Part shown: positions 1 through 64,000 of the stretch, one piece after another | How the letters are laid out: each line of letters begins with the position of its first letter | How positions within the stretch are numbered: position 1 is the stretch's first letter | NCBI GenBank assembly: GCA_001938485.1 | Contig: MQRK01255084.1 | Location: 1-64,000, forward strand | DNA from: Girardia tigrina | Taxonomy: Eukaryota | Reading direction: 5' to 3' | DNA length: 64,000 bases | Notes under the pieces: generated by a model | The model's input: the letters and a program-made list of their open reading frames with translations, nothing else | The model's database searches: none | What the model was told of the DNA's origin: nothing | Translations under genes and position numbers: made by a program

Positions 1-1092
1 GAATTTATTTCAGTGGCGTCCGCATAATATTGGACTCATTGATTGATTATTTTGAATGATTTTCGATTTAATTGATTTTTTATATTTCTTTTCGTATTTT
101 TCTATTTTCGCTGCATATTCTTTCATGAATTCTATCGCATAATTTTTATCATAATTTTTACGAATTTTTTCAGCTCTGATCGATCGATTTTCATTCAGAT
201 TAACGTTTTTTGATCACATTATTACAATAAAATACAATTTTATTAATTTTCAATTATTTTCATTCGAAATCTTGATCGATTAGTGTTGATTATAATGTTT
301 TCGCATCCTGTTGATTTTTCTACGATTTTTCCGATTATTTTATGAATTTTTTGTCTTCGTTTTGGGAGATTTCATTGTTATTTCTTTATTTGGCGATGTT
401 CCAATTTATACTATTTTTGTATTTGTTTGCTATTTTCTCTCGTTTTTCGATGCGATTATGATCTTTTATTATCTGTTGGTATTTTACGAGTATTTTCATG
501 ATTTTTCCGACAATTTTATTTGTTTATTTCATTCAAATCCGTTAAATAATCGTTATTTATCGATTATTCATTTATTATTTTTACTTCGGTTTTGTTATTT
601 CTCTGCGAATTCCTAACGGATTTTCGTAATTTTTACTTTGTTTTGCTCGTAAAATTATTTGGGAATTTTTCATTAATTTTGCGGATTTTTATCTATTCAT
701 TTGCACGCGTTGTTCTGGTTTTATCGATTATTCGTCTATAATTATTTACTTTTCCGCTAATATTTACACTTTTTATCCAATTTATGTACATTTTAACACT
801 TTTTGTTACTGATTTGTTACAATTCTTATGTTTATTGTGTGATTCCTCTTGTTTTTCATGTTTTGCGATATTTTCGATTATTTTGTTTAAATCGATACTT
901 ACATTTTATATGTTTTTACTAAATTTTGATTCTAACGCAACATATATATATATTTATATATATATGACTTTCTTATTCTAACAATATTTTAATAATAGAA
1001 ATATTTTTGATGTATCCCTGTTTGGTTTGTGATCATTAATTGAATTCATAACACATAAAACATTTATTTCTATAACAATAACGAATCGCTTA

Positions 1093-1390
1093 AAAATATT
1101 TTATTGTAAAAATTCCCTTCAATAAAAATCTCAATAAATTTTATTTTTAAAAATTTCCAACTTTAAACTTATTAAGAAAATATTTATTGTATAAAATTCT
1201 TTTCAATAAAATCACAATACTTTTTATTTTTAAAACTTCCAACTTTAACTTATTTAGAAAATATTTTATTGTAAAAAAATCTTTTCAATAAAATCTCAAT
1301 ACTTTTTATTTTTTTTAAAGCTTAATTTGAAAATTACGTAGAAAATATTTTTAATTGTAAAAATTCTTCTCAAAAATTCTTATTTTATAT
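1093..1390. repeat. Degenerate tandem repeat, ~82-bp unit, ~3.5 copies
   Basis: AAAATATTTTATTGTAAAAATTC..TTCAATAAAATCTCAATA recurs near 1093, 1177, 1258 and 1342. Confidence 0.75.
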
Positions 1391-2426
1391 ACTTCAGATA
1401 TTTTTAATTTTCACATATTAAAATTTGTTTATATTTGTCGATTCATCACAGGCCCTGTCCCTAAAAAAAATAATATGAAAAGTTCCATAAAAAGGCCACT
1501 GCTGTATTTATGAATTTTTAGGATATGTTAATCAAAAACCAATAAAAATATATATTTTTTAAATAATTATTTTTTAAAAATATGTCCCTTCAAAGTATAA
1601 ATAATGTGTATTGAAAAAATAATATAAAATGGAAAATTTTAAAAGTGTCCCTAACAAAAAGTAGTACATTTCCATAAAAAATAGATGAAAAGTGCCCTTA
1701 TAAAAGACTGACTACTATAGTAATAAATTTATAACTTCTCTTAAAAGATGTGAGATCACTGATTATGTTTTTTATTTATATGATATGTAAAAGGAATGAT
1801 TATATCATATCTTATGTAAAATTGACAGCTCTTAAAAATTATTTGAGTGTCGTTTGGTAATTGAATAATGGATAAGGAAATCTTATTTACAATGCTTTAT
1901 ACGGCTCAATATTTTTTTGATACAAGTGAAGAATTTCAAAATCATTTATACATATGTACACTAATAAACAAAGTGCGACGACAAACTCAAAGGACTAAAG
2001 ATTAAAAAACGTTTTTCTTAGTCATTACGTGACTTAAATATAATTTTGAAATTTAAAAGATTATTTTTTTGGCTATCAGAATATATTTCTTTCCATAGAT
2101 TAATCCATCGTTATAAGATAAGCTTAGTGCATATTCTAATATGAAAGAATTATCAATCTTAAAACCCTTCTCGATGCAACCATCAACTTTTCATTTAAAA
2201 TAAATGTTTAGATTTTTAATTTAAATTTATAATGAGAAATAAAATTCTTTTAATCTTTGTTCATTTTTTTTTAAAAATCATATTATATCGTCATTAACTT
2301 CTCATTTAATCACCAATATTTTTGTTTATACCAAATATATTAAAATGCTAAAAAAACTAATTGTTATTTACCGTTAAACTTCAATTTCTAATTAAAATAA
2401 ATACAATAATAAATTTTATTACCATC

Positions 2427-2432
2427 CACGTG
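2427..2432 (+). promoter_or_regulatory. E-box CACGTG (candidate Myc/Max site) about 90 bp upstream of the GRWD1 ATG
   Basis: CCACGTGAC in otherwise very AT-rich DNA. Proximal E-boxes are an established feature of animal ribosome-biogenesis genes. Confidence 0.5.
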
Positions 2433-2518
2433 ACAAAAAACGATAAATTTCAATTAAAATATAACACAAATTTGTTTAAATAATATAAAATACAATTTAA
2501 CAATCACATTTCAAAAAA

Positions 2519-2612
2519 ATGAGTGACACACATGATATTAATAATAAGAGCGAAAACGAGGAAATGGACATGGATTACGGCAGCGATAGCGACAACAATG
2601 ATGGTGTAGCAA
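2519..2612 (+). CDS. GRWD1: GRWD1 exon 1
   Basis: ATG at 2519, acidic [18 protein letters not shown]. Phase-1 donor GTAATA at 2613; the 54-nt intron contains an in-frame TGA. An alternative phase-1 donor at 2604 is possible. Confidence 0.75.
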
Positions 2613-5600
2613 GTAATATTCCGAATACCTCCTACCGAATTTGATCATCGAAAAAAAAACGATTAGAAAAATCTGAAGTTTTTAATCCGAAAAAACACAA
2701 ACTCGACGATGAAATGGAATTGGAGATGGACGAATCCGCCTACGTGCTCTATCACACACTCAAGGTCGAACATTCGTGTTTGAGCTTTGATATCGTGTCG
2801 GATAATTGCGGCAGCGGAGAGAGTCGCGCCGAAACGTTCCCGTACACGACATACGCCGTTACCGGCAGCCAGGCGTCGGCCGGACACAGCAACATTCTGA
2901 CGGTGATGAAAATGAGCAATTTGAACCAGTTGAAGAAGGTGGATGAGAAAATGACTATTATTATTGATAATTGTTGATTTTAGAAGGAAAATGACGACGA
3001 CGAGAGTGAGGACGACGAAGAGGAAAGTGAAGAAGAATTTCTGGACGAGAAGACCGAGTTGACCTATGTGAATGTGCTCCATAACGGTGCTGTGAATCGC
3101 GTCCGAAGCACGAATATCAACGGGAATACGATGGTCGCCTCTTGGTCTGATATGGGACAGGTGGGATTGGATGTTTTAGTGTGAAGATGGGTATCACCGG
3201 TGTGAGAGCATAAATCAATGGGAACATTTTAACAAATGACCGCGATTTTGACATTCTTTTTAAAGATATCTTTGTATCATTAAGTATCTTTTTGACTGTT
3301 CCTTGATCCCCCCTCTTTAGTAGAGTAAGGTAATTAAAAAATATTACACATATATATATATATATATATAAGCCCAAAGTTTCATCTGCGTAACGCTCAA
3401 AGTTTGCTGTGATCAATTTTTTTCTTGCTTTTACATGGCTTAATTTTTTAATCAATGAATAATAACTCCGGCTACTATGAAGTTACAAGCCAAAATAAGC
3501 AACGTCGGTATCTAACACATACATATAAAATATTTATTTTAGAATAATGATAATTTTAAAATCAAAACAGAAACTTTCAAAGAACCAAAATTCAGCTCTT
3601 TCATCTAGTAAAAAGTAATTACATATATATTAATGCAATGTGAATATCATTTTGGCTTAACAGAAAAAAAGCGAAAATAATGACATTGGGGTAGTTGTAA
3701 TCTGTTTTGGTAGGGAGACAGTTAAGTTGTTAATTTTATGAAAATTAAATTGATTACCTCTTTACAAGAGACTTTTTGCATCGAGGAACATATAATTATT
3801 TTCCGAAATACATCGGAAAACATATATATATATATATATATAAGTGAAAATTTGATTCTTCTGTTCCAATAATATTCATTAAAAAGTACGCTTTTTTAAA
3901 ATTTTGGAAAAAGATCAAAATTTCTAAAGATAAAATAGAAAAGTTAAAATTGGACAATTGCAAGAATAAAATAACAAAAAAATCAAAGAAAAAAGTACTT
4001 TTTTTTAAAAAAGTGCAATAATAATTTTTATTAATAATAATTAAAAAATACGTCTTTTAATTTTTTTTATTTTTGTTTAGTGTTATACTTCAAAATAAAA
4101 ATTCTGTCCAAGATGCAAAAAGTCTCTTGTAAAGAGGTAATAATTTTGACCTTCTTCTTTGTCTTATAAGGATAATTTTATGAGAATTTTTTTCTAATAT
4201 TTTATGGTAATAATTTTTAAAATTCAGATAATTAAAAAATAGTGACAAATGACTTATATATAGAAAAACACCCCATTTGTAAATAAAATTTATTTTTCAG
4301 GACAATTAATTTCCATGTTATAACTGTAATCGTCAGGTCTCAAGAAAATTAACCAGTAATTAAAATTGATAAACATATAATAACAGGCTTGTTCAACGTT
4401 TTTGTACTAAAGATCAATTTTTTTTAGATCAAACTACTTATAGATCTACCCATTTAAAAACAATTTAGATGTTTGATCAATACAACTATATTTTATTCAA
4501 GATAATTATCTATTAAAACAAAAACAACATAACAAACAATTTGAAATACATAACTAGTAATTTATTATAAAAAAATTTATGAACCTTGCCTTCATTTTTG
4601 TAAGGTTCGTACAAAGCAGTCGTACACGCACCTCTACGATGTGAGTATTGTATTTATGATTCTCTTGTTCATTTATACATAATAGTTACGATATATTCAA
4701 AATTTAATAAAACCTTCATTTTGACCATGAACTCGAACAAGCTATTGAAAATCATCTAGTATCAAATTTTTGTCGAATCGCCGAGTGAAGTGAGACAGTT
4801 GTATACATGCTGCGCCATTGCAGATGCATTATAATATTAATTGTCTTTTATTTATCAACCAATCACATTGCCCACGGTTCGTTCCATATAAATATTAATA
4901 GATTTATTAGTATACTGTCTAACCACGATTTGACGGAGGCCGATAGATCTTGATGTAATTTGTTTCTTTAGTTCATTTTTCTTCATCATTTACATTTCTT
5001 TTCCTTAACAAAAATTAAACTATTTTCCTCCATTTTTATTTAATTAATATCGAATCACAGAAAAAATTTCGTTAATTTACTTTTAAAAATCAGAATGGAC
5101 ATTTTTACAGATCGACTGAAATTCGTGTTGAAATCGACTGAAATTCGTGTTGCAATCGACTGGTTGGGTAGGCCTTCTATAGAAGATCCACTAATTTTAA
5201 ATTACGTTTTAAGCATTCCATATTCTGAAGGATTTTGTCAATTTAAACGTTCAATTTTAATGTGTCTAAATAATGCATTTAATTTCAAAAAAATAAAATC
5301 CAAAATGTATTTTGTAATAAATATCCAACTGTATTTAGATTATGTTCGGATCTCGCATATAAATTTACATGTAGTGGGATGAAATTCTACATGCATTAGA
5401 TAGACATCCCGTGATCTCTGTAGCAGAGCACAAGAACATAGTCGTAATGTGCGTGAAGTACTATAGCAGAACACAGAAAGGGTTGCAATTCGATTACAAA
5501 TATAAACGTAAATAATTTTAAAATTCTGTTTACTCGTCCAAATAAATATTTGGAGAGTGGAGTTCGGAGAGCACTATATATCAGATGTTTAGTTCTTAAA

Positions 5601-8600
5601 TTTATTTTCCACGAGACCTGACGATGACAGTCGAAATTAATTAAAAATTTTTTTTAATGTTAATTAATTTATTTCTAAAAAAATATTATTTTATTTTCAA
5701 AATAAATTATCTAATACTAAAATATTTATCAAGTATAAACAGAAAAATAAAAAAAATAATTTAAAATTAAAATAAAAAAAAATTTAGTAATAAATTGAAA
5801 TAAATTATTAAATTAAAAGTGAATTAAATTATTAAAATAAATTATTATTTTATTAATTGTTAAATAAAAAAAATAAAAACAAGAAGAAGAATAAACAATT
5901 CTTAAGTCAATCAAAGTTTATTAATTTCGACGGTTTAACCGTCATCGTCAGAACAAATGATTTTTCAAACGAAATTTACTTATATATTAGGTTGAAGAAT
6001 AAGTTCCCGCCGTTTTTTGAATTTTTAATCAATTGGTTGGCTGAATTTTTCGAGTCAAGACCGGGCAATTTCTACCAAAGAGACATTGAAAAAAAACTCG
6101 TTGAACGTTGGGAAGAAGTCGTGAACAATGGCGGAGATTATATTTGTAATTAATTTTTAGTAACTTTTTTGTTAAAAAATAAAATTTTAATTTTTCAAAA
6201 AAACGATGGGAACTTATTCCTCAACCCAATAGTGCAGTTAATGTTTATGTAATCAATACGTCATCAGTACATCATTTAAAAACTCAACAAAGTTGTAGAG
6301 AATGCAGTTTGAATGTTAATTTTAGGATCCAAAGGCCTTATATATAACGCTTCACACGTCACTCTTTCCCGATAATTCTTAAATTGAGTGCACAGAATTT
6401 TAAAGTGTTGTGAATTTAAATCTCCTTTACAATGTCTTCTATGTCCTGCAATGTTACTCCCACTTTCATCGCGACTGTGTTCCTGGATTCTCTTACAGAG
6501 ATGATGTGAAGTCTCTCCAATGTATGTGGCGTTAAACCCATTACATGTAAATTGGTAAATGAGATCCAAACACAATCCCAATGGCGTTGGAGATTTATTG
6601 CCGAACATGCTTTCAATTTTCTGAGTGCGGGATATTACTTTTAAACTTATTGCATTATATAACGCTTTCAAAATAGAATTTTTATATATTTTAAACCCCT
6701 CTAAGCCAATTTCTAAACTTTTGTCATTAGTGTTGCAAGATTGCTCTTGATCTTGAACATCTAAAATTTTAGTATTATTTTTTTTGTCAATTAATTTATC
6801 AATATTTTCCTTTGTTAATTTCTCCACTATCGATTTTGAATATCGTTATCATATAATAATTTGTTTAATTTATTAAGGCTGTCATTACATCCTTTATATG
6901 TAGATGAAAGAGCCCGTGAGCGAAAAATAAGACCTTTAATCATATTTCGACGATATTTGGATTCACATGAAACTGATCGGTGTTGTATACAACCCCGTGT
7001 CAGTTTTCTTTCTGTAAATTTTCGTCTCATGACGTCCGTTTTTTCTCTCAATTAATAAATCAAGAAAGGACAATTGTTTATCTTCTTCTTTCTCCATAGT
7101 TAACTTTACATTTGAATGCAAAGAATTCATATAATTTAAAATAGAGAAATATCTGTTTCATTTTGAAAAATCAAAAAAAATATCATCAACATTGCGTTTA
7201 TACGCTAGAGGTTTCTGGCCGACAAAAGAATCGATTTTATCTTCAATACTCGAAAGAAATATTGAACCAAAAGTGGGGACTAATGGTGAACCCATAGCTA
7301 CTCCATCAACTTGTTTGCACCAGTCATTATTGACCAAAAAATGCACATCTGACGTGGCAAAACTGTAAATGATGTACTCATTACGCTTTGATTGCACAAT
7401 CATTAACTGCACTATATAAGTAATTTTCGTTTGAAAAATCATTTTATTCTGACGATGACGGTTAAACCGACGAAATTAATAAACCTTAATTGACTTAAGA
7501 ATTTTTTGTTTGATAATTTGCCAATTTTATTTCAATTTATTCACAAAGAAGAATGTTTTTAGAAGTATATTGAAATCATTATTAAATATTTATTAATAAT
7601 TAAATATAAAAATTAAAAAATGTTTAAAAATTAAATTAAAATAATTTATTAAAAATATTTAAAATTATTTAAATTCTAATAAATTCGAAACAACTTATGA
7701 GAAGATAATTGACAAATTCGATTATTTGATATAGCAATAGTTCAATTTTTCCTTTTGATTTATACTCTCAAACCCATAGAAACTCATAACATAGTACACC
7801 TTTTTATTTTTTTTGGATGTCGGTGATGGATTGTGTTATTGGGATAGGTGCACGTGTGGGACATGAGAAACCAATTGTGGGCAGTCAATGATGCGGCTTA
7901 TATGGCCGAATATCACGCGCGTGGAGATCTTATCAAACCGGTCTACTCGGTGCGCAATCACAAAACTGAAGGATTTGCAATTGATTGGTCACGATGCAAG
8001 CCGGGACAACTGGCGTCTGGAGACAATGACGGCGCGATTTGTATCACTCTGCCACACGTAATTCTCTCTTTTATTAAAGCGATAATTATTATTATTATCA
8101 AATATTATTATTGTAACGATAATTATAATTGTCTGTAATAACCCTGATATTGTCTGTGTATTTCCTTACCAAGTTGAACTTATCATTATCAATAAATTGC
8201 CCGATAGACAATTGTTAAACTCGTGGTTATAATTGCAGGAACATGGATTTCAGACGATAGCCAAGAGCCTGTCTCATCACCAATCGTCAGTTGAGGATTT
8301 ACAGTGGTCACCAAATCAAGAAAATATTGTCATTAGCTGCTCGAGTGACCGAAGTATCGTCGTATGGGATATCCGCGATATGAAGCACCACGTCGATGTG
8401 GCAGATGCACACTCCTCGGACATCAATGTCATTTCTTGGTCACCAAACTGTGCATTCTCTCTTGTATCAGGTGGCGATGACGGTCTTGTGAAGGTGTGGG
8501 ATATGCGTATGTTCCGCTCACAGGGCTCAGGTGCCCCTATGCAGCAGTCGTACACGCACCTCTACGATGTGAGTATTGTATTTATGATTCTCTTGTTCAT

Positions 8601-11283
8601 TTATACATAATAGTTACGATATATTCAAAATTTAATAAAAATAATTAAAAATAAAATGTAATACGCGTTGTAGTTGAATCAATGAAACAAAGCAATTCTT
8701 ATTTTCAAAGTTTCAAAGTCCTTCAGAAAAATTTATATCACAAATAAATGATCTATTGTGTATCCAAATAACTTGTTAGTGAAAGTTTTCATTAATACAT
8801 ACAGTTAATAGATTGCCGCCAGATCTTAGTTTGGAGGATGTGCGAGAATGTGGAAATCTGGATAATAAATTTCGGCCTTATGCAGGACACTTTTGGATTG
8901 GTGCGTTCTAAAACATTCGCAATGTTTTTCTACTCCTGTTTCTCTCTTGGAACTATAGAGTTTCAGAAATGAGTGATACTATGGGCTATTCGATTGGACT
9001 GTCTTGGTCTTTGATACTGGTTTTTAATGTGACAGTCGCCATTCTGATCAATCCAACTTGCTCTCTGTGCTCTCTGCCTTGTATGTACTTTTTGATGAGC
9101 TTCCTGCAACAGCACCAACATGTGCCGCAAATGTGGAAAATTCCTTGAAACACCTATGCACATAATCAACGGATGCGACTACTCCCTTCCTTTCGGCACC
9201 ATCAAACACGACAAAATCAAAAATGACCTAGCCAAATTCATCGCAAAAAGTTCGGCCACAACACCGTAAGTGTCGAACACAAACACACAATGCCAAACGG
9301 GAAACTTTTCTTCTTCGACATATTCGTAGACATTGGTCGCTCAGCCTGGATCATCGAGGTTAAAAGCCCTTGGGACGCAGAAGTACAATTCAACAAAGCC
9401 TGCGAAACTTACCTTGACGCCCAACTTGACCTAATCCAAAATCACTGAAAATCAGAAGTCGTGATTTTCCCCTTTGTTGTGGGTAGCCTTGGCCGTTGGC
9501 ACCCTCGCCGCCATTGGATGTAATGATGACGGCATCGCAGCATACGCCACCAGAGCAGCTATACGAAACATCGAGATGTGTGCGAAACACTACAACAAGC
9601 ACCTTATTTACATCTCGGATGAAGAGATCATAAGAGATGGCACTGCCTAACAACAAAGCAGTCACCAGCACCTAGTTGACTCTTCTTGCAGAGCTCAACT
9701 CTTTGCCGTCAAAGGTAGATTTTAAAACGCTGAAACATGGAGCCTTTTCTGACTTTGTCGGAAACGTGCTTGCATTTAGTTTAAATCTCACCTAAGAAGT
9801 GTGTTTAAATTAAATTAACTTAGCTCCCGCCTTTTAGTAAGGATGGATTATCAACTGGGACACTGAACTCCTGAGTTGAATATCCTGAGTCCACCAACAG
9901 ACACAAGTGCCTCAAGGGCAACCAACAAACTATTAACTCCATGAGTCACTTAGCGGAGTCTGAGTGGCAGTGTTGAATAGAAATAATTTTCCAAATTCTT
10001 GCTACAAATTTAGACATTCTTCATTAAATTTCTTTAGTTTTAGTGGTCTCTGCATTAAAAACACCAGTCATACCACATTTAAATTGAGCGATCCAATCGT
10101 ATATTGTCATATTAGAGGGACAAATTATGCATAAATACATGTAATTCCTTTATAGTTTCCCTGCTGTTTATCTTTTGTAGTACGATAAATTTGAGTATAC
10201 TATAATATTTATATGTGATTTATCTGCGAGAATAAAGAAGCGTACAACAAGTACACAAAAAATAATTTTTCACTGTCTCTGTAGTTTCTATTTTAACCAT
10301 AAAACATTCAAAAATGTATTTTCTTTCTTATATAAAGTACTTTATGGTCCAACAGCGTATTTGAAATTAGTATATCAAGTACAGTAGTCGCTCCTAAATT
10401 GACCATCACCAAGAATATATATTAGCGTTCAATTTAAAGAGTATAACCGTATACACAGTGTTCAATTACCCAAAGCAGTATCAGTGGTAACAAAATAACG
10501 TCGATGAAGGATGCAAAAAATCTTCGAACCCGATTGCGATGCATGTATCAGTGATCCTCGACGGTACCGCAGAGACGAACCCATATATATGATTCCAATG
10601 GTGCTTCTCGGCTTTGGGTTACGAAATACAACTGATGTGGGGACATTTCGGTGTCCCTTTACTCATTATACGAAATGTGTTTGCACAGCTCTACAGAATA
10701 ATAGTACGAGGGATCATGACTGGTCCTTGCATCTAAAGCCGTGTGAGAAAAAGTCAGTAGGCTCTGTATTGCTTATTTATGGTTTCTACCCGATACAGAC
10801 TCACTACTCTGTACGCCAATGCTGGTACTGTAGTCTCTACAATAATCAGTTATCCGTTCATCTATGATTACAAACAAAATTTTGGTTGACTTGCGTTTTT
10901 ATGATTTACACAATTACATTAATTAATATTATCATTATTAATTTATTAAAAAATATGTATTGATTTGATTATAATCAATTTCTGCCACTCAGTATCACAA
11001 GGACTGTCCAATTACATCGATAGAATGGTGTCCTCACTCACAATACGTTTTCGCGTGCAGTAGCGAGGATGACCAGTTGACCTTGTGGGACATTAGCATG
11101 GAACAGGACGGTTGCGAAGAAGGTAGCGGAGCACAGGACACAGATGAATACCCAGTGCATCTGTTATTCAATCACATGGGTCAGAAAGAAATCAAGGAAC
11201 TCCACTGGCATCCGCAGATTCCTGGACTGCTGATGAGCACTGCACTCGATGGAATCAATATTTTTAAAACGATCAGTGTGTGA
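2519..11283 (+). CDS. GRWD1: Glutamate-rich WD repeat protein 1 (ribosome biogenesis / histone chaperone); join(2519..2612,2667..2938,2984..3160,7848..8057,8239..8568,10993..11283), 457 aa
   Basis: The spliced frame is continuous with GT-AG introns and matching phases. It has a CAF1C/H4-binding N-domain ([28 protein letters not shown]), an acidic tract, WD40 repeats ([40 protein letters not shown]) and the typical C-terminus [36 protein letters not shown]. Confidence 0.95.
2667..2938 (+). CDS. GRWD1: GRWD1 exon 2
   Basis: AG at 2665-2666; [26 protein letters not shown]; donor GTGGAT at 2939. Confidence 0.92.
2984..3160 (+). CDS. GRWD1: GRWD1 exon 3
   Basis: TTTTAG acceptor; acidic tract [35 protein letters not shown]; donor GTGGGA at 3161. 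Confidence 0.92.
3757..4137. mobile_element. MITE with perfect terminal inverted repeats (TIRs), TA-flanked
   Basis: ATTACCTCTTTACAAGAGACTTTTTGCATC (3753-3782) is the exact reverse complement of 4112-4141. TA lies at 3755-3756 and 4138-4139. Confidence 0.8.
4615..4712 (+). repeat. Exact 98-bp duplicate of the GRWD1 exon 5/intron 5 junction (8543-8640)
   Basis: Base-for-base identity from AGCAGTCGTACACGCACC to AATTTAATAAAA. Confidence 0.95.
5095..5645 (+). mobile_element. Penelope-like retroelement 3' fragment (decayed GIY-YIG region)
   Basis: [10 protein letters not shown] motif and frameshifted homology to the 6276-6827 ORF; ends in a hammerhead-like motif at 5618-5641. Confidence 0.7.
5916..5954 (-). 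ncRNA. Minimal type I hammerhead ribozyme motif (Penelope-associated)
   Basis: Minus strand reads GUU CUGACGA U GACGG-UUAAA-CCGUC GAAA UUAA UA AAC: catalytic boxes, 5-bp stem II, palindromic AUUAAU helix III and 3-bp stem I. Confidence 0.8.
5987..6229 (+). mobile_element. Internally deleted mariner element (MITE-like) with TA TSD
   Basis: TIRs TTAGGTTGAAGAATAAGTTCCC / GGGAACTTATTCCTCAACCCAA. Carries a mariner C-terminus ([28 protein letters not shown]). The empty site is visible in the other pseudo-LTR copy. Confidence 0.9.
7446..7484 (+). ncRNA. Hammerhead motif, degenerate copy in the inverted pseudo-LTR
   Basis: CTGACGA T GACGG TTAAA CCGAC GAAA TTAA TA AAC; one stem II and one stem I mismatch. 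Confidence 0.65.
7848..8057 (+). CDS. GRWD1: GRWD1 exon 4
   Basis: [22 protein letters not shown]; AG at 7846-7847, GT at 8058. Confidence 0.93.
8239..8568 (+). CDS. GRWD1: GRWD1 exon 5
   Basis: TGCAG acceptor; two WD40 repeats ([14 protein letters not shown]; [13 protein letters not shown]); donor GTGAGT at 8569. Confidence 0.94.
9110..9985 (+). mobile_element. 3' fragment of a restriction-like-endonuclease (RLE) non-LTR retrotransposon (R2/R4/NeSL type), decayed
   Basis: CCHC knuckle [21 protein letters not shown], then after a frameshift [28 protein letters not shown]. The 3' end is approximate. Confidence 0.8.
10000..10230 (-). mobile_element. mariner transposase N-terminal fragment
   Basis: [20 protein letters not shown] resembles the mariner HTH consensus TVYRWF..FK.G.TS..D. 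Confidence 0.55.
10382..10867 (+). mobile_element. Possible pogo/Tigger remnant
   Basis: TA|CAGTAG.. terminus; DWSLHLK..VLLIYG..H is weakly DDE_1-like. Confidence 0.35.
10993..11283 (+). CDS. GRWD1: GRWD1 exon 6 (last)
   Basis: CTCAG acceptor; [26 protein letters not shown] then TGA; AATAAA at 11302-11307. Confidence 0.94.
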
Positions 11284-11416
11284 TGAAATTTGTGTTGAAT
11301 CAATAAAATATTTATCCTAATTCAATTTCTTTGTTCATTAATATGAGAATTTTTCATGAAACATAATTTGATGTTCTCTAAAAATCTCACGTTTTCATAA
11401 TTTCTATGGTTTTAAT

Positions 11417-12080
11417 TAGGGGTGTGTCGGCTTTGATTTTTTGAAATCCGGCCGGAGCCGGAGCTGGATTTGTGATAACTTTTAGTAAGTAGCTACTTAT
11501 GGTAAATTAAAGAAAATTTTTAAGAATAGCTGGAAATTGTACCTATTACAAAAATGAATTGCAAATAATAAATAACAACTAATAATTATTTGAAACATTT
11601 TATTAAATTTTTTTATTAAGTCAATATTTTACTTCAAAAAAATAGTCTTGTAGCATTTCCTGTGATCACTGATTAGGTCACCTACCACACTAAATAATCG
11701 TCCAGGTGGTACATTAGTCGGAGGTGATCCCAGGTACACTCGAGCTACTTTAGCTAAACTAGGAAATCTCTATTATATTTCCACCATTTCAGTGTATCTT
11801 CTGTCCGTGAGACCACATGTTCAAACAGGTACTAGCATAATTCTGACTTGCAGATATGTGCTGTTTCTCGGTGGGTGTTTCTGGACGATCCCAAAGTATG
11901 GAGCTCTACCCGTGATTTCTTAGTGGGTGGTTCAAGAGACTCCGTTGATGTGGTGTTAGGTGAGCAAATCAACGTAGAACTTGTTGAATGAACATTCTCA
12001 ATAGTATTAAAGGACAGCAGTACACGGGAATTTACAGTCGTCATATTTGACAATATACAATATACGATTTTGAAATTCAC
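11417..12080 (-). mobile_element. hAT element 3' fragment (C-terminal dimerisation domain and terminus)
   Basis: DTLKWWK / FPSLAKVARVYLGSPPTNVP.GRLFS.VGDLISDHR across a frameshift; TAGGGGTGTG terminus with CCGGAG subterminal repeats. Confidence 0.75.
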
Positions 12081-12399
12081 TTGCTATTCTTTGAAATACA
12101 ATATTGTTTATTGAAAAAAAATTAATCGATGTACCTGAATTGTTTATTTCTTTATTAACGTTGACTAAATTTAAGAAATACAGTAGAATTTGCACATTAG
12201 CAAGTCAGAAAAAGTCAGAAAAAACTTGTTATTAGACGAACTTGCTATTAGACCAATTTACACTTTGAAATTCGCATTCTCAAAATACCGTTTCAGTTAA
12301 CCAATTTAATTGTTTAATAACGTTTAATAATAAAAAGGCTTTAAGAACTGGTGGAAATTAAATTCTCAAGTTCATGAACACAAAGTTAGCTCATCGCAT

Positions 12400-14582
12400 G
12401 TCTAGACATTTTTCAAGTGGAAGGAACTAGAGATCCGGCTCGCTGAAAGAAAGGCAATAAACACAGTAGAGGAAGAATTAATTGAGAAAGAGACTAAGAC
12501 ATGGCGATAAATTCTGGCTAGATTACTGAGACCAATGGGTCACCAGGAAGACATCGAAGAAGACGTAGACCAGGAAAATAGAAAATTTTTTTGAATTTGT
12601 TCATTTATTGGCCAAGTATAACAATATTGTCACTTCATATTTGTTACTAGAGACTCAAAATGAATTTGTGAGCATTTTAGCAGAGCAGGTGGGAAAGAAA
12701 ATAATTGACTGTCAAGCAGAGCAAGTTTTTTTGCATAATGTTTGACAGTACTTCAGATATATCTCACAAGGACCAGTTGAGCGAGGTGTTACGCTCAGAT
12801 AAAAATGAAGTGAAAGTGGGGAGTCGTTTGTCTGCTTCATTGAGACAAAAAGAAAAAGTACAAAGAAAATTTCTGAATTGATATTAAGATAACGAGAAAA
12901 AGACGAGATTCAAATTGATAATTACCGTGACCAGGCATACGTCAATGCTGCTGTTATGGCTGCCCATCGATCGGGCGTCCAGAAGCGCACCTCCAAAATT
13001 AACTCGAAAGCTCTATTTGTGTCATGCTCAAATCACTCCCTGAATTTGACTGGCATACATGCAGCTTCTGTTGTGATTCACTCTATTACATGTTTTGACA
13101 CATTGGACCGGTCATTCTCTTTCATTTCACATCAACGCATCGCTGGGATGTCTTGATTTATGAAACTGATCTAAGTATCAAGTGAGTTGTGGAAACTAGA
13201 TGGAGCACTCGAGCAGATGTTGTAAATGTGTTGGTGAGCAAATTATCAAAAGTCGTGACTGCTCTGGAGAAGCTCACCAAAGAAGGAGAAGATATGACGA
13301 TAAGATCAGGTGAATCTTTAATTCTATAATCAGTACTGTCATTTCCGTTTCTGTTGCTTCTGGGCCTTTAGAATTCTGTTCTACTAGAGGTCAATCATGC
13401 CCAGAAGTAACTTCACACAAAAGGGCTGGATCTGCTAGTTCTATCAAGCTCATAGAAAAGAGAGATTTCATTTTTAAGAATAAAGAAAAAGTGGGTGGAC
13501 AGTATAATAGATGAATCCAAGAAGTTCTTCTTTGAAATTGAGATAAACATGGAAAATTAAATTTGTAAAAAGAAAAGAATGGATGGCGAAAGATTGACTG
13601 ATGATGTAGCGATGAAATTTGATGTTGAGTTGAAACGGGAAATGCTGTCTCTCGTAGATAGGTTGATTGAGGAAATATATTCAAGATTTCAAGAAGTTCA
13701 TGGTCTTGCAAACCAGGGCTGCGGAGTCGGAATAAAATTGCCTGACTCCGACTCCGACTCAAACTTCTATATTTTTTAAAATGTCCGACTGAGATTCTTT
13801 TTTAGGTCAATTTATATTATTTGCTATTATTTTGATCGGAGTCGAGTTTCACGACTCTAACTTCCACTCAACCTTCGACTCCGCAGCCCTGTTGCAAACA
13901 AATATGCTGTCATTGCACCATGAAATCTCTTTGGTGATAATTATTATTGTTAACTTGGAGAAATAATGATGAGGTGGAGAAAAAGAAATTCTTAGCCGAA
14001 AGAAGAAGACTGCATTATATTGTCCGAGCTTCAGGAAAAGACAGAATCAACGGACCTTTAGAACTTATGAGCTACATACAGAGATATCACATTGGGGACT
14101 CCATTCCTAATATTGTGATCCTGCTGCTTATTTTTTTACCCAGGTTATTAGCGTTGTCAGTTGCGAACGCTCATTTTCCAAACTAAAACTCATCAAGAAC
14201 TATCTCCGATCTATAATTAGCCAATCAAGATTTACAGAATTGGCAGACCTCTCCTTTGAGAGAGAGCATGTTGCTGAAATGAATTTTGATACTGTTATCA
14301 ATAAATTTTCAGAAATGAAAGAGCGAAAAGTCTGCTTGTAAATTGTAAATTTTAAAATGACTTCTTTACTTGGTAATTTTTAGTATAAGAATGAAACTAT
14401 TGCAAGAAAAATATGAAATTAAAGTACGGATTTTGAGAAAAGCAATAACAGAACTCTATTTAATTTTTAACGACGATACTAATTGAGGGTTTCGAATAAT
14501 GGGTTAAAGTTTAGGATACGGGTTAAGGGGGCGGCAAATTTTAGAACCGCCCCGGGCGCCAATAACAGTTGTTACGCCACTG
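12400..14582 (+). mobile_element. Decayed hAT transposon (ZMYM1/Tip100-like)
   Basis: IMFDSTSDISHKDQL, QAY.NAAVM..GVQ..ALFVSCSNHSLNL, ETRWS and SCERSFSKLKLIKNYLRS, with many stops. The right terminus GTTACGCCACTG ends at 14582; the left end is unclear. Confidence 0.88.
13714..13891. mobile_element. hAT-type MITE nested in the hAT transposase
   Basis: 16-bp TIR CAGGGCTGCGGAGTCG / CGACTCCGCAGCCCTG; 8-bp TSD TTGCAAAC (13706-13713, 13892-13899); internal GACTCC repeats. Confidence 0.95.
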
Positions 14583-17500
14583 TCTCAATATCCATGACAA
14601 TGAATTTCAGTTGATTTTGGGAGTTCAAAGTGTCAGATACTGTCAATAGAAATATTTATGGTGGTTCATGAGTATTCTCGCATTTCCAGATTCGTCCTCT
14701 GAGGAAACCATATGTTGTTTAAAAATGTTGTAATTTTAATCAATATCTGAAAATCAAAGATTAAATTCATTCATCAAATATACTCATGGTATTTTAACTG
14801 ACGGGCATGGATATTAGTTATGTAGTTTTAATCTATAAGTGACATATGTTGAATCAGCAAGTCGTTAAAATATTTATTTAATCTCAATTAATCACATGGT
14901 CGGTTCTTTCTCATTCTATTAAATATTTATCGATTTATTCGTGTCGTATATATCTCTATCGATCTCCGTTCTCAGCAACGATGATCTCTCCTGAAACCAG
15001 ATTGGCTTTCCCTAATTGATTCGGTAGTGGATTCATTTTCACTCGCAGGAATTTCACTTGACCTCTCTTCCCGTTCGATGTGATATCTAAGTCAACTTCA
15101 TCGTGAGTTAATCTCAATATTTCTGGGATTAGAAATTTGACGACAATATGATTATCACTAAGTGGTATCATCCGCAAGAAGAGTACGGACTGTGAAGACA
15201 ACGGCTAACCGGGGTTAAGATGCTAAAATAACCTTACTCTCAATTAATGAAATATATTATGAAATAATGATATCAATATCAATAAGATAATAATTTATGA
15301 AATACATATTAAAACACCAATGAAGTTTAAATTTTGAAATTTATCGTTGTCGAATTATTACTGGATCCTGAGGAAGGTTTGCTACTCAAATTGGTTTTCG
15401 TTCCTCAAATATTCTATCGGGAATTTATGTCGTCAAACGTACTTTCGAAAATTTGATTGATGGGTGTCTCACGAACGCACGTATCTGCAAATCGTTGGTT
15501 GAAAAATTGTTCTCGTAAGCTGCGATTATGAATTGAGTTGTTCTGTGTCGCTGTCAACTAAAGTTGTCTTGTCTAATATTTTTTGCGAATAATTCTGTTC
15601 GCAAATTTTGTGTCTCTGTTGTGCGTTTCCTTGTTGACCAGGTCGCTGTTTATATAGCAGCCTTTTTCTGGATGTAGTATGTATTTGGGTAGTAATGTCA
15701 TCGTGGAAACTCCTGATTGGTTCCTACCAATGATTCTCAGTTTAAATTTGTCGAGACGTGTGGTGCATCTATGTCATGCGGACCTCAACAAAGAACAATG
15801 ATCGCGCCGACTCGCGATTATTCATAGTGAATAATCACGCGACGTTTATTTTAGGATTGTTGATTGATTCACTGTAAGTTCTTTATTAATTTTTATTATT
15901 TTAATTAACGTTTCGTTATATTTCAAGGCTTTATATTTTTTTGCCGGGCGCTTCGGACTAGACTTCTACTAGACTTCGGACTAGCGCTTCTGGACTAGAC
16001 TACAATTATGGATAGCTGGCAACAAGGGCTTTCTGGAGAGGTCCGGTTGCTCGATTTTTTCCCTCGGATGAGTCTTGACGTGACTTTATGTATTTTAACT
16101 CATTCATGTGATGTTTTAGGCTCTGGAAGGTATTAATGATGTTCTGCTGGATTGCGAGAAGGCACAAGACGACACCTACATGAATCCGGGCCATGTATTT
16201 ATGTGATGATCCTTTAATATATGTATCCTTCACTATTGTCTTTTCTTTATGTCATATGTTTTTGTATCATTTGTTAGTGTTGATAAATGTGAAAGTAAAA
16301 TATTACTATTAATAAATTATTAATAATAACTGAAAGAGAATAATTAAATAACAAATACGCAAATAGTTTTTTTAATACTCATTAATTTACAATAAAATAC
16401 AACTGGATTCACCAACAATAAAATTTATGAAACTTAATCAAAAGCTGTGACTTAAAAAGGAATCAACAATGTTGGTTAATTCTTGGTAATGACAGTTGAT
16501 AATATAAATTACTGAGTTTAAAAATATAATAAGGAATTAATGATTTTAAGAATATTGATTTTAATTAAATAATATAAATAATGAAGGAGAACTGTGATCA
16601 CTTGAAGGAGCAAGATAATTATCAAATGTAGATGAGTCCTACTTCTTAAATTGACTGTTCTCAGTTCCTGTTCGTTCGGCTTTTCGTCTCTTTCGCCAAT
16701 TGAATTTTTCGGTCATATATCTCTGTGAGGGATAGTTTCGTGTCTTGGATTCGTTTATTTGAGAATTAAAATTCGTTCTTGTTAAATCTTAATTGAATAT
16801 TGAAAATTTTATGATTTTCACAATTAAAATTTTACCTTAGTTGAATATTGAAACTTTTATGATTTTTGACGTAATTCCATATTTATTTTATATAATATCT
16901 TAAATCCTGTGTGGTCACTTTGTTTATGTTATCGATCACTATTGTTTATCTCAATTGATGAGAATTAACTTTAGATCGACCTCTAAATAATAGGGTGACA
17001 TAACTTTAAATTTTAACTTTAATTGTACTTTTACAATTAATTAAAATTGAGCTTTTAAATAACCTTCTCTTTTCTTTTAATTAATTATTCTTCAATTATT
17101 CTTTCTCCTTCTTTTATAAATAATTATATACAAAAATAAATATAATAAATTAATTAAATTAACACTTTTCTTTATACATAAAATATATTTTTTTATAACA
17201 AAACCTGTAAATTATTTTTCCACATAATCCAATATATTACTGGGTTTCCGACCGTAACATAATAAAAATTTATCACACTATTGTCTTTTGTTAAAATGGT
17301 TTTAAGATATTTTTTTAATTATTTACATGAATTTAATAAAATTTTGAATAATTATAATATTTTTGTCCGCTATATTTTGTCCTGATATTCTGGAAAAAAG
17401 AAATGCATTTAACTCTAATGAATTTTATGACTTTTCCATCAAGATCATTAGAGATATCTTCTCTTCATGACCTGTTTCTGGATTTTAAAAGCCGATCAAC

Positions 17501-20500
17501 ATTAGAAGACCTAATTATGCAAAGTTACATATAACAATTAGTTCATCAACAATTACCCGAGGGGGTGGTACCAAGAAAACGTACTTTCTTTAAAAAATTA
17601 GTTCGCATAAGCAATGATGATCCATTAATAGAAGATGTGGTTAATAAAGAAATATTATCTTCTCAAGTTGTCAGACTGCTTTGTTGGAAGAAACAACCCG
17701 TTACAATCTTGCAATTTATTATAAAAATCAGATATATCAACCAGAGTTAGAGTGGTGATCAACAGGATAAACGCGAAGGAAGGGGTCATCAAATCTTAAA
17801 GTTTTTGATCCTGATTTTTGAAAAAGTGAGGGTAAATGTAGTATTAAAATTAGTTTAATTGCATGAGTTAGATGTAAACAGCGTCATAAATTTTGTTTAT
17901 TAATGAATATTGTTCCTCCCACTAAATCTTTTGTTATTATTAGGGAAATATTTTGCACCAATTGGAACGAAGCGTTTAAAATGTGTTGCAGATATTCATT
18001 TTTTCAATCTGCAATTTTATCAAAATATTTCAAGGATATGTCCCAACAGTGAGAGGAGATGACAAAATTAATAATTTTAATTCAGTTCAAGTTCTGTTGC
18101 TCTAAAAGCGATTATCATATATCGGTTTTTGATTTTGTCGATATGGAATCTGATAGCAATGATACATGGATACAAGTGATGATATTGGTGGGTTTTCATG
18201 AAACAAAAAATGTATGATTTCTGATTCTCTGAATAATTTGTATCAATATACTTCTTCCTTCTGAAATGACGATTGTGAGGGATAATTCGGAATGTTGTAA
18301 GTTTGTTGGTTGTATGCTGTTTAGATTTTTGACTCTCCTACTCAGATGGTATTGATATGTTTATTGATTGATTATTTGAATCTAATGATATTAATTTTAA
18401 GTATTAATTAATTAAAGTTTTATAATTATGAATTTTAATAATATTTTTACTAAACGATTTTAACTTATTAAATTTAATATATTTTAAAAATTAATGTTCA
18501 TTTAATAAATTACCTAATGCCTTTTTATTCAATAAAATTCAAGAAATTAAAAATTAATTTTAAAAATTTCTCATTCATTGTTTTTTTTAGATTTGAATAT
18601 ATAAACAAAAACTATATCAATCAAAGAAAGATGCTCTCTGAAAATTGTTGTGAATTATCTGTTTGTGTTGTCAATAAATGTTTGCATTCAAATTGTGATG
18701 CTGTTAATAACGATAAATTAAAAAATTACGACTTTTTTGATACAAATATAAATGTATTATTTTAAAGAAAAAAATAATTTTCCTAAATTTTTCTTCGGTG
18801 TGATTTAAAGCTTAATTTATACTTCGTTTTTAGAAATTATTAAAAGTTTTTTTGTTTTTAATTTGAATTTCAATTACATTTAAAAGCTAATTTAATTCAT
18901 TTTCAGCTATTTTAAGTTTAGTTTCATGATTTTTTATTTCATTTTATTTTGTTTCATTCTACCTTATTCAAGTGTTTCATTTTCAGGTAATTTTCATTAA
19001 ACTAATAAGTTTTGATTTCTTATTCTATCGTAAAAATAATTTTGTTTCATTTTTCATTGTTTAGATATTTTCTGGATTTACATTGCCCTATTCCCGTTTC
19101 ATGTGTATCCTACGTGGTACGCCCAATCAATCGTGAGACTAATATAGAAATAATAATAGTAACAAGATTACTACAGACATATTTAAACTGCAATATATAT
19201 AGGTTAAGAAAATTTTATAAATTTTTTTGTTAATTACAATTATAAAGTAAGTCAACTGATCACAAAAAAAATTCTCTGTACTAATATTTTTTATTTTTGT
19301 GGTAGGGAATGATCAATTGACCTAATTTATTTAACTGTTAATAACTAGATTTTAGTTAACGGTATATATATAAAAAAATACAGGAAACCAATTTTAGTGT
19401 TCTTATAACAAGAATAAAAACAACTTTTAAAATTAAAGTATTAATATAACAAATTATTTCAAAAGATACCTGTAATTTAACTATAACAATCTAATAACAT
19501 CAACCGTAAATTATTAAATGATCTCGCAACTTCGATATATTTTCTTATAGCAAATAACGTAGGTTATTTAAATTTTTTTAATGGAAATATATTCTTTGTT
19601 GCTACATCTTCTTTTATTATCGAGAATAAGGAGATTCCTTCGTCTTTCGTAATTTTAAATTAAAGACGACTATTCGAATAAAAATCTTGTTTATAGTCTT
19701 TGTCACCCAAGATAGTTAAATAATAAAATAAAATATATTGTTGCTAGGAATTAAAATTTCTGGCACGGATATTCGTACGATAATTCTTCCTTGACAAATA
19801 TAATTATTAATGTCTTTTTAAATTAATATTGTTAGGCAATATTTAATTTATTGATTTATTTTTGAAATTAGAAATCGGGTATAATGTATGAAGGAAATAT
19901 TGAGACAATCAAACTATAATGAAACATTTGACGTGATTTTATTACGGCGTAGTGAAACGTTTATTAGGAATTGATAATCGTAACTCGATTGAATGAAGAA
20001 AACACATCGGAACACGAAACTCGACAACCGTAAAAAATTCACTCATCGAATCCTGATAACGTTAAAGAAACGACTATCGGCCTAAATGAGATTAAAAATA
20101 ATTGACACTAAATTAATACGAAACTGTCTATTGAACACGTTTGGATTCCTCAAATCTCTCATGTGTACGAATGATTTCCGTGAAATAACGAATGTATTTG
20201 TAAATAAATGTTTAAAATTCTCATTACTTTAAAAGTTTTTTTAATAAAATATGAATTTACTTAAAAAAACAAATAATAAAAATAAAATGACACAACTTTC
20301 CACGTACAAAAAAATAAAATCTACTTCACACCACTTAAAACTATACAAAAAATAAATAAATAATATCTAACAGCATAGACAGACCAAAAGACAAATAATC
20401 TCTTGCCTCTGAACTCTTTGTATAAAAAAAACCCAAAATCCGTTTCCTTTTACGTTAAAAAAATATGTAAAAAAAAGAAATTGTGTCTCTATGGTTATTA

Positions 20501-20536
20501 CAATTGTTAAACTCAATTTTTGCGAATATTCGAAAA

Positions 20537-21050
20537 ATGGAACTGGAAACTATTCAATACCGTAGTGTTATTCGAGTTCTCTTTCTGAAAGGAATAAAAA
20601 TAGAGAAAAGGCTCTTTCTGTACTGAAAGCTGCTTACCAACAAGAGTACCTACCAACAATAACAATTTCTCTTTAATTCAATTACTTTCAGAGTAGTAAA
20701 ACCTCCGTGATGGACGAAGAAAGATCTAGAAGACCCTCGGAAATTGATAAAAAATAATGCAAAAACTACAGATAATTGTCCAAATCAAGAGAGTTCACAG
20801 TCTGTTTAAATGTGAGAAAAGACACTCTGCATACTCTCCTCACTGAAAGTGGAATTCGAAAACCTTTTACCCTTGTTGTGCCACACTTTTTAACTATAAA
20901 ATGCTACAACGTCATTTGGAATGATGCTTGGAAAACCTGCAGAAATAAGGATCAATTTTGGTGACCGTTTCATTGATAATATCACCATTGTGGATGAGAC
21001 ACCATTGTCCCTTTATGTCTCCGAATTCAAGAGTCACAAGAATCGAAACT
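20537..21050 (+). mobile_element. Decayed mariner transposase
   Basis: MELETIQYRSVIRVLFLKG, DEERSRRP and ITIVDET motifs with frameshifts. Confidence 0.7.
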
Positions 21051-22232
21051 GCCTAGAGTAAGCAGCTCATTTTATAACCTAAAATATAAAGAATTTGTTT
21101 TTTATGTTAGTTTAATAGGTAGATAAATTCAATTGATAATAAAAACATGGTGAGGAAATTAGAGGCGAAGGCTTACATCTGAAGGAAGCAGCCACTGAGA
21201 GAGGCCAGCATATTTATACTCTCAACAGTCAATGTTTACTTTTGAAGAAATTCGAAACCTATGAGAAAATATTTTATAATATAATATTTCTTAAAGTTAC
21301 TGCTATATTTTTTTGAAATGTTCTATGGATTTTACCTGATTAAAACTGCCTATCTTCTTTAGAAGACGGTTTTAATGGTATTACATCGCATAAAACGACT
21401 GGTATTCAATTTTAACCAAATATATCCGTGATTGAGAGAATCGGATAGTCAGTCAAAAATACCTGACTAAATTAAACTACTGATATTGTGTATATCAATT
21501 AATTTATTTATTTTAGGTACACAATTTAACTGTTTTTATAATAAAAAATATTCTTTTATCCTCGGACTTTCGATTAGAAAAATTTTTAGTTATAATAATA
21601 ATTAAGTTAATAAATAATAAATAAAATATCAAAATTTGATTACTTTAGACTCATATTTCGAAACTAGTATAACTGCGGTTCTCAAATGTCTTCAACATAT
21701 TACCTATCATAAACGCACACAAAAATAAAATATATTTTTTGATATCCATTTCTATTACTTTTTTTTGCAATTTCGACAGTTCTATTTCAAATGAATAGTC
21801 ATAAAAATAATTAACGATTAGTCAATATATTAGAGTAAAGTATTACTTTTTAGATACAAAAATTCAACCAGTTGAAAACCATTACTGACAAATTAATTTT
21901 TTTATATAATTACCAAATTTAAAACTTTCTTTTCTTAAGAAACAAAATCCAAATTTTTATTCCGTATTTCAATTCAAACAATCACATAGTAACATGTTTA
22001 CATCGTTTGTTTTACCGAATCAATGACGAAACAATTTACAAATCATGCCAATCATTATTTGAATAATTTACAATATTCAAAAGTCGCATGAAAATTGAAA
22101 TTTTCTCACACGGAATATTTTTATCGTCATTGATCGAATTGTTTTTTCGTGAAAATCATCAATAAACGAATTATTAATGCAGATGAAAATGAAAATCGGT
22201 TTTTGATTGTTTTTTTTCGGTTTCAGTTTTAG

Positions 22233-22310
22233 ATGGAGGCAATCGCTCTTCATGACTTTGTGCCGACAGATCCCGATGATCTCGGGTTCAGTAAAGATGC
22301 GGTGATTAAT
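22233..22310 (+). CDS. GRB2: GRB2 coding exon 1
   Basis: MEAIALHDFVPTDPDDLGFSKDAVIN, 26 codons; donor GTAGGG. Confidence 0.9.
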
Positions 22311-25300
22311 GTAGGGAATTAGGGAATGGGTTTTGTCGGCTGGACTTTATCGATCGCTCCCTTTAAATAATTTGGCGCCACTTAAAATCGATAATTTGGG
22401 GAAATATAATTCAGACATCCGTGGAATCAGGAAATCAATATATATATATATATATATATATATTTATTTGAAAAATAAATTTGTTAAAGCTTTTAAAGTA
22501 ATTGTGCATTTTTCGGAAATTCTTCTTCCATCATCAGCGATTATATTTGTTAGTTACTTTTTTTAACGTTACTTTTGTGTAAAGGTATTTTAAATGGGAA
22601 AAATTATTTATTTAATTTAAGATATTATACAATAATGGCAAATTTTTTTCTATTTTAAATGAAGATTTTAAGATGTGAAACGGCTTTATTTTGTCTATTT
22701 TGAATGTTTATTAATCGATTGTAGTGTCGTATAATGTAATGATTAAAAAAACTGCTACTCACAGTGTGAATCAAAGTGCTTCTGTAAAATTGAAGATTCA
22801 TCTTTTGAAACAGACGACATTCTATTTTTACAGTGTAACCAAAGATCAAGAACCGTACTTGATCGACTCGATTGTGAGTGCTCAATAATCCGGGTTTTGA
22901 GATGACGATTTGTTTTCCAATATACGAGTTTTTACACCAGTGACAATCAAATTTATAATCCATACTAGCTTGCAATCCACAAATCGTTTTCGATTTATTC
23001 GAGAGTAATCTTTGAACTTTGGATGCCTTTTAAACCAGATTGACACTACCAACATTCTTGCAAAAATTTGCAAATAGATCAAAACATTAAGGTTAAATTG
23101 GACAAATTATGTACACAAACACGGGTTGGGAAAGAATTAAATAAAGAAAACATTGAAGGATGCAAACAAATAATCAAAATACCATATTCTGAAGGATTTA
23201 AAGCATTCAAGAAAAGTTTTTGCAAGAATATAAGTAGTGTCAAAGTAGCTTCAATAACATCCAAAGTTCAAAGCTTCCTCTTGAATAAATCGAAAACGAT
23301 TTGTGGATTGCAATCTAATCTGGTTTATAAATTTGATTGTCACGGGTGTAAAACCTCGCACAGTGGGGAGAAAAATCGTTATCTCAAAACCCGGATTTGT
23401 GAGCACTCGCAAATGAGTCGATCGAGTAAGTTTCTTGATCATTTGTTACATTGTCAAAATAGAATCTCCTCTATTTCAAAGGATTTATCGTATTTTCGAA
23501 TCAAACAATATATTTTTTGACGGAAAATTTATTTTATTTGAATTGAACTTGGTTAATTCATTAACGAAACTTCAAAAATCAATGATGACTTGTCTGAACA
23601 TTAATTTAAGATTGACCCAGCACGAAATCCGCTGCGTCTTTGCTAGTACCATCCTGTCTTGAATTTGAATTGAATACCGATTGAACAACCATAACTTTAT
23701 AATTATTATTTTTGTATAGGTTTTTAATTACAGGGTTATTAATAATTATATCCACTTTATTAATAATTATATCCACTTTATTAATAATTATATCCACTTT
23801 ATTAATATTTATATCCAATTCAATAGTTAATTAATAACTTTATGTATTTGAATTAAGGAAATCATTAAAAAATTCATCCCAATATGGAAAATAATAACAA
23901 CATCAACAATGTCACAGTTTCTGATCAAAGATTAAGGGCTAGGAAGAAAAGAATCCCATTAACTTTAGAAAAGCTAAAACTAATTGAAACCATGGATGAA
24001 AAGGGCGACTCAGTATCAATCATATCTGAGCGATTAAACTTATCTAAATCAACTGTATATAAAAAGTTAGAAAAAATTTATTTATGCAAGGAGCAAGGTA
24101 AAAACGTATCTGGGTTGATAAAGAAACCTGGCGCAAAGGTAATGGAAGCCAATGAAAAGAGTATGATTTTGTCCGATATAGTTCAGGAAGTTAATGAATT
24201 GACACAGCAAGGAATGGTTTCCAAACTGAAAGAAAGTGGCATCTTTGTGTCTCAGGCGACTGTATCAAACTGCCTCAAAAAATTAGATATCACCAGAAAA
24301 CGTTTAAAGTTACGTTCAAGTGTTGTCTTAAATGATGAACTGATACACAAAAGAAAGATTTATGCAAGAGAGTTTCTAAGAGATATGATTAACAAGCGCT
24401 TTTTTTTCTTGGATGAAACAGGCTTTAATCTCCATATCTTTAAGTCATATGGATATTCTCCTAATAACTTTGATGCGATAAGACATGTTCCTTCAAACCG
24501 TGGAAGAAATCTTTCTTTGTTAGCAATAATTTCAGATGTCAAAGTGATGAATTACAAGTTGTTGAGTGGTTCATACAATACCGATTTTTTTTAGCTTTTC
24601 TTAATGTTTGTTTTTTACAAAATATTTTTGAGCCAAATTCGATTTTAATCATGGACAATGTGAAGTTTCACCATTCTGATAGTGTAAAGAGGTTTTTACA
24701 AGAAAGGAACATTAATTTTAAATATCTTCCTGCATATAGCCCTTAATTTCCAGAATTTATATTTTCATATGCACGAATTTGTCAGAAAAGCATACAATGG
24801 AGAGCAATTTTAAATAAAATCTAACATGACTTTTTTGTTTCTATTTTAATATACTTGAAAAATTTTGTATGGTATATCGTACATAAGAGACTTTTACTGA
24901 AAACTAGTGAAAAATATTAGAAGTATGGCTTAAAAGCATATATTTTTGAAACAAAAATGAATTAATACTATATATCTAACAATATTATAATTTTTAATAA
25001 AATGGATATAATTATTAATAGAGTGGATATAATTATTAATAACCCTGTAATTACAACAATTATTTAATTAATTGACAGGCATATATTAATTATAGTTTAT
25101 AAATTAGATCAAAATATTTAGGGAAAGGGTGCGAAGTAAAATCCAGCTGATTTGTCATATTGACATTAGTGATAGTAATGATAACGAGTCTCATTTCTGT
25201 CAGATAATCGATATGGACACTGATCCGAATTGGTACAGGGCCGAGTACAAACAGAAGTGCGGATTGGTGCCCTTCAATTACATTCAGTTGCTGCCCAATC

Positions 25301-28300
25301 CCTGGTACTTGTCTAACTGCAGTCGCCAGAAAGCCGAGGAGATATTGTTGGAGGTAAATATGTCCGGGATATACGTACAGCCAGATGGAGCGTTCATTCT
25401 TCGGCGGAGCGAAGTAATCAGCAATGGATTCAGTCTTTCGGTGAAGTAGGATTCGATGGATTTCTTGATTCATATACTCGCTATTTGATTAATGTTGATA
25501 AATATCAATTAATAAATTGTCGTTAAAAAATAAAATAAAACAACTAATATTATGAAAAACGGAACGGAAAGAAAATAATTGATTATCTATAATTAATTAT
25601 AATTTTTCTTTATTAACAGTTATTAAACAGTGCAAAATAATGAGTAAAGCAGAATGAGAATAATTTTTATTCGAAATAATGCCGTATTCCCTCGCACTGC
25701 ATGGGTTTTGGATGACGCTTCGATATTGTGCGCTTGAATTTTAGAGACCTAAATTTCAGACGTCGCTGGTAAAGGTTTTATTTGCGCGGAATTAAAAAAA
25801 ACACTTTCAAAACATTTAAGAGCTTTAAATAATTTATTTGAAATAAGGAGTGAGTGCGAAAAATATCACTAACTTTAAATCTCTATAGCTCGACCACAAA
25901 TTCACAAATTACAAAAACTAATCAAGTGGGCTGTTGTTGGAATAAATCAAAATAAAATTCGTTTTAGTATTCATTTTTGAATTTCATTTTTCATCAATAT
26001 TTCGTCAGAAACAGGAAGTTGCGAATTAATTATTCGTTATTTCAAGAAAATCTGCAATCAAGTCAGAAAACAATTGCCAGAAAGGCAAAGGTTTGTCAGA
26101 AAACAGTTTCTAACGTTATTAGGGTGAGTCATAAGTTGTGGGGCACTCTTTCCAAAGTAATTATCTTTAATTACAACATGAATTGTCGAATCGATATTAA
26201 TTGAATTTGTATATCGTAATAAAGCTCATAAANNNNNNNNNNNNNNNNNNNNNNNNNNNNNNNNNNNNNNNNNNNNNNNNNNNNNNNNNNNNNNNNNNNN
26301 NNNNNNNGAAAAATTTGAAATTAGAGTACTTTTGAAATTTTTCTGGAAAAAAGGTCTGAGTTCAAGGGCTGCCGTAAAGGAAATTTCCCAAGTTGAAGGG
26401 GAGGGCTTTGTTTCCAAATCTTCGGCTGCAAGATGGTTTAAAAAATTTAACGAAGGTGACATAAGCCTTGAGGATTATAAATTGTGATAAAGAGTTAAGT
26501 ATGGTCACACGTCAATTGCATGCTGTCAGTTGCATGAAAATATTGGAAATAATTCCAATGACAAGTCATAATTCTGGTAATTATTTTGTATGTTCATGTA
26601 TTTCTGAAAAAAATAACTAATTTGCGTGAGTTAAAGTTGATAATGCTTGATTTATTTTCGTCTTTAATCAACCTTTCTCCATGCAACTTTCTTTTTAAAG
26701 GTTGTAATTTAAATCTAAATTTATGTAGTAAAGGTATTTAATTAATTAAATAGTGGCATAGTGGCATTGGTAATTACCATTAATTACTGAACCGATCAGA
26801 GGGTCCAATATTGAATTACTGGATGATTATTTATTCACGAATAAATTAAATCTTTTTGATTTTGATGTTTTATCAAAATCTCATCCAATTCTACTTTATT
26901 TTTGGAACCCAATCTATTCTTATACACATTTTTTTTGTATCCTGGATTCTATTTTACTGAGCTTATCAATTGTGCAACAGTTGTTGTAAAGAATAATTTT
27001 TAATAATAAATATATTTTAATGAAACAATATTTTACCCTGTTAATTGGGCATGATAGCGTTAGTATTAATCAGCATTTCAACGATGCATGTTGCAGGATT
27101 GATGCCATATCCGTATATAAAGTGATGTATGATTAATTATACTCAATCCATAACACGTATAATTTCGGCATACAACAAATTAACAAGTAGACTTCATTTA
27201 ATTTACAATTCATCAATTATCTCATTAATTTCATTTCGGTATCTTGTACCACTTTTAATATATCGTGTAATGATATTCTTATTTATTCGTAATTAAAGAT
27301 TTAATGTTGAAAGATACAAAATTACTCTTATTAATCGTCTAAGTTTTAATAATTAAGCCTAAAAAAATTATCTTTCCAAACTAAATATTCTTTCCCGTTA
27401 TTATTATGAGGCGTTAGTTTAAATTTGCATTTCGCCAAAATAGTTTATTGTTTTTTTTTAATTTGAAAGTTTAAAAAAAGTAAATAAATACAAAAGTTTT
27501 CAAATTAAAAATGATATTATAAAGAAAACCATAAAAAATTAAATACTTATGCAAAAATAAAAAAGATGTCTACATTTATAACAGTTGATATATTATAATA
27601 AAAGTTTTGTAATAAGAATTTTAAAATAAATAATATACGGTATTAGCAACATCAAAATTCGCATGTAAACATTTATTAATAACACACACACACAGACTCA
27701 TTGTCAGTAGCACAACTTGCGGGAAGCATCGTTCTTGATTAATATGTTTTTCTAGATGTATTCAAATCTTTAAATTAATTAATGAGATAAGAATAATTAA
27801 GTTTTGGAAATAATTGTTTGGAAAGTGAATTGTACTTTTAATCACAATAATTTGACAAAATAATTCAGATTTAAGAATTTCTATAATTTTCGTATCCAAT
27901 TAAATTATATTTTTCCTATCGCTTTAGCAATATTGACTTTCAATTATTTTAATTTTCTATAAATAATAATATATTGATAAATAAATATATTATGACAAGA
28001 CAATTACTATTTAATATAAATAATCATTATTTAAATAAATAAAATAAAGCCACCTCAATACTTAAAATATTAATTTTGAATAAAATATTTATTTTAATTT
28101 AATTTAAATAANNNNNNNNNNNNNNNNNNNNNNNNNNNNNNNNNNNNNNNNNNNNNNNNNNNNNNNNNNNNNNNNNNNNTTATTTAAATTAAATTAAAAT
28201 AAATATTTTATTCAAAATTAATATTTTAAGTATTGAGGTGGCTTTATTTTATTTATTTAAATAATGATTATTTATATTAAATAGTAATTGTCTTGTCACT

Positions 28301-31300
28301 ATATATTTATTTATCAATATATTATTATTTATAGAAAATTAAAATAATTGAAAGTCAATATTGCTAAAAGCGATAGGAAAAATATAATTGAATCAAATAT
28401 GAGAATTATAGACATTCTTAAATCTGAATTATTTTGTCAAATTACTGTGATTAAAAGTACAATTCACTTTCCAAACAATATCGATGAATATTTGTCATTC
28501 TTCATCTATACAATAGCCAATTTGGATATTTTCAATCAATTTATTAAATTCCAATTTAGAAGTATCCATTTTAATCATCGAACGAAAAGATTATTTAGTG
28601 AATCCTTGTGATTTCCTTTCGATTTACAGAGCCATATCTCCCATAGACCTTGACATTCAGATTTTGTGATCAAATCTCTTTTCCTTTCCTTCATATCCCT
28701 TTGCAAACACATGATATTTCTTTCCTGTTATCTTCATGCAAAACAAAAAAAGATGCACGAATGTTTACAAATCGAAGGAAAGTGCACAAAAGAATTATTC
28801 AAAATTGAAATTAATTAAAATTCAGTGAAATAAAAATAAAAAATGTTGTCTATATACACCAAAATCATTTGCAAACACCATGGAAAATGAAGACAAGGTT
28901 TTTAAATTTTTTTTGTATGAAAATACTTGTTATTATTTTCCGTTACGTGCTTGTGTTATTATATATTCATAGTTAAAACATTTGTTGTTCAAATTCTAAA
29001 AAAAAGAAGTGCGTAAATAAACAATATGATTTTCTAGTCTCTTTTATATTATAATATATCAAAATATTTTTCTTATTTATTTATAAAGTGCAATTACACA
29101 ATGATTATATAAATCTAAATCTAAAACAATTAATACAATCTAAGAGATCTTGTGTTAAAATGAATCCAAATTAGTAATTGAAGTATTCTGTGATAAATGT
29201 CTATCAGTATTTTCAATGGTAGGTAAAATCGAATCCTGTTTGGACATCTTCAATCAATTAAGCGTAAAGCATATCTGCCGATCTAACATATAACACTAAT
29301 TTGCACTAATATTTCTTTTCCAACTGGCAAAATTTTAACCCAGAAAAATATTTTCGCAAATCGTGATATAAATATTGAACTTTGAAATGTATTTTTCAAT
29401 TATTTTCCAATGATTGACAAATGATTGCTTACTCTTACTCTTTAAAATGTTTGGCTGTCTGGAAACGTTTGATTGTTATCATGAAATCAAACAATTAAAA
29501 AAAATACTTTAATCATTTAATATATTTTAAAATTTTACAATGTTTCTCTGCATTTTCTAGTAGCTTTATTATCTTCTTTGGTATAACATTTAATTTTTCC
29601 TATTGAAAAATTCGTCGTAATGCGTTTTCACATTGTTTAAAGTTTAGTTTTTCCAACTAAAGAGATTTGTATAGTACAGACAAGTCAGGAATATAGGATA
29701 TATATATATATATATATGGGAGAAAATGGGTATTCGTTACCAGCCGCCTCCAGAGGGGGAGTTACCTGTTGCCATGTCAACGGTCGCGGTTACCATAGCA
29801 ACGGTTCCGGTTACCATTACCCTAGCATCGGTTACGATCATCTTAGCAACGGTCGTGGTTACCATAGCCACGGTTCCCATTACCCTAGCAACGATTCCGA
29901 TCACCATTTTCTTTTTTAAACGATCATTTCTTTATTTCGTTATTTAAAAATCCAATGTTGCATATACTTCGTATAACAGAGACATTAGACCCTTTTGAGC
30001 CTGCGTATATGTGATAAATCTCATCTCTTGGACTGATCGACCTTGTTCTTTTGAAATATGGATTTTTTAATTTGTTTCGTCCATAAACAGTATTGTCACA
30101 TTTGGTGAATGAAACTCTATACTTTCTAATGAACTTTTCTCTATATTCTTTATTCTCTGTTATATTTGCATGTTCAGATTCGTATCGTATTTTTTAAAGA
30201 GAGTAACAGAGAAAATCGAGTTTTTGTGAAATATTTTACTTTTAAATCCAAAATAAAAGTTTTTTTCGAATCCAAAGCAAGATTTGCCAATGTAACCCGG
30301 TAATTATTTTCAATCATCTCAAAAAATTTATCCAAATTAATTTGTTGAAATTTTTGTGATTTTTTTACCTCCCGGTTTGTCCACGGGTTCTCCTTTTGCT
30401 GCGCACCAATACGTTGTTTATAGGGGAACCTGTAATTGTCGAGCAAGTACCGTCCAGTCTCCGCTTGAAATGGCGATTTTTCCGATTTCTTTATCTCTAG
30501 ACATTTTTATGTTTATTTTTTTCTTTAATCAGTTTGTATCGATTATTATAGAATATATTTATTTCAGTTCGAAATTTTCAATATTCTCTTCATTTTATTC
30601 AACATCATAATTTCTCATTTTGAAATCCACCATTATCATTTTGATGTTAAAAAGGTTTAATTTATTATTTTCTGCTTTTTTTCATAAAATCACTAACTTT
30701 TTTATTAAACTAAGTCTTAATATTTTTGAATAAATAAAATCATGTTAGTTAACACCATGAAACAGCTTGATTTCATGAACTTCAAAAAAGGTTTAACTTT
30801 TAAATTTTATATATTTAAATTTTCCAAATATGGTTCTTGTTTGATTCTCGACCAGTTTTTGTTTTTGTAATTTTAATCTTTCATGTGTTTTGTAGTACGT
30901 ATATTTGTATTTAAAATTTGAATTTTTTTTGCCAGCTTTCCATTGATTAGTAACCTTATAAGTTACGTAATTTCTAATTAAAAGTTTTTTTGTGATTTAT
31001 CCAACACCCGATGTTTAATTACCAGAGCTCGGTGTATTCTGAAGGGAAGGAGATTTTCTAGCCAAATCCTGACAAGTTCATGCTGTTATTGTCTTTGTAC
31101 CATAAGATGCTTCTATATTTCAATGTTCTTCTACAGCTCTTACTTTTATCGAAATAATAAATTAAAATATAATATAAATTTTTATGACTATCACATTTAG
31201 AGTCATTACAACTCTCACGTGTTTCCCCGTTCAATATCTTACTATTTGGTTTTATTATTTCTATTTTTAATCATGATTATAAATCTTTAAAAAATATTTA

Positions 31301-34300
31301 ATTTTTAAAAATATTAATTAAAAATAATAATTTAAACCATTTCGTAATAAAAACCCAAAATAATAAAAAATGTTATCAAATTATTGAAACTGAATTGAAT
31401 TTTATTAATAATATTAAACTTAATTTTAATTGTTAATTTAAAAAATATAAACTTATCAAATTATTATTTTAATTATGTTCGAATAGTCAATCACTTTAAA
31501 TTGAAAAAATATCAATTTCCATCTGGGTGGGAGAATCACCATTCTAAGTTCAACATACTTAATCAACATACAACATATATAGACATTCAAACAATTTAAA
31601 ATATTCCTCACATTTATTTTTACCAAATAGAAGTAATCAACTTGAAATCGTTGCACTAAACTAAAAATAATCTATACTGTACAAAGTATAACGTTTCACA
31701 TTTTTTATAAAACACTCATTCGTACAACAGCATTAATTATAAAAATCTAGGAGAAAAAAAAACTGAAGACTTTTCGGACAACCAAGTATTATTTTAAGTT
31801 TTACTGGTAAAAAGCTGTTCTTACTCAATTTTATACTTTGGAACATGATGAAATAGGCGACTCTGGATATTTTATTTTTTTTTATAGATAGGAGAATACT
31901 ATAGGTTTTACAGTTTAATGTATAACTTTTATTTTTAAAGCGATTGGTGATCAAATTTTTGTTCATTTTATGAAATCGATGATTTGATAAAATTAGCTGG
32001 TAATGAGTTTAGTCGAGTTGGAATGCTGTACAGTTGCCAAGGCATGACTAAACGTTATCACTGAACGCCTATCTTAGTATTTCTGGTACATTATATGACT
32101 AAATTGGGAATTCAATTAACTTTAACTTTTAGTATTGATTTGCTTTTGATAAAGATCTGTAAGAAAATATTATTTTCATTAAATTTCGAAAGTAATTATT
32201 TTCTGTATGTGTGTATGTATAAAGATACATAAACATCTATAGAATTAGCCTGTCTATGACAGTCCGGGTCAACTATCAACTATATCAACAACTTTCATTT
32301 TGTCGGTGATTAAACATTTCTAGCTAAGCTCCTTTAATTCATTTAAATATTTAATTTATTCCCCAAATTAGTTATTCTAGTAATTTTAATGAAGAAGTTT
32401 AAAAATTAAGAAATTAATCTTGTGTAAAGAAAATATTAGTAATTTATTGCGTTGAAAGGAATATTGTCCATAAAAAATTTTTCTTGGAATATTTGGTTGC
32501 ATCTAAGAAAATTTTTTTTAACGAACTTAATTTTCTATGGAATATTTTTTAGTAATATTTTTAAATTTATTTGATAAAATGTTAACATTTAAAAAATTTG
32601 TTTCTTAATGGATGTTATATATTTCTTACTTTTTGTGCTTTATATATTGCTTTAATAAAGTTTTATTAGAACATTTTATTACCCAATTATCAAATGCGGC
32701 TGGTAGATATCTTGTCATTATAGAACAGTATATCATGTCTCTACATGATTAATAAATTTAAATAGGATCTCACATGACTGGGACTTATGTTCAGCCTCTG
32801 AAGAATAGGATATCTTGAATAGTCTAATTAGACGAGTTAATCCTAGTATCACTTCAATTATAAGTAGAATACTTTAATGACGTTTATTTACAAAATCATT
32901 GACAGCTTTTCAAAATTCACTTATTGTATTTTTTGTCTCCGTTACAAATAAATAAATCATATTTCCCATTAATTACTCAGACAGTGTCTAAAAATCGATT
33001 GGATTAACAAAATAAACATCCGAAGTAAATTTAGACAAAAATAATATCAAAAAATCAAAGGCATATTTTTTGTTCAGCTGAGCTTAAGGAAAAAAATTGA
33101 AAGTTTACTTGTTTGATTTGGGATTTATTATACCACGAGTGAATAATTTGAGTCAATCTATCCAGATTTGTGACTATTCTGTGTCATTTTTGATGGCAAT
33201 AAAATTTATTCGATCATCTACGGTTTGTACTCAACTTGAGTTATCCGATATGAACAAAACATTCTCAGAGTCAGAACTTATACCGACGTCATTGGTGTCA
33301 GTAATGGCCCTGTCAAAAAATACTTATGTCCATTAAAATTGGATGACAATGAATACTTTCTGTAAGAAGGGCATAATTGATAAAATTGAAAATAAAACTT
33401 TATAAAGGTAAAAAATGAAAAAAATGTTACTGGAATTAGGATTTTTTGAAATAAATAATCTAGTTTGGTCTTTTCTTTAAAATATGTTTCTTAAAATGCA
33501 GCTTCTCTTCTTTGATAACTACCTGTTCGCGTTGTGATTGCCTTTAACCCTTACTTGAGCCCAATTTAAATTAAAATATTAAATAAATAAAATTAAGTAA
33601 AATTAAATTAAATTAGTAAAAAAAAAATTAAAAAATTAAATATATGGTGATCAAATTTTTGTTCATTCATATGGTTTTGTGATGGTGAAATTGGACAAAT
33701 AATCGTAATTGTAATCAAACGATCGTTATTATTATTGCGAATCAAACAATTATGTTTGCGAGTTACATAATTTCTTTGTTCTTTGTATGTTTTGGGTGAA
33801 CAAATGAGATTTGAATTCACCAGCCAATGCGTATGTATGTTAGTATAATTATTCAATGTGATATGTTTGAATGTGTATTTAAATGTAAGTGGAGAAATCG
33901 TGTTTGTGTGTTAATGTCTTTGAAAGGGAAATGTTACCACAATTCGTAAAAAAAATAAAAATTTGTTTAAATGGATCAATGTAATAATAAATAAATTTTG
34001 GCCAATTTGAATCTTATTGATAATTTTTGATTTGAATTATTATCAAACGAAAATGGTTATTAAAGAAATGCCAAAAGATGCGTTTTATGATAAATTAACT
34101 TATCATATCAATAAGCATATCGATTTCGAATTAATTCGCAAAAATGGATAAAATGAAAATATTCGTGGATATTCAAATTTGAAAATAAATTTATGGTTTT
34201 CTGTGGGTCGATTGAATCCATATTTCTATGTATCCTATGATAAAAAACTGAAAAATGATTATATAAAAGCTGATGATTTTAAAGTCTCTTCTTGCTAACA

Positions 34301-37300
34301 TTCCTTATGTGTATCATCATATTGATCTGTACAGAGAAGCATTAGAAAACGAGGATTTCAAATATTTCGAAGAGTTAATTGATATTTATAAATTTGATGA
34401 TAAATCGTTTGAAATTTATTACGTTTGTGGAACTGAAATGGAACGTATACATTGTCAATTAGTTTGTGTGATATTGAGAACTATTAATTTGATTCTTTTG
34501 AGCACAAACCAAATACTTCCACAACTTGCTAAAGATAAAATAAAATTAATATTGAATCTCTAAATCAATGTTTTTATCACGATTCTGTTGCTTATTTGAC
34601 TTTAAAACTCATTTATGACAGAAAACATGTGTTGTTTCATTTATTAAATCCTGATCATTTGTGGCACCTGTGGATGAATCAATCACCCATCGATCAGAAA
34701 AATTCAAAAAAAGAATCTGCAACAAGCAAAGTGAAAAAATCTTCCTCTGAGATACAACACTACAAACAATTGTGTATTTCTATTCTGATTATTTTCTTAT
34801 ATATATAATTTATATAATGATAATGAAACTGTATTTTTAGTTATATTAGTTTTATTGTCTTAGTTATAGCAATTTTATCGTGATTAGATATTTTGTTCTT
34901 TTTCAATTCTTAAAATGGATAACATATTTTTCTCATAGTATATCGTTCGTAGAAATTCTAGTTTTGATTCACTTGTAATATTAGTTTTTTTTCAAAATTT
35001 GGCACAGGAAATTCTTCAGTTTTTACATTTTATCGTGTGACTTCTGAATGAGTTAATAATTTAACCGTGAATTACACAGATTAGGTATTTAGTTACATTT
35101 AAAGCGGCGTTATTATTACATTGACTTATAATTGAGTTTAATACTTCATCGCTATTACACTTTCACAAGAAGAATTGCATATTCATTATATGTTAAATGG
35201 CTTAACTGTATTAAATTACTATGTAACTAATTTTTACTATCTTAATTAATACAAGTTTTATGAATAATTTTCAATTAAGTTCATCAGGGTTTAATTTTAA
35301 TAACATAACACTAAACATACGATTCCTATCAAAGCATAATATAATATTAAAAATATATCATTTCAAGCTCTTTGAAGCCAAATACCTATCCCAAGAGTCG
35401 AAACATCTAAATAAATTTCCTCGATGTCAAAGAGATCTGATAATTATTATCTTGGCTAAAAATACTGACGTTTATTATGCAAGAAAGAGAAAATATTTAT
35501 ATTTAAATGGAAATTATGATCAGTTTGGTGTTGTGGTAATATTGTTGATAAATTTTGATTTAATGTTTACTTTAATTCCTATTTCATTTAATTTCGATAT
35601 AAAATCCAATTAAGATTAACTCAAACTAACCCGAAATAAATTCTTAAGACACAGAATATGTAAGGTATTATACTTAGTTTCCGGTCTTAAAAGCTATTTT
35701 TTAATTAGCTAAAATGCTTTTTTATTGTGGACTTCACTCAATTTCTGCTTAAATTAATATTTAGTAATTCTGGACATTATCCTATAAACATTCAGATTGT
35801 GAAAAAGGAAAATCATGGCATAAATGTACCAAGTGTAAAGTTCATTTGTGTCGACCAAAGACAAACTGCTTCCTGTTGTTTCATATAAAACAATGTCATT
35901 TTAATAATTGATATCAATTAATATTTTTGTTTAATTTAAATGTTTGTTTCTATTTTTTTAGCGTTAACATAAAAAAATTGGGGAAACAAAAAGCACATTT
36001 AGCCTATAGTACAATCGACTACACTGAACTAGAAAATGAAGTTATAAAGATCCTCCTGTGGGTGTAATACTTCTTTTTTGTGTTAAAATGTCATTTTTTG
36101 AGAATTTTATGTTTTTTTTAATTTTTGTGAAGTATTTTTCAGATTTTCCACGTTTTGACGATATTAATGCTGTTTGTGATAGATACCTTACTCAAAGTTC
36201 GATTTCCTCTCTAATCTTAAAAAATAAAGAATACAAAGTGTATTAAAATAGTACAGATAAATTTTTCTAGTTTGAAATGCACGCATAAAATCACGAGATT
36301 TTATTCTCGTCCTGATGTAACTATCTCTGACTTCCATGCCGAACACAGCTCACGAGGCCTTTGTCATCATCTTCACACAGAGTTATACTTTTTAAGAATG
36401 TCAGGGTATTTGCAAAAGAAATGGTTCACCAGCATATGCCTCCAGTTTGTTGTCTGAAAAGTTCCTTCTGGAGAGCATTCGTTTCTTCCTGGAAGAATAT
36501 CAATCAAAGTTTTCGCCGTTTTTTCAAGCCTGGTATCTGGAAAACCTTGATATTCTGTACTGAGGATGCTAGAGATCTTCGGATAACTTTGATGATATCA
36601 ATAATGAAAGTTTGTGCTAAAATTTTGTAAATATCTTTGTTGTGGATATACTTGCTTTCTTCTAAGAAGAGAAAATTCCTGGTCACTTCTTAACTTGTGG
36701 GAAGTACAGTCAGTGGGAGGTTTGCCAGTGGGGAGCCATATATATTGTGATTCGAAGAGCCTCCAGCTTTTATCTTGCTCATTCAAGATATGATTTCTAA
36801 AAAATAAAACTGCATTTTAAAAACATAATACATTAAACGATGCATTAATTATATAATTCTCATTACATATAATATTTTTATTCCAATATAATAATTGATT
36901 AGAAAATGTGCTTCTTAATAGCTGTTAACTTTGAAAAACCAAGGATTGTAGTAATATTATTGTCATATGAGAGATAATAACAATGAAAAAAAACGCGCAC
37001 AGCGTAAAGCAATCTTTCAAACTTGCTCAAAATCTCGATTGGAAACAAACAAATCACCCTCTATTTTATTTATAATAGTGAACTTTTATTAATACAGTTA
37101 CTTTTTTTAATTTAATCACAATTTAAAGATTAATATAACACAGAGTAAAACGTATTATTAAAAACTATATAAACCATAGAAATATTACAAAAAACACAAA
37201 AAAAGAGTTATTCCAGGCACTTAATCAATTTCTTACATTCATTTTCAGGATCAGCATGGCCGATTTCATATAACCTTAATTGAGGATTAAAATCGCTCAC

Positions 37301-40300
37301 CACGCTTCGCCCTAGTGTATACTGTATTTTCAAATATCGAATTTTCCAGATCGTACGAGCTGCCAATAAATACAATATCATCGTATTTTTAGTAAACACG
37401 ATTTAGTTTACTTTTTATCCATAATCGATTTTTTTGATCAGAACTAATAATGAACCTTTCGCAGGTTCACCTACGGAAACCTTGTTATGACTTTTACTTC
37501 CTCTAAATGATCAAGTTTGATTGTCTTTTCCCTGTCATAGAAATGTTGACATTTCTTAGACTAGAATCCAAAAATCTCACTAAACCATTCAATCGGTAGT
37601 AGCGACGGGCACTTCCTATACTAGGTACTTCCAAAAGTTAATAACAAGATAAAAATAATTGTATCTTTAAATAAAATTTGAAATAGTAAACAATTTGTTA
37701 GATTTTTTCAATTAAAAAGTTATATTAATTTTCCCCTTAATTATATGTACTGTAATGAACTCGAGTAGTGAAGAGGTAAAGGCATTCTAAAATAATAAAC
37801 TCAGTGAAATGTGAAGTAATAAAAAAATAATCATCATTTTTATTATATTATAATTATTAATATGTTTGTTTTTCCGACAAACACGAGTAAATTAAATTGA
37901 CCATTCGAATTCATAGTTACAATCAACCAGTAAACCGGGACCCTCGGATTAATTCAGTTTCTGTTTCAAGTTATAAAGGTCAATTTGCATGAATTTTAAA
38001 TTGCTAGAATAATTTTTCATCATTTTACATTTCATTATAAGTGGTCAATTTTTAATCATTTGGCACGTTATTTTTTTATTCATTTCAGTGACGCAAAACA
38101 CAAACAATTTAAAAATATACCGTACTTTGATTAAGAAAGATTTATTTTCACACTGTTTAGTTATACCATTTGATCCCTTGAGTATGAATAGATTGCTTCA
38201 TTACTATTTTTACCGTGACAGCGTTAGAATTACAAAATTTGATCACTGTCAACTTTGTAATCATTATTTTATAATTGTATAATTATTTTAAAAGAATTCT
38301 TTGGGTGTATAATAAAAGAATAATTTGGTTGTATAATTTACCAGACAAAAATACATTTTAAAGATTTATTTCTATTTATTTTACAAAGTAAATTTTGAAA
38401 ATATTTTCACATAAAACATCTGTTACGTGTAAAGAATGCTATGGATTGTGTTTATGATTATAAAACATAGCTATATTGCGATTGATTAGTGTAAGTTCAG
38501 TTGATCTTATCTGAACTGAATTCAATTTTATTATTATGTTTAATAATAATTAAGAATCTCATGTGAATATTGGATAATGTAAGAACTAGTATTCCATGAA
38601 GTCTTTCAGTCGAACCTTTTATTGTTTTCATTTCGGTTGCCATTTTTGTCTGTAATTTGGTTATATTGGAATAAAATATTTAAATGATTATGAATGTCAT
38701 CCAGGTTTTAATAATATAAAATATTATATAGCCACAATGTATCATCAATAAGAGCTCAGACTAGACCAAAAGGACAAATATAATAATGATTTGTTAGTCT
38801 GTAACATTATGCATAATGTAAATGTAGTTTGTATAAAACTATTAAATTTTTCCTGTGCACTAGTACAATTTCAAAGTTTCGTCAAGTAATGTTAAATCTT
38901 GTTGATTATTAAAAGTTTCTATTTTTTGGAATTAAGAACGCCATTAAAATCAAATTTTATTGCAATATATTTCGGTGGATTTTCCACCATCTTCAGGCTG
39001 AATTAACAACAATTTTATTAATGTACAAACAAGTCTCTCTTCCAATTTTTTGAAAATATTTAATTAGTTATTACACAAGATGTTTGAATAATCATCAATT
39101 ATTTTGCTATATATAAGACAACGAAATTGTTGTTAATTCAGCCTGAAGATGGTGGAAAATCCACCGAAATATATTTGCAATAAAATTTGATTTTAATGGC
39201 GTTCTTAATTATAAAATTTTGCCATTATTTTTTAAATTTTTTGGAATTAGTTTTATAATAATATTGAAAAATATTTTTAATGTTTATTCAATTTTTTACT
39301 AATATTTTTTAAAATTTTAATATTTATTTAAATATTTATTTTACATGAAAAAAATTAAAAATAAAGACAATGTTTTTCAATAATATTATAAAAATAATTC
39401 CAAAACTCAGAATTAAATGATATTTTTATATTATTTTTTATTATTTAAAAATATTTTGACTTTTGTAAAATATTTTCTTAAAAACAAAATATTTACATTA
39501 TATCTCCAAAACGGATTGGGCTCCATTTAAATTTTCTATAATTTAGTTTTTCACCATAAATATACATTGAAATATTTTGCGACTTTTAAACATTTTCAGC
39601 TTATTTATAGGTTAATTTTGGCCCTTATTCTTTGAAAATTTTTCAATTAAAGATATTTATTTTAATAATATTAATTAAATAAAATTTTACTAAATTTAAT
39701 AATTTAGTACGTGGTTTTTTAAACACACGCCGTTTTTATTCGCAGCATTTTGTCGTGATACCGTCAGTTTTTAAATTCAAATAATTATTGTAATTTTTCT
39801 TAGCTATTTATTTTGAAAGTTAATAAAGTTTATGCTTATTTATTTAAAAGTTTAAAATTAATCTACAACATTTTAGAAATTTAATTGCTTGGATGTAATT
39901 GTTATTTGTATCATTATCAAACTGATAAGACTCGTTAGTTTGTTTATTTGGGAAAGGAATTTCATGTTTTATTATGTCATAAATTTGATGTTTTGTTTTC
40001 AATTTTCAAAATTATTTTCATTTGAAAAATTTGATTATTTCCTAAAATGTTAATTTTTCTCATTCTGAGTAGTTCTTGAAATATATTTGGACATTAAAAA
40101 TATTCAGTAAATTATTTTTATAACGTAAAAAGATTATTGTATAATGCATAAGAGTATTGTTTTATGTAATGTAACCTGTACACTTATAAAATATTTTTAT
40201 ATAATTATGAATTAAGAAAGGAAAATGAGGCGGGTTTTGACCATTGTAAAATATATGATATTTTTAGATTTAATAGCTGTAATGATCTAAAAATCTAAAA

Positions 40301-43300
40301 GTTTACATATCTGCGATAATCCAATTTATGCAAAGGATTAGGTAATCATTCATTTGAATACATAAAGTAAGGTTCTGTATCATTGAAAATTGTCGTGGAT
40401 ACAATGTTATCCATTTCTAAATATACGTTTTTATTCAATCAATTTTGATGTATCTGAGTATGTAAATTAATAGGTTATAGATAAGCATGTATGACATAAG
40501 CACATATAAAAAAGCTCATAGAAAAAACAAAGACATAAAAGCACACACAAAACAAACTGTAAGGATGATTTGTAAATTATGACTGTTGTTGATTTAATTC
40601 ATGTAACTTTGGTATGATGTTCGGATATGTTTATGACTCTTTCAGTGTATATATTAATTGTATTTTTATTTAATGTATAGTTTATAATAAATGTGTGCTG
40701 TTTAAATATTTCAAATAAATTTGAAAAAGAAGCGCAAAATTTGAAATTGAGAAACTGTTGATTAGAAAATAAATTTTATTAATGAAAAAGCTTTTTGATT
40801 TCGGATTTGTTAATAAAACCGGGAAAGAAAATAAGTGTCAATTTTCGACAATTAACACAAACTAACACGGATAAAAGCACTGCAAATAAATGCCAATATA
40901 ATTTACTACATTTTCATGTGTTTTCATAATTTGTATTGAATTTTAACGTTTATGCTTGAATTAAAAGTAAGATATTTTATATTTATTATAACTCATCTTG
41001 ATTTACATCCTCATGTAAATTCCATCAATTCCCATACATATTTTCCTTTATTAGACTGTCTGCAAATAATCTCTTTAGTACCAAAAGTTCGATATTCCCC
41101 TTTAGTACTGCCACTCTTGGACGGATTTAAGTAATTTTCCAGTGAAGTATCTGAAAATGGTTGATTCCGATACATTTTTTTAACATATTTTTCTTCAACC
41201 GATCTCGTTATTTTTTGCCGGCTTCATGCTTGCTTTTTGATGTTTGACCTGTCTTTTCGTACCTATAAATGATACTTTTGGCTGCAGATTCTGATATGTC
41301 CAACTGTCTTGCCAAAGTTAAATAATTCTCGCATAAATGATAGGCTCTGATTAGGCGCTCCTTGTCAATCATTAGTATACTGGAATTAATTAATTAATTT
41401 AGTTTAAAATTGATCAGATTTTTTTGAAATTTTTTGACGGTATGATTCCGTCCTTTCATTGTCTTCCGACATTCTACTATTTTTTTTATAAAAAATATGA
41501 TAAATAATATCAATATATGATCATTCTATGTCATTAGCACTGCTAATCGAAGAAAATTGAGTATCTTAAATGTTTTTCATTTTTTTTAAATTTTTGTACT
41601 TAATTGACGATTCAGCAGGGTGTGTATAAGATATGTATTGCTTTTTTAGGCTTGTATTGTATGTGTGTGTTATGAGTAAAAGCAGTTTTTTATAAACTTT
41701 AACCGATTGATAAATGTGGATAGGTGTACTTAATATCCGTTTCGTTGTATTTTATTATATTTAATTGGCTATTTATTTTTAAATTGTCAATTTTTCAATG
41801 GATTTTTGTACTTAAATGGAGATTCAAGATTGTTACCCGCAAAGGACTGCACAAAACCATACATGGACTATTAAAACACAATGATGATTTTATACAATTA
41901 TTTTTAACACAGTTTGAATTGTCTTTACGACATTTCCCAGTAAAACTTTCCTGATTCGACATCTAGCTAAATTTATAAAATTTTTCGTAATGAATCTTTT
42001 TAAACAAATATTCGAAGAAATTTTAATTTTATGCATTAAAATTATTTTCAGATTTATTTTTAAAGGTTTGGTTTAATAATTTGTGTAATAATTTTATTTA
42101 AAACTTATTTTCATTTAAAAAAGATTTTATTTAAAAACATTTAATTAAAAGATTTAAAATTCAGTTTAAACTTATTTACTTTATCAAAATTTTTAATATT
42201 CAAATATTTAAAGATTTAATATTTTAATAGTTAAAATTTTTAAATATCTTATGGAGTAATTTAAAATGTAAATCATACACGAACAATTAATTACCATGAA
42301 AATACAAAATTCCAATTTTCCAGTTGGGTAGAAGAAGCACATTTCCAAGTACTAAACTAAACTTTAAAAATTCAAAATCAATTTCAACATACTAAATTTA
42401 AAATATTCCTCATCCATGGGTAAAATCACACAAGGATAAAAGAACGCAGATAAAAAATATTAAAATAATTAATTTAAACTATTTTTGAATCAAATTAGCT
42501 ATATTCCGCAGATACCTCAGTTTATCTTCATGATTGAGGAGTAGATGATCCTGAGAGAATCCTGTTTTTGGAGATGAAGAACTTTCACTTCAATCTTTGG
42601 AGATCTTTTAAGAGAATGGTGACATTTTGTCAAAGTAATTGAAGATATGATTTAAATTGATCAAATAAATCTAAGGGTTCAAAATAATAATGTTAATACA
42701 GTAGATACCGCTTAAAGAGAATATTTTTGGGACTTGAAAAAATGTTCTCTATAACCGATATTTCTCTTTAACAGATACTTTTTTATAAGGATAATTTTTA
42801 AAAAAATATCAAAAAAAACTTTACTAATCAACACATTTATTTTTTAAAAATTTAATTTATAAAAATTAAATTTATAAATTTTTAAAAAGTTCTCTTTACC
42901 CGATTTTATTCTCTTTAAGCAAGTTCTCTATAAGTGAAATCTACTGTAGTTAAAATTAAAAGTGATTTTAGATATTTAAAAATATTGTTTAATATATAAA
43001 TCTTTAAGACTTCTTCAATAAATCTTTAGACTCCACAAGATAAGAAAACAGCAAAACAATGAGATTTTTATTACAGAATTACAATGCAACAGAGATTTAT
43101 TGCTTAGCAATTGCGACTTGTTGCTCTACACACTTTCATTCTCGACGTATGGTGTCATCTAATGCATTTTCAAAGAAATATGGAGACACTCGAACCAAAA
43201 TATTTTGACCTCCTCTTTTAGTTATGTCACAGTAGTGAAATAGTGACCCTTAAGACTCTTTGTAAGAATGGTAAAACTAAAAATCCCTGGGAGCCAAATC

Positions 43301-44802
43301 CGAACTGTATGGCAAATTCTGCAGTAGTTCGAAGCCACATTCTTTCCCTTTTGCTGTTGTGATGTAGCTTGTATGGACAGAAGTCAAAGAATTACGCATT
43401 TTGATTTGTGTCATTGCTTGCGAACTTGGTTGAGTAACTAAGAATAATGTGGACTATTCATTGTCCTTCCTTTGTCAAAAAATCAATTTTAATAATTTTA
43501 TGACGGTCCCAAAACACTGTCAACGTTGATTCACGTTTGTCAGATGTCGAACAACGGATTTTACTTGATGCAAGTCTATTTAGCAGAATTTCGTTTGCTT
43601 TCGAGGACATATAGATCTATTAGCTTTTTATCGTCCGGGACGATGTTATTTAGAAATTTTTCAATATGATAATCAAACATTTACAAACAGACAATGTTAC
43701 AGTTTAGAGTATAGTCACCGTAACTGACCTGACACGTTCATTGATATCATTTTATTTATTCTTTTGCTGACTTAATTAGTTTCATTTCATTTATTTTTTT
43801 CGTCCTTATTTTTTATTTTTTTATACATTCAACTTTAATTTATTCTAAAAATTATATTATAAACTATTTTCCACAGACTATTATAAAACAAATAAACTAC
43901 TGATTTGGCTTATCTTGAGAGCGTTCTTTATCACTTCTGCTGGTTTCATAACAGTCGAATAGGTCTCTATGTGACGAGAGTTGTATAAACTGAATAATGT
44001 TGACAAAAGTGTTCTTTTGGACTGACATTGGATTTCTATAGTTAAAATTTTATATTATCAGTTTAAGACTGCAAGATACTATTTTTTCGTAACTTCAGAT
44101 TTTGATATTTCATTCAGAGACTGATGATCACATTGGTTTTCACAAAATAAAATAACTTTTCTTTACTAAAAAAATGGTAATAATTTGAATCTAAAAGCAT
44201 CATACCATATATGTGGGTTGTTTATGAATGATGTATTATATGATTAAATTTATGGTGCTGAGTATCTTGTCTCTCTCAAAAATAATTGCCTGCTGTTAAC
44301 TAATTAAAATTAAAAATTAGAAACAAATTCGATTATAAATAACAAAGAACAAATTATTTTAGAAAAACATGAAATTATATTAAATTACATAATTTGTTTT
44401 AATATCGTGGTTTTGGCAATTATTTTAAATTTATTTTCACGAAAATTGCCAAGTTTTTTGCTATAATAAATCTTACGAAAATTGTATTCCGTCTTCTCCT
44501 AACACCGTATAAATCACAAAGTAAAATGAAAGACGACTAAAACTAGTAAATCAAAAAATATTTTTATATCAATGTTTTACTGAGGACAGAACTCTACTTG
44601 GTCAACAAAATTTTTTCGTTATCTTTTGCAGAAAGAAAAATTACTATTACATGTTTTAATAAATTTATTATGTTATTAGAAACTATTTAATTGCAAAATG
44701 TGGTTGTAAAATTTTTTATAATAAATTTTCCTTTCTACGAAATATTTAAATAGTTACTAATAACATTAATTTATTAAAAAAAATTATTAATTTCATGGAT
44801 AC

Positions 44803-44839
<37 letters not shown>

Positions 44840-45535
44840 NNNNNNNNNNNNNNNNNNNNNNNNNNNNNNNNNNNNNNNNNNNNNNNNNNNNNNNNNNNNN
44901 NNNNNNNNNNNNNNNNNNNNNNNNNNNNNNNNNNNNNNNNNNNNNNNNNNNNNNNNNNNNNNNNNNNNNNNNNNNNNNNNNNNNNNNNNNNNNNNNNNNN
45001 NNNNNNNNNNNNNNNNNNNNNNNNNNNNNNNNNNNNNNNNNNNNNNNNNNNNNNNNNNNNNNNNNNNNNNNNNNNNNNNNNNNNNNNNNNNNNNNNNNNN
45101 NNNNNNNNNNNNNNNNNNNNNNNNNNNNNNNNNNNNNNNNNNNNNNNNNNNNNNNNNNNNNNNNNNNNNNNNNNNNNNNNNNNNNNNNNNNNNNNNNNNN
45201 NNNNNNNNNNNNNNNNNNNNNNNNNNNNNNNNNNNNNNNNNNNNNNNNNNNNNNNNNNNNNNNNNNNNNNNNNNNNNNNNNNNNNNNNNNNNNNNNNNNN
45301 NNNNNNNNNNNNNNNNNNNNNNNNNNNNNNNNNNNNNNNNNNNNNNNNNNNNNNNNNNNNNNNNNNNNNNNNNNNNNNNNNNNNNNNNNNNNNNNNNNNN
45401 NNNNNNNNNNNNNNNNNNNNNNNNNNNNNNNNNNNNNNNNNNNNNNNNNNNNNNNNNNNNNNNNNNNNNNNNNNNNNNNNNNNNNNNNNNNNNNNNNNNN
45501 NNNNNNNNNNNNNNNNNNNNNNNNNNNNNNNNNNN

Positions 45536-45595
<60 letters not shown>

Positions 45596-48500
45596 GCTAA
45601 TATAAAGCATGGAAGAAAAAGTCAAAACATTTCTATTTGATACAGTTTAAACATTTGTGGATAATCATAAAACGTTTTTTTGCAAATTTTTTTAGATATA
45701 CTAGTGTTATCGAATTTTTACATTATCTTTTATTGTCATCGAAAATGAGTAAATTAGCAAAGTTTGGAGAAAATTGATTGAATAGAAACCTTCAAATATA
45801 GGTTTCTAAATTCCATTGATACATATATACATTAAAAGCAAGTCAATATAAAACATGGGAAAAATAAAAACGACACACAAAACACCAAGTACAGAGGTAC
45901 CGATTCCATAAATGAATAATTAAAATTTAATAAAATTAAAAAAAAATAAAGAAAACGAAACTGAGTGATTCAGCGCGAGAATAGATAAAATGATATCAAA
46001 GAACATGAACGAAAACTGGTGTTAGGTCATTTATAATCACATTTATGGAAACATGTAATGGCGGGGTCCATAATCTGTTGAGGACTTACACGTCAGTGCT
46101 TGTACGATGATACACCGACTTAGCTCCTGAAACGTTCTATGAACTATTAGCCCGGGTAAGTGTCGCACGAGCAATCGTGTGCTGTCACTGGGGGAGAAGG
46201 CATACAGTCACATTTCGTACGTGAGAAATTTGGGAAGTAATTACGAACAAAGTTTGTTAATTCCAAGATTTTTGAGTATGATATGAGTGGCATCTTTTCT
46301 AATGTTGAGGTGTAGTGTGAACTCGTTGAAATTGACTTTTCTCTTGTTAATATTTTCTCACACAATTTTGCCTTCGATTTCCAAGTCGAAAACAGTTTGT
46401 CATCCATTGCCTCGCGAATCCAGTTTGAAGATGATCGCAAGTGATGAAAAATTATTCCAATAGATTTCTTGCATCTGTTGGTAAATTTCGGTGATATAAA
46501 TATTTCTGAGAAAAAACTTGATAACCTTTCTGTACTCAACCGATGTAACATGGAGCAATACGTTTTCTGTAATATCTCTAACTGCATGAACTGTGTGAGT
46601 TCCAGGTGATGGCCTAAAATATGGCATTGAGTTATAGTTATTATAGGCTTTTCAACTTGTCCCTTATATTAAATCCTTTATTCATTTAATAAGTAATCAT
46701 AATGTCATAATTTTCATTGGAAAGGGATGCTTAAAGAGGCCCAAATTATATGTAAACAATATTTATATTGAGTTACACGCTATCAATTATTTTCCATCAT
46801 TCTTATTTTATATTTTTATATGCTTTATTTTATTTCAATTTGGGAGCCATTGATTTTATTTTCGTTTTTTTAAATCTTTAATAATATTAATTATAAATTG
46901 TACCAGATACCTGGGAGAAAATATTAAAATAAAATCTCTTTCGTTTATCGTGTGTATCAGTTCAACAGTTAAAGTGCATTCCTCTACTGCTCTGGAAACA
47001 GTCTTACCGTAGGATACGTAAAGAGGGTACATTCGTTTCCAAATTTACCGAAAGGTCATATCAGATTTATCAAAAAAATCTCGAAATAATTGCAAATTTT
47101 GTTCACTCTGTTATTAATTAATAACGCTTATTAGGTAACATATGTTGTTTTCTAATGGTTTTGGTAACATCCAATGATAAGGTCTTTTTTCTTCTGAGTT
47201 TTATTCGTATATAAATTTGATTGCTATATTTCATTATTTCTTGTGTTTTCTTTTGTGAATAATATTAAACAAAATCAATTTTAAGATAATTTTACAATAA
47301 AATATTGCTTTTCTCATGGTATTTTTTAGAAAAATATACCATTATAAAATTCGATACACGCAACTTTCGCACCATTTTGTAAGCTTAAGGTCATTTAATA
47401 TTGCATTTTTTAAAGAATTTAAATATAATATGAAATTAGTCTAAAATCTGTGTAATTATTTATATTTATTGTTTTTATTTATGTTAAGTTGTTAAGGTAA
47501 CCAGGCAATTGCGAAAAGACAATTGCATAATGGCAAATTGTGTAGAGATTAATAAATTATTACTATTAATTATTATTAAATTATTGAGGGTTTTAAATGA
47601 ATTCCAATATTTCACAAATTCTGTTTTACTTATATTTTTAAAATAACAAGATAAAAATCAAAAGAAATAAAATCATTTATTAAAAATTTTTGATAAAATC
47701 ATTTATTAAATTATTTACCAATCTCCTGAGATAATTAAGTTTGTCCCCATTGATATTGTATCTATTGATTTCAATTTGTAACGGTTCAGGGTTACGGTTA
47801 GAGTTAAATTTAGGTTTAGAGCTCAGGTTAGGGTTACTGTTAGGGTTAGGGCTAGGGATTAGGGTTACGGTGTATTTCATGATATAAAATAATTCATTTT
47901 TTAAGTTATAAATTTTTATGTACGCAATTGTCTTTCTGCATTTGTCATGTACGAAATTGTCTTTACGCATTTGTCATGGAACCATTCTTGCAATTATTTT
48001 ATCTTTTTAGATTTCAAAGTTAGGCAAAAGAAAGAATAAAAAAGTAAAGATATATAAAAAAGGTTTTGAAATTTAGAATTAAATTATAATTAAAATTTTA
48101 AAAATCTTATGTCGACAATCAAAGATTATATAGATATTTATAATCATTATATATATATATATATATATNNNNNNNNNNNNNNNNNNNNNNNNNNNNNNNN
48201 NNNNNNNNNNNNNNNNNNNNNNNNNNNNNNNNNNNNNNNNNNNNNNNNNNNNNNNNNNNNNATATATATATATATATATATATATATAATCAGTAGCTAA
48301 TTTAAAAGTTTAAAATCATAACTGATTTTAAAGCTGACAACTATGAAATCGTTAGAATATTATTATTTTGTTTGCTCGAACTATTGTAATAATGTATATC
48401 TACTGAATATGATCATAGACATTGCAGTCTTGCAAATATTTTTTGTTGCACATACATGATTCAATTCGGAAAATAAATATTATGAAGGTTCTGTCAAAAT

Positions 48501-48898
48501 AAACTTTCATCTACACATGATAATACATATTTGATCTCCAGAAACAATTCTATATCATTACAGATCAAAGGACTACCGACTATAAGATCGATGAAATCTG
48601 ATAGATTGATTTTGCTTTATCAATTATGATCAATCGTTTACTGTTCAATTGTGATTATCAACATCAACTACTCTCGATTATTAACCGTATCCGTTTGTTT
48701 TAAGAAAATATTTACAATTTTAAATACAAATAAATAATTATTTAATTTTACAAATAAATAATTATTTTAAAAAGAAATATGATTTGTTGTGACGTTGGTT
48801 TTGCTTTGTTTTACTTTTAAAATATTCCCGAAAACAATGTTACAACTGATTTTATCTAAAAAACAATATCCTCATAGATTATACGTATTTATATTAAA

Positions 48899-48951
<53 letters not shown>

Positions 48952-51900
48952 TAATTTTTGATGTCATGTCACAAACTCAGTAGTCTAAAAGAAATATAAA
49001 TCGAAACAAAAACTGAATCGTTTTGTAAAGATTACCGACCAAAGTTTTCGTCTATTCATTACATGCACAAATTTAGAGCAATTGCACGGGACTAATAGAC
49101 GATACCCTAGAATGAAAAAGTATATTATTCGTGATCGCTCCATTTGTCATATACGAATTGAGAAAATCAACAAAAGAATCACAGCCGCAAAACTAAATAA
49201 TCATTTTAATTTTATTCAGAAATTAATTAACAATATCAATACGGTATTGCATGTAATAAGCTGTTAAATTTACGATGACTGGAGTTTATTTTGGGATAAT
49301 ATCGCGACAAGATCTTTTGCTAGAAACTTTCCAAGTTCTTTTCCACATCATTATCGCTGAAGACGAACATAAATATCAAATTTAAAACAAGTGACGCTGG
49401 CAAAAGCTTCATTATTACTAATTTAAAGTCTTAAAAGAAAGTGTTTTTTGATTCTCGTAATTATTTAGTGATTGGAAATTTGAAAATTTGTGAAATTAAA
49501 TAATAATAATTTTGAGCGAATTATTATTACGATTATTAATATTAACAGAAAATTTAAAAGATCAATTAAATCAATTTTGGAAATACTTAATTACCGCAAT
49601 AATAAATCTATCGTTAATTAAAAACGAATTTAAATCAAGTTACAAATCTACAGAAAATAAATAAATAAATCACGGTGAATTAAAACCAATTGCTCACTAA
49701 TGCAAGTTTGGATATAGCACCGTCTCTCTTATGTACCAGTTTTACAACAATTATAATTGAATTTTTAAACCAGATTAGCATGCAATCCAAAAATCTATTT
49801 TGATTTTTTCGAGAGGAAGCTTTGAATTGTGGAAGTTTTTGAAACCACTTAGTCACTATATATATTCTTGCAAATACTCTTAAAGCCTTTAATTCTTTCA
49901 GAATATGGTATGTTGCTCATTTGTTTGAATTGTTTAATATTATCTTCCTTTATTTCTTTCTTAACCCGTGTTTTTGTACATAATTTGTCCAATGTAACCT
50001 AAATGTTGTGATCTATTTGTTTGTTTGTGTACATGTAATGGATATTAATACTCAAAATGAAATCATTTTTCATTTTAAATTTCGATTGAGAACTTTCAAT
50101 CTGGATAGTCACATTCAACTCATGATGTTGCTGTGTTTTATTAGTTTGCCAAATTCTTTTTATTTCAAATCTTGTATATAGATTTTACTTTTCTATATAT
50201 ATATATATATATATATAACTTTTTTGCAAAATTGTTTAAGAAAATCTCAAAGTAAAACGATATAAATAGAAATAATTTAGCAAAATTTTATTGTTAAACA
50301 TTTCTTTTTATAATTTTTTGACATTTAAATATTTCCAGAAGGTAATCATTGATATTTTATTATCTAAATATTTTTTTTCTGTTTTGATTGTTTGAAACAA
50401 AATCTTTATAATAATTCATGAGAGTAGTTCGACAACATTTGAAATGAAAATTTCTATTCATTCTGTATTACTTTACAAAAGTCCAGAAGGATGTTTTGTT
50501 TGCCTAATGATTTCACAAATCTATCAAATATTTTTAAACAATCCTCCTGAAATTTCTTTCGATAAATAAACATGATAATTTACATTTATTAAAAGAATTA
50601 AACAGAAAATTCTCAATAATAAAAAAATATATATCAAGATCTAATTTACTCTAATTAGTCTAAAAATTGTTTAAAAATAAATTAAAATATCCTTCAAGCT
50701 TTTGATCGGGTAAAATACTTTCAATACTTATTATAATAGCTGAATGTAATATATAATATAACCGTAAAGAATATTTATAAATTATCTAAATATATTTCAT
50801 GATAATTTATGATCATACATTAATTTGGCACACTATTAATATATCATTTTAAACGCCGTTATACAATTATTCAAAAATTTTAATAGATTGAATTTCAACA
50901 CTATTATTGATAAAATTTAATTTTACTGAAAATTTATCAATAAATAATTGTAATTGAACATAAATTCGAATATATATATATTATCAATTATATAAATATT
51001 TTATTTTATATTTCCAGGCAAGATCGAGAAATCATGCATTTTAAAATCCTTCAAGATGATGCTGGTAATTATTATATCTGGGCTCAAAAATTCGGATCTG
51101 TCAATAAATTAATCGAATTTCATTACAAAAATTCCATTCACAATCGTAAAACTCTTTTACTTCAAAACCTCCAATCTTCCCGAGTTAGCATTTTTTATTG
51201 ATGATTTATTCTAATTATAATTACCGTTCTATCATCTACTACCTTGTTGTTACGAAATGATAAATACATTATAATTTTTTATTATTATCCAATATTTACT
51301 TAAGTCTATAAATTAATAATTAAAATTTAATTAAAGTATATAATTTAATTGGAAAATATTTAATCAATTCATTTGAGTTCTTATTTCCTTTTATCCTTAT
51401 ACTTTAATTACCGCATTTATCGGACTATAAACCGCGACTTATATGAAAAAAAAGTATGAAAATTTAAAAAATTGGTTAGACTTATACGCGTGTGCGACTT
51501 ATATAAAAATAAAAACATCAATATATAAAAACAAAACCAATAATTTTATTTTAAGATTATTCGATTTCCTCGAATCCATCAAAATCTTCATCCTCTATTA
51601 TTTAAAATGTTTCGAAAATGTGCAAAAATTCCGTTTGGATTTCTTGTAAATCTTTATCCTCACTTCCAGTTTCGATTTCTGAATCATCATCACCTTCGAT
51701 ATTTTCATCATAAGTTTGAATCCCTGCTTTCTTAAATCCATTTTTAATACACTGTGGTGTAACATCTTCCCAGCTTTTAACAATCCAATCGCATATTTCT
51801 GAATATGTTGCTCTTTTGATTTCCCCCGTTTTTTTGTAAATGTGACAACCATTGATAATCCAATTTTCCCAATGTATCTTTAGCTTAGACTTGAACGATT

Positions 51901-54900
51901 TGTTAACTGATAGATCAAGTGGTTGAAGGGTTTTAGTGAGGCCACCAGGGATCACTGCAAGTTCAGAATATTTTTTGACTTAATTTTTAACTTCCTCAGT
52001 AAGATGACATTTAGCGGAATCGTATATTAAAAGTGATTTTGGCTTAAAAAAGGAATCATTTCTTTTTATCCAAATTTTTTGTATCCATTTTTTCATTATT
52101 TCACTATTTGACCATTCATTTTTATTGACTTCAACAATAATTCCTTTTGGAAAATTTTCTTTGGGCATTGTTAGTCTTTTAAATATCACCATTGGTTTGC
52201 ATTTTTTCCATCGGCAGTTACAGTTAATATAACTGTAAAATTATATTTTTCATTGTCGGTTGTTTTGATCAGAATATCTTTTTTTCCTTTTTCATCAACT
52301 GTCCTTGTATCCGGAATATCGAAACTAACAGAAACGTCATCCATATTCCCAAGATGCTTCAAATCGATATCTCTCTTTTTATCTTTAATAAAAAGTAAAA
52401 ATGATTCTTTTTTTCTTCCCAATCAACTGGCAACGATTGTCAGATTGAAGTTACTGCTCTCATGCTTAAATTATTTCTTTTCATAAATCTTGTGCACCAA
52501 CCATTCGTTTCTTTAAAATTTTCTATATTAAAATCATATTTTGCCATTTTTTCGCTGTTAATCTAATACAAATTGTAGAAACTTTAAACACTTTCTCCTT
52601 TTTCTCAATTACATACTTTTTAACGGCCTTTTTTAAATCGGGCCAATGTGCAAATCCTCTTTTTCCTTTCTATTTTTCGGCATAACGTTTAAAAGATTTT
52701 TCGATTTTCTCCAATCCCGAATGTTTTTTTCATTTATATTGAATTCTCTTTCTGGTTCTCTGTTACCATGTTTTTCAGCATAAGCAATAATTTCCTATTT
52801 TCTTTCGACCGTAAACGAACTTCTTATTTTTTTTCATTTTTAACGTGGATTTTAAATTCAAATTATTTTAATAAAACAAAAATAATTAAAGTCAAAATTA
52901 AAATAATATTAATTTAAATTTAATGATTTCTTCATTTGCATAATTTAAAATAAGTTTTTGATTCAAGTTTTCAAGTCACAAAATATGCGACTTATACGCT
53001 GTTGAATTTAATTTTCAAAATTAAAAAAAAATGGGATGCGACTTATAGTCCGATAAATACGGTATATTATTTTTGTACTATCTGTCAACTTTGACAATCA
53101 AAATAGAAGGAAAGAATTTTTCAATTGCAAACACATTAGATAAAATAGAAAGTATTAATTTCCAGGATGATTCATGCAATGCTTGCCAATATAACAATGC
53201 AACATCGAGAAGGAATGAAATGGTTTTATAAGTATTTTTTAAAAAAATTTTAGATCAATATTTTTGTCGCACTAATTATAATATTATTGTAAGGGAATTT
53301 TTTATTATAGAATCTTCTTTATTTAATCGCGTCATCATAAAATATATAGCTATCATTTAAAGCAAGAAATTCATTTAATAATCTTTCCACTAATTCTGAA
53401 TTTAGAAAAATATACGATATGATTTATTGCCGCATCTAACTCTAATGGCAGGTAAGTTTTCTTATTTTATCTCTAAAAAATTAGGAATGATATATTATTT
53501 CCATCTTAAAACTTTATTTTTTTTTATTTATACACCGTTTGTACTTTAATATTAACATTTTTTTTCAATTCTCTTTATTAGGAGTGCCATTGGTGGCGTT
53601 TATATTTTCTTCTTCATCCAACATAATTTCTAAAAAAACGTTAAAATTTTCAAAATGTAATTTATAACAATTTCTGAATATTCAAATAATTTTTAGGAGA
53701 TTTTCGTGATTTTTAATTTAAACGTATTTTATTAATAAGTGATATATGATATTATATTAAAATATTGATAATTTAATTTTAGAAATTTAAATATCTACTT
53801 TTATCTTTATAACTCTTACACTCTTCTTTAATTTCTAATCTGTTTTGATTTTTTTGCAAAAGTAACTGGATAAAAGAGATCTTTGACTTTACTTTAAATA
53901 AAACAATATTGTCAACAATCAAATTTGATTAATCTTAGTGGGTAACATTCCATCCTAAAAAGACCTTGTTTCCTTATTTGTACCTTTAACATTCATGTTA
54001 CCAAACACTTGTCATAGATCACATAATGTTCACAATAAATACATTTTATAAAGAATAAATAAATAATTATTATAATTCTGTCATTAATATTGGCTCTAGT
54101 TTTCGTACCACAGGTGGTTGTCGAATATGGGATAAAGTGCCAAAATTCTTATCATGTGTCCCATGATTATTGGTGAAATGTAAATTGATAGGGTGTTTTC
54201 TTGCTTAAGTAATTCTATTTCAATTTAAATAAAAATGATGAAACACATCTAATATTGATTAATTGCTTTTGTAATTGACGCACTTTCAAAAGGAAATTCA
54301 AATCGGACGACCAATTCGTAATTGTCGAACATTATTATCTTAATGAAGGAACAATCACAGGAGGGAGCTCTAAGAGGCTATAATAATGGAAAGACAAAAA
54401 ATAATTATTCCTCAATTTCATATTCATCTTATAAGTATCTGTATCACTATAAATATTATTATGAACATCGCAACATTAAGGACAGGAATAACTCAACCTG
54501 AAAACATTTACGCTGACATATCCTACCTATGTAAAATACTGTTGCTAGGTCGTTTCATCGCACTAAGATTGACTTTGACTTTCTTTGCAAATCATATTAT
54601 CATTATACATAATATATTATTATCATAACAAATGAAAAAAATTAAATAATAACAAGAAAATATAGTGAATAACATGCGTTATTTAGGATCAAGATAATTG
54701 AGGTGTGGCACACAAAAATATCAGGTGATTTGAGTGTCAAGAAAGTTCAATATTTCTTCAAACACGTTTGTTTAAGCTGTAAATACTTCTTCTTTGGTGC
54801 TCGATAACTTCCAGCAATACCATGAAGAAACATTAATGTTTGTATTGTAATCTCGTTTTTGATTCCATTGAAAAATGTCAACATTGAAGGATGGTTACAT

Positions 54901-57900
54901 TGTAAAAGAGACTGGAGAATACTCTGTCATTCTTAACATATACTTGTAGTACGTGATATTCCTTTCATTGCCGAATACCGTTTGTGTCAAATTGCTGTAG
55001 AGTGATTGCAATTAATATTTCTTGTTCATTCTCTTTTTTAACAATTAATTCTATTAAAAATTTAAATTTTAAATATATATTACATATACATTTTATTGTT
55101 TTGTTTTAGGTTGAAAAAGAAATTATCAAAAAAATATGAAATGAGTTTTTATAGTTTATTAAAATTACAGTATGTGACGAAACGACCAGGCATTTCAAAA
55201 ACGTATAAAGACTAAAGGACAGCTTTAACATCATTTGATCAAGAATCACAAAAAGATAAGTTCGGACTAATTATGGACTGAGTTTGAAACAATAACTTCT
55301 GTTAAAGCTAATGATTTAACTTAGTACAACTCAGTAGAATGGTAATGATGTCTTCACAACTTAGGGGCGGGTATGTAACCGTTTGAGCACTCCTGTTATA
55401 CCGGCTTTATAAGGTTCAATATTCTGTTTCCCAACGACGTAATAATTTTAGAATTCTTGCAGTGTAGAGAGATCTACATTAAGCTAATGAATCTTAAATA
55501 AAAATATGACAAGTTAATTTTATGGTCAATACATAAATAGATGTTAAACGATAAAATAAAAATTCGTATGTTTTAAACGACCACATATAGTTCGAAAATA
55601 ATGACGCTTTGTAATTTACATTTATTTCTGTTTTTTTTCTAAATTTTATGTCTTCAGAAGATTTTAAAGATTTTATATATTAATCTTTTAATCATAAAAT
55701 GCTCTAGATAAAGCAATGGAGTTTTAATGTGTGATTAAACATTGATTTAATATGTTTTATTAATAGTTATAAATGTCACTCAAATTTCCTGTTTAGGCAT
55801 TTTATATCAATCTACAAAGTGCAAGACTGATCATGCAATATGAATTGTAGTGGATCTTTCGAATGATTTATTTATCAAGTTTTATCTTGGAGCTTCTTCC
55901 TGGAGGATGAAAATCACTTTAGGCAAAATTAAATAAGTTTTATGAATATTCTTTTCAAATTCCATGTGTCGATTATTCTTGTACTTTTACCCGGATTGTT
56001 TTTGCAATTTCTTTATCAAATCGACGTTTTTAAAAACAATTCCACTGCCCATGCTCTTTTACATTTCTGTTTGTAAAAATAACGAGATTAAACTTCAGCT
56101 ATTGTGAGAGAATAAAATCGTTATCTTTACTTACAAAAAATCTATTTAATATGAATTTGTTGTAACTGATCAACAAAGTATTAGGAATTAAACAGTATAC
56201 TACAATTATAGGAAGCGAAAAAAATCAGTTGCACCCAATATGTTTAATTAAAAAAGAACCACAAACACTTACAGAGAACTTTTAACAAACTGATCAGTAA
56301 TAATCTTGTAATGACGGTATCAAATCAGTCAAAATGTTGATGAGGATAGGTAGAGATAATGTTAATCGACTCGTTAACAATAATACTGTTGACAGGGATT
56401 AGATTCAACTTGAATTGGGTTCGATTATATAACTTTTCTAACGAGAGCATTGGCAAACTGTATTACTCATAACAAAATTAGCAGTCGTTAGTTAAGTTAA
56501 TTAATTTATTCTGACAATATATCGATTTATTATTTCTTTTTTAACTTTAACTTTGAAATTATATTATTGCTAATAGCAATTTTATAATTAATTATTTACA
56601 GACTGGGTTAAAATAAGTAATTGAGGGGCAATCTTGCCGACGTCTTTCTTTCGTTTGGTCTTTTCTTTAATCTCTTTCATTGAGCTTCTTGAATTCGATT
56701 GATATCGTAAAAATAAAATAAGTAATAGGTACTGTTAATAAAAAAAATAAATTAAACTGACAGTAAAAAAATTAAAAATAAATTAAAGAGAAACAAAGAT
56801 AATCACAACACACATTATCAGATCTGGAAGAAAGAATACTGATCAATAATTAAGTTGAAGAAAATCATCACATGTAAAGGAAAATAATAGGTACTGAGGT
56901 ACAAAAATAAAGGTAAACACACCCTAAAAATAAACAATGAGAGTTTTTGACATACAAAAATCTCCTAAAAATTGTATGAATATTCAGAAATTGTGATAAA
57001 ATATATTTTTGGAATTTTTAACCTTTTTTTAGAAATTATGTTGGATGAAGAGGAAAATATAAACGCCACCAATGACACTCCTAACAGTGATTAAGTAACA
57101 AATATTTGCATTCACTTTTTTTAATCATAAAACGACCCTAAATTATGACATTACTTCAATTAAATAAGCTGCTTTGATTAAGAAACATCAATAAACAAAA
57201 TTTATTTAATTATTCAGGGACGACTTATCAGAAACAAAAATCATAAAATCATCTTTTCTATTAGTATATATGTAATTTTTTGCATATTTTTTTATAAATA
57301 TAATAGATCGTATAACGTACCGTGTTTCTCCAAATATAAGACATACCACAGATCTAGTCCAAAATTTAAAGACTTTTTTGGGAACATTAATATAAGGCAT
57401 CCCTTAATATAAGACCAACTATTTTTTTTTAAATTGTTTTACAAAATTAGTTTTAAAAAGTAATTTTAAATTAATCATTTTTCATCCCTTCATGAACCAA
57501 AAAAGAAAATATTACACAGTAAAATATAGAATGGATGTCGTTGAGGAGTCTCGCAACAGAAATTTAACAGAATATTGTAAGGAAATGAAATCTGAGACGA
57601 AAATATGCTAGTAAAGACCTACTGGTAATTTTTCCACCAAAATTAATATAAGACAGTGTATTATATTTCGAGAAAGATGGTAGTACATTTTGAGTGATGA
57701 AAAAATAATGTTATTAAAAGTAAAAATAAAAATTTACGAATCAATAAAAAGAATACAAGGAAGTATTTGTAGAAAAAAAACTACTGAACAAAAGGATAAT
57801 AAATAATAGTTTATTTAGTATATTATTTTCTTCTAGAAATTATTAACGAAAATGTAGAGGTAATATTTATTTCTTGGTTTAATGTACTTCCTTCTTGTTG

Positions 57901-60900
57901 AATCTATTTTTTGGTAATGATTTAATTTTCTTTTTTTTGAAAAAAATAGTTTGATTTTTTGGTATTAAATTCTTTTATTCTTGCTTTAATTAATTATAAT
58001 TTGCAATAATTTTACCAGATACACAAATACAGATTTTTTAATAATTACAATAATATATAGATTTTACATCTTTTCTCTAGTTTTTAATATATTAAATATA
58101 ATGTTATAATTTTTTAAAATTTATTTTCTATTTATTTTAAAAATAAATGGATAAAAAATTAATTACAATTTCATTCAGGTTGTCGCTATTTATTAAAATA
58201 GTTACCTAATGGTATTTCTTTGATTTTTAGTTTTTTTTATTTTATTTCTTAATTTCTCACAAAATAAATTTAGAAAAATCAATACAAATATCATTTAATA
58301 TATTTTCTGTAATTTTATAATCCCATTAACTTATTGTAATCAAATTATACTAAAATGTTTATTCATTTTGTCTGAATGTTAGTTATGATCAATTGTTTGT
58401 TATTAGTAATAAATATTTATTTAATAATATTCTTTATTGTTAATAATGATAAATCAGTATCACACGTTCAGGTAGACAAAATAGGATTTTATTTTAATGA
58501 TTCAAACATGTATTCTGTACATAAAATATAATTATAAGATTGAGGAATAAATAACCGCTCTTTTTGAAGTAGTTTTTGAAAACACAATTTCTGGACAAAC
58601 ATGTATTCATAGACACTTATTTTGTAGAATGAAATTCGAAGTTCCCAAAATGATTGTAAAGAGTTATCGAAAATGATGGAAGTTTTATAAATGATTAATA
58701 TTCTAAAAGTTTGAAAACACTAAACTATTGATTAAGTCATTAGAGCCAAGTATTATAATTCGATTTATATCTTGACCAGAATAAGAAAATGATAATTTGA
58801 AATTCAGATCTAAGGGTACTGCAGGTGACTTTATTCCACCAGGAAACATGCTTTTTCTTACGTTTCAATCATGAACTTTTGGGAAATGACATTGATTCCG
58901 ACAGACTTGATTCCCTAATATACTAGTACCCTAGGATGGCACTAAGTACTACAGAAATTTTATAAATTCGCTCTTATTATCTGGACGAGTTTTTCCACTC
59001 AACATTTATGCTTCAATTTTTCGATGCTTTACATAGGAATAATGTGTTTACAAGGCACATTGTATATTATCTGATATTTTCCGATAATTATTTTGATCGT
59101 GCATTTCAAATTTTCGAAAATCAGAAAGTTTTGATAAAAAGTAAAAACTGATAATAACGAATAACTCCTAATAACATCAGTGATACTGTTGGAATAATAT
59201 CATGAACCATCTTAAAAATTTGCAATAATGATAATATTAGGATTAAAATAGTCTCACTAAAATGTTATTGAAAATGCTCCTTTTAGGAGTTATCAGTCAG
59301 TTGTAACGATTTGATATTAAAAAATAACCCTCGACAGATTGATCAATTCTTTGAGAACCAAATTTCATATTTCAAAATAAAAATTGCTTAAATTTTAAAT
59401 GTTATTATAATTATATACTATATTTCACGGGATTATCAGTGGCATGTAAGAGATTTAATGTCACCAAACTCTTAGTCTACAATTAACCTCCGAATTATTA
59501 ATAATACTGTTCTAATATATATTTGTAAATATTTGGGATTTTGCTTAATAACCCTATAAAAAATTATGTAAGAAAGCAAGTCATATGATCACTATTTTTA
59601 TCTTATGCCAATGTCATATGTGTTCCATAAAAATATCACCGTGTATTCGCATGATGTTTACATCTTTCAGGAATTACATACCTAGATTATTTAAAACTAT
59701 TTATTTTTTAGATTTTTTTAAGTTTAGTAATTAAAAAAACTAACCTATTTTTTTCGACACGGTAGTGAATCAAATAGTTTTTGGCCTTAAAATATCACGG
59801 AACACCGTCATGTTTCCTGTATTTCAATCCAAAGTGCGGAAAGCAAAACAGCATAATTTATATTTCGAAGCAAACAATTATTGAATTTTGATTCAGCAAT
59901 ATTTTAAAACTATTTTATAACATTCCCATTAAAATGAAGAAAATAATTATTCTATCACGTTGAATGGCATAAAACAATACTTGAAAGTAACAGAGTAAAT
60001 GATTTCCAGAGGGTATCTGTTTCCAATTTGCATCTAGAGCTAACGTCGATAATTCACTCTTTAACTGTTTATCCCGTGTTTATGTTAAGCCGAATTTGTG
60101 TATTCGGCAACTATTTTGCCGAATTCACTAACTATATGAAAAAATTTCATTTTAATATGAAAATTTTTCAATTTAAAATGAAAATTTTTCAATTTAAAAT
60201 GAAAGATTATGTATTTAATATGACAAAAATAAAGTAAATATGAAAAAAATCTTAATTTATTATGCAAAATAGACTCCAAATGTAAAATTTTTATTCATAG
60301 TTATTTAAACTTCTTCGTTTGTGGCAAGCTGAATTGCAAATGTATGTATTTTTAAAAGCATTTTTTCATATAAGTTGATATTTTTTCGTATTAAATACAT
60401 AATTTTCTTATTAAATCGAATATTTTTCATATTAAATAGATAATTTTTCATGTTAAATTAATTTTTTTCATATTAAATGTTATTATTAATTTCATAATTA
60501 AATTAAAAAAATTTTTTAAAAAAATTGCCGAGTTCGTGAATTTGACAACTACACAAATTCTTTATAACATCTACACTGGGTTAAATCGACACAACACAAG
60601 TTATAAACATCTTCTATTATATCAAATTTGTATTGCTGTTTAATTTGGCATAAATAGCAGAATAATTACATGATTTTTTGTTGTAAATAATGAAAAAAAT
60701 GATATCTAGTAAAAACAAGTTATCAGCTTTTGGAAAAAATTAATCAATTAAAATGGAATAATATGGTTGTAATTTATAAATTTTATTTTTGTATTAAAAA
60801 TACAAAAATATTTACTAAAGGAAATATAGTGTCTATTTTATCCAGCTACTGGAATCCATTAGACAGCCGGCACTGAATGAGCGTCGAGTGATAGCCGCGT

Positions 60901-61043
60901 ACGATTATCAAGCAACTAGTCCCGATGAGTTATCTTTCAAGCGGGGGGATGTGATTGTGGTTACTGGGAAAGAGGATGCAAATTGGTTGCGCGGTCGTTT
61001 GAGGGACAAAGAGGGTGTTTTCCCTTATAACTATGTCCAATAA
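22233..61043 (+). CDS. GRB2: Growth factor receptor-bound protein 2 (SH3-SH2-SH3 adaptor); join(22233..22310,25204..25445,51018..51183,60846..61043), 227 aa
   Basis: MEAIALHDF..NWYRAE..GLVPFNYI (nSH3); PWY..DGAFILRRSE..FSLSVK..HFKIL.D.AG.Y.IW..KF.S.N.LI.FH (SH2, with the Grb2 EF1 Trp); VIAAYDY..DELSFKRGD..NW..G..GVFPYNYV (cSH3). Intron phases 0/2/0 join in frame. Confidence 0.93.
22500..23520. mobile_element. Two divergently oriented Penelope-like GIY-YIG segments (inverted pseudo-LTR structure)
   Basis: Minus YKFDCHWCKNSYIGK (22655-23068) and plus VYKFDCHGCKTSHSGE..LKTRICEH (23068-23520) are clearly homologous at DNA level. Confidence 0.85.
22511..22537 (-). ncRNA. Degenerate hammerhead core downstream of a Penelope GIY-YIG ORF
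   Basis: Minus strand reads CUGAUGA U GGAAG-AAGAA-UUUCC GAAA; stems I and III are eroded. Confidence 0.55.
23731..25047 (+). mobile_element. IS630/Tc1-like DNA transposon, near full length, transposase disrupted
   Basis: TIR CAGGGTTATTAATAATTATATCCACT with 21-bp internal repeats; TA on both sides. ORF 23884-24594 has HTHs and FFLDETGF; the frameshifted continuation is LIMDNVKFH..YLPAYSP*. Confidence 0.92.
25204..25445 (+). CDS. GRB2: GRB2 coding exon 2
   Basis: GTCAG acceptor; end of nSH3 and first half of SH2; phase-2 donor GTAGGA. Confidence 0.93.
26117..26475 (+). mobile_element. mariner 5' fragment spanning an N gap
   Basis: TATTAGGGTGAGTCATAAGTT terminus; RVLLKFFWKKG..AARWFKKFNEGDISLED. 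Confidence 0.75.
27813..28479. repeat. ~300-bp-arm inverted repeat centred on an N gap
   Basis: 27813-28111 is the reverse complement of 28181-28479 with several substitutions and indels. Confidence 0.85.
29768..29905. repeat. 21-bp-period tandem array of RFX X-box-like motifs (6 units)
   Basis: GTTGCCATGTCAAC, GTTACCATAGCAAC, ATTACCCTAGCATC, ATCATCTTAGCAAC, GTTACCATAGCCAC, ATTACCCTAGCAAC with 7-bp spacers (one 6-bp duplication). Confidence 0.85.
29950..30504 (-). mobile_element. IS630/Tc1-like transposase fragment
   Basis: HTH (LARQLQVP), KPGG, MIENNYRVTLANL and ILFMDET, with stops and frameshifts. Confidence 0.65.
34053..34422 (+). pseudogene. HAT1: Histone acetyltransferase HAT1 N-terminal fragment (pseudogene) in GRB2 intron 2
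   Basis: IDFELIRK..G*NENIRGYSNLKINLWFSVGRLNPYFYVSYDKK..ADD / LKSLL..EDFK.F.ELI..Y..FEIY resembles Hat1_N (E.IFGYKGLKI.LY..AG.L..Y..V.Y..K). It has a TAA at 34149 and a frameshift near 34275. Confidence 0.7.
35792..35890 (+). mobile_element. piggyBac transposase C-terminal cysteine-rich domain fragment
   Basis: CEKGKSWHKCTKCKVHLCRPKTNCFLLFH matches the piggyBac pattern C..C.V.LC..NCF..FH. Confidence 0.7.
37448..37610 (-). rRNA. Isolated 18S rRNA 3'-end fragment (helices 44-45), pseudogenic
   Basis: GCCCGTCGCTACTACCGATTGAATGG..GAGGAAGTAAAAGTCATAACAAGGTTTCCGTAGGTGAACCTGCG..CATTA. It is only ~163 bp and has substitutions at conserved sites (GTCATAAC for GTCGTAAC). Confidence 0.92.
38962..38998 (-). 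ncRNA. Minimal type I hammerhead ribozyme motif
   Basis: GC CUGAAGA U GGUGGA-AAA-UCCACC GAAA UAUA UU GC: 6-bp stem II and palindromic AUAUAU helix III. Confidence 0.78.
39141..39178 (+). ncRNA. Minimal type I hammerhead ribozyme motif (inverted partner)
   Basis: Same core, with one extra U after the predicted cleavage site. Confidence 0.72.
41000..41350 (-). mobile_element. IS630/Tc1-like HTH fragment
   Basis: YLTLARQLDISESAAKSIIYRYEKTG. Confidence 0.55.
42699..42946. mobile_element. pogo/Tigger-type MITE, TA TSD
   Basis: TA|CAGTAGATACCGCTTAAAGAGAA ... TTCTCTATAAGTGAAATCTACTG|TA. Confidence 0.85.
43110..43660 (-). mobile_element. mariner transposase catalytic-domain fragment
   Basis: LTVFWDRH..IDFL and CGFELLQNLPYSSDLAPRDF. 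Confidence 0.8.
44804..45590. repeat. (TA)n microsatellite flanking an assembly gap
   Basis: TA runs on both sides of the N block. Similar runs lie at 48148-48287 and 48902-48947. Confidence 0.9.
46200..46627 (-). mobile_element. mariner N-terminal fragment
   Basis: EYRKVIKFF..TEIYQQMQEIY and ILKNLGINKLCS*LLPKFLT. Confidence 0.7.
47496..47983. mobile_element. MITE-like element with inverted subterminal repeats and an internal degenerate (TTAGGG)n tract
   Basis: Left GACAATTGC/GGCAAATTG repeats are mirrored by right GCAATTGTC/GCATTTGTC repeats; GGGTTA-like hexamers at 47780-47870. Confidence 0.65.
49700..50020 (-). mobile_element. Penelope-like fragment of the same family as 23068-23520
   Basis: CAAATAGATCACAACATT.AGGTTA.ATTGGACAAATTATGTACA..ACACGGGTT and CATACCATATTCTGAA match the 23070 copy. 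Confidence 0.8.
51018..51183 (+). CDS. GRB2: GRB2 coding exon 3
   Basis: TTCCAG acceptor; QDREIMHFKILQDDAGNYYIWAQKFGSVNKLIEFH; donor GTTAGC. Confidence 0.9.
51411..53062 (-). mobile_element. Full-length but decayed pogo-family (POGK-like) DNA transposon
   Basis: TIRs CCGCATTTATCGGACTATAA / TTATAGTCCGATAAATACGG with TA on both sides. The transposase from 52837 (Brinker-like IIAYAEKHGNR, GNMDD, LLIYDSAKCH, IPGGLTKTLQPLDLSVNKSFK) is broken by stops and frameshifts. Confidence 0.93.
53579..57085. repeat. ~130-bp dispersed inverted repeat pair (53579-53705 and 56957-57085)
   Basis: TAGGAGTGCCATTGGTGGCGTTTATATTTTC..TTTTAGGAGATTTT and its diverged reverse complement. Confidence 0.8.
57320..57600 (+). 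mobile_element. pogo-like 5' terminus with the start of a transposase
   Basis: TA|CCGTGTTTCTCCAAATATAAGAC terminus with repeated ATATAAGAC, then MNQKRKYYTVKYRMDVV. Confidence 0.6.
60073..60580. mobile_element. piggyBac-like MITE with imperfect TIRs and mirrored 21-bp internal repeats
   Basis: TTAT|CCCGTGTTTATGTTA..GAATTTGTGTA versus TACACAAATTC..TAACATCTACACTGGG|TTAA; ATGAAAA.. repeats on the left, TTTTCAT repeats on the right. Confidence 0.65.
60846..61043 (+). CDS. GRB2: GRB2 coding exon 4 (C-terminal SH3)
   Basis: TCCAG acceptor; complete SH3; TAA at 61041-61043; AATAAA at 61169-61174. Confidence 0.92.
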   Translation, partial: LLESIRQPALNERRVIAAYDYQATSPDELSFKRGDVIVVTGKEDANWLRGRLRDKEGVFPYNYVQ

Positions 61044-61249
61044 ATTATCGATGTTCAATTTAATGAATCGAATCGTGCCAATGTGTTTTTCTATGACTAT
61101 GTGTTAGTGTGTCTGTGTGATACTTGTACATGAAATATCTCATTTAAGTCGTTCAATTGTACATTTCAAATAAATAGTTTTATGACATTCCCGTTTCGTA
61201 AACTGAAACATTTTTTTTGAAAAGGTACTTTAAAATGTATGAGTAAATA

Positions 61250-63410
61250 AACCTTGCAGTAAGTGCTGTTTGTCCAATGTGACGTCTCTCGGTTCCGGCT
61301 ACTGTCACCATTCATTCGATCCTTTGTTGCGTTATAAATTATTGCTACAACAACCGCTCCCCGGGGAATGTGTATCCCAACCGGCCATTTTGTTCGTGAT
61401 AATTGTACGGCGAACTCATGTCGTTATCAACACTAGGGCCAAATAAAATGTTGATTTTTTATTTGAAATGTAGGATATTTTTCTATTTGCTCACTCAATC
61501 TTCTTTGACTATATCATTCTTTAACTATTATTATTTTTTTGAAATAGAACGTGTAAAATGTTTAATTTGGGGTGTAAAATTTTGTTATTTTACTATTAAT
61601 CCGATTTTTGATAAGCATGGTATATAACTTGTTTTATCCTCTTGTATAATTTTCTAGTTTTGCTAGTTGATTTGGTTTGTAAATAGATCATAGAGTTGGC
61701 TTTCGGAGTTTATTGTTAGTTATTGCTGATAAAATTAGCATAATACTAAAATATTTAACAAACTTTTCTTCAGCGGAAAATAAATGAAGCAACGAGTTTT
61801 AGTAAATATTCTCACTGGTTTACAAATGTTTTTGGAATATGAAACACAATTGATGAAAACTGAAACAAGTTGATGAGTTCAATATCGAATGGATCACTGG
61901 AACAAGGAAAAGTTAAATGTTCAAGAGATATTCTATTCAGCGTGCGCCAGTTAAATGAGGAAAGATTAAAATTCTATCACTGGAATCTATTTTTATAAAC
62001 CAGCTACGATACTAAGAATGTCAGGTACCTCATTACCATGGTCTAAGACTCCAAAAAAGCATTAAATTTTCAAGGATGAACATTGTTGTATCTCAGAGCG
62101 AGTCTTTTCGTTCATTGACTCCCGTATTTCAAGTTGAATATTCATCATCTGATTGGTGATCATATTTACCAGATTACAGAACTGTTCAAGCAATTGTTTT
62201 TCTACTGAACACTCGAAAAAGCTTGAACCGGTATACCATAAAAATATTTCTTTTGTTCAAAATCTCTATTTCAAAAACCAAATTATAAAATCAACGTAAA
62301 TAATTTTATTTGTAAAAATAATTTCGTAATTCTCCATCAATTTACATGTGATCGTTTTGAGAAATTTGTGTGCAAATCTTTTTACTGTTTTAACTTTCAA
62401 ACCGAATTTTAAAATGGGTACTAAAGAGAAAAGACTCGTCAATTACCGAGCTTAGAATCATAATGAGAATAACGCTAGAGTGAACGAGATAATAGTCAGA
62501 GACTATATCTGACGTCTCGGACGAATTATGAAACTTTTCCATTAAATGATGGTGGAATTGGTAATCGAAACAATTGGATGTGATTTGGAGATTGTTTGAT
62601 AGACCTCAGAATTTTTTTATCTTCACATCACATCTCTAGTCTAGCCGTAACAAAAGATAATTAAAATTTTCATCAAAATTTAACTCAATATAGTTATAAA
62701 CAATCGGTTGATTATTTAATATAGAAAGTTTTAGTTGAAATTCAAAATCATTAAGGAAAACGAATCGCCAAAAAACAATCGGTGAAATCGCAAAATCAAT
62801 CGATGATTTACGAGATAAATCGATTAATTTGATATTTCCCCTCGCATACTCGCAGAACAGTTGAAAAAGTGAAAGTAATAAATTCGGTCGCGAATCTTTC
62901 GTCACGTAAATGTGAATTAATTTCGAAATGTCGTTAGAAAATTCGGTAGACAAACGCGAATCATACAAAATATCGTATCTTCGATTTTTTTATACACTTG
63001 AATATCAATTGAATCGAATTAATTTCAAATTTTCTCATATCTGATTGCATTTTGAATTCATCAAAAAAAATTCAAAAATTCGCAAAACTTTATTTAATTA
63101 CAATATTTTATTTTAAACAAAATTTTTTATTTTATAACTTTAAAAACAAATTTAAAATTTTTTAAAACAAATTTTATTTTTAACTAATAGTTATTTTTAT
63201 TGAAATTGTGATAACAAGAAATCAATTTACAATTACATCTCAGATATCAATTACATTCAAACACACACATATCGAGAAATCAATGACGTCATTGATCAAT
63301 TTTACTCGGATTTCTTTTTGATTTAAAACCTGAACGAAATTTCGGCTATTGGCAAACGATATTCGGAGATCTTTTAGCAGTATAGTGTATTTTATCGTTT
63401 CGCGATTAAT
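61250..63410 (-). pseudogene. Decayed multi-segment gene-like tract, product unrecognised
   Basis: Several exon-like open stretches, richer in CpG, lie on one strand (~63410-63270, 62978-62636, 62606-62390, 62250-62063, 61435-61345). They are interrupted by stops and give no clean splice path. Confidence 0.35.
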
Positions 63411-64000
63411 TTAATTAATTTTATATATTTAATTAATTGTTAATTTTTTTAATTTAATTATTTTATTTAAATTATTTATTTTAATTTAATTACTTTATTT
63501 ACATTTACTTTTATTTAATTATTTAATTTTATTTATTTAATTTACAAAATGGGCTCAAGTAAGAGTCAAAGGAAATCCCAACGCGAACAATTCCCCCTCC
63601 TTGTACCAACCGGCTTCAACTTACCAAAGAATTACTAGATTCAACTTCAGTTTTAACAAATAGCTTATAATCATTATTTACAATTTTTATTCACAAGTGT
63701 ATATAACTTTCTTAGCCATCTTTTTGTGGAATTATCCCGCTTTTTCTTTCGTTTTTTCCAACTGTCAATTGTTTGAATAACTCTATCCTTTTACTTTCTT
63801 TTCCAATTCTCTATCCTTCGAAACACTGGATCACCTTTCTTTCTCGTTTTCCAATTTTTTAAGTCACTTACAATTGACTTTGAGCGCTCTAAATCATCTG
63901 ATGGAGTGACAAATTTTACGATATCGACCCATTGGTAATTTCTTTCTTTTCGTTTTCTTGTTCGTTCGATTCGGTAATAAATTCATTATTAACATTGTTA

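Follow-up and report, generated by a model that had tools for sequence, protein, structure and literature searches.

Scattered through a 64,000-nucleotide stretch of the Girardia tigrina genome (contig MQRK01255084.1; hereafter, the window) are short motifs that a first-pass annotation had read as hammerhead ribozymes with a shared extra U in the core, marking the 3′ ends of Penelope elements. The question is what these motifs are, where they sit in the elements that carry them, and why the U is kept. We consider it probable that they are the known minimal type I hammerheads of Penelope-like element (PLE) pseudo-LTRs, lying here at four truncated insertions, and that in most families the extra U belongs to a start codon, as its U, which cleavage is predicted to sever from its ORF.

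A pattern search located all six named motifs in the window, with cores at 5618-5636 (+), 5951-5925 (−), 7449-7475 (+), 22537-22511 (−), 38996-38970 (−) and 39143-39169 (+), and each of the six carries the extra U. The first-pass annotation had passed over one further copy, a decayed seventh at 4336-4310 (−). A loose pattern gives about four random matches per window, and the motifs might thus be chance matches in AT-rich DNA. However, the loose pattern matched the window 15 times against 4.08 expected, a number reached in none of 100 shuffles, and a scan of the G. tigrina genome, which the first-pass annotation had called for, returned 25,534 matches to the strict pattern versus 38 for a reversed-pattern control. 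This ~670-fold excess, together with the covariation and the fixed spacing to the endonuclease end and ORF stop described below, refutes the chance reading, to which we assign practically no probability.

The structure was assessed by pattern counts, a pair count on a fixed structure, and profile searches. At least twelve stem types occur in the genome. Across representatives of eight families, 10 of 12 base pairs change on both sides (0/500 shuffles do so), while the columns of the catalytic core, CUGANGA ... GAAA ... UH, are invariant. Helix II, closed by G10.1-C11.1, shows changes on both sides in four of its five pairs and is fully paired (5/5) in 59 of 73 copies. All four pairs of helix I, in type I topology, covary (78% paired), and this helix comprises 2-5 contiguous bp in 67/73 copies; helix III is a palindromic hexamer in 67/73, and 72/73 have U, A or C at position H17. 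The proposal that a hammerhead structure is conserved across Penelope families is therefore borne out, both for the four families in the window and for the stem types genome-wide, and on these sequence grounds the motifs are the minimal type I hammerhead of Penelope-like pseudo-LTRs, with predicted self-cleavage.

The window copies themselves are genuine but mostly decayed. Pairing of stem II, which had been described as preserved throughout, is kept in four of the six named copies, but is lost at 5618, where 7 of the usual 15 bases of stem-loop II are left (3 bp closing a 1-nt loop), and at 7449, which has an A-A mismatch; it is also broken at 4336. Likewise, the A/U palindrome ascribed to helix III is present in five of the six, but the 22537 copy is non-palindromic, the palindrome typical of its family being ACAUGU. 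Judged by their sequence, the window copies look like passive remnants, of which only 5951 and the 39-kb pair appear complete. An Rfam covariance-model scan of the window gave no hammerhead match at E up to 5, which we infer reflects poor coverage of the minimal form by the models.

The motifs sit at the ends of four truncated Penelope insertions, here called elements A to D, from four families. Element A retains a 5′-truncated GIY-YIG endonuclease remnant and 3′ UTR at 5178..5599 (+; tblastn 5185-5445, E 2e-7; blastn 78-79% to loci L042/L051), followed by a broken hammerhead at 5618..5642 (+; sequence, blastn) from which 8 nt of stem-loop II are deleted; similarity to the family ends near the predicted cut site (blastn). 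To this family also belongs an inverted pseudo-LTR, now decayed, at 4213..4347 (−; blastn 77-80% to L042/L134/L120), which contains the 4336-4310 core. The 3′ pseudo-LTR of element B, at 5890..5986 (−; blastn, sequence), holds a hammerhead that looks intact, with C3 at 5951, the core AUG at 5945-5943, the palindrome at 5925-5920 and the predicted cut after 5919; the element ends ~56 nt beyond the core AUG. Its 5′-truncated RT and GIY-YIG ORF remnant lies at 6229..7370 (−; Pfam PF01541, E 1.1e-5; 91% to L049 by blastn; tblastn match to residues 172-544 of protein P0002, E 9e-111), and an inverted pseudo-LTR with hammerhead 7449-7475 lies at its 5′ end (7366..7546, +; blastn, sequence). Within the 3′ UTR of element B is a 242-bp insertion with inverted termini (5987..6228, strand unassigned), seen as a gap in the blastn alignments to L049/L044 and in the sequence, which we take to be mariner-like. 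Element C comprises a pseudo-LTR at 22453..22554 (−; core 22537-22511, palindrome mutated in this copy; blastn, sequence), a decayed endonuclease remnant with 3′ UTR at 22555..23064 (−; tblastn E 4e-6; blastn 75-79% to L210/L214) and an inverted duplicate of the endonuclease region at 23074..23484 (+; blastn, tblastn); by sequence, its hammerhead belongs to an old family with helix III ACAUGU. Element D consists of an inverted copy at 38924..39015 (−; blastn) with hammerhead 38996-38970, and a stub at 39017..39242 (+; blastn, sequence) with ~15 final endonuclease codons, a stop at 39065-39067, hammerhead 39143-39169 and a tail.

Three motifs had been placed in sense directly downstream of GIY-YIG remnants. 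The 5618, 5951 and 22537 motifs do follow such remnants in sense, although "directly" does not hold for 5951, which the 242-bp insertion separates from the ORF; the 39143 motif likewise comes after the last ~15 endonuclease codons, and the 7449 and 38996 motifs are inverted copies at the 5′ ends of elements. Genome-wide, the association with Penelope ends was supported: the motif lies ~78 nt past the ORF stop, and of 41 testable sites, 20 had the end of an endonuclease in sense upstream (the other 21 had no such hit) versus 1/71 in the downstream control, at a fixed spacing of 65-82 nt in the 18 measurable sites. The motif does not, however, mark 3′ ends exclusively, since it is also found in direct and inverted 5′ pseudo-LTR copies, where it overlaps the ORF start; by sequence, the hammerhead belongs to the pseudo-LTR.

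The elements themselves resemble the Penelope/Poseidon EN+ PLEs (Craig et al., 2021; PMC8557442) in having a single ORF with a DKG motif, RT and C-terminal GIY-YIG, and a hammerhead near the 3′ end; 5′ truncation, an inverted 5′ copy and a 30-40 bp tail were all observed, as in that group. Translations read by eye against the definitions of PMC8557442 show the DKG motif before the RT and two Cys inside GIY-YIG, and lack the zinc-finger linker. P0002 matches RVT_1 at E 2e-12 and GIY-YIG at E 0.002, the latter below the cut-off, whereas the GIY-YIG match of the window ORF is above it; genome copies are up to 96% identical to P0002. We noted no structural differences from Penelope/Poseidon, the likeness being one of ORF and element features.

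The extra U had been taken to mark a variant core. That it defines a new one is not supported: Cervera and De la Pena (2014; PMC4209133) already described the PLE min-HHR with its additional nucleotide, its long helix II and a helix III that is palindromic, and our hand tally of the 56 metazoan PLE hammerheads in their Fig. S3 gives A in 30, U in 12, C in 11, G in 1 and none in 2. The copies described here share with the min-HHR a type I arrangement, the CUGANGA core with a single base added between 9 and 10.1, the G10.1-C11.1 pair, a long helix II, short helix I and palindromic helix III, thousands of copies, and opposite-strand pairs 100-700 bp apart. The motif as first described is thus an ordinary, already published Penelope feature. 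In contrast to the published set, copies here number tens of thousands versus up to about 9,000, and U is nearly fixed (24,891/25,534 strict matches, 97.5%); with no extra base and the same stem length, 159 matches were found against 93 in the control.

With the U in place, A9-U-G10.1 spells AUG. In eight families, among copies continuing into a downstream unit, no AUG in frame with the RT-endonuclease ORF comes earlier than this core AUG. Of 68 sites, 47 have it in the frame of the conserved N-terminal motif (p=1.8e-9, duplicates included); the 21 out-of-frame sites include several with indels and a few chance matches. From the core AUG, the frame stays open as far as the DKG motif for 316 codons in L093, which includes a run of Ns, and for 338 codons in L113. 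In most cases a stop closes this frame 3-18 codons ahead of the core AUG. An uninterrupted ORF, complete between AUG and stop, was not recovered in any single copy. Splicing to an exon farther upstream might provide a different start. In four RNA contig sets on L101, no GT-AG joint was seen near the motif, a weak test because the 21 RNA runs listed are all assembled contigs, blind to RNA ends and strand. These sequences suggest that, in most families here, the extra U usually serves at the same time in the start codon of the element itself.

This arrangement is not universal. In the ACAUGU clade, which shares only 30-55% identity with the query protein, helix III contains a second AUG that is in frame in 7/9 copies, with a 264-codon frame from it in L307, while the core AUG is in frame in 0/8 copies having it; the U is still kept. 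For the 22537 family, the core AUG was rejected as the ORF start, its frame stopping at codon 11 in 15/30 loci; no 5′-intact copy was present among 40 matches, and the start is presumed from the sister clade. In two short-stem families the core-AUG frame is closed after 2 or 6 codons, and both 5′-extending copies are frameshifted. We therefore rejected the idea that the U is fixed only because of the start codon, since families that do not start at the core AUG retain it. It is quite conceivable, though we lean against it, that the U is kept for faster catalysis, or is simply ancestral in the lineage, and that its use in a start codon is secondary. Such an explanation would fit the persistence of U in families whose core-AUG frame closes after 2-17 codons, and the behavior of the CChMVd plus-strand viroid hammerhead, which has an insertion after A9 at the same core position and in which, according to a review (PMC3705267), U is kinetically favorable, a U between A9 and G10.1 giving a 3-4-fold higher trans-cleavage rate. 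Unlike the PLE motif, the viroid is a non-coding circular plant RNA with a monomeric ribozyme and a full helix III. The predominance of A in metazoan PLE hammerheads (PMC4209133 Fig. S3) argues that U is not needed for the motif, and in eight families here the U forms part of the first in-frame AUG. Both causes can operate together.

A-U-G stands at the corresponding place in 10 of the 56 PMC4209133 examples (hand tally), the main text of which mentions neither codons nor start sites. Our literature search found the link between start codon and hammerhead stated only by Frangieh et al. (2024; PMC11167929), who reported the overlap in PAc, a Poseidon element of Anolis carolinensis; that paper discusses neither the extra base nor a shifted start, and from its text we infer that the PAc AUG is A9-U-G10.1. 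The likeness to PAc extends to the cut, here 27 nt counted from the A of the core AUG, and to the insertion ends, here in two clusters about 35 nt apart; the ends differ in place, at about +65 and +100 here rather than at +111-118. Our addition is that A9-U-G10.1 opens the ORF in eight families, where the overlap had been published for one lizard element.

The insertion ends indicate which RNA was copied. Since 98 of 99 insertion copies run beyond the cut site (past +32), uncut, or re-joined, RNA must have been the template. Insertions end 50-110 nt after the AUG, with modes at +60-79 and +90-109 in two clusters ~35 nt apart, and the depth of assembled RNA contigs drops across the same stretch; a cluster at +29-30 was rejected as the product of a subfamily indel. 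We propose that a tandem unit would be transcribed from the upstream pseudo-LTR, the uncut RNA serving as mRNA and template alike. Reverse transcription would begin no more than ~100 nt into the ORF, and each 3′ end would thereby receive the whole ribozyme and first codons. Cutting, at a site 27 nt from the core AUG, would require two motifs to pair via their 6-nt palindromes, dimer cleavage probably being slow and protein-assisted. As the start codon, whether core or helix-III AUG, is 5′ of the predicted cut, cleavage would remove it and leave an uncapped RNA, and would therefore most likely retire or process the message rather than form a step of insertion.

Cervera and De la Pena (2014; PMC4209133) put forward a processing model, in which cuts at two successive motifs free unit-length RNA. 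Its circularization would restore the junction between AUG and ORF, and the circle would serve as template for tandem insertions. Insertions extending beyond the cut site would likewise be expected from a circle or multimer, and direct tandem junctions were found at L093, L100 and L101. We nevertheless think this model unlikely: among the 5′ ends of the 30 top ORF loci, a direct repeat was seen in 1 and an inverted copy in 8, and in the lizard element, ribozyme mutants left in vitro insertion unchanged and zero RNA reads started or ended at the cut site (PMC11167929). Less likely still is a reading in which in vivo cleavage is rare or absent and the motif persists because, as a structure surrounding the start codon, it binds protein or controls translation. 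Minimal PLE hammerheads are weakly active in vitro (PMC4209133), helix I has only 2-3 bp in 46/73 copies, H17 is U in 49/73, and when the window copies were folded as dimers, the lowest-energy structures were not the active hammerhead dimer. However, the core letters are invariant across eight families while all three helices covary, fixed amino acids would not explain the untranslated CUGANG part, and the lizard motif cleaves in the presence of protein (PMC11167929).

Returning to cleavage that separates the start codon from its ORF, we tentatively suggest, while thinking it somewhat improbable, that the start is purposely held inside the ribozyme and 5′ of the cut. Eight families have it at A9-U-G10.1, in another clade it has shifted to the helix III palindrome and in two more probably to helix II, but in none does it lie beyond the cut. 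If so, the Penelope protein would decapitate its own mRNA through protein-assisted cleavage, which would act as a feedback switch. With a start codon inside the ribozyme and 5′ of the cut, at a place that differs among families, cleavage and translation are predicted to be mutually exclusive, and the G. tigrina families offer natural variants in which to examine this. The function of hammerheads in EN+ PLEs was called still unclear by Craig et al. (2021; PMC8557442); a feedback switch, if true, would give PLE hammerheads their missing function.

All six hammerhead motifs of the first-pass annotation (core starts 5618, 5951, 7449, 22537, 38996 and 39143) were found at their positions in the window, together with a decayed seventh copy at 4336-4310 on the minus strand. 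A loose core pattern gave 15 matches against 4.08 expected, a number reached by none of 100 shuffled sequences, so that the motifs are more frequent than in shuffled sequence. Stem II was described as paired throughout; five motifs do carry a 15-nt stem-loop II, but that of 5618 is down to 7 nt and 7449 has one mismatch. Likewise, the helix III palindrome attributed to the set is missing from the 22537 copy. A search of Rfam found no model matching the window motifs.

Using tblastn, and blastn against genome copies, we resolved four truncated Penelope-like insertions in the window. In element A, an endonuclease remnant (5178-5599, plus strand) is followed by motif 5618, and a same-family inverted repeat lies at 4213-4347. 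Element B comprises a reverse transcriptase (RT)-endonuclease remnant (7370-6229, minus strand), then a 242-bp insertion and motif 5951, with motif 7449 inside an inverted pseudo-LTR (7366-7546). In element C, an endonuclease remnant (23064-22555, minus strand) precedes motif 22537, and the inverted part spans 23074-23484. Element D retains ~15 final endonuclease codons, with the stop 76 nt ahead of motif 39143, and its inverted copy carries motif 38996. Truncation, an inverted 5′ copy and a tail make up the textbook Penelope-like arrangement, as outlined in PMC8557442. Three more Penelope-related fragments, none with its motif intact, lie at 49722-50039, 60230-60548 and 1753-1897. The 242-bp insertion (5987-6228) is a DNA-transposon remnant with inverted termini; two others have a Tc1-like HTH/DDE frame (23869-24594, plus strand) and a DDE_1 frame (51602-51979, minus strand). 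The window also contains exons of a WD40 host gene (8233-8610 and 10975-11283, plus strand), which is possibly GRWD1/Rrb1-like. The end of one exon and the start of the next intron (8543-8640) have an exact 98-bp duplicate at 4615-4712, in the interval that separates element A from its inverted repeat, produced by either templated insertion or an assembly artefact.

Genome-wide, a strict pattern had 25,534 matches in 1.43 Gb, compared with 38 for a reversed control; these counts include duplicates, and some contigs were apparently assembled twice. Since a base other than U occupied the extra position in 643, U accounts for 97.5% of strict matches. The pattern lacking the extra base gave 159 matches (control 93), whilst shorter and longer stem-loop variants added 8,860 (control 472) and 11,962 (control 422), respectively, with mostly U among the first 100 listed of each. 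Flanks were sampled for 73 motifs at 69 loci, taken from first-listed matches on small contigs, and the proposed association with Penelope ends was borne out: a sense endonuclease end lay upstream in 20 of the 41 motifs with at least 150 nt upstream, at 65-82 nt (18 measurable distances), and a sense match downstream in only 1 of 71 flanks. Conversely, among the 30 best RT-endonuclease loci, a sense motif lay downstream in 21, and in 14 cases its distance from the end of the ORF was 76-86 nt; the 5′ motif at these 30 loci was inverted in eight and direct in one. The 22537 family is old and has 94 strict copies; protein matches were found at only 3/30 loci, and 15/30 align to the window copy across at least 130 nt upstream. 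Among eight hand-picked family representatives, both sides change in 10 of 12 named helix pairs and 92.7% of cells are paired, exceeding 500/500 shuffles and every slid control, an excess that is not a probability because the sequences share kinship.

The extra U had been put forward as a variant core. The consensus in PMC4209133 already includes a base between 9 and 10.1, a long helix II, G10.1-C11.1 and a palindrome, with hammerheads located in pseudo-LTRs and pairs recorded on opposite strands. Its Fig. S3 consensus is CUGANGAH, and our hand tally of 56 rows gave A in 30, U in 12, C in 11, G in one and none in two; the variant core is therefore published, not new.

In the literature we covered, with Luense et al. 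(2017) outside its scope, no paper accounts for the extra U by its place in a start codon, and none describes a start-codon shift into helix III. The main text of PMC4209133 has no wording on a start codon, nor does the portion seen of bioRxiv 10.64898/2026.07.22.740005 on either point. A9, the extra U and G10.1 spell AUG, and the frame from this core AUG is open and conserved between families. Of 50 loci examined, 14 have an upstream motif and run into a downstream unit, and in every one of these the core AUG shares the frame of the N-terminal domain (one locus counted twice). A joint pattern of the motif and a conserved N-terminal motif, built from two families, matched 68 sites, duplicates kept, compared with none in the control; the core AUG was in frame in 47 (p=1.8e-9). 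Thirty retrieved sites represent seven families, among which are three of the four present in the window. The frame reaches the DKG motif over 316 codons (with Ns) at locus L093 and 338 at L113, and an in-frame stop typically lies 3-18 codons upstream of the AUG. In an eighth family, whose stem-loop measures 14 nt, one copy has a 181-codon frame. One lizard element is reported to have the same start-codon geometry (PMC11167929), but the main text of that paper does not tie it to the extra base.

In the clade with the helix III palindrome ACAUGU, the core frame runs for 13-17 codons before it closes, and the core AUG is in frame in 0/8 copies, whereas the palindrome AUG is in frame in 7/9, opens 264 codons in locus L307 and yields a frame matching the other families' profile (E 3e-15). 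The 22537 family shares this palindrome, with the AUG in 19/24 distinct copies and a similar peptide; no 5′-intact copy of it was found. Two short-stem families have a core frame that ends after two or six codons; their candidate start is an AUG in the helix II 3′ strand. Because the core frame closes in these families, initiation alone does not explain the U. A rival reading is that U confers a catalytic advantage; U at this position speeds a viroid hammerhead 3-4-fold, according to a review (PMC3705267). The start lies inside the ribozyme, 5′ of the predicted cut, in 9/9 resolved families.

Insertion ends were mapped in 99 copies (105 sampled, 101 aligned to a family reference, 99 past the identity filter), counted from the core AUG: one by +32, five at +33-50, 41 at +51-80, 51 at +81-125 and one beyond, blurred by some bases where flanks are AT-rich. 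Contig depth on locus L101 drops ~100-fold across the same stretch. As all but one of the insertions extend past the predicted cut, the template was uncut or re-joined RNA, as for the lizard element (PMC11167929). Competing proposals are that the ribozyme serves processing into circles, or that the motif is a non-cleaving structure. At 5618-5642 in the window, family similarity ends approximately at the predicted cut site; either this is a rare case in which cleaved RNA was inserted, or the sequence beyond was deleted later.

A second hairpin lies within the first codons, at +50 to +95 (e.g., L077:1663-1796 and L124:589-722), with arms UGGC/GCCA in several families and GAUGAU/AUCAUC in another. 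The arms lie near both clusters of insertion ends, the fold is predicted in 8/13 copies, and it is possible that the hairpin signals an internal start of reverse transcription. Acceptor-like UUAG/UCAG also occurs 1-4 nt 5′ of C3, just before helix I, in most families (e.g., loci L077, L002, L110 and L124), matching the 3′ end of the Penelope intron in D. virilis; assembled contigs showed no spliced joint at this site. Separately, an intronless ribosomal protein L9 (uL6) CDS (62% GC; 92% at third positions) at L064:952-1482 (G000:C45977), L063 (C27166) and L065/L090 (C169216) is joined in frame to a Penelope ORF with an internal deletion (30% GC3), which comprises the N-terminal domain and endonuclease without the RT. 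The fusion has at least two different flanks and is a candidate case of a Penelope element capturing a foreign mRNA, or else a chimera of the assembly.

The identity, position, covariation, reading frame and insertion ends of the motifs are established at the level of sequence. In the mechanism we propose, transcription would proceed from the upstream pseudo-LTR, cleavage would depend on a dimer and on protein, and a transcript that was cleaved would lose its start codon.
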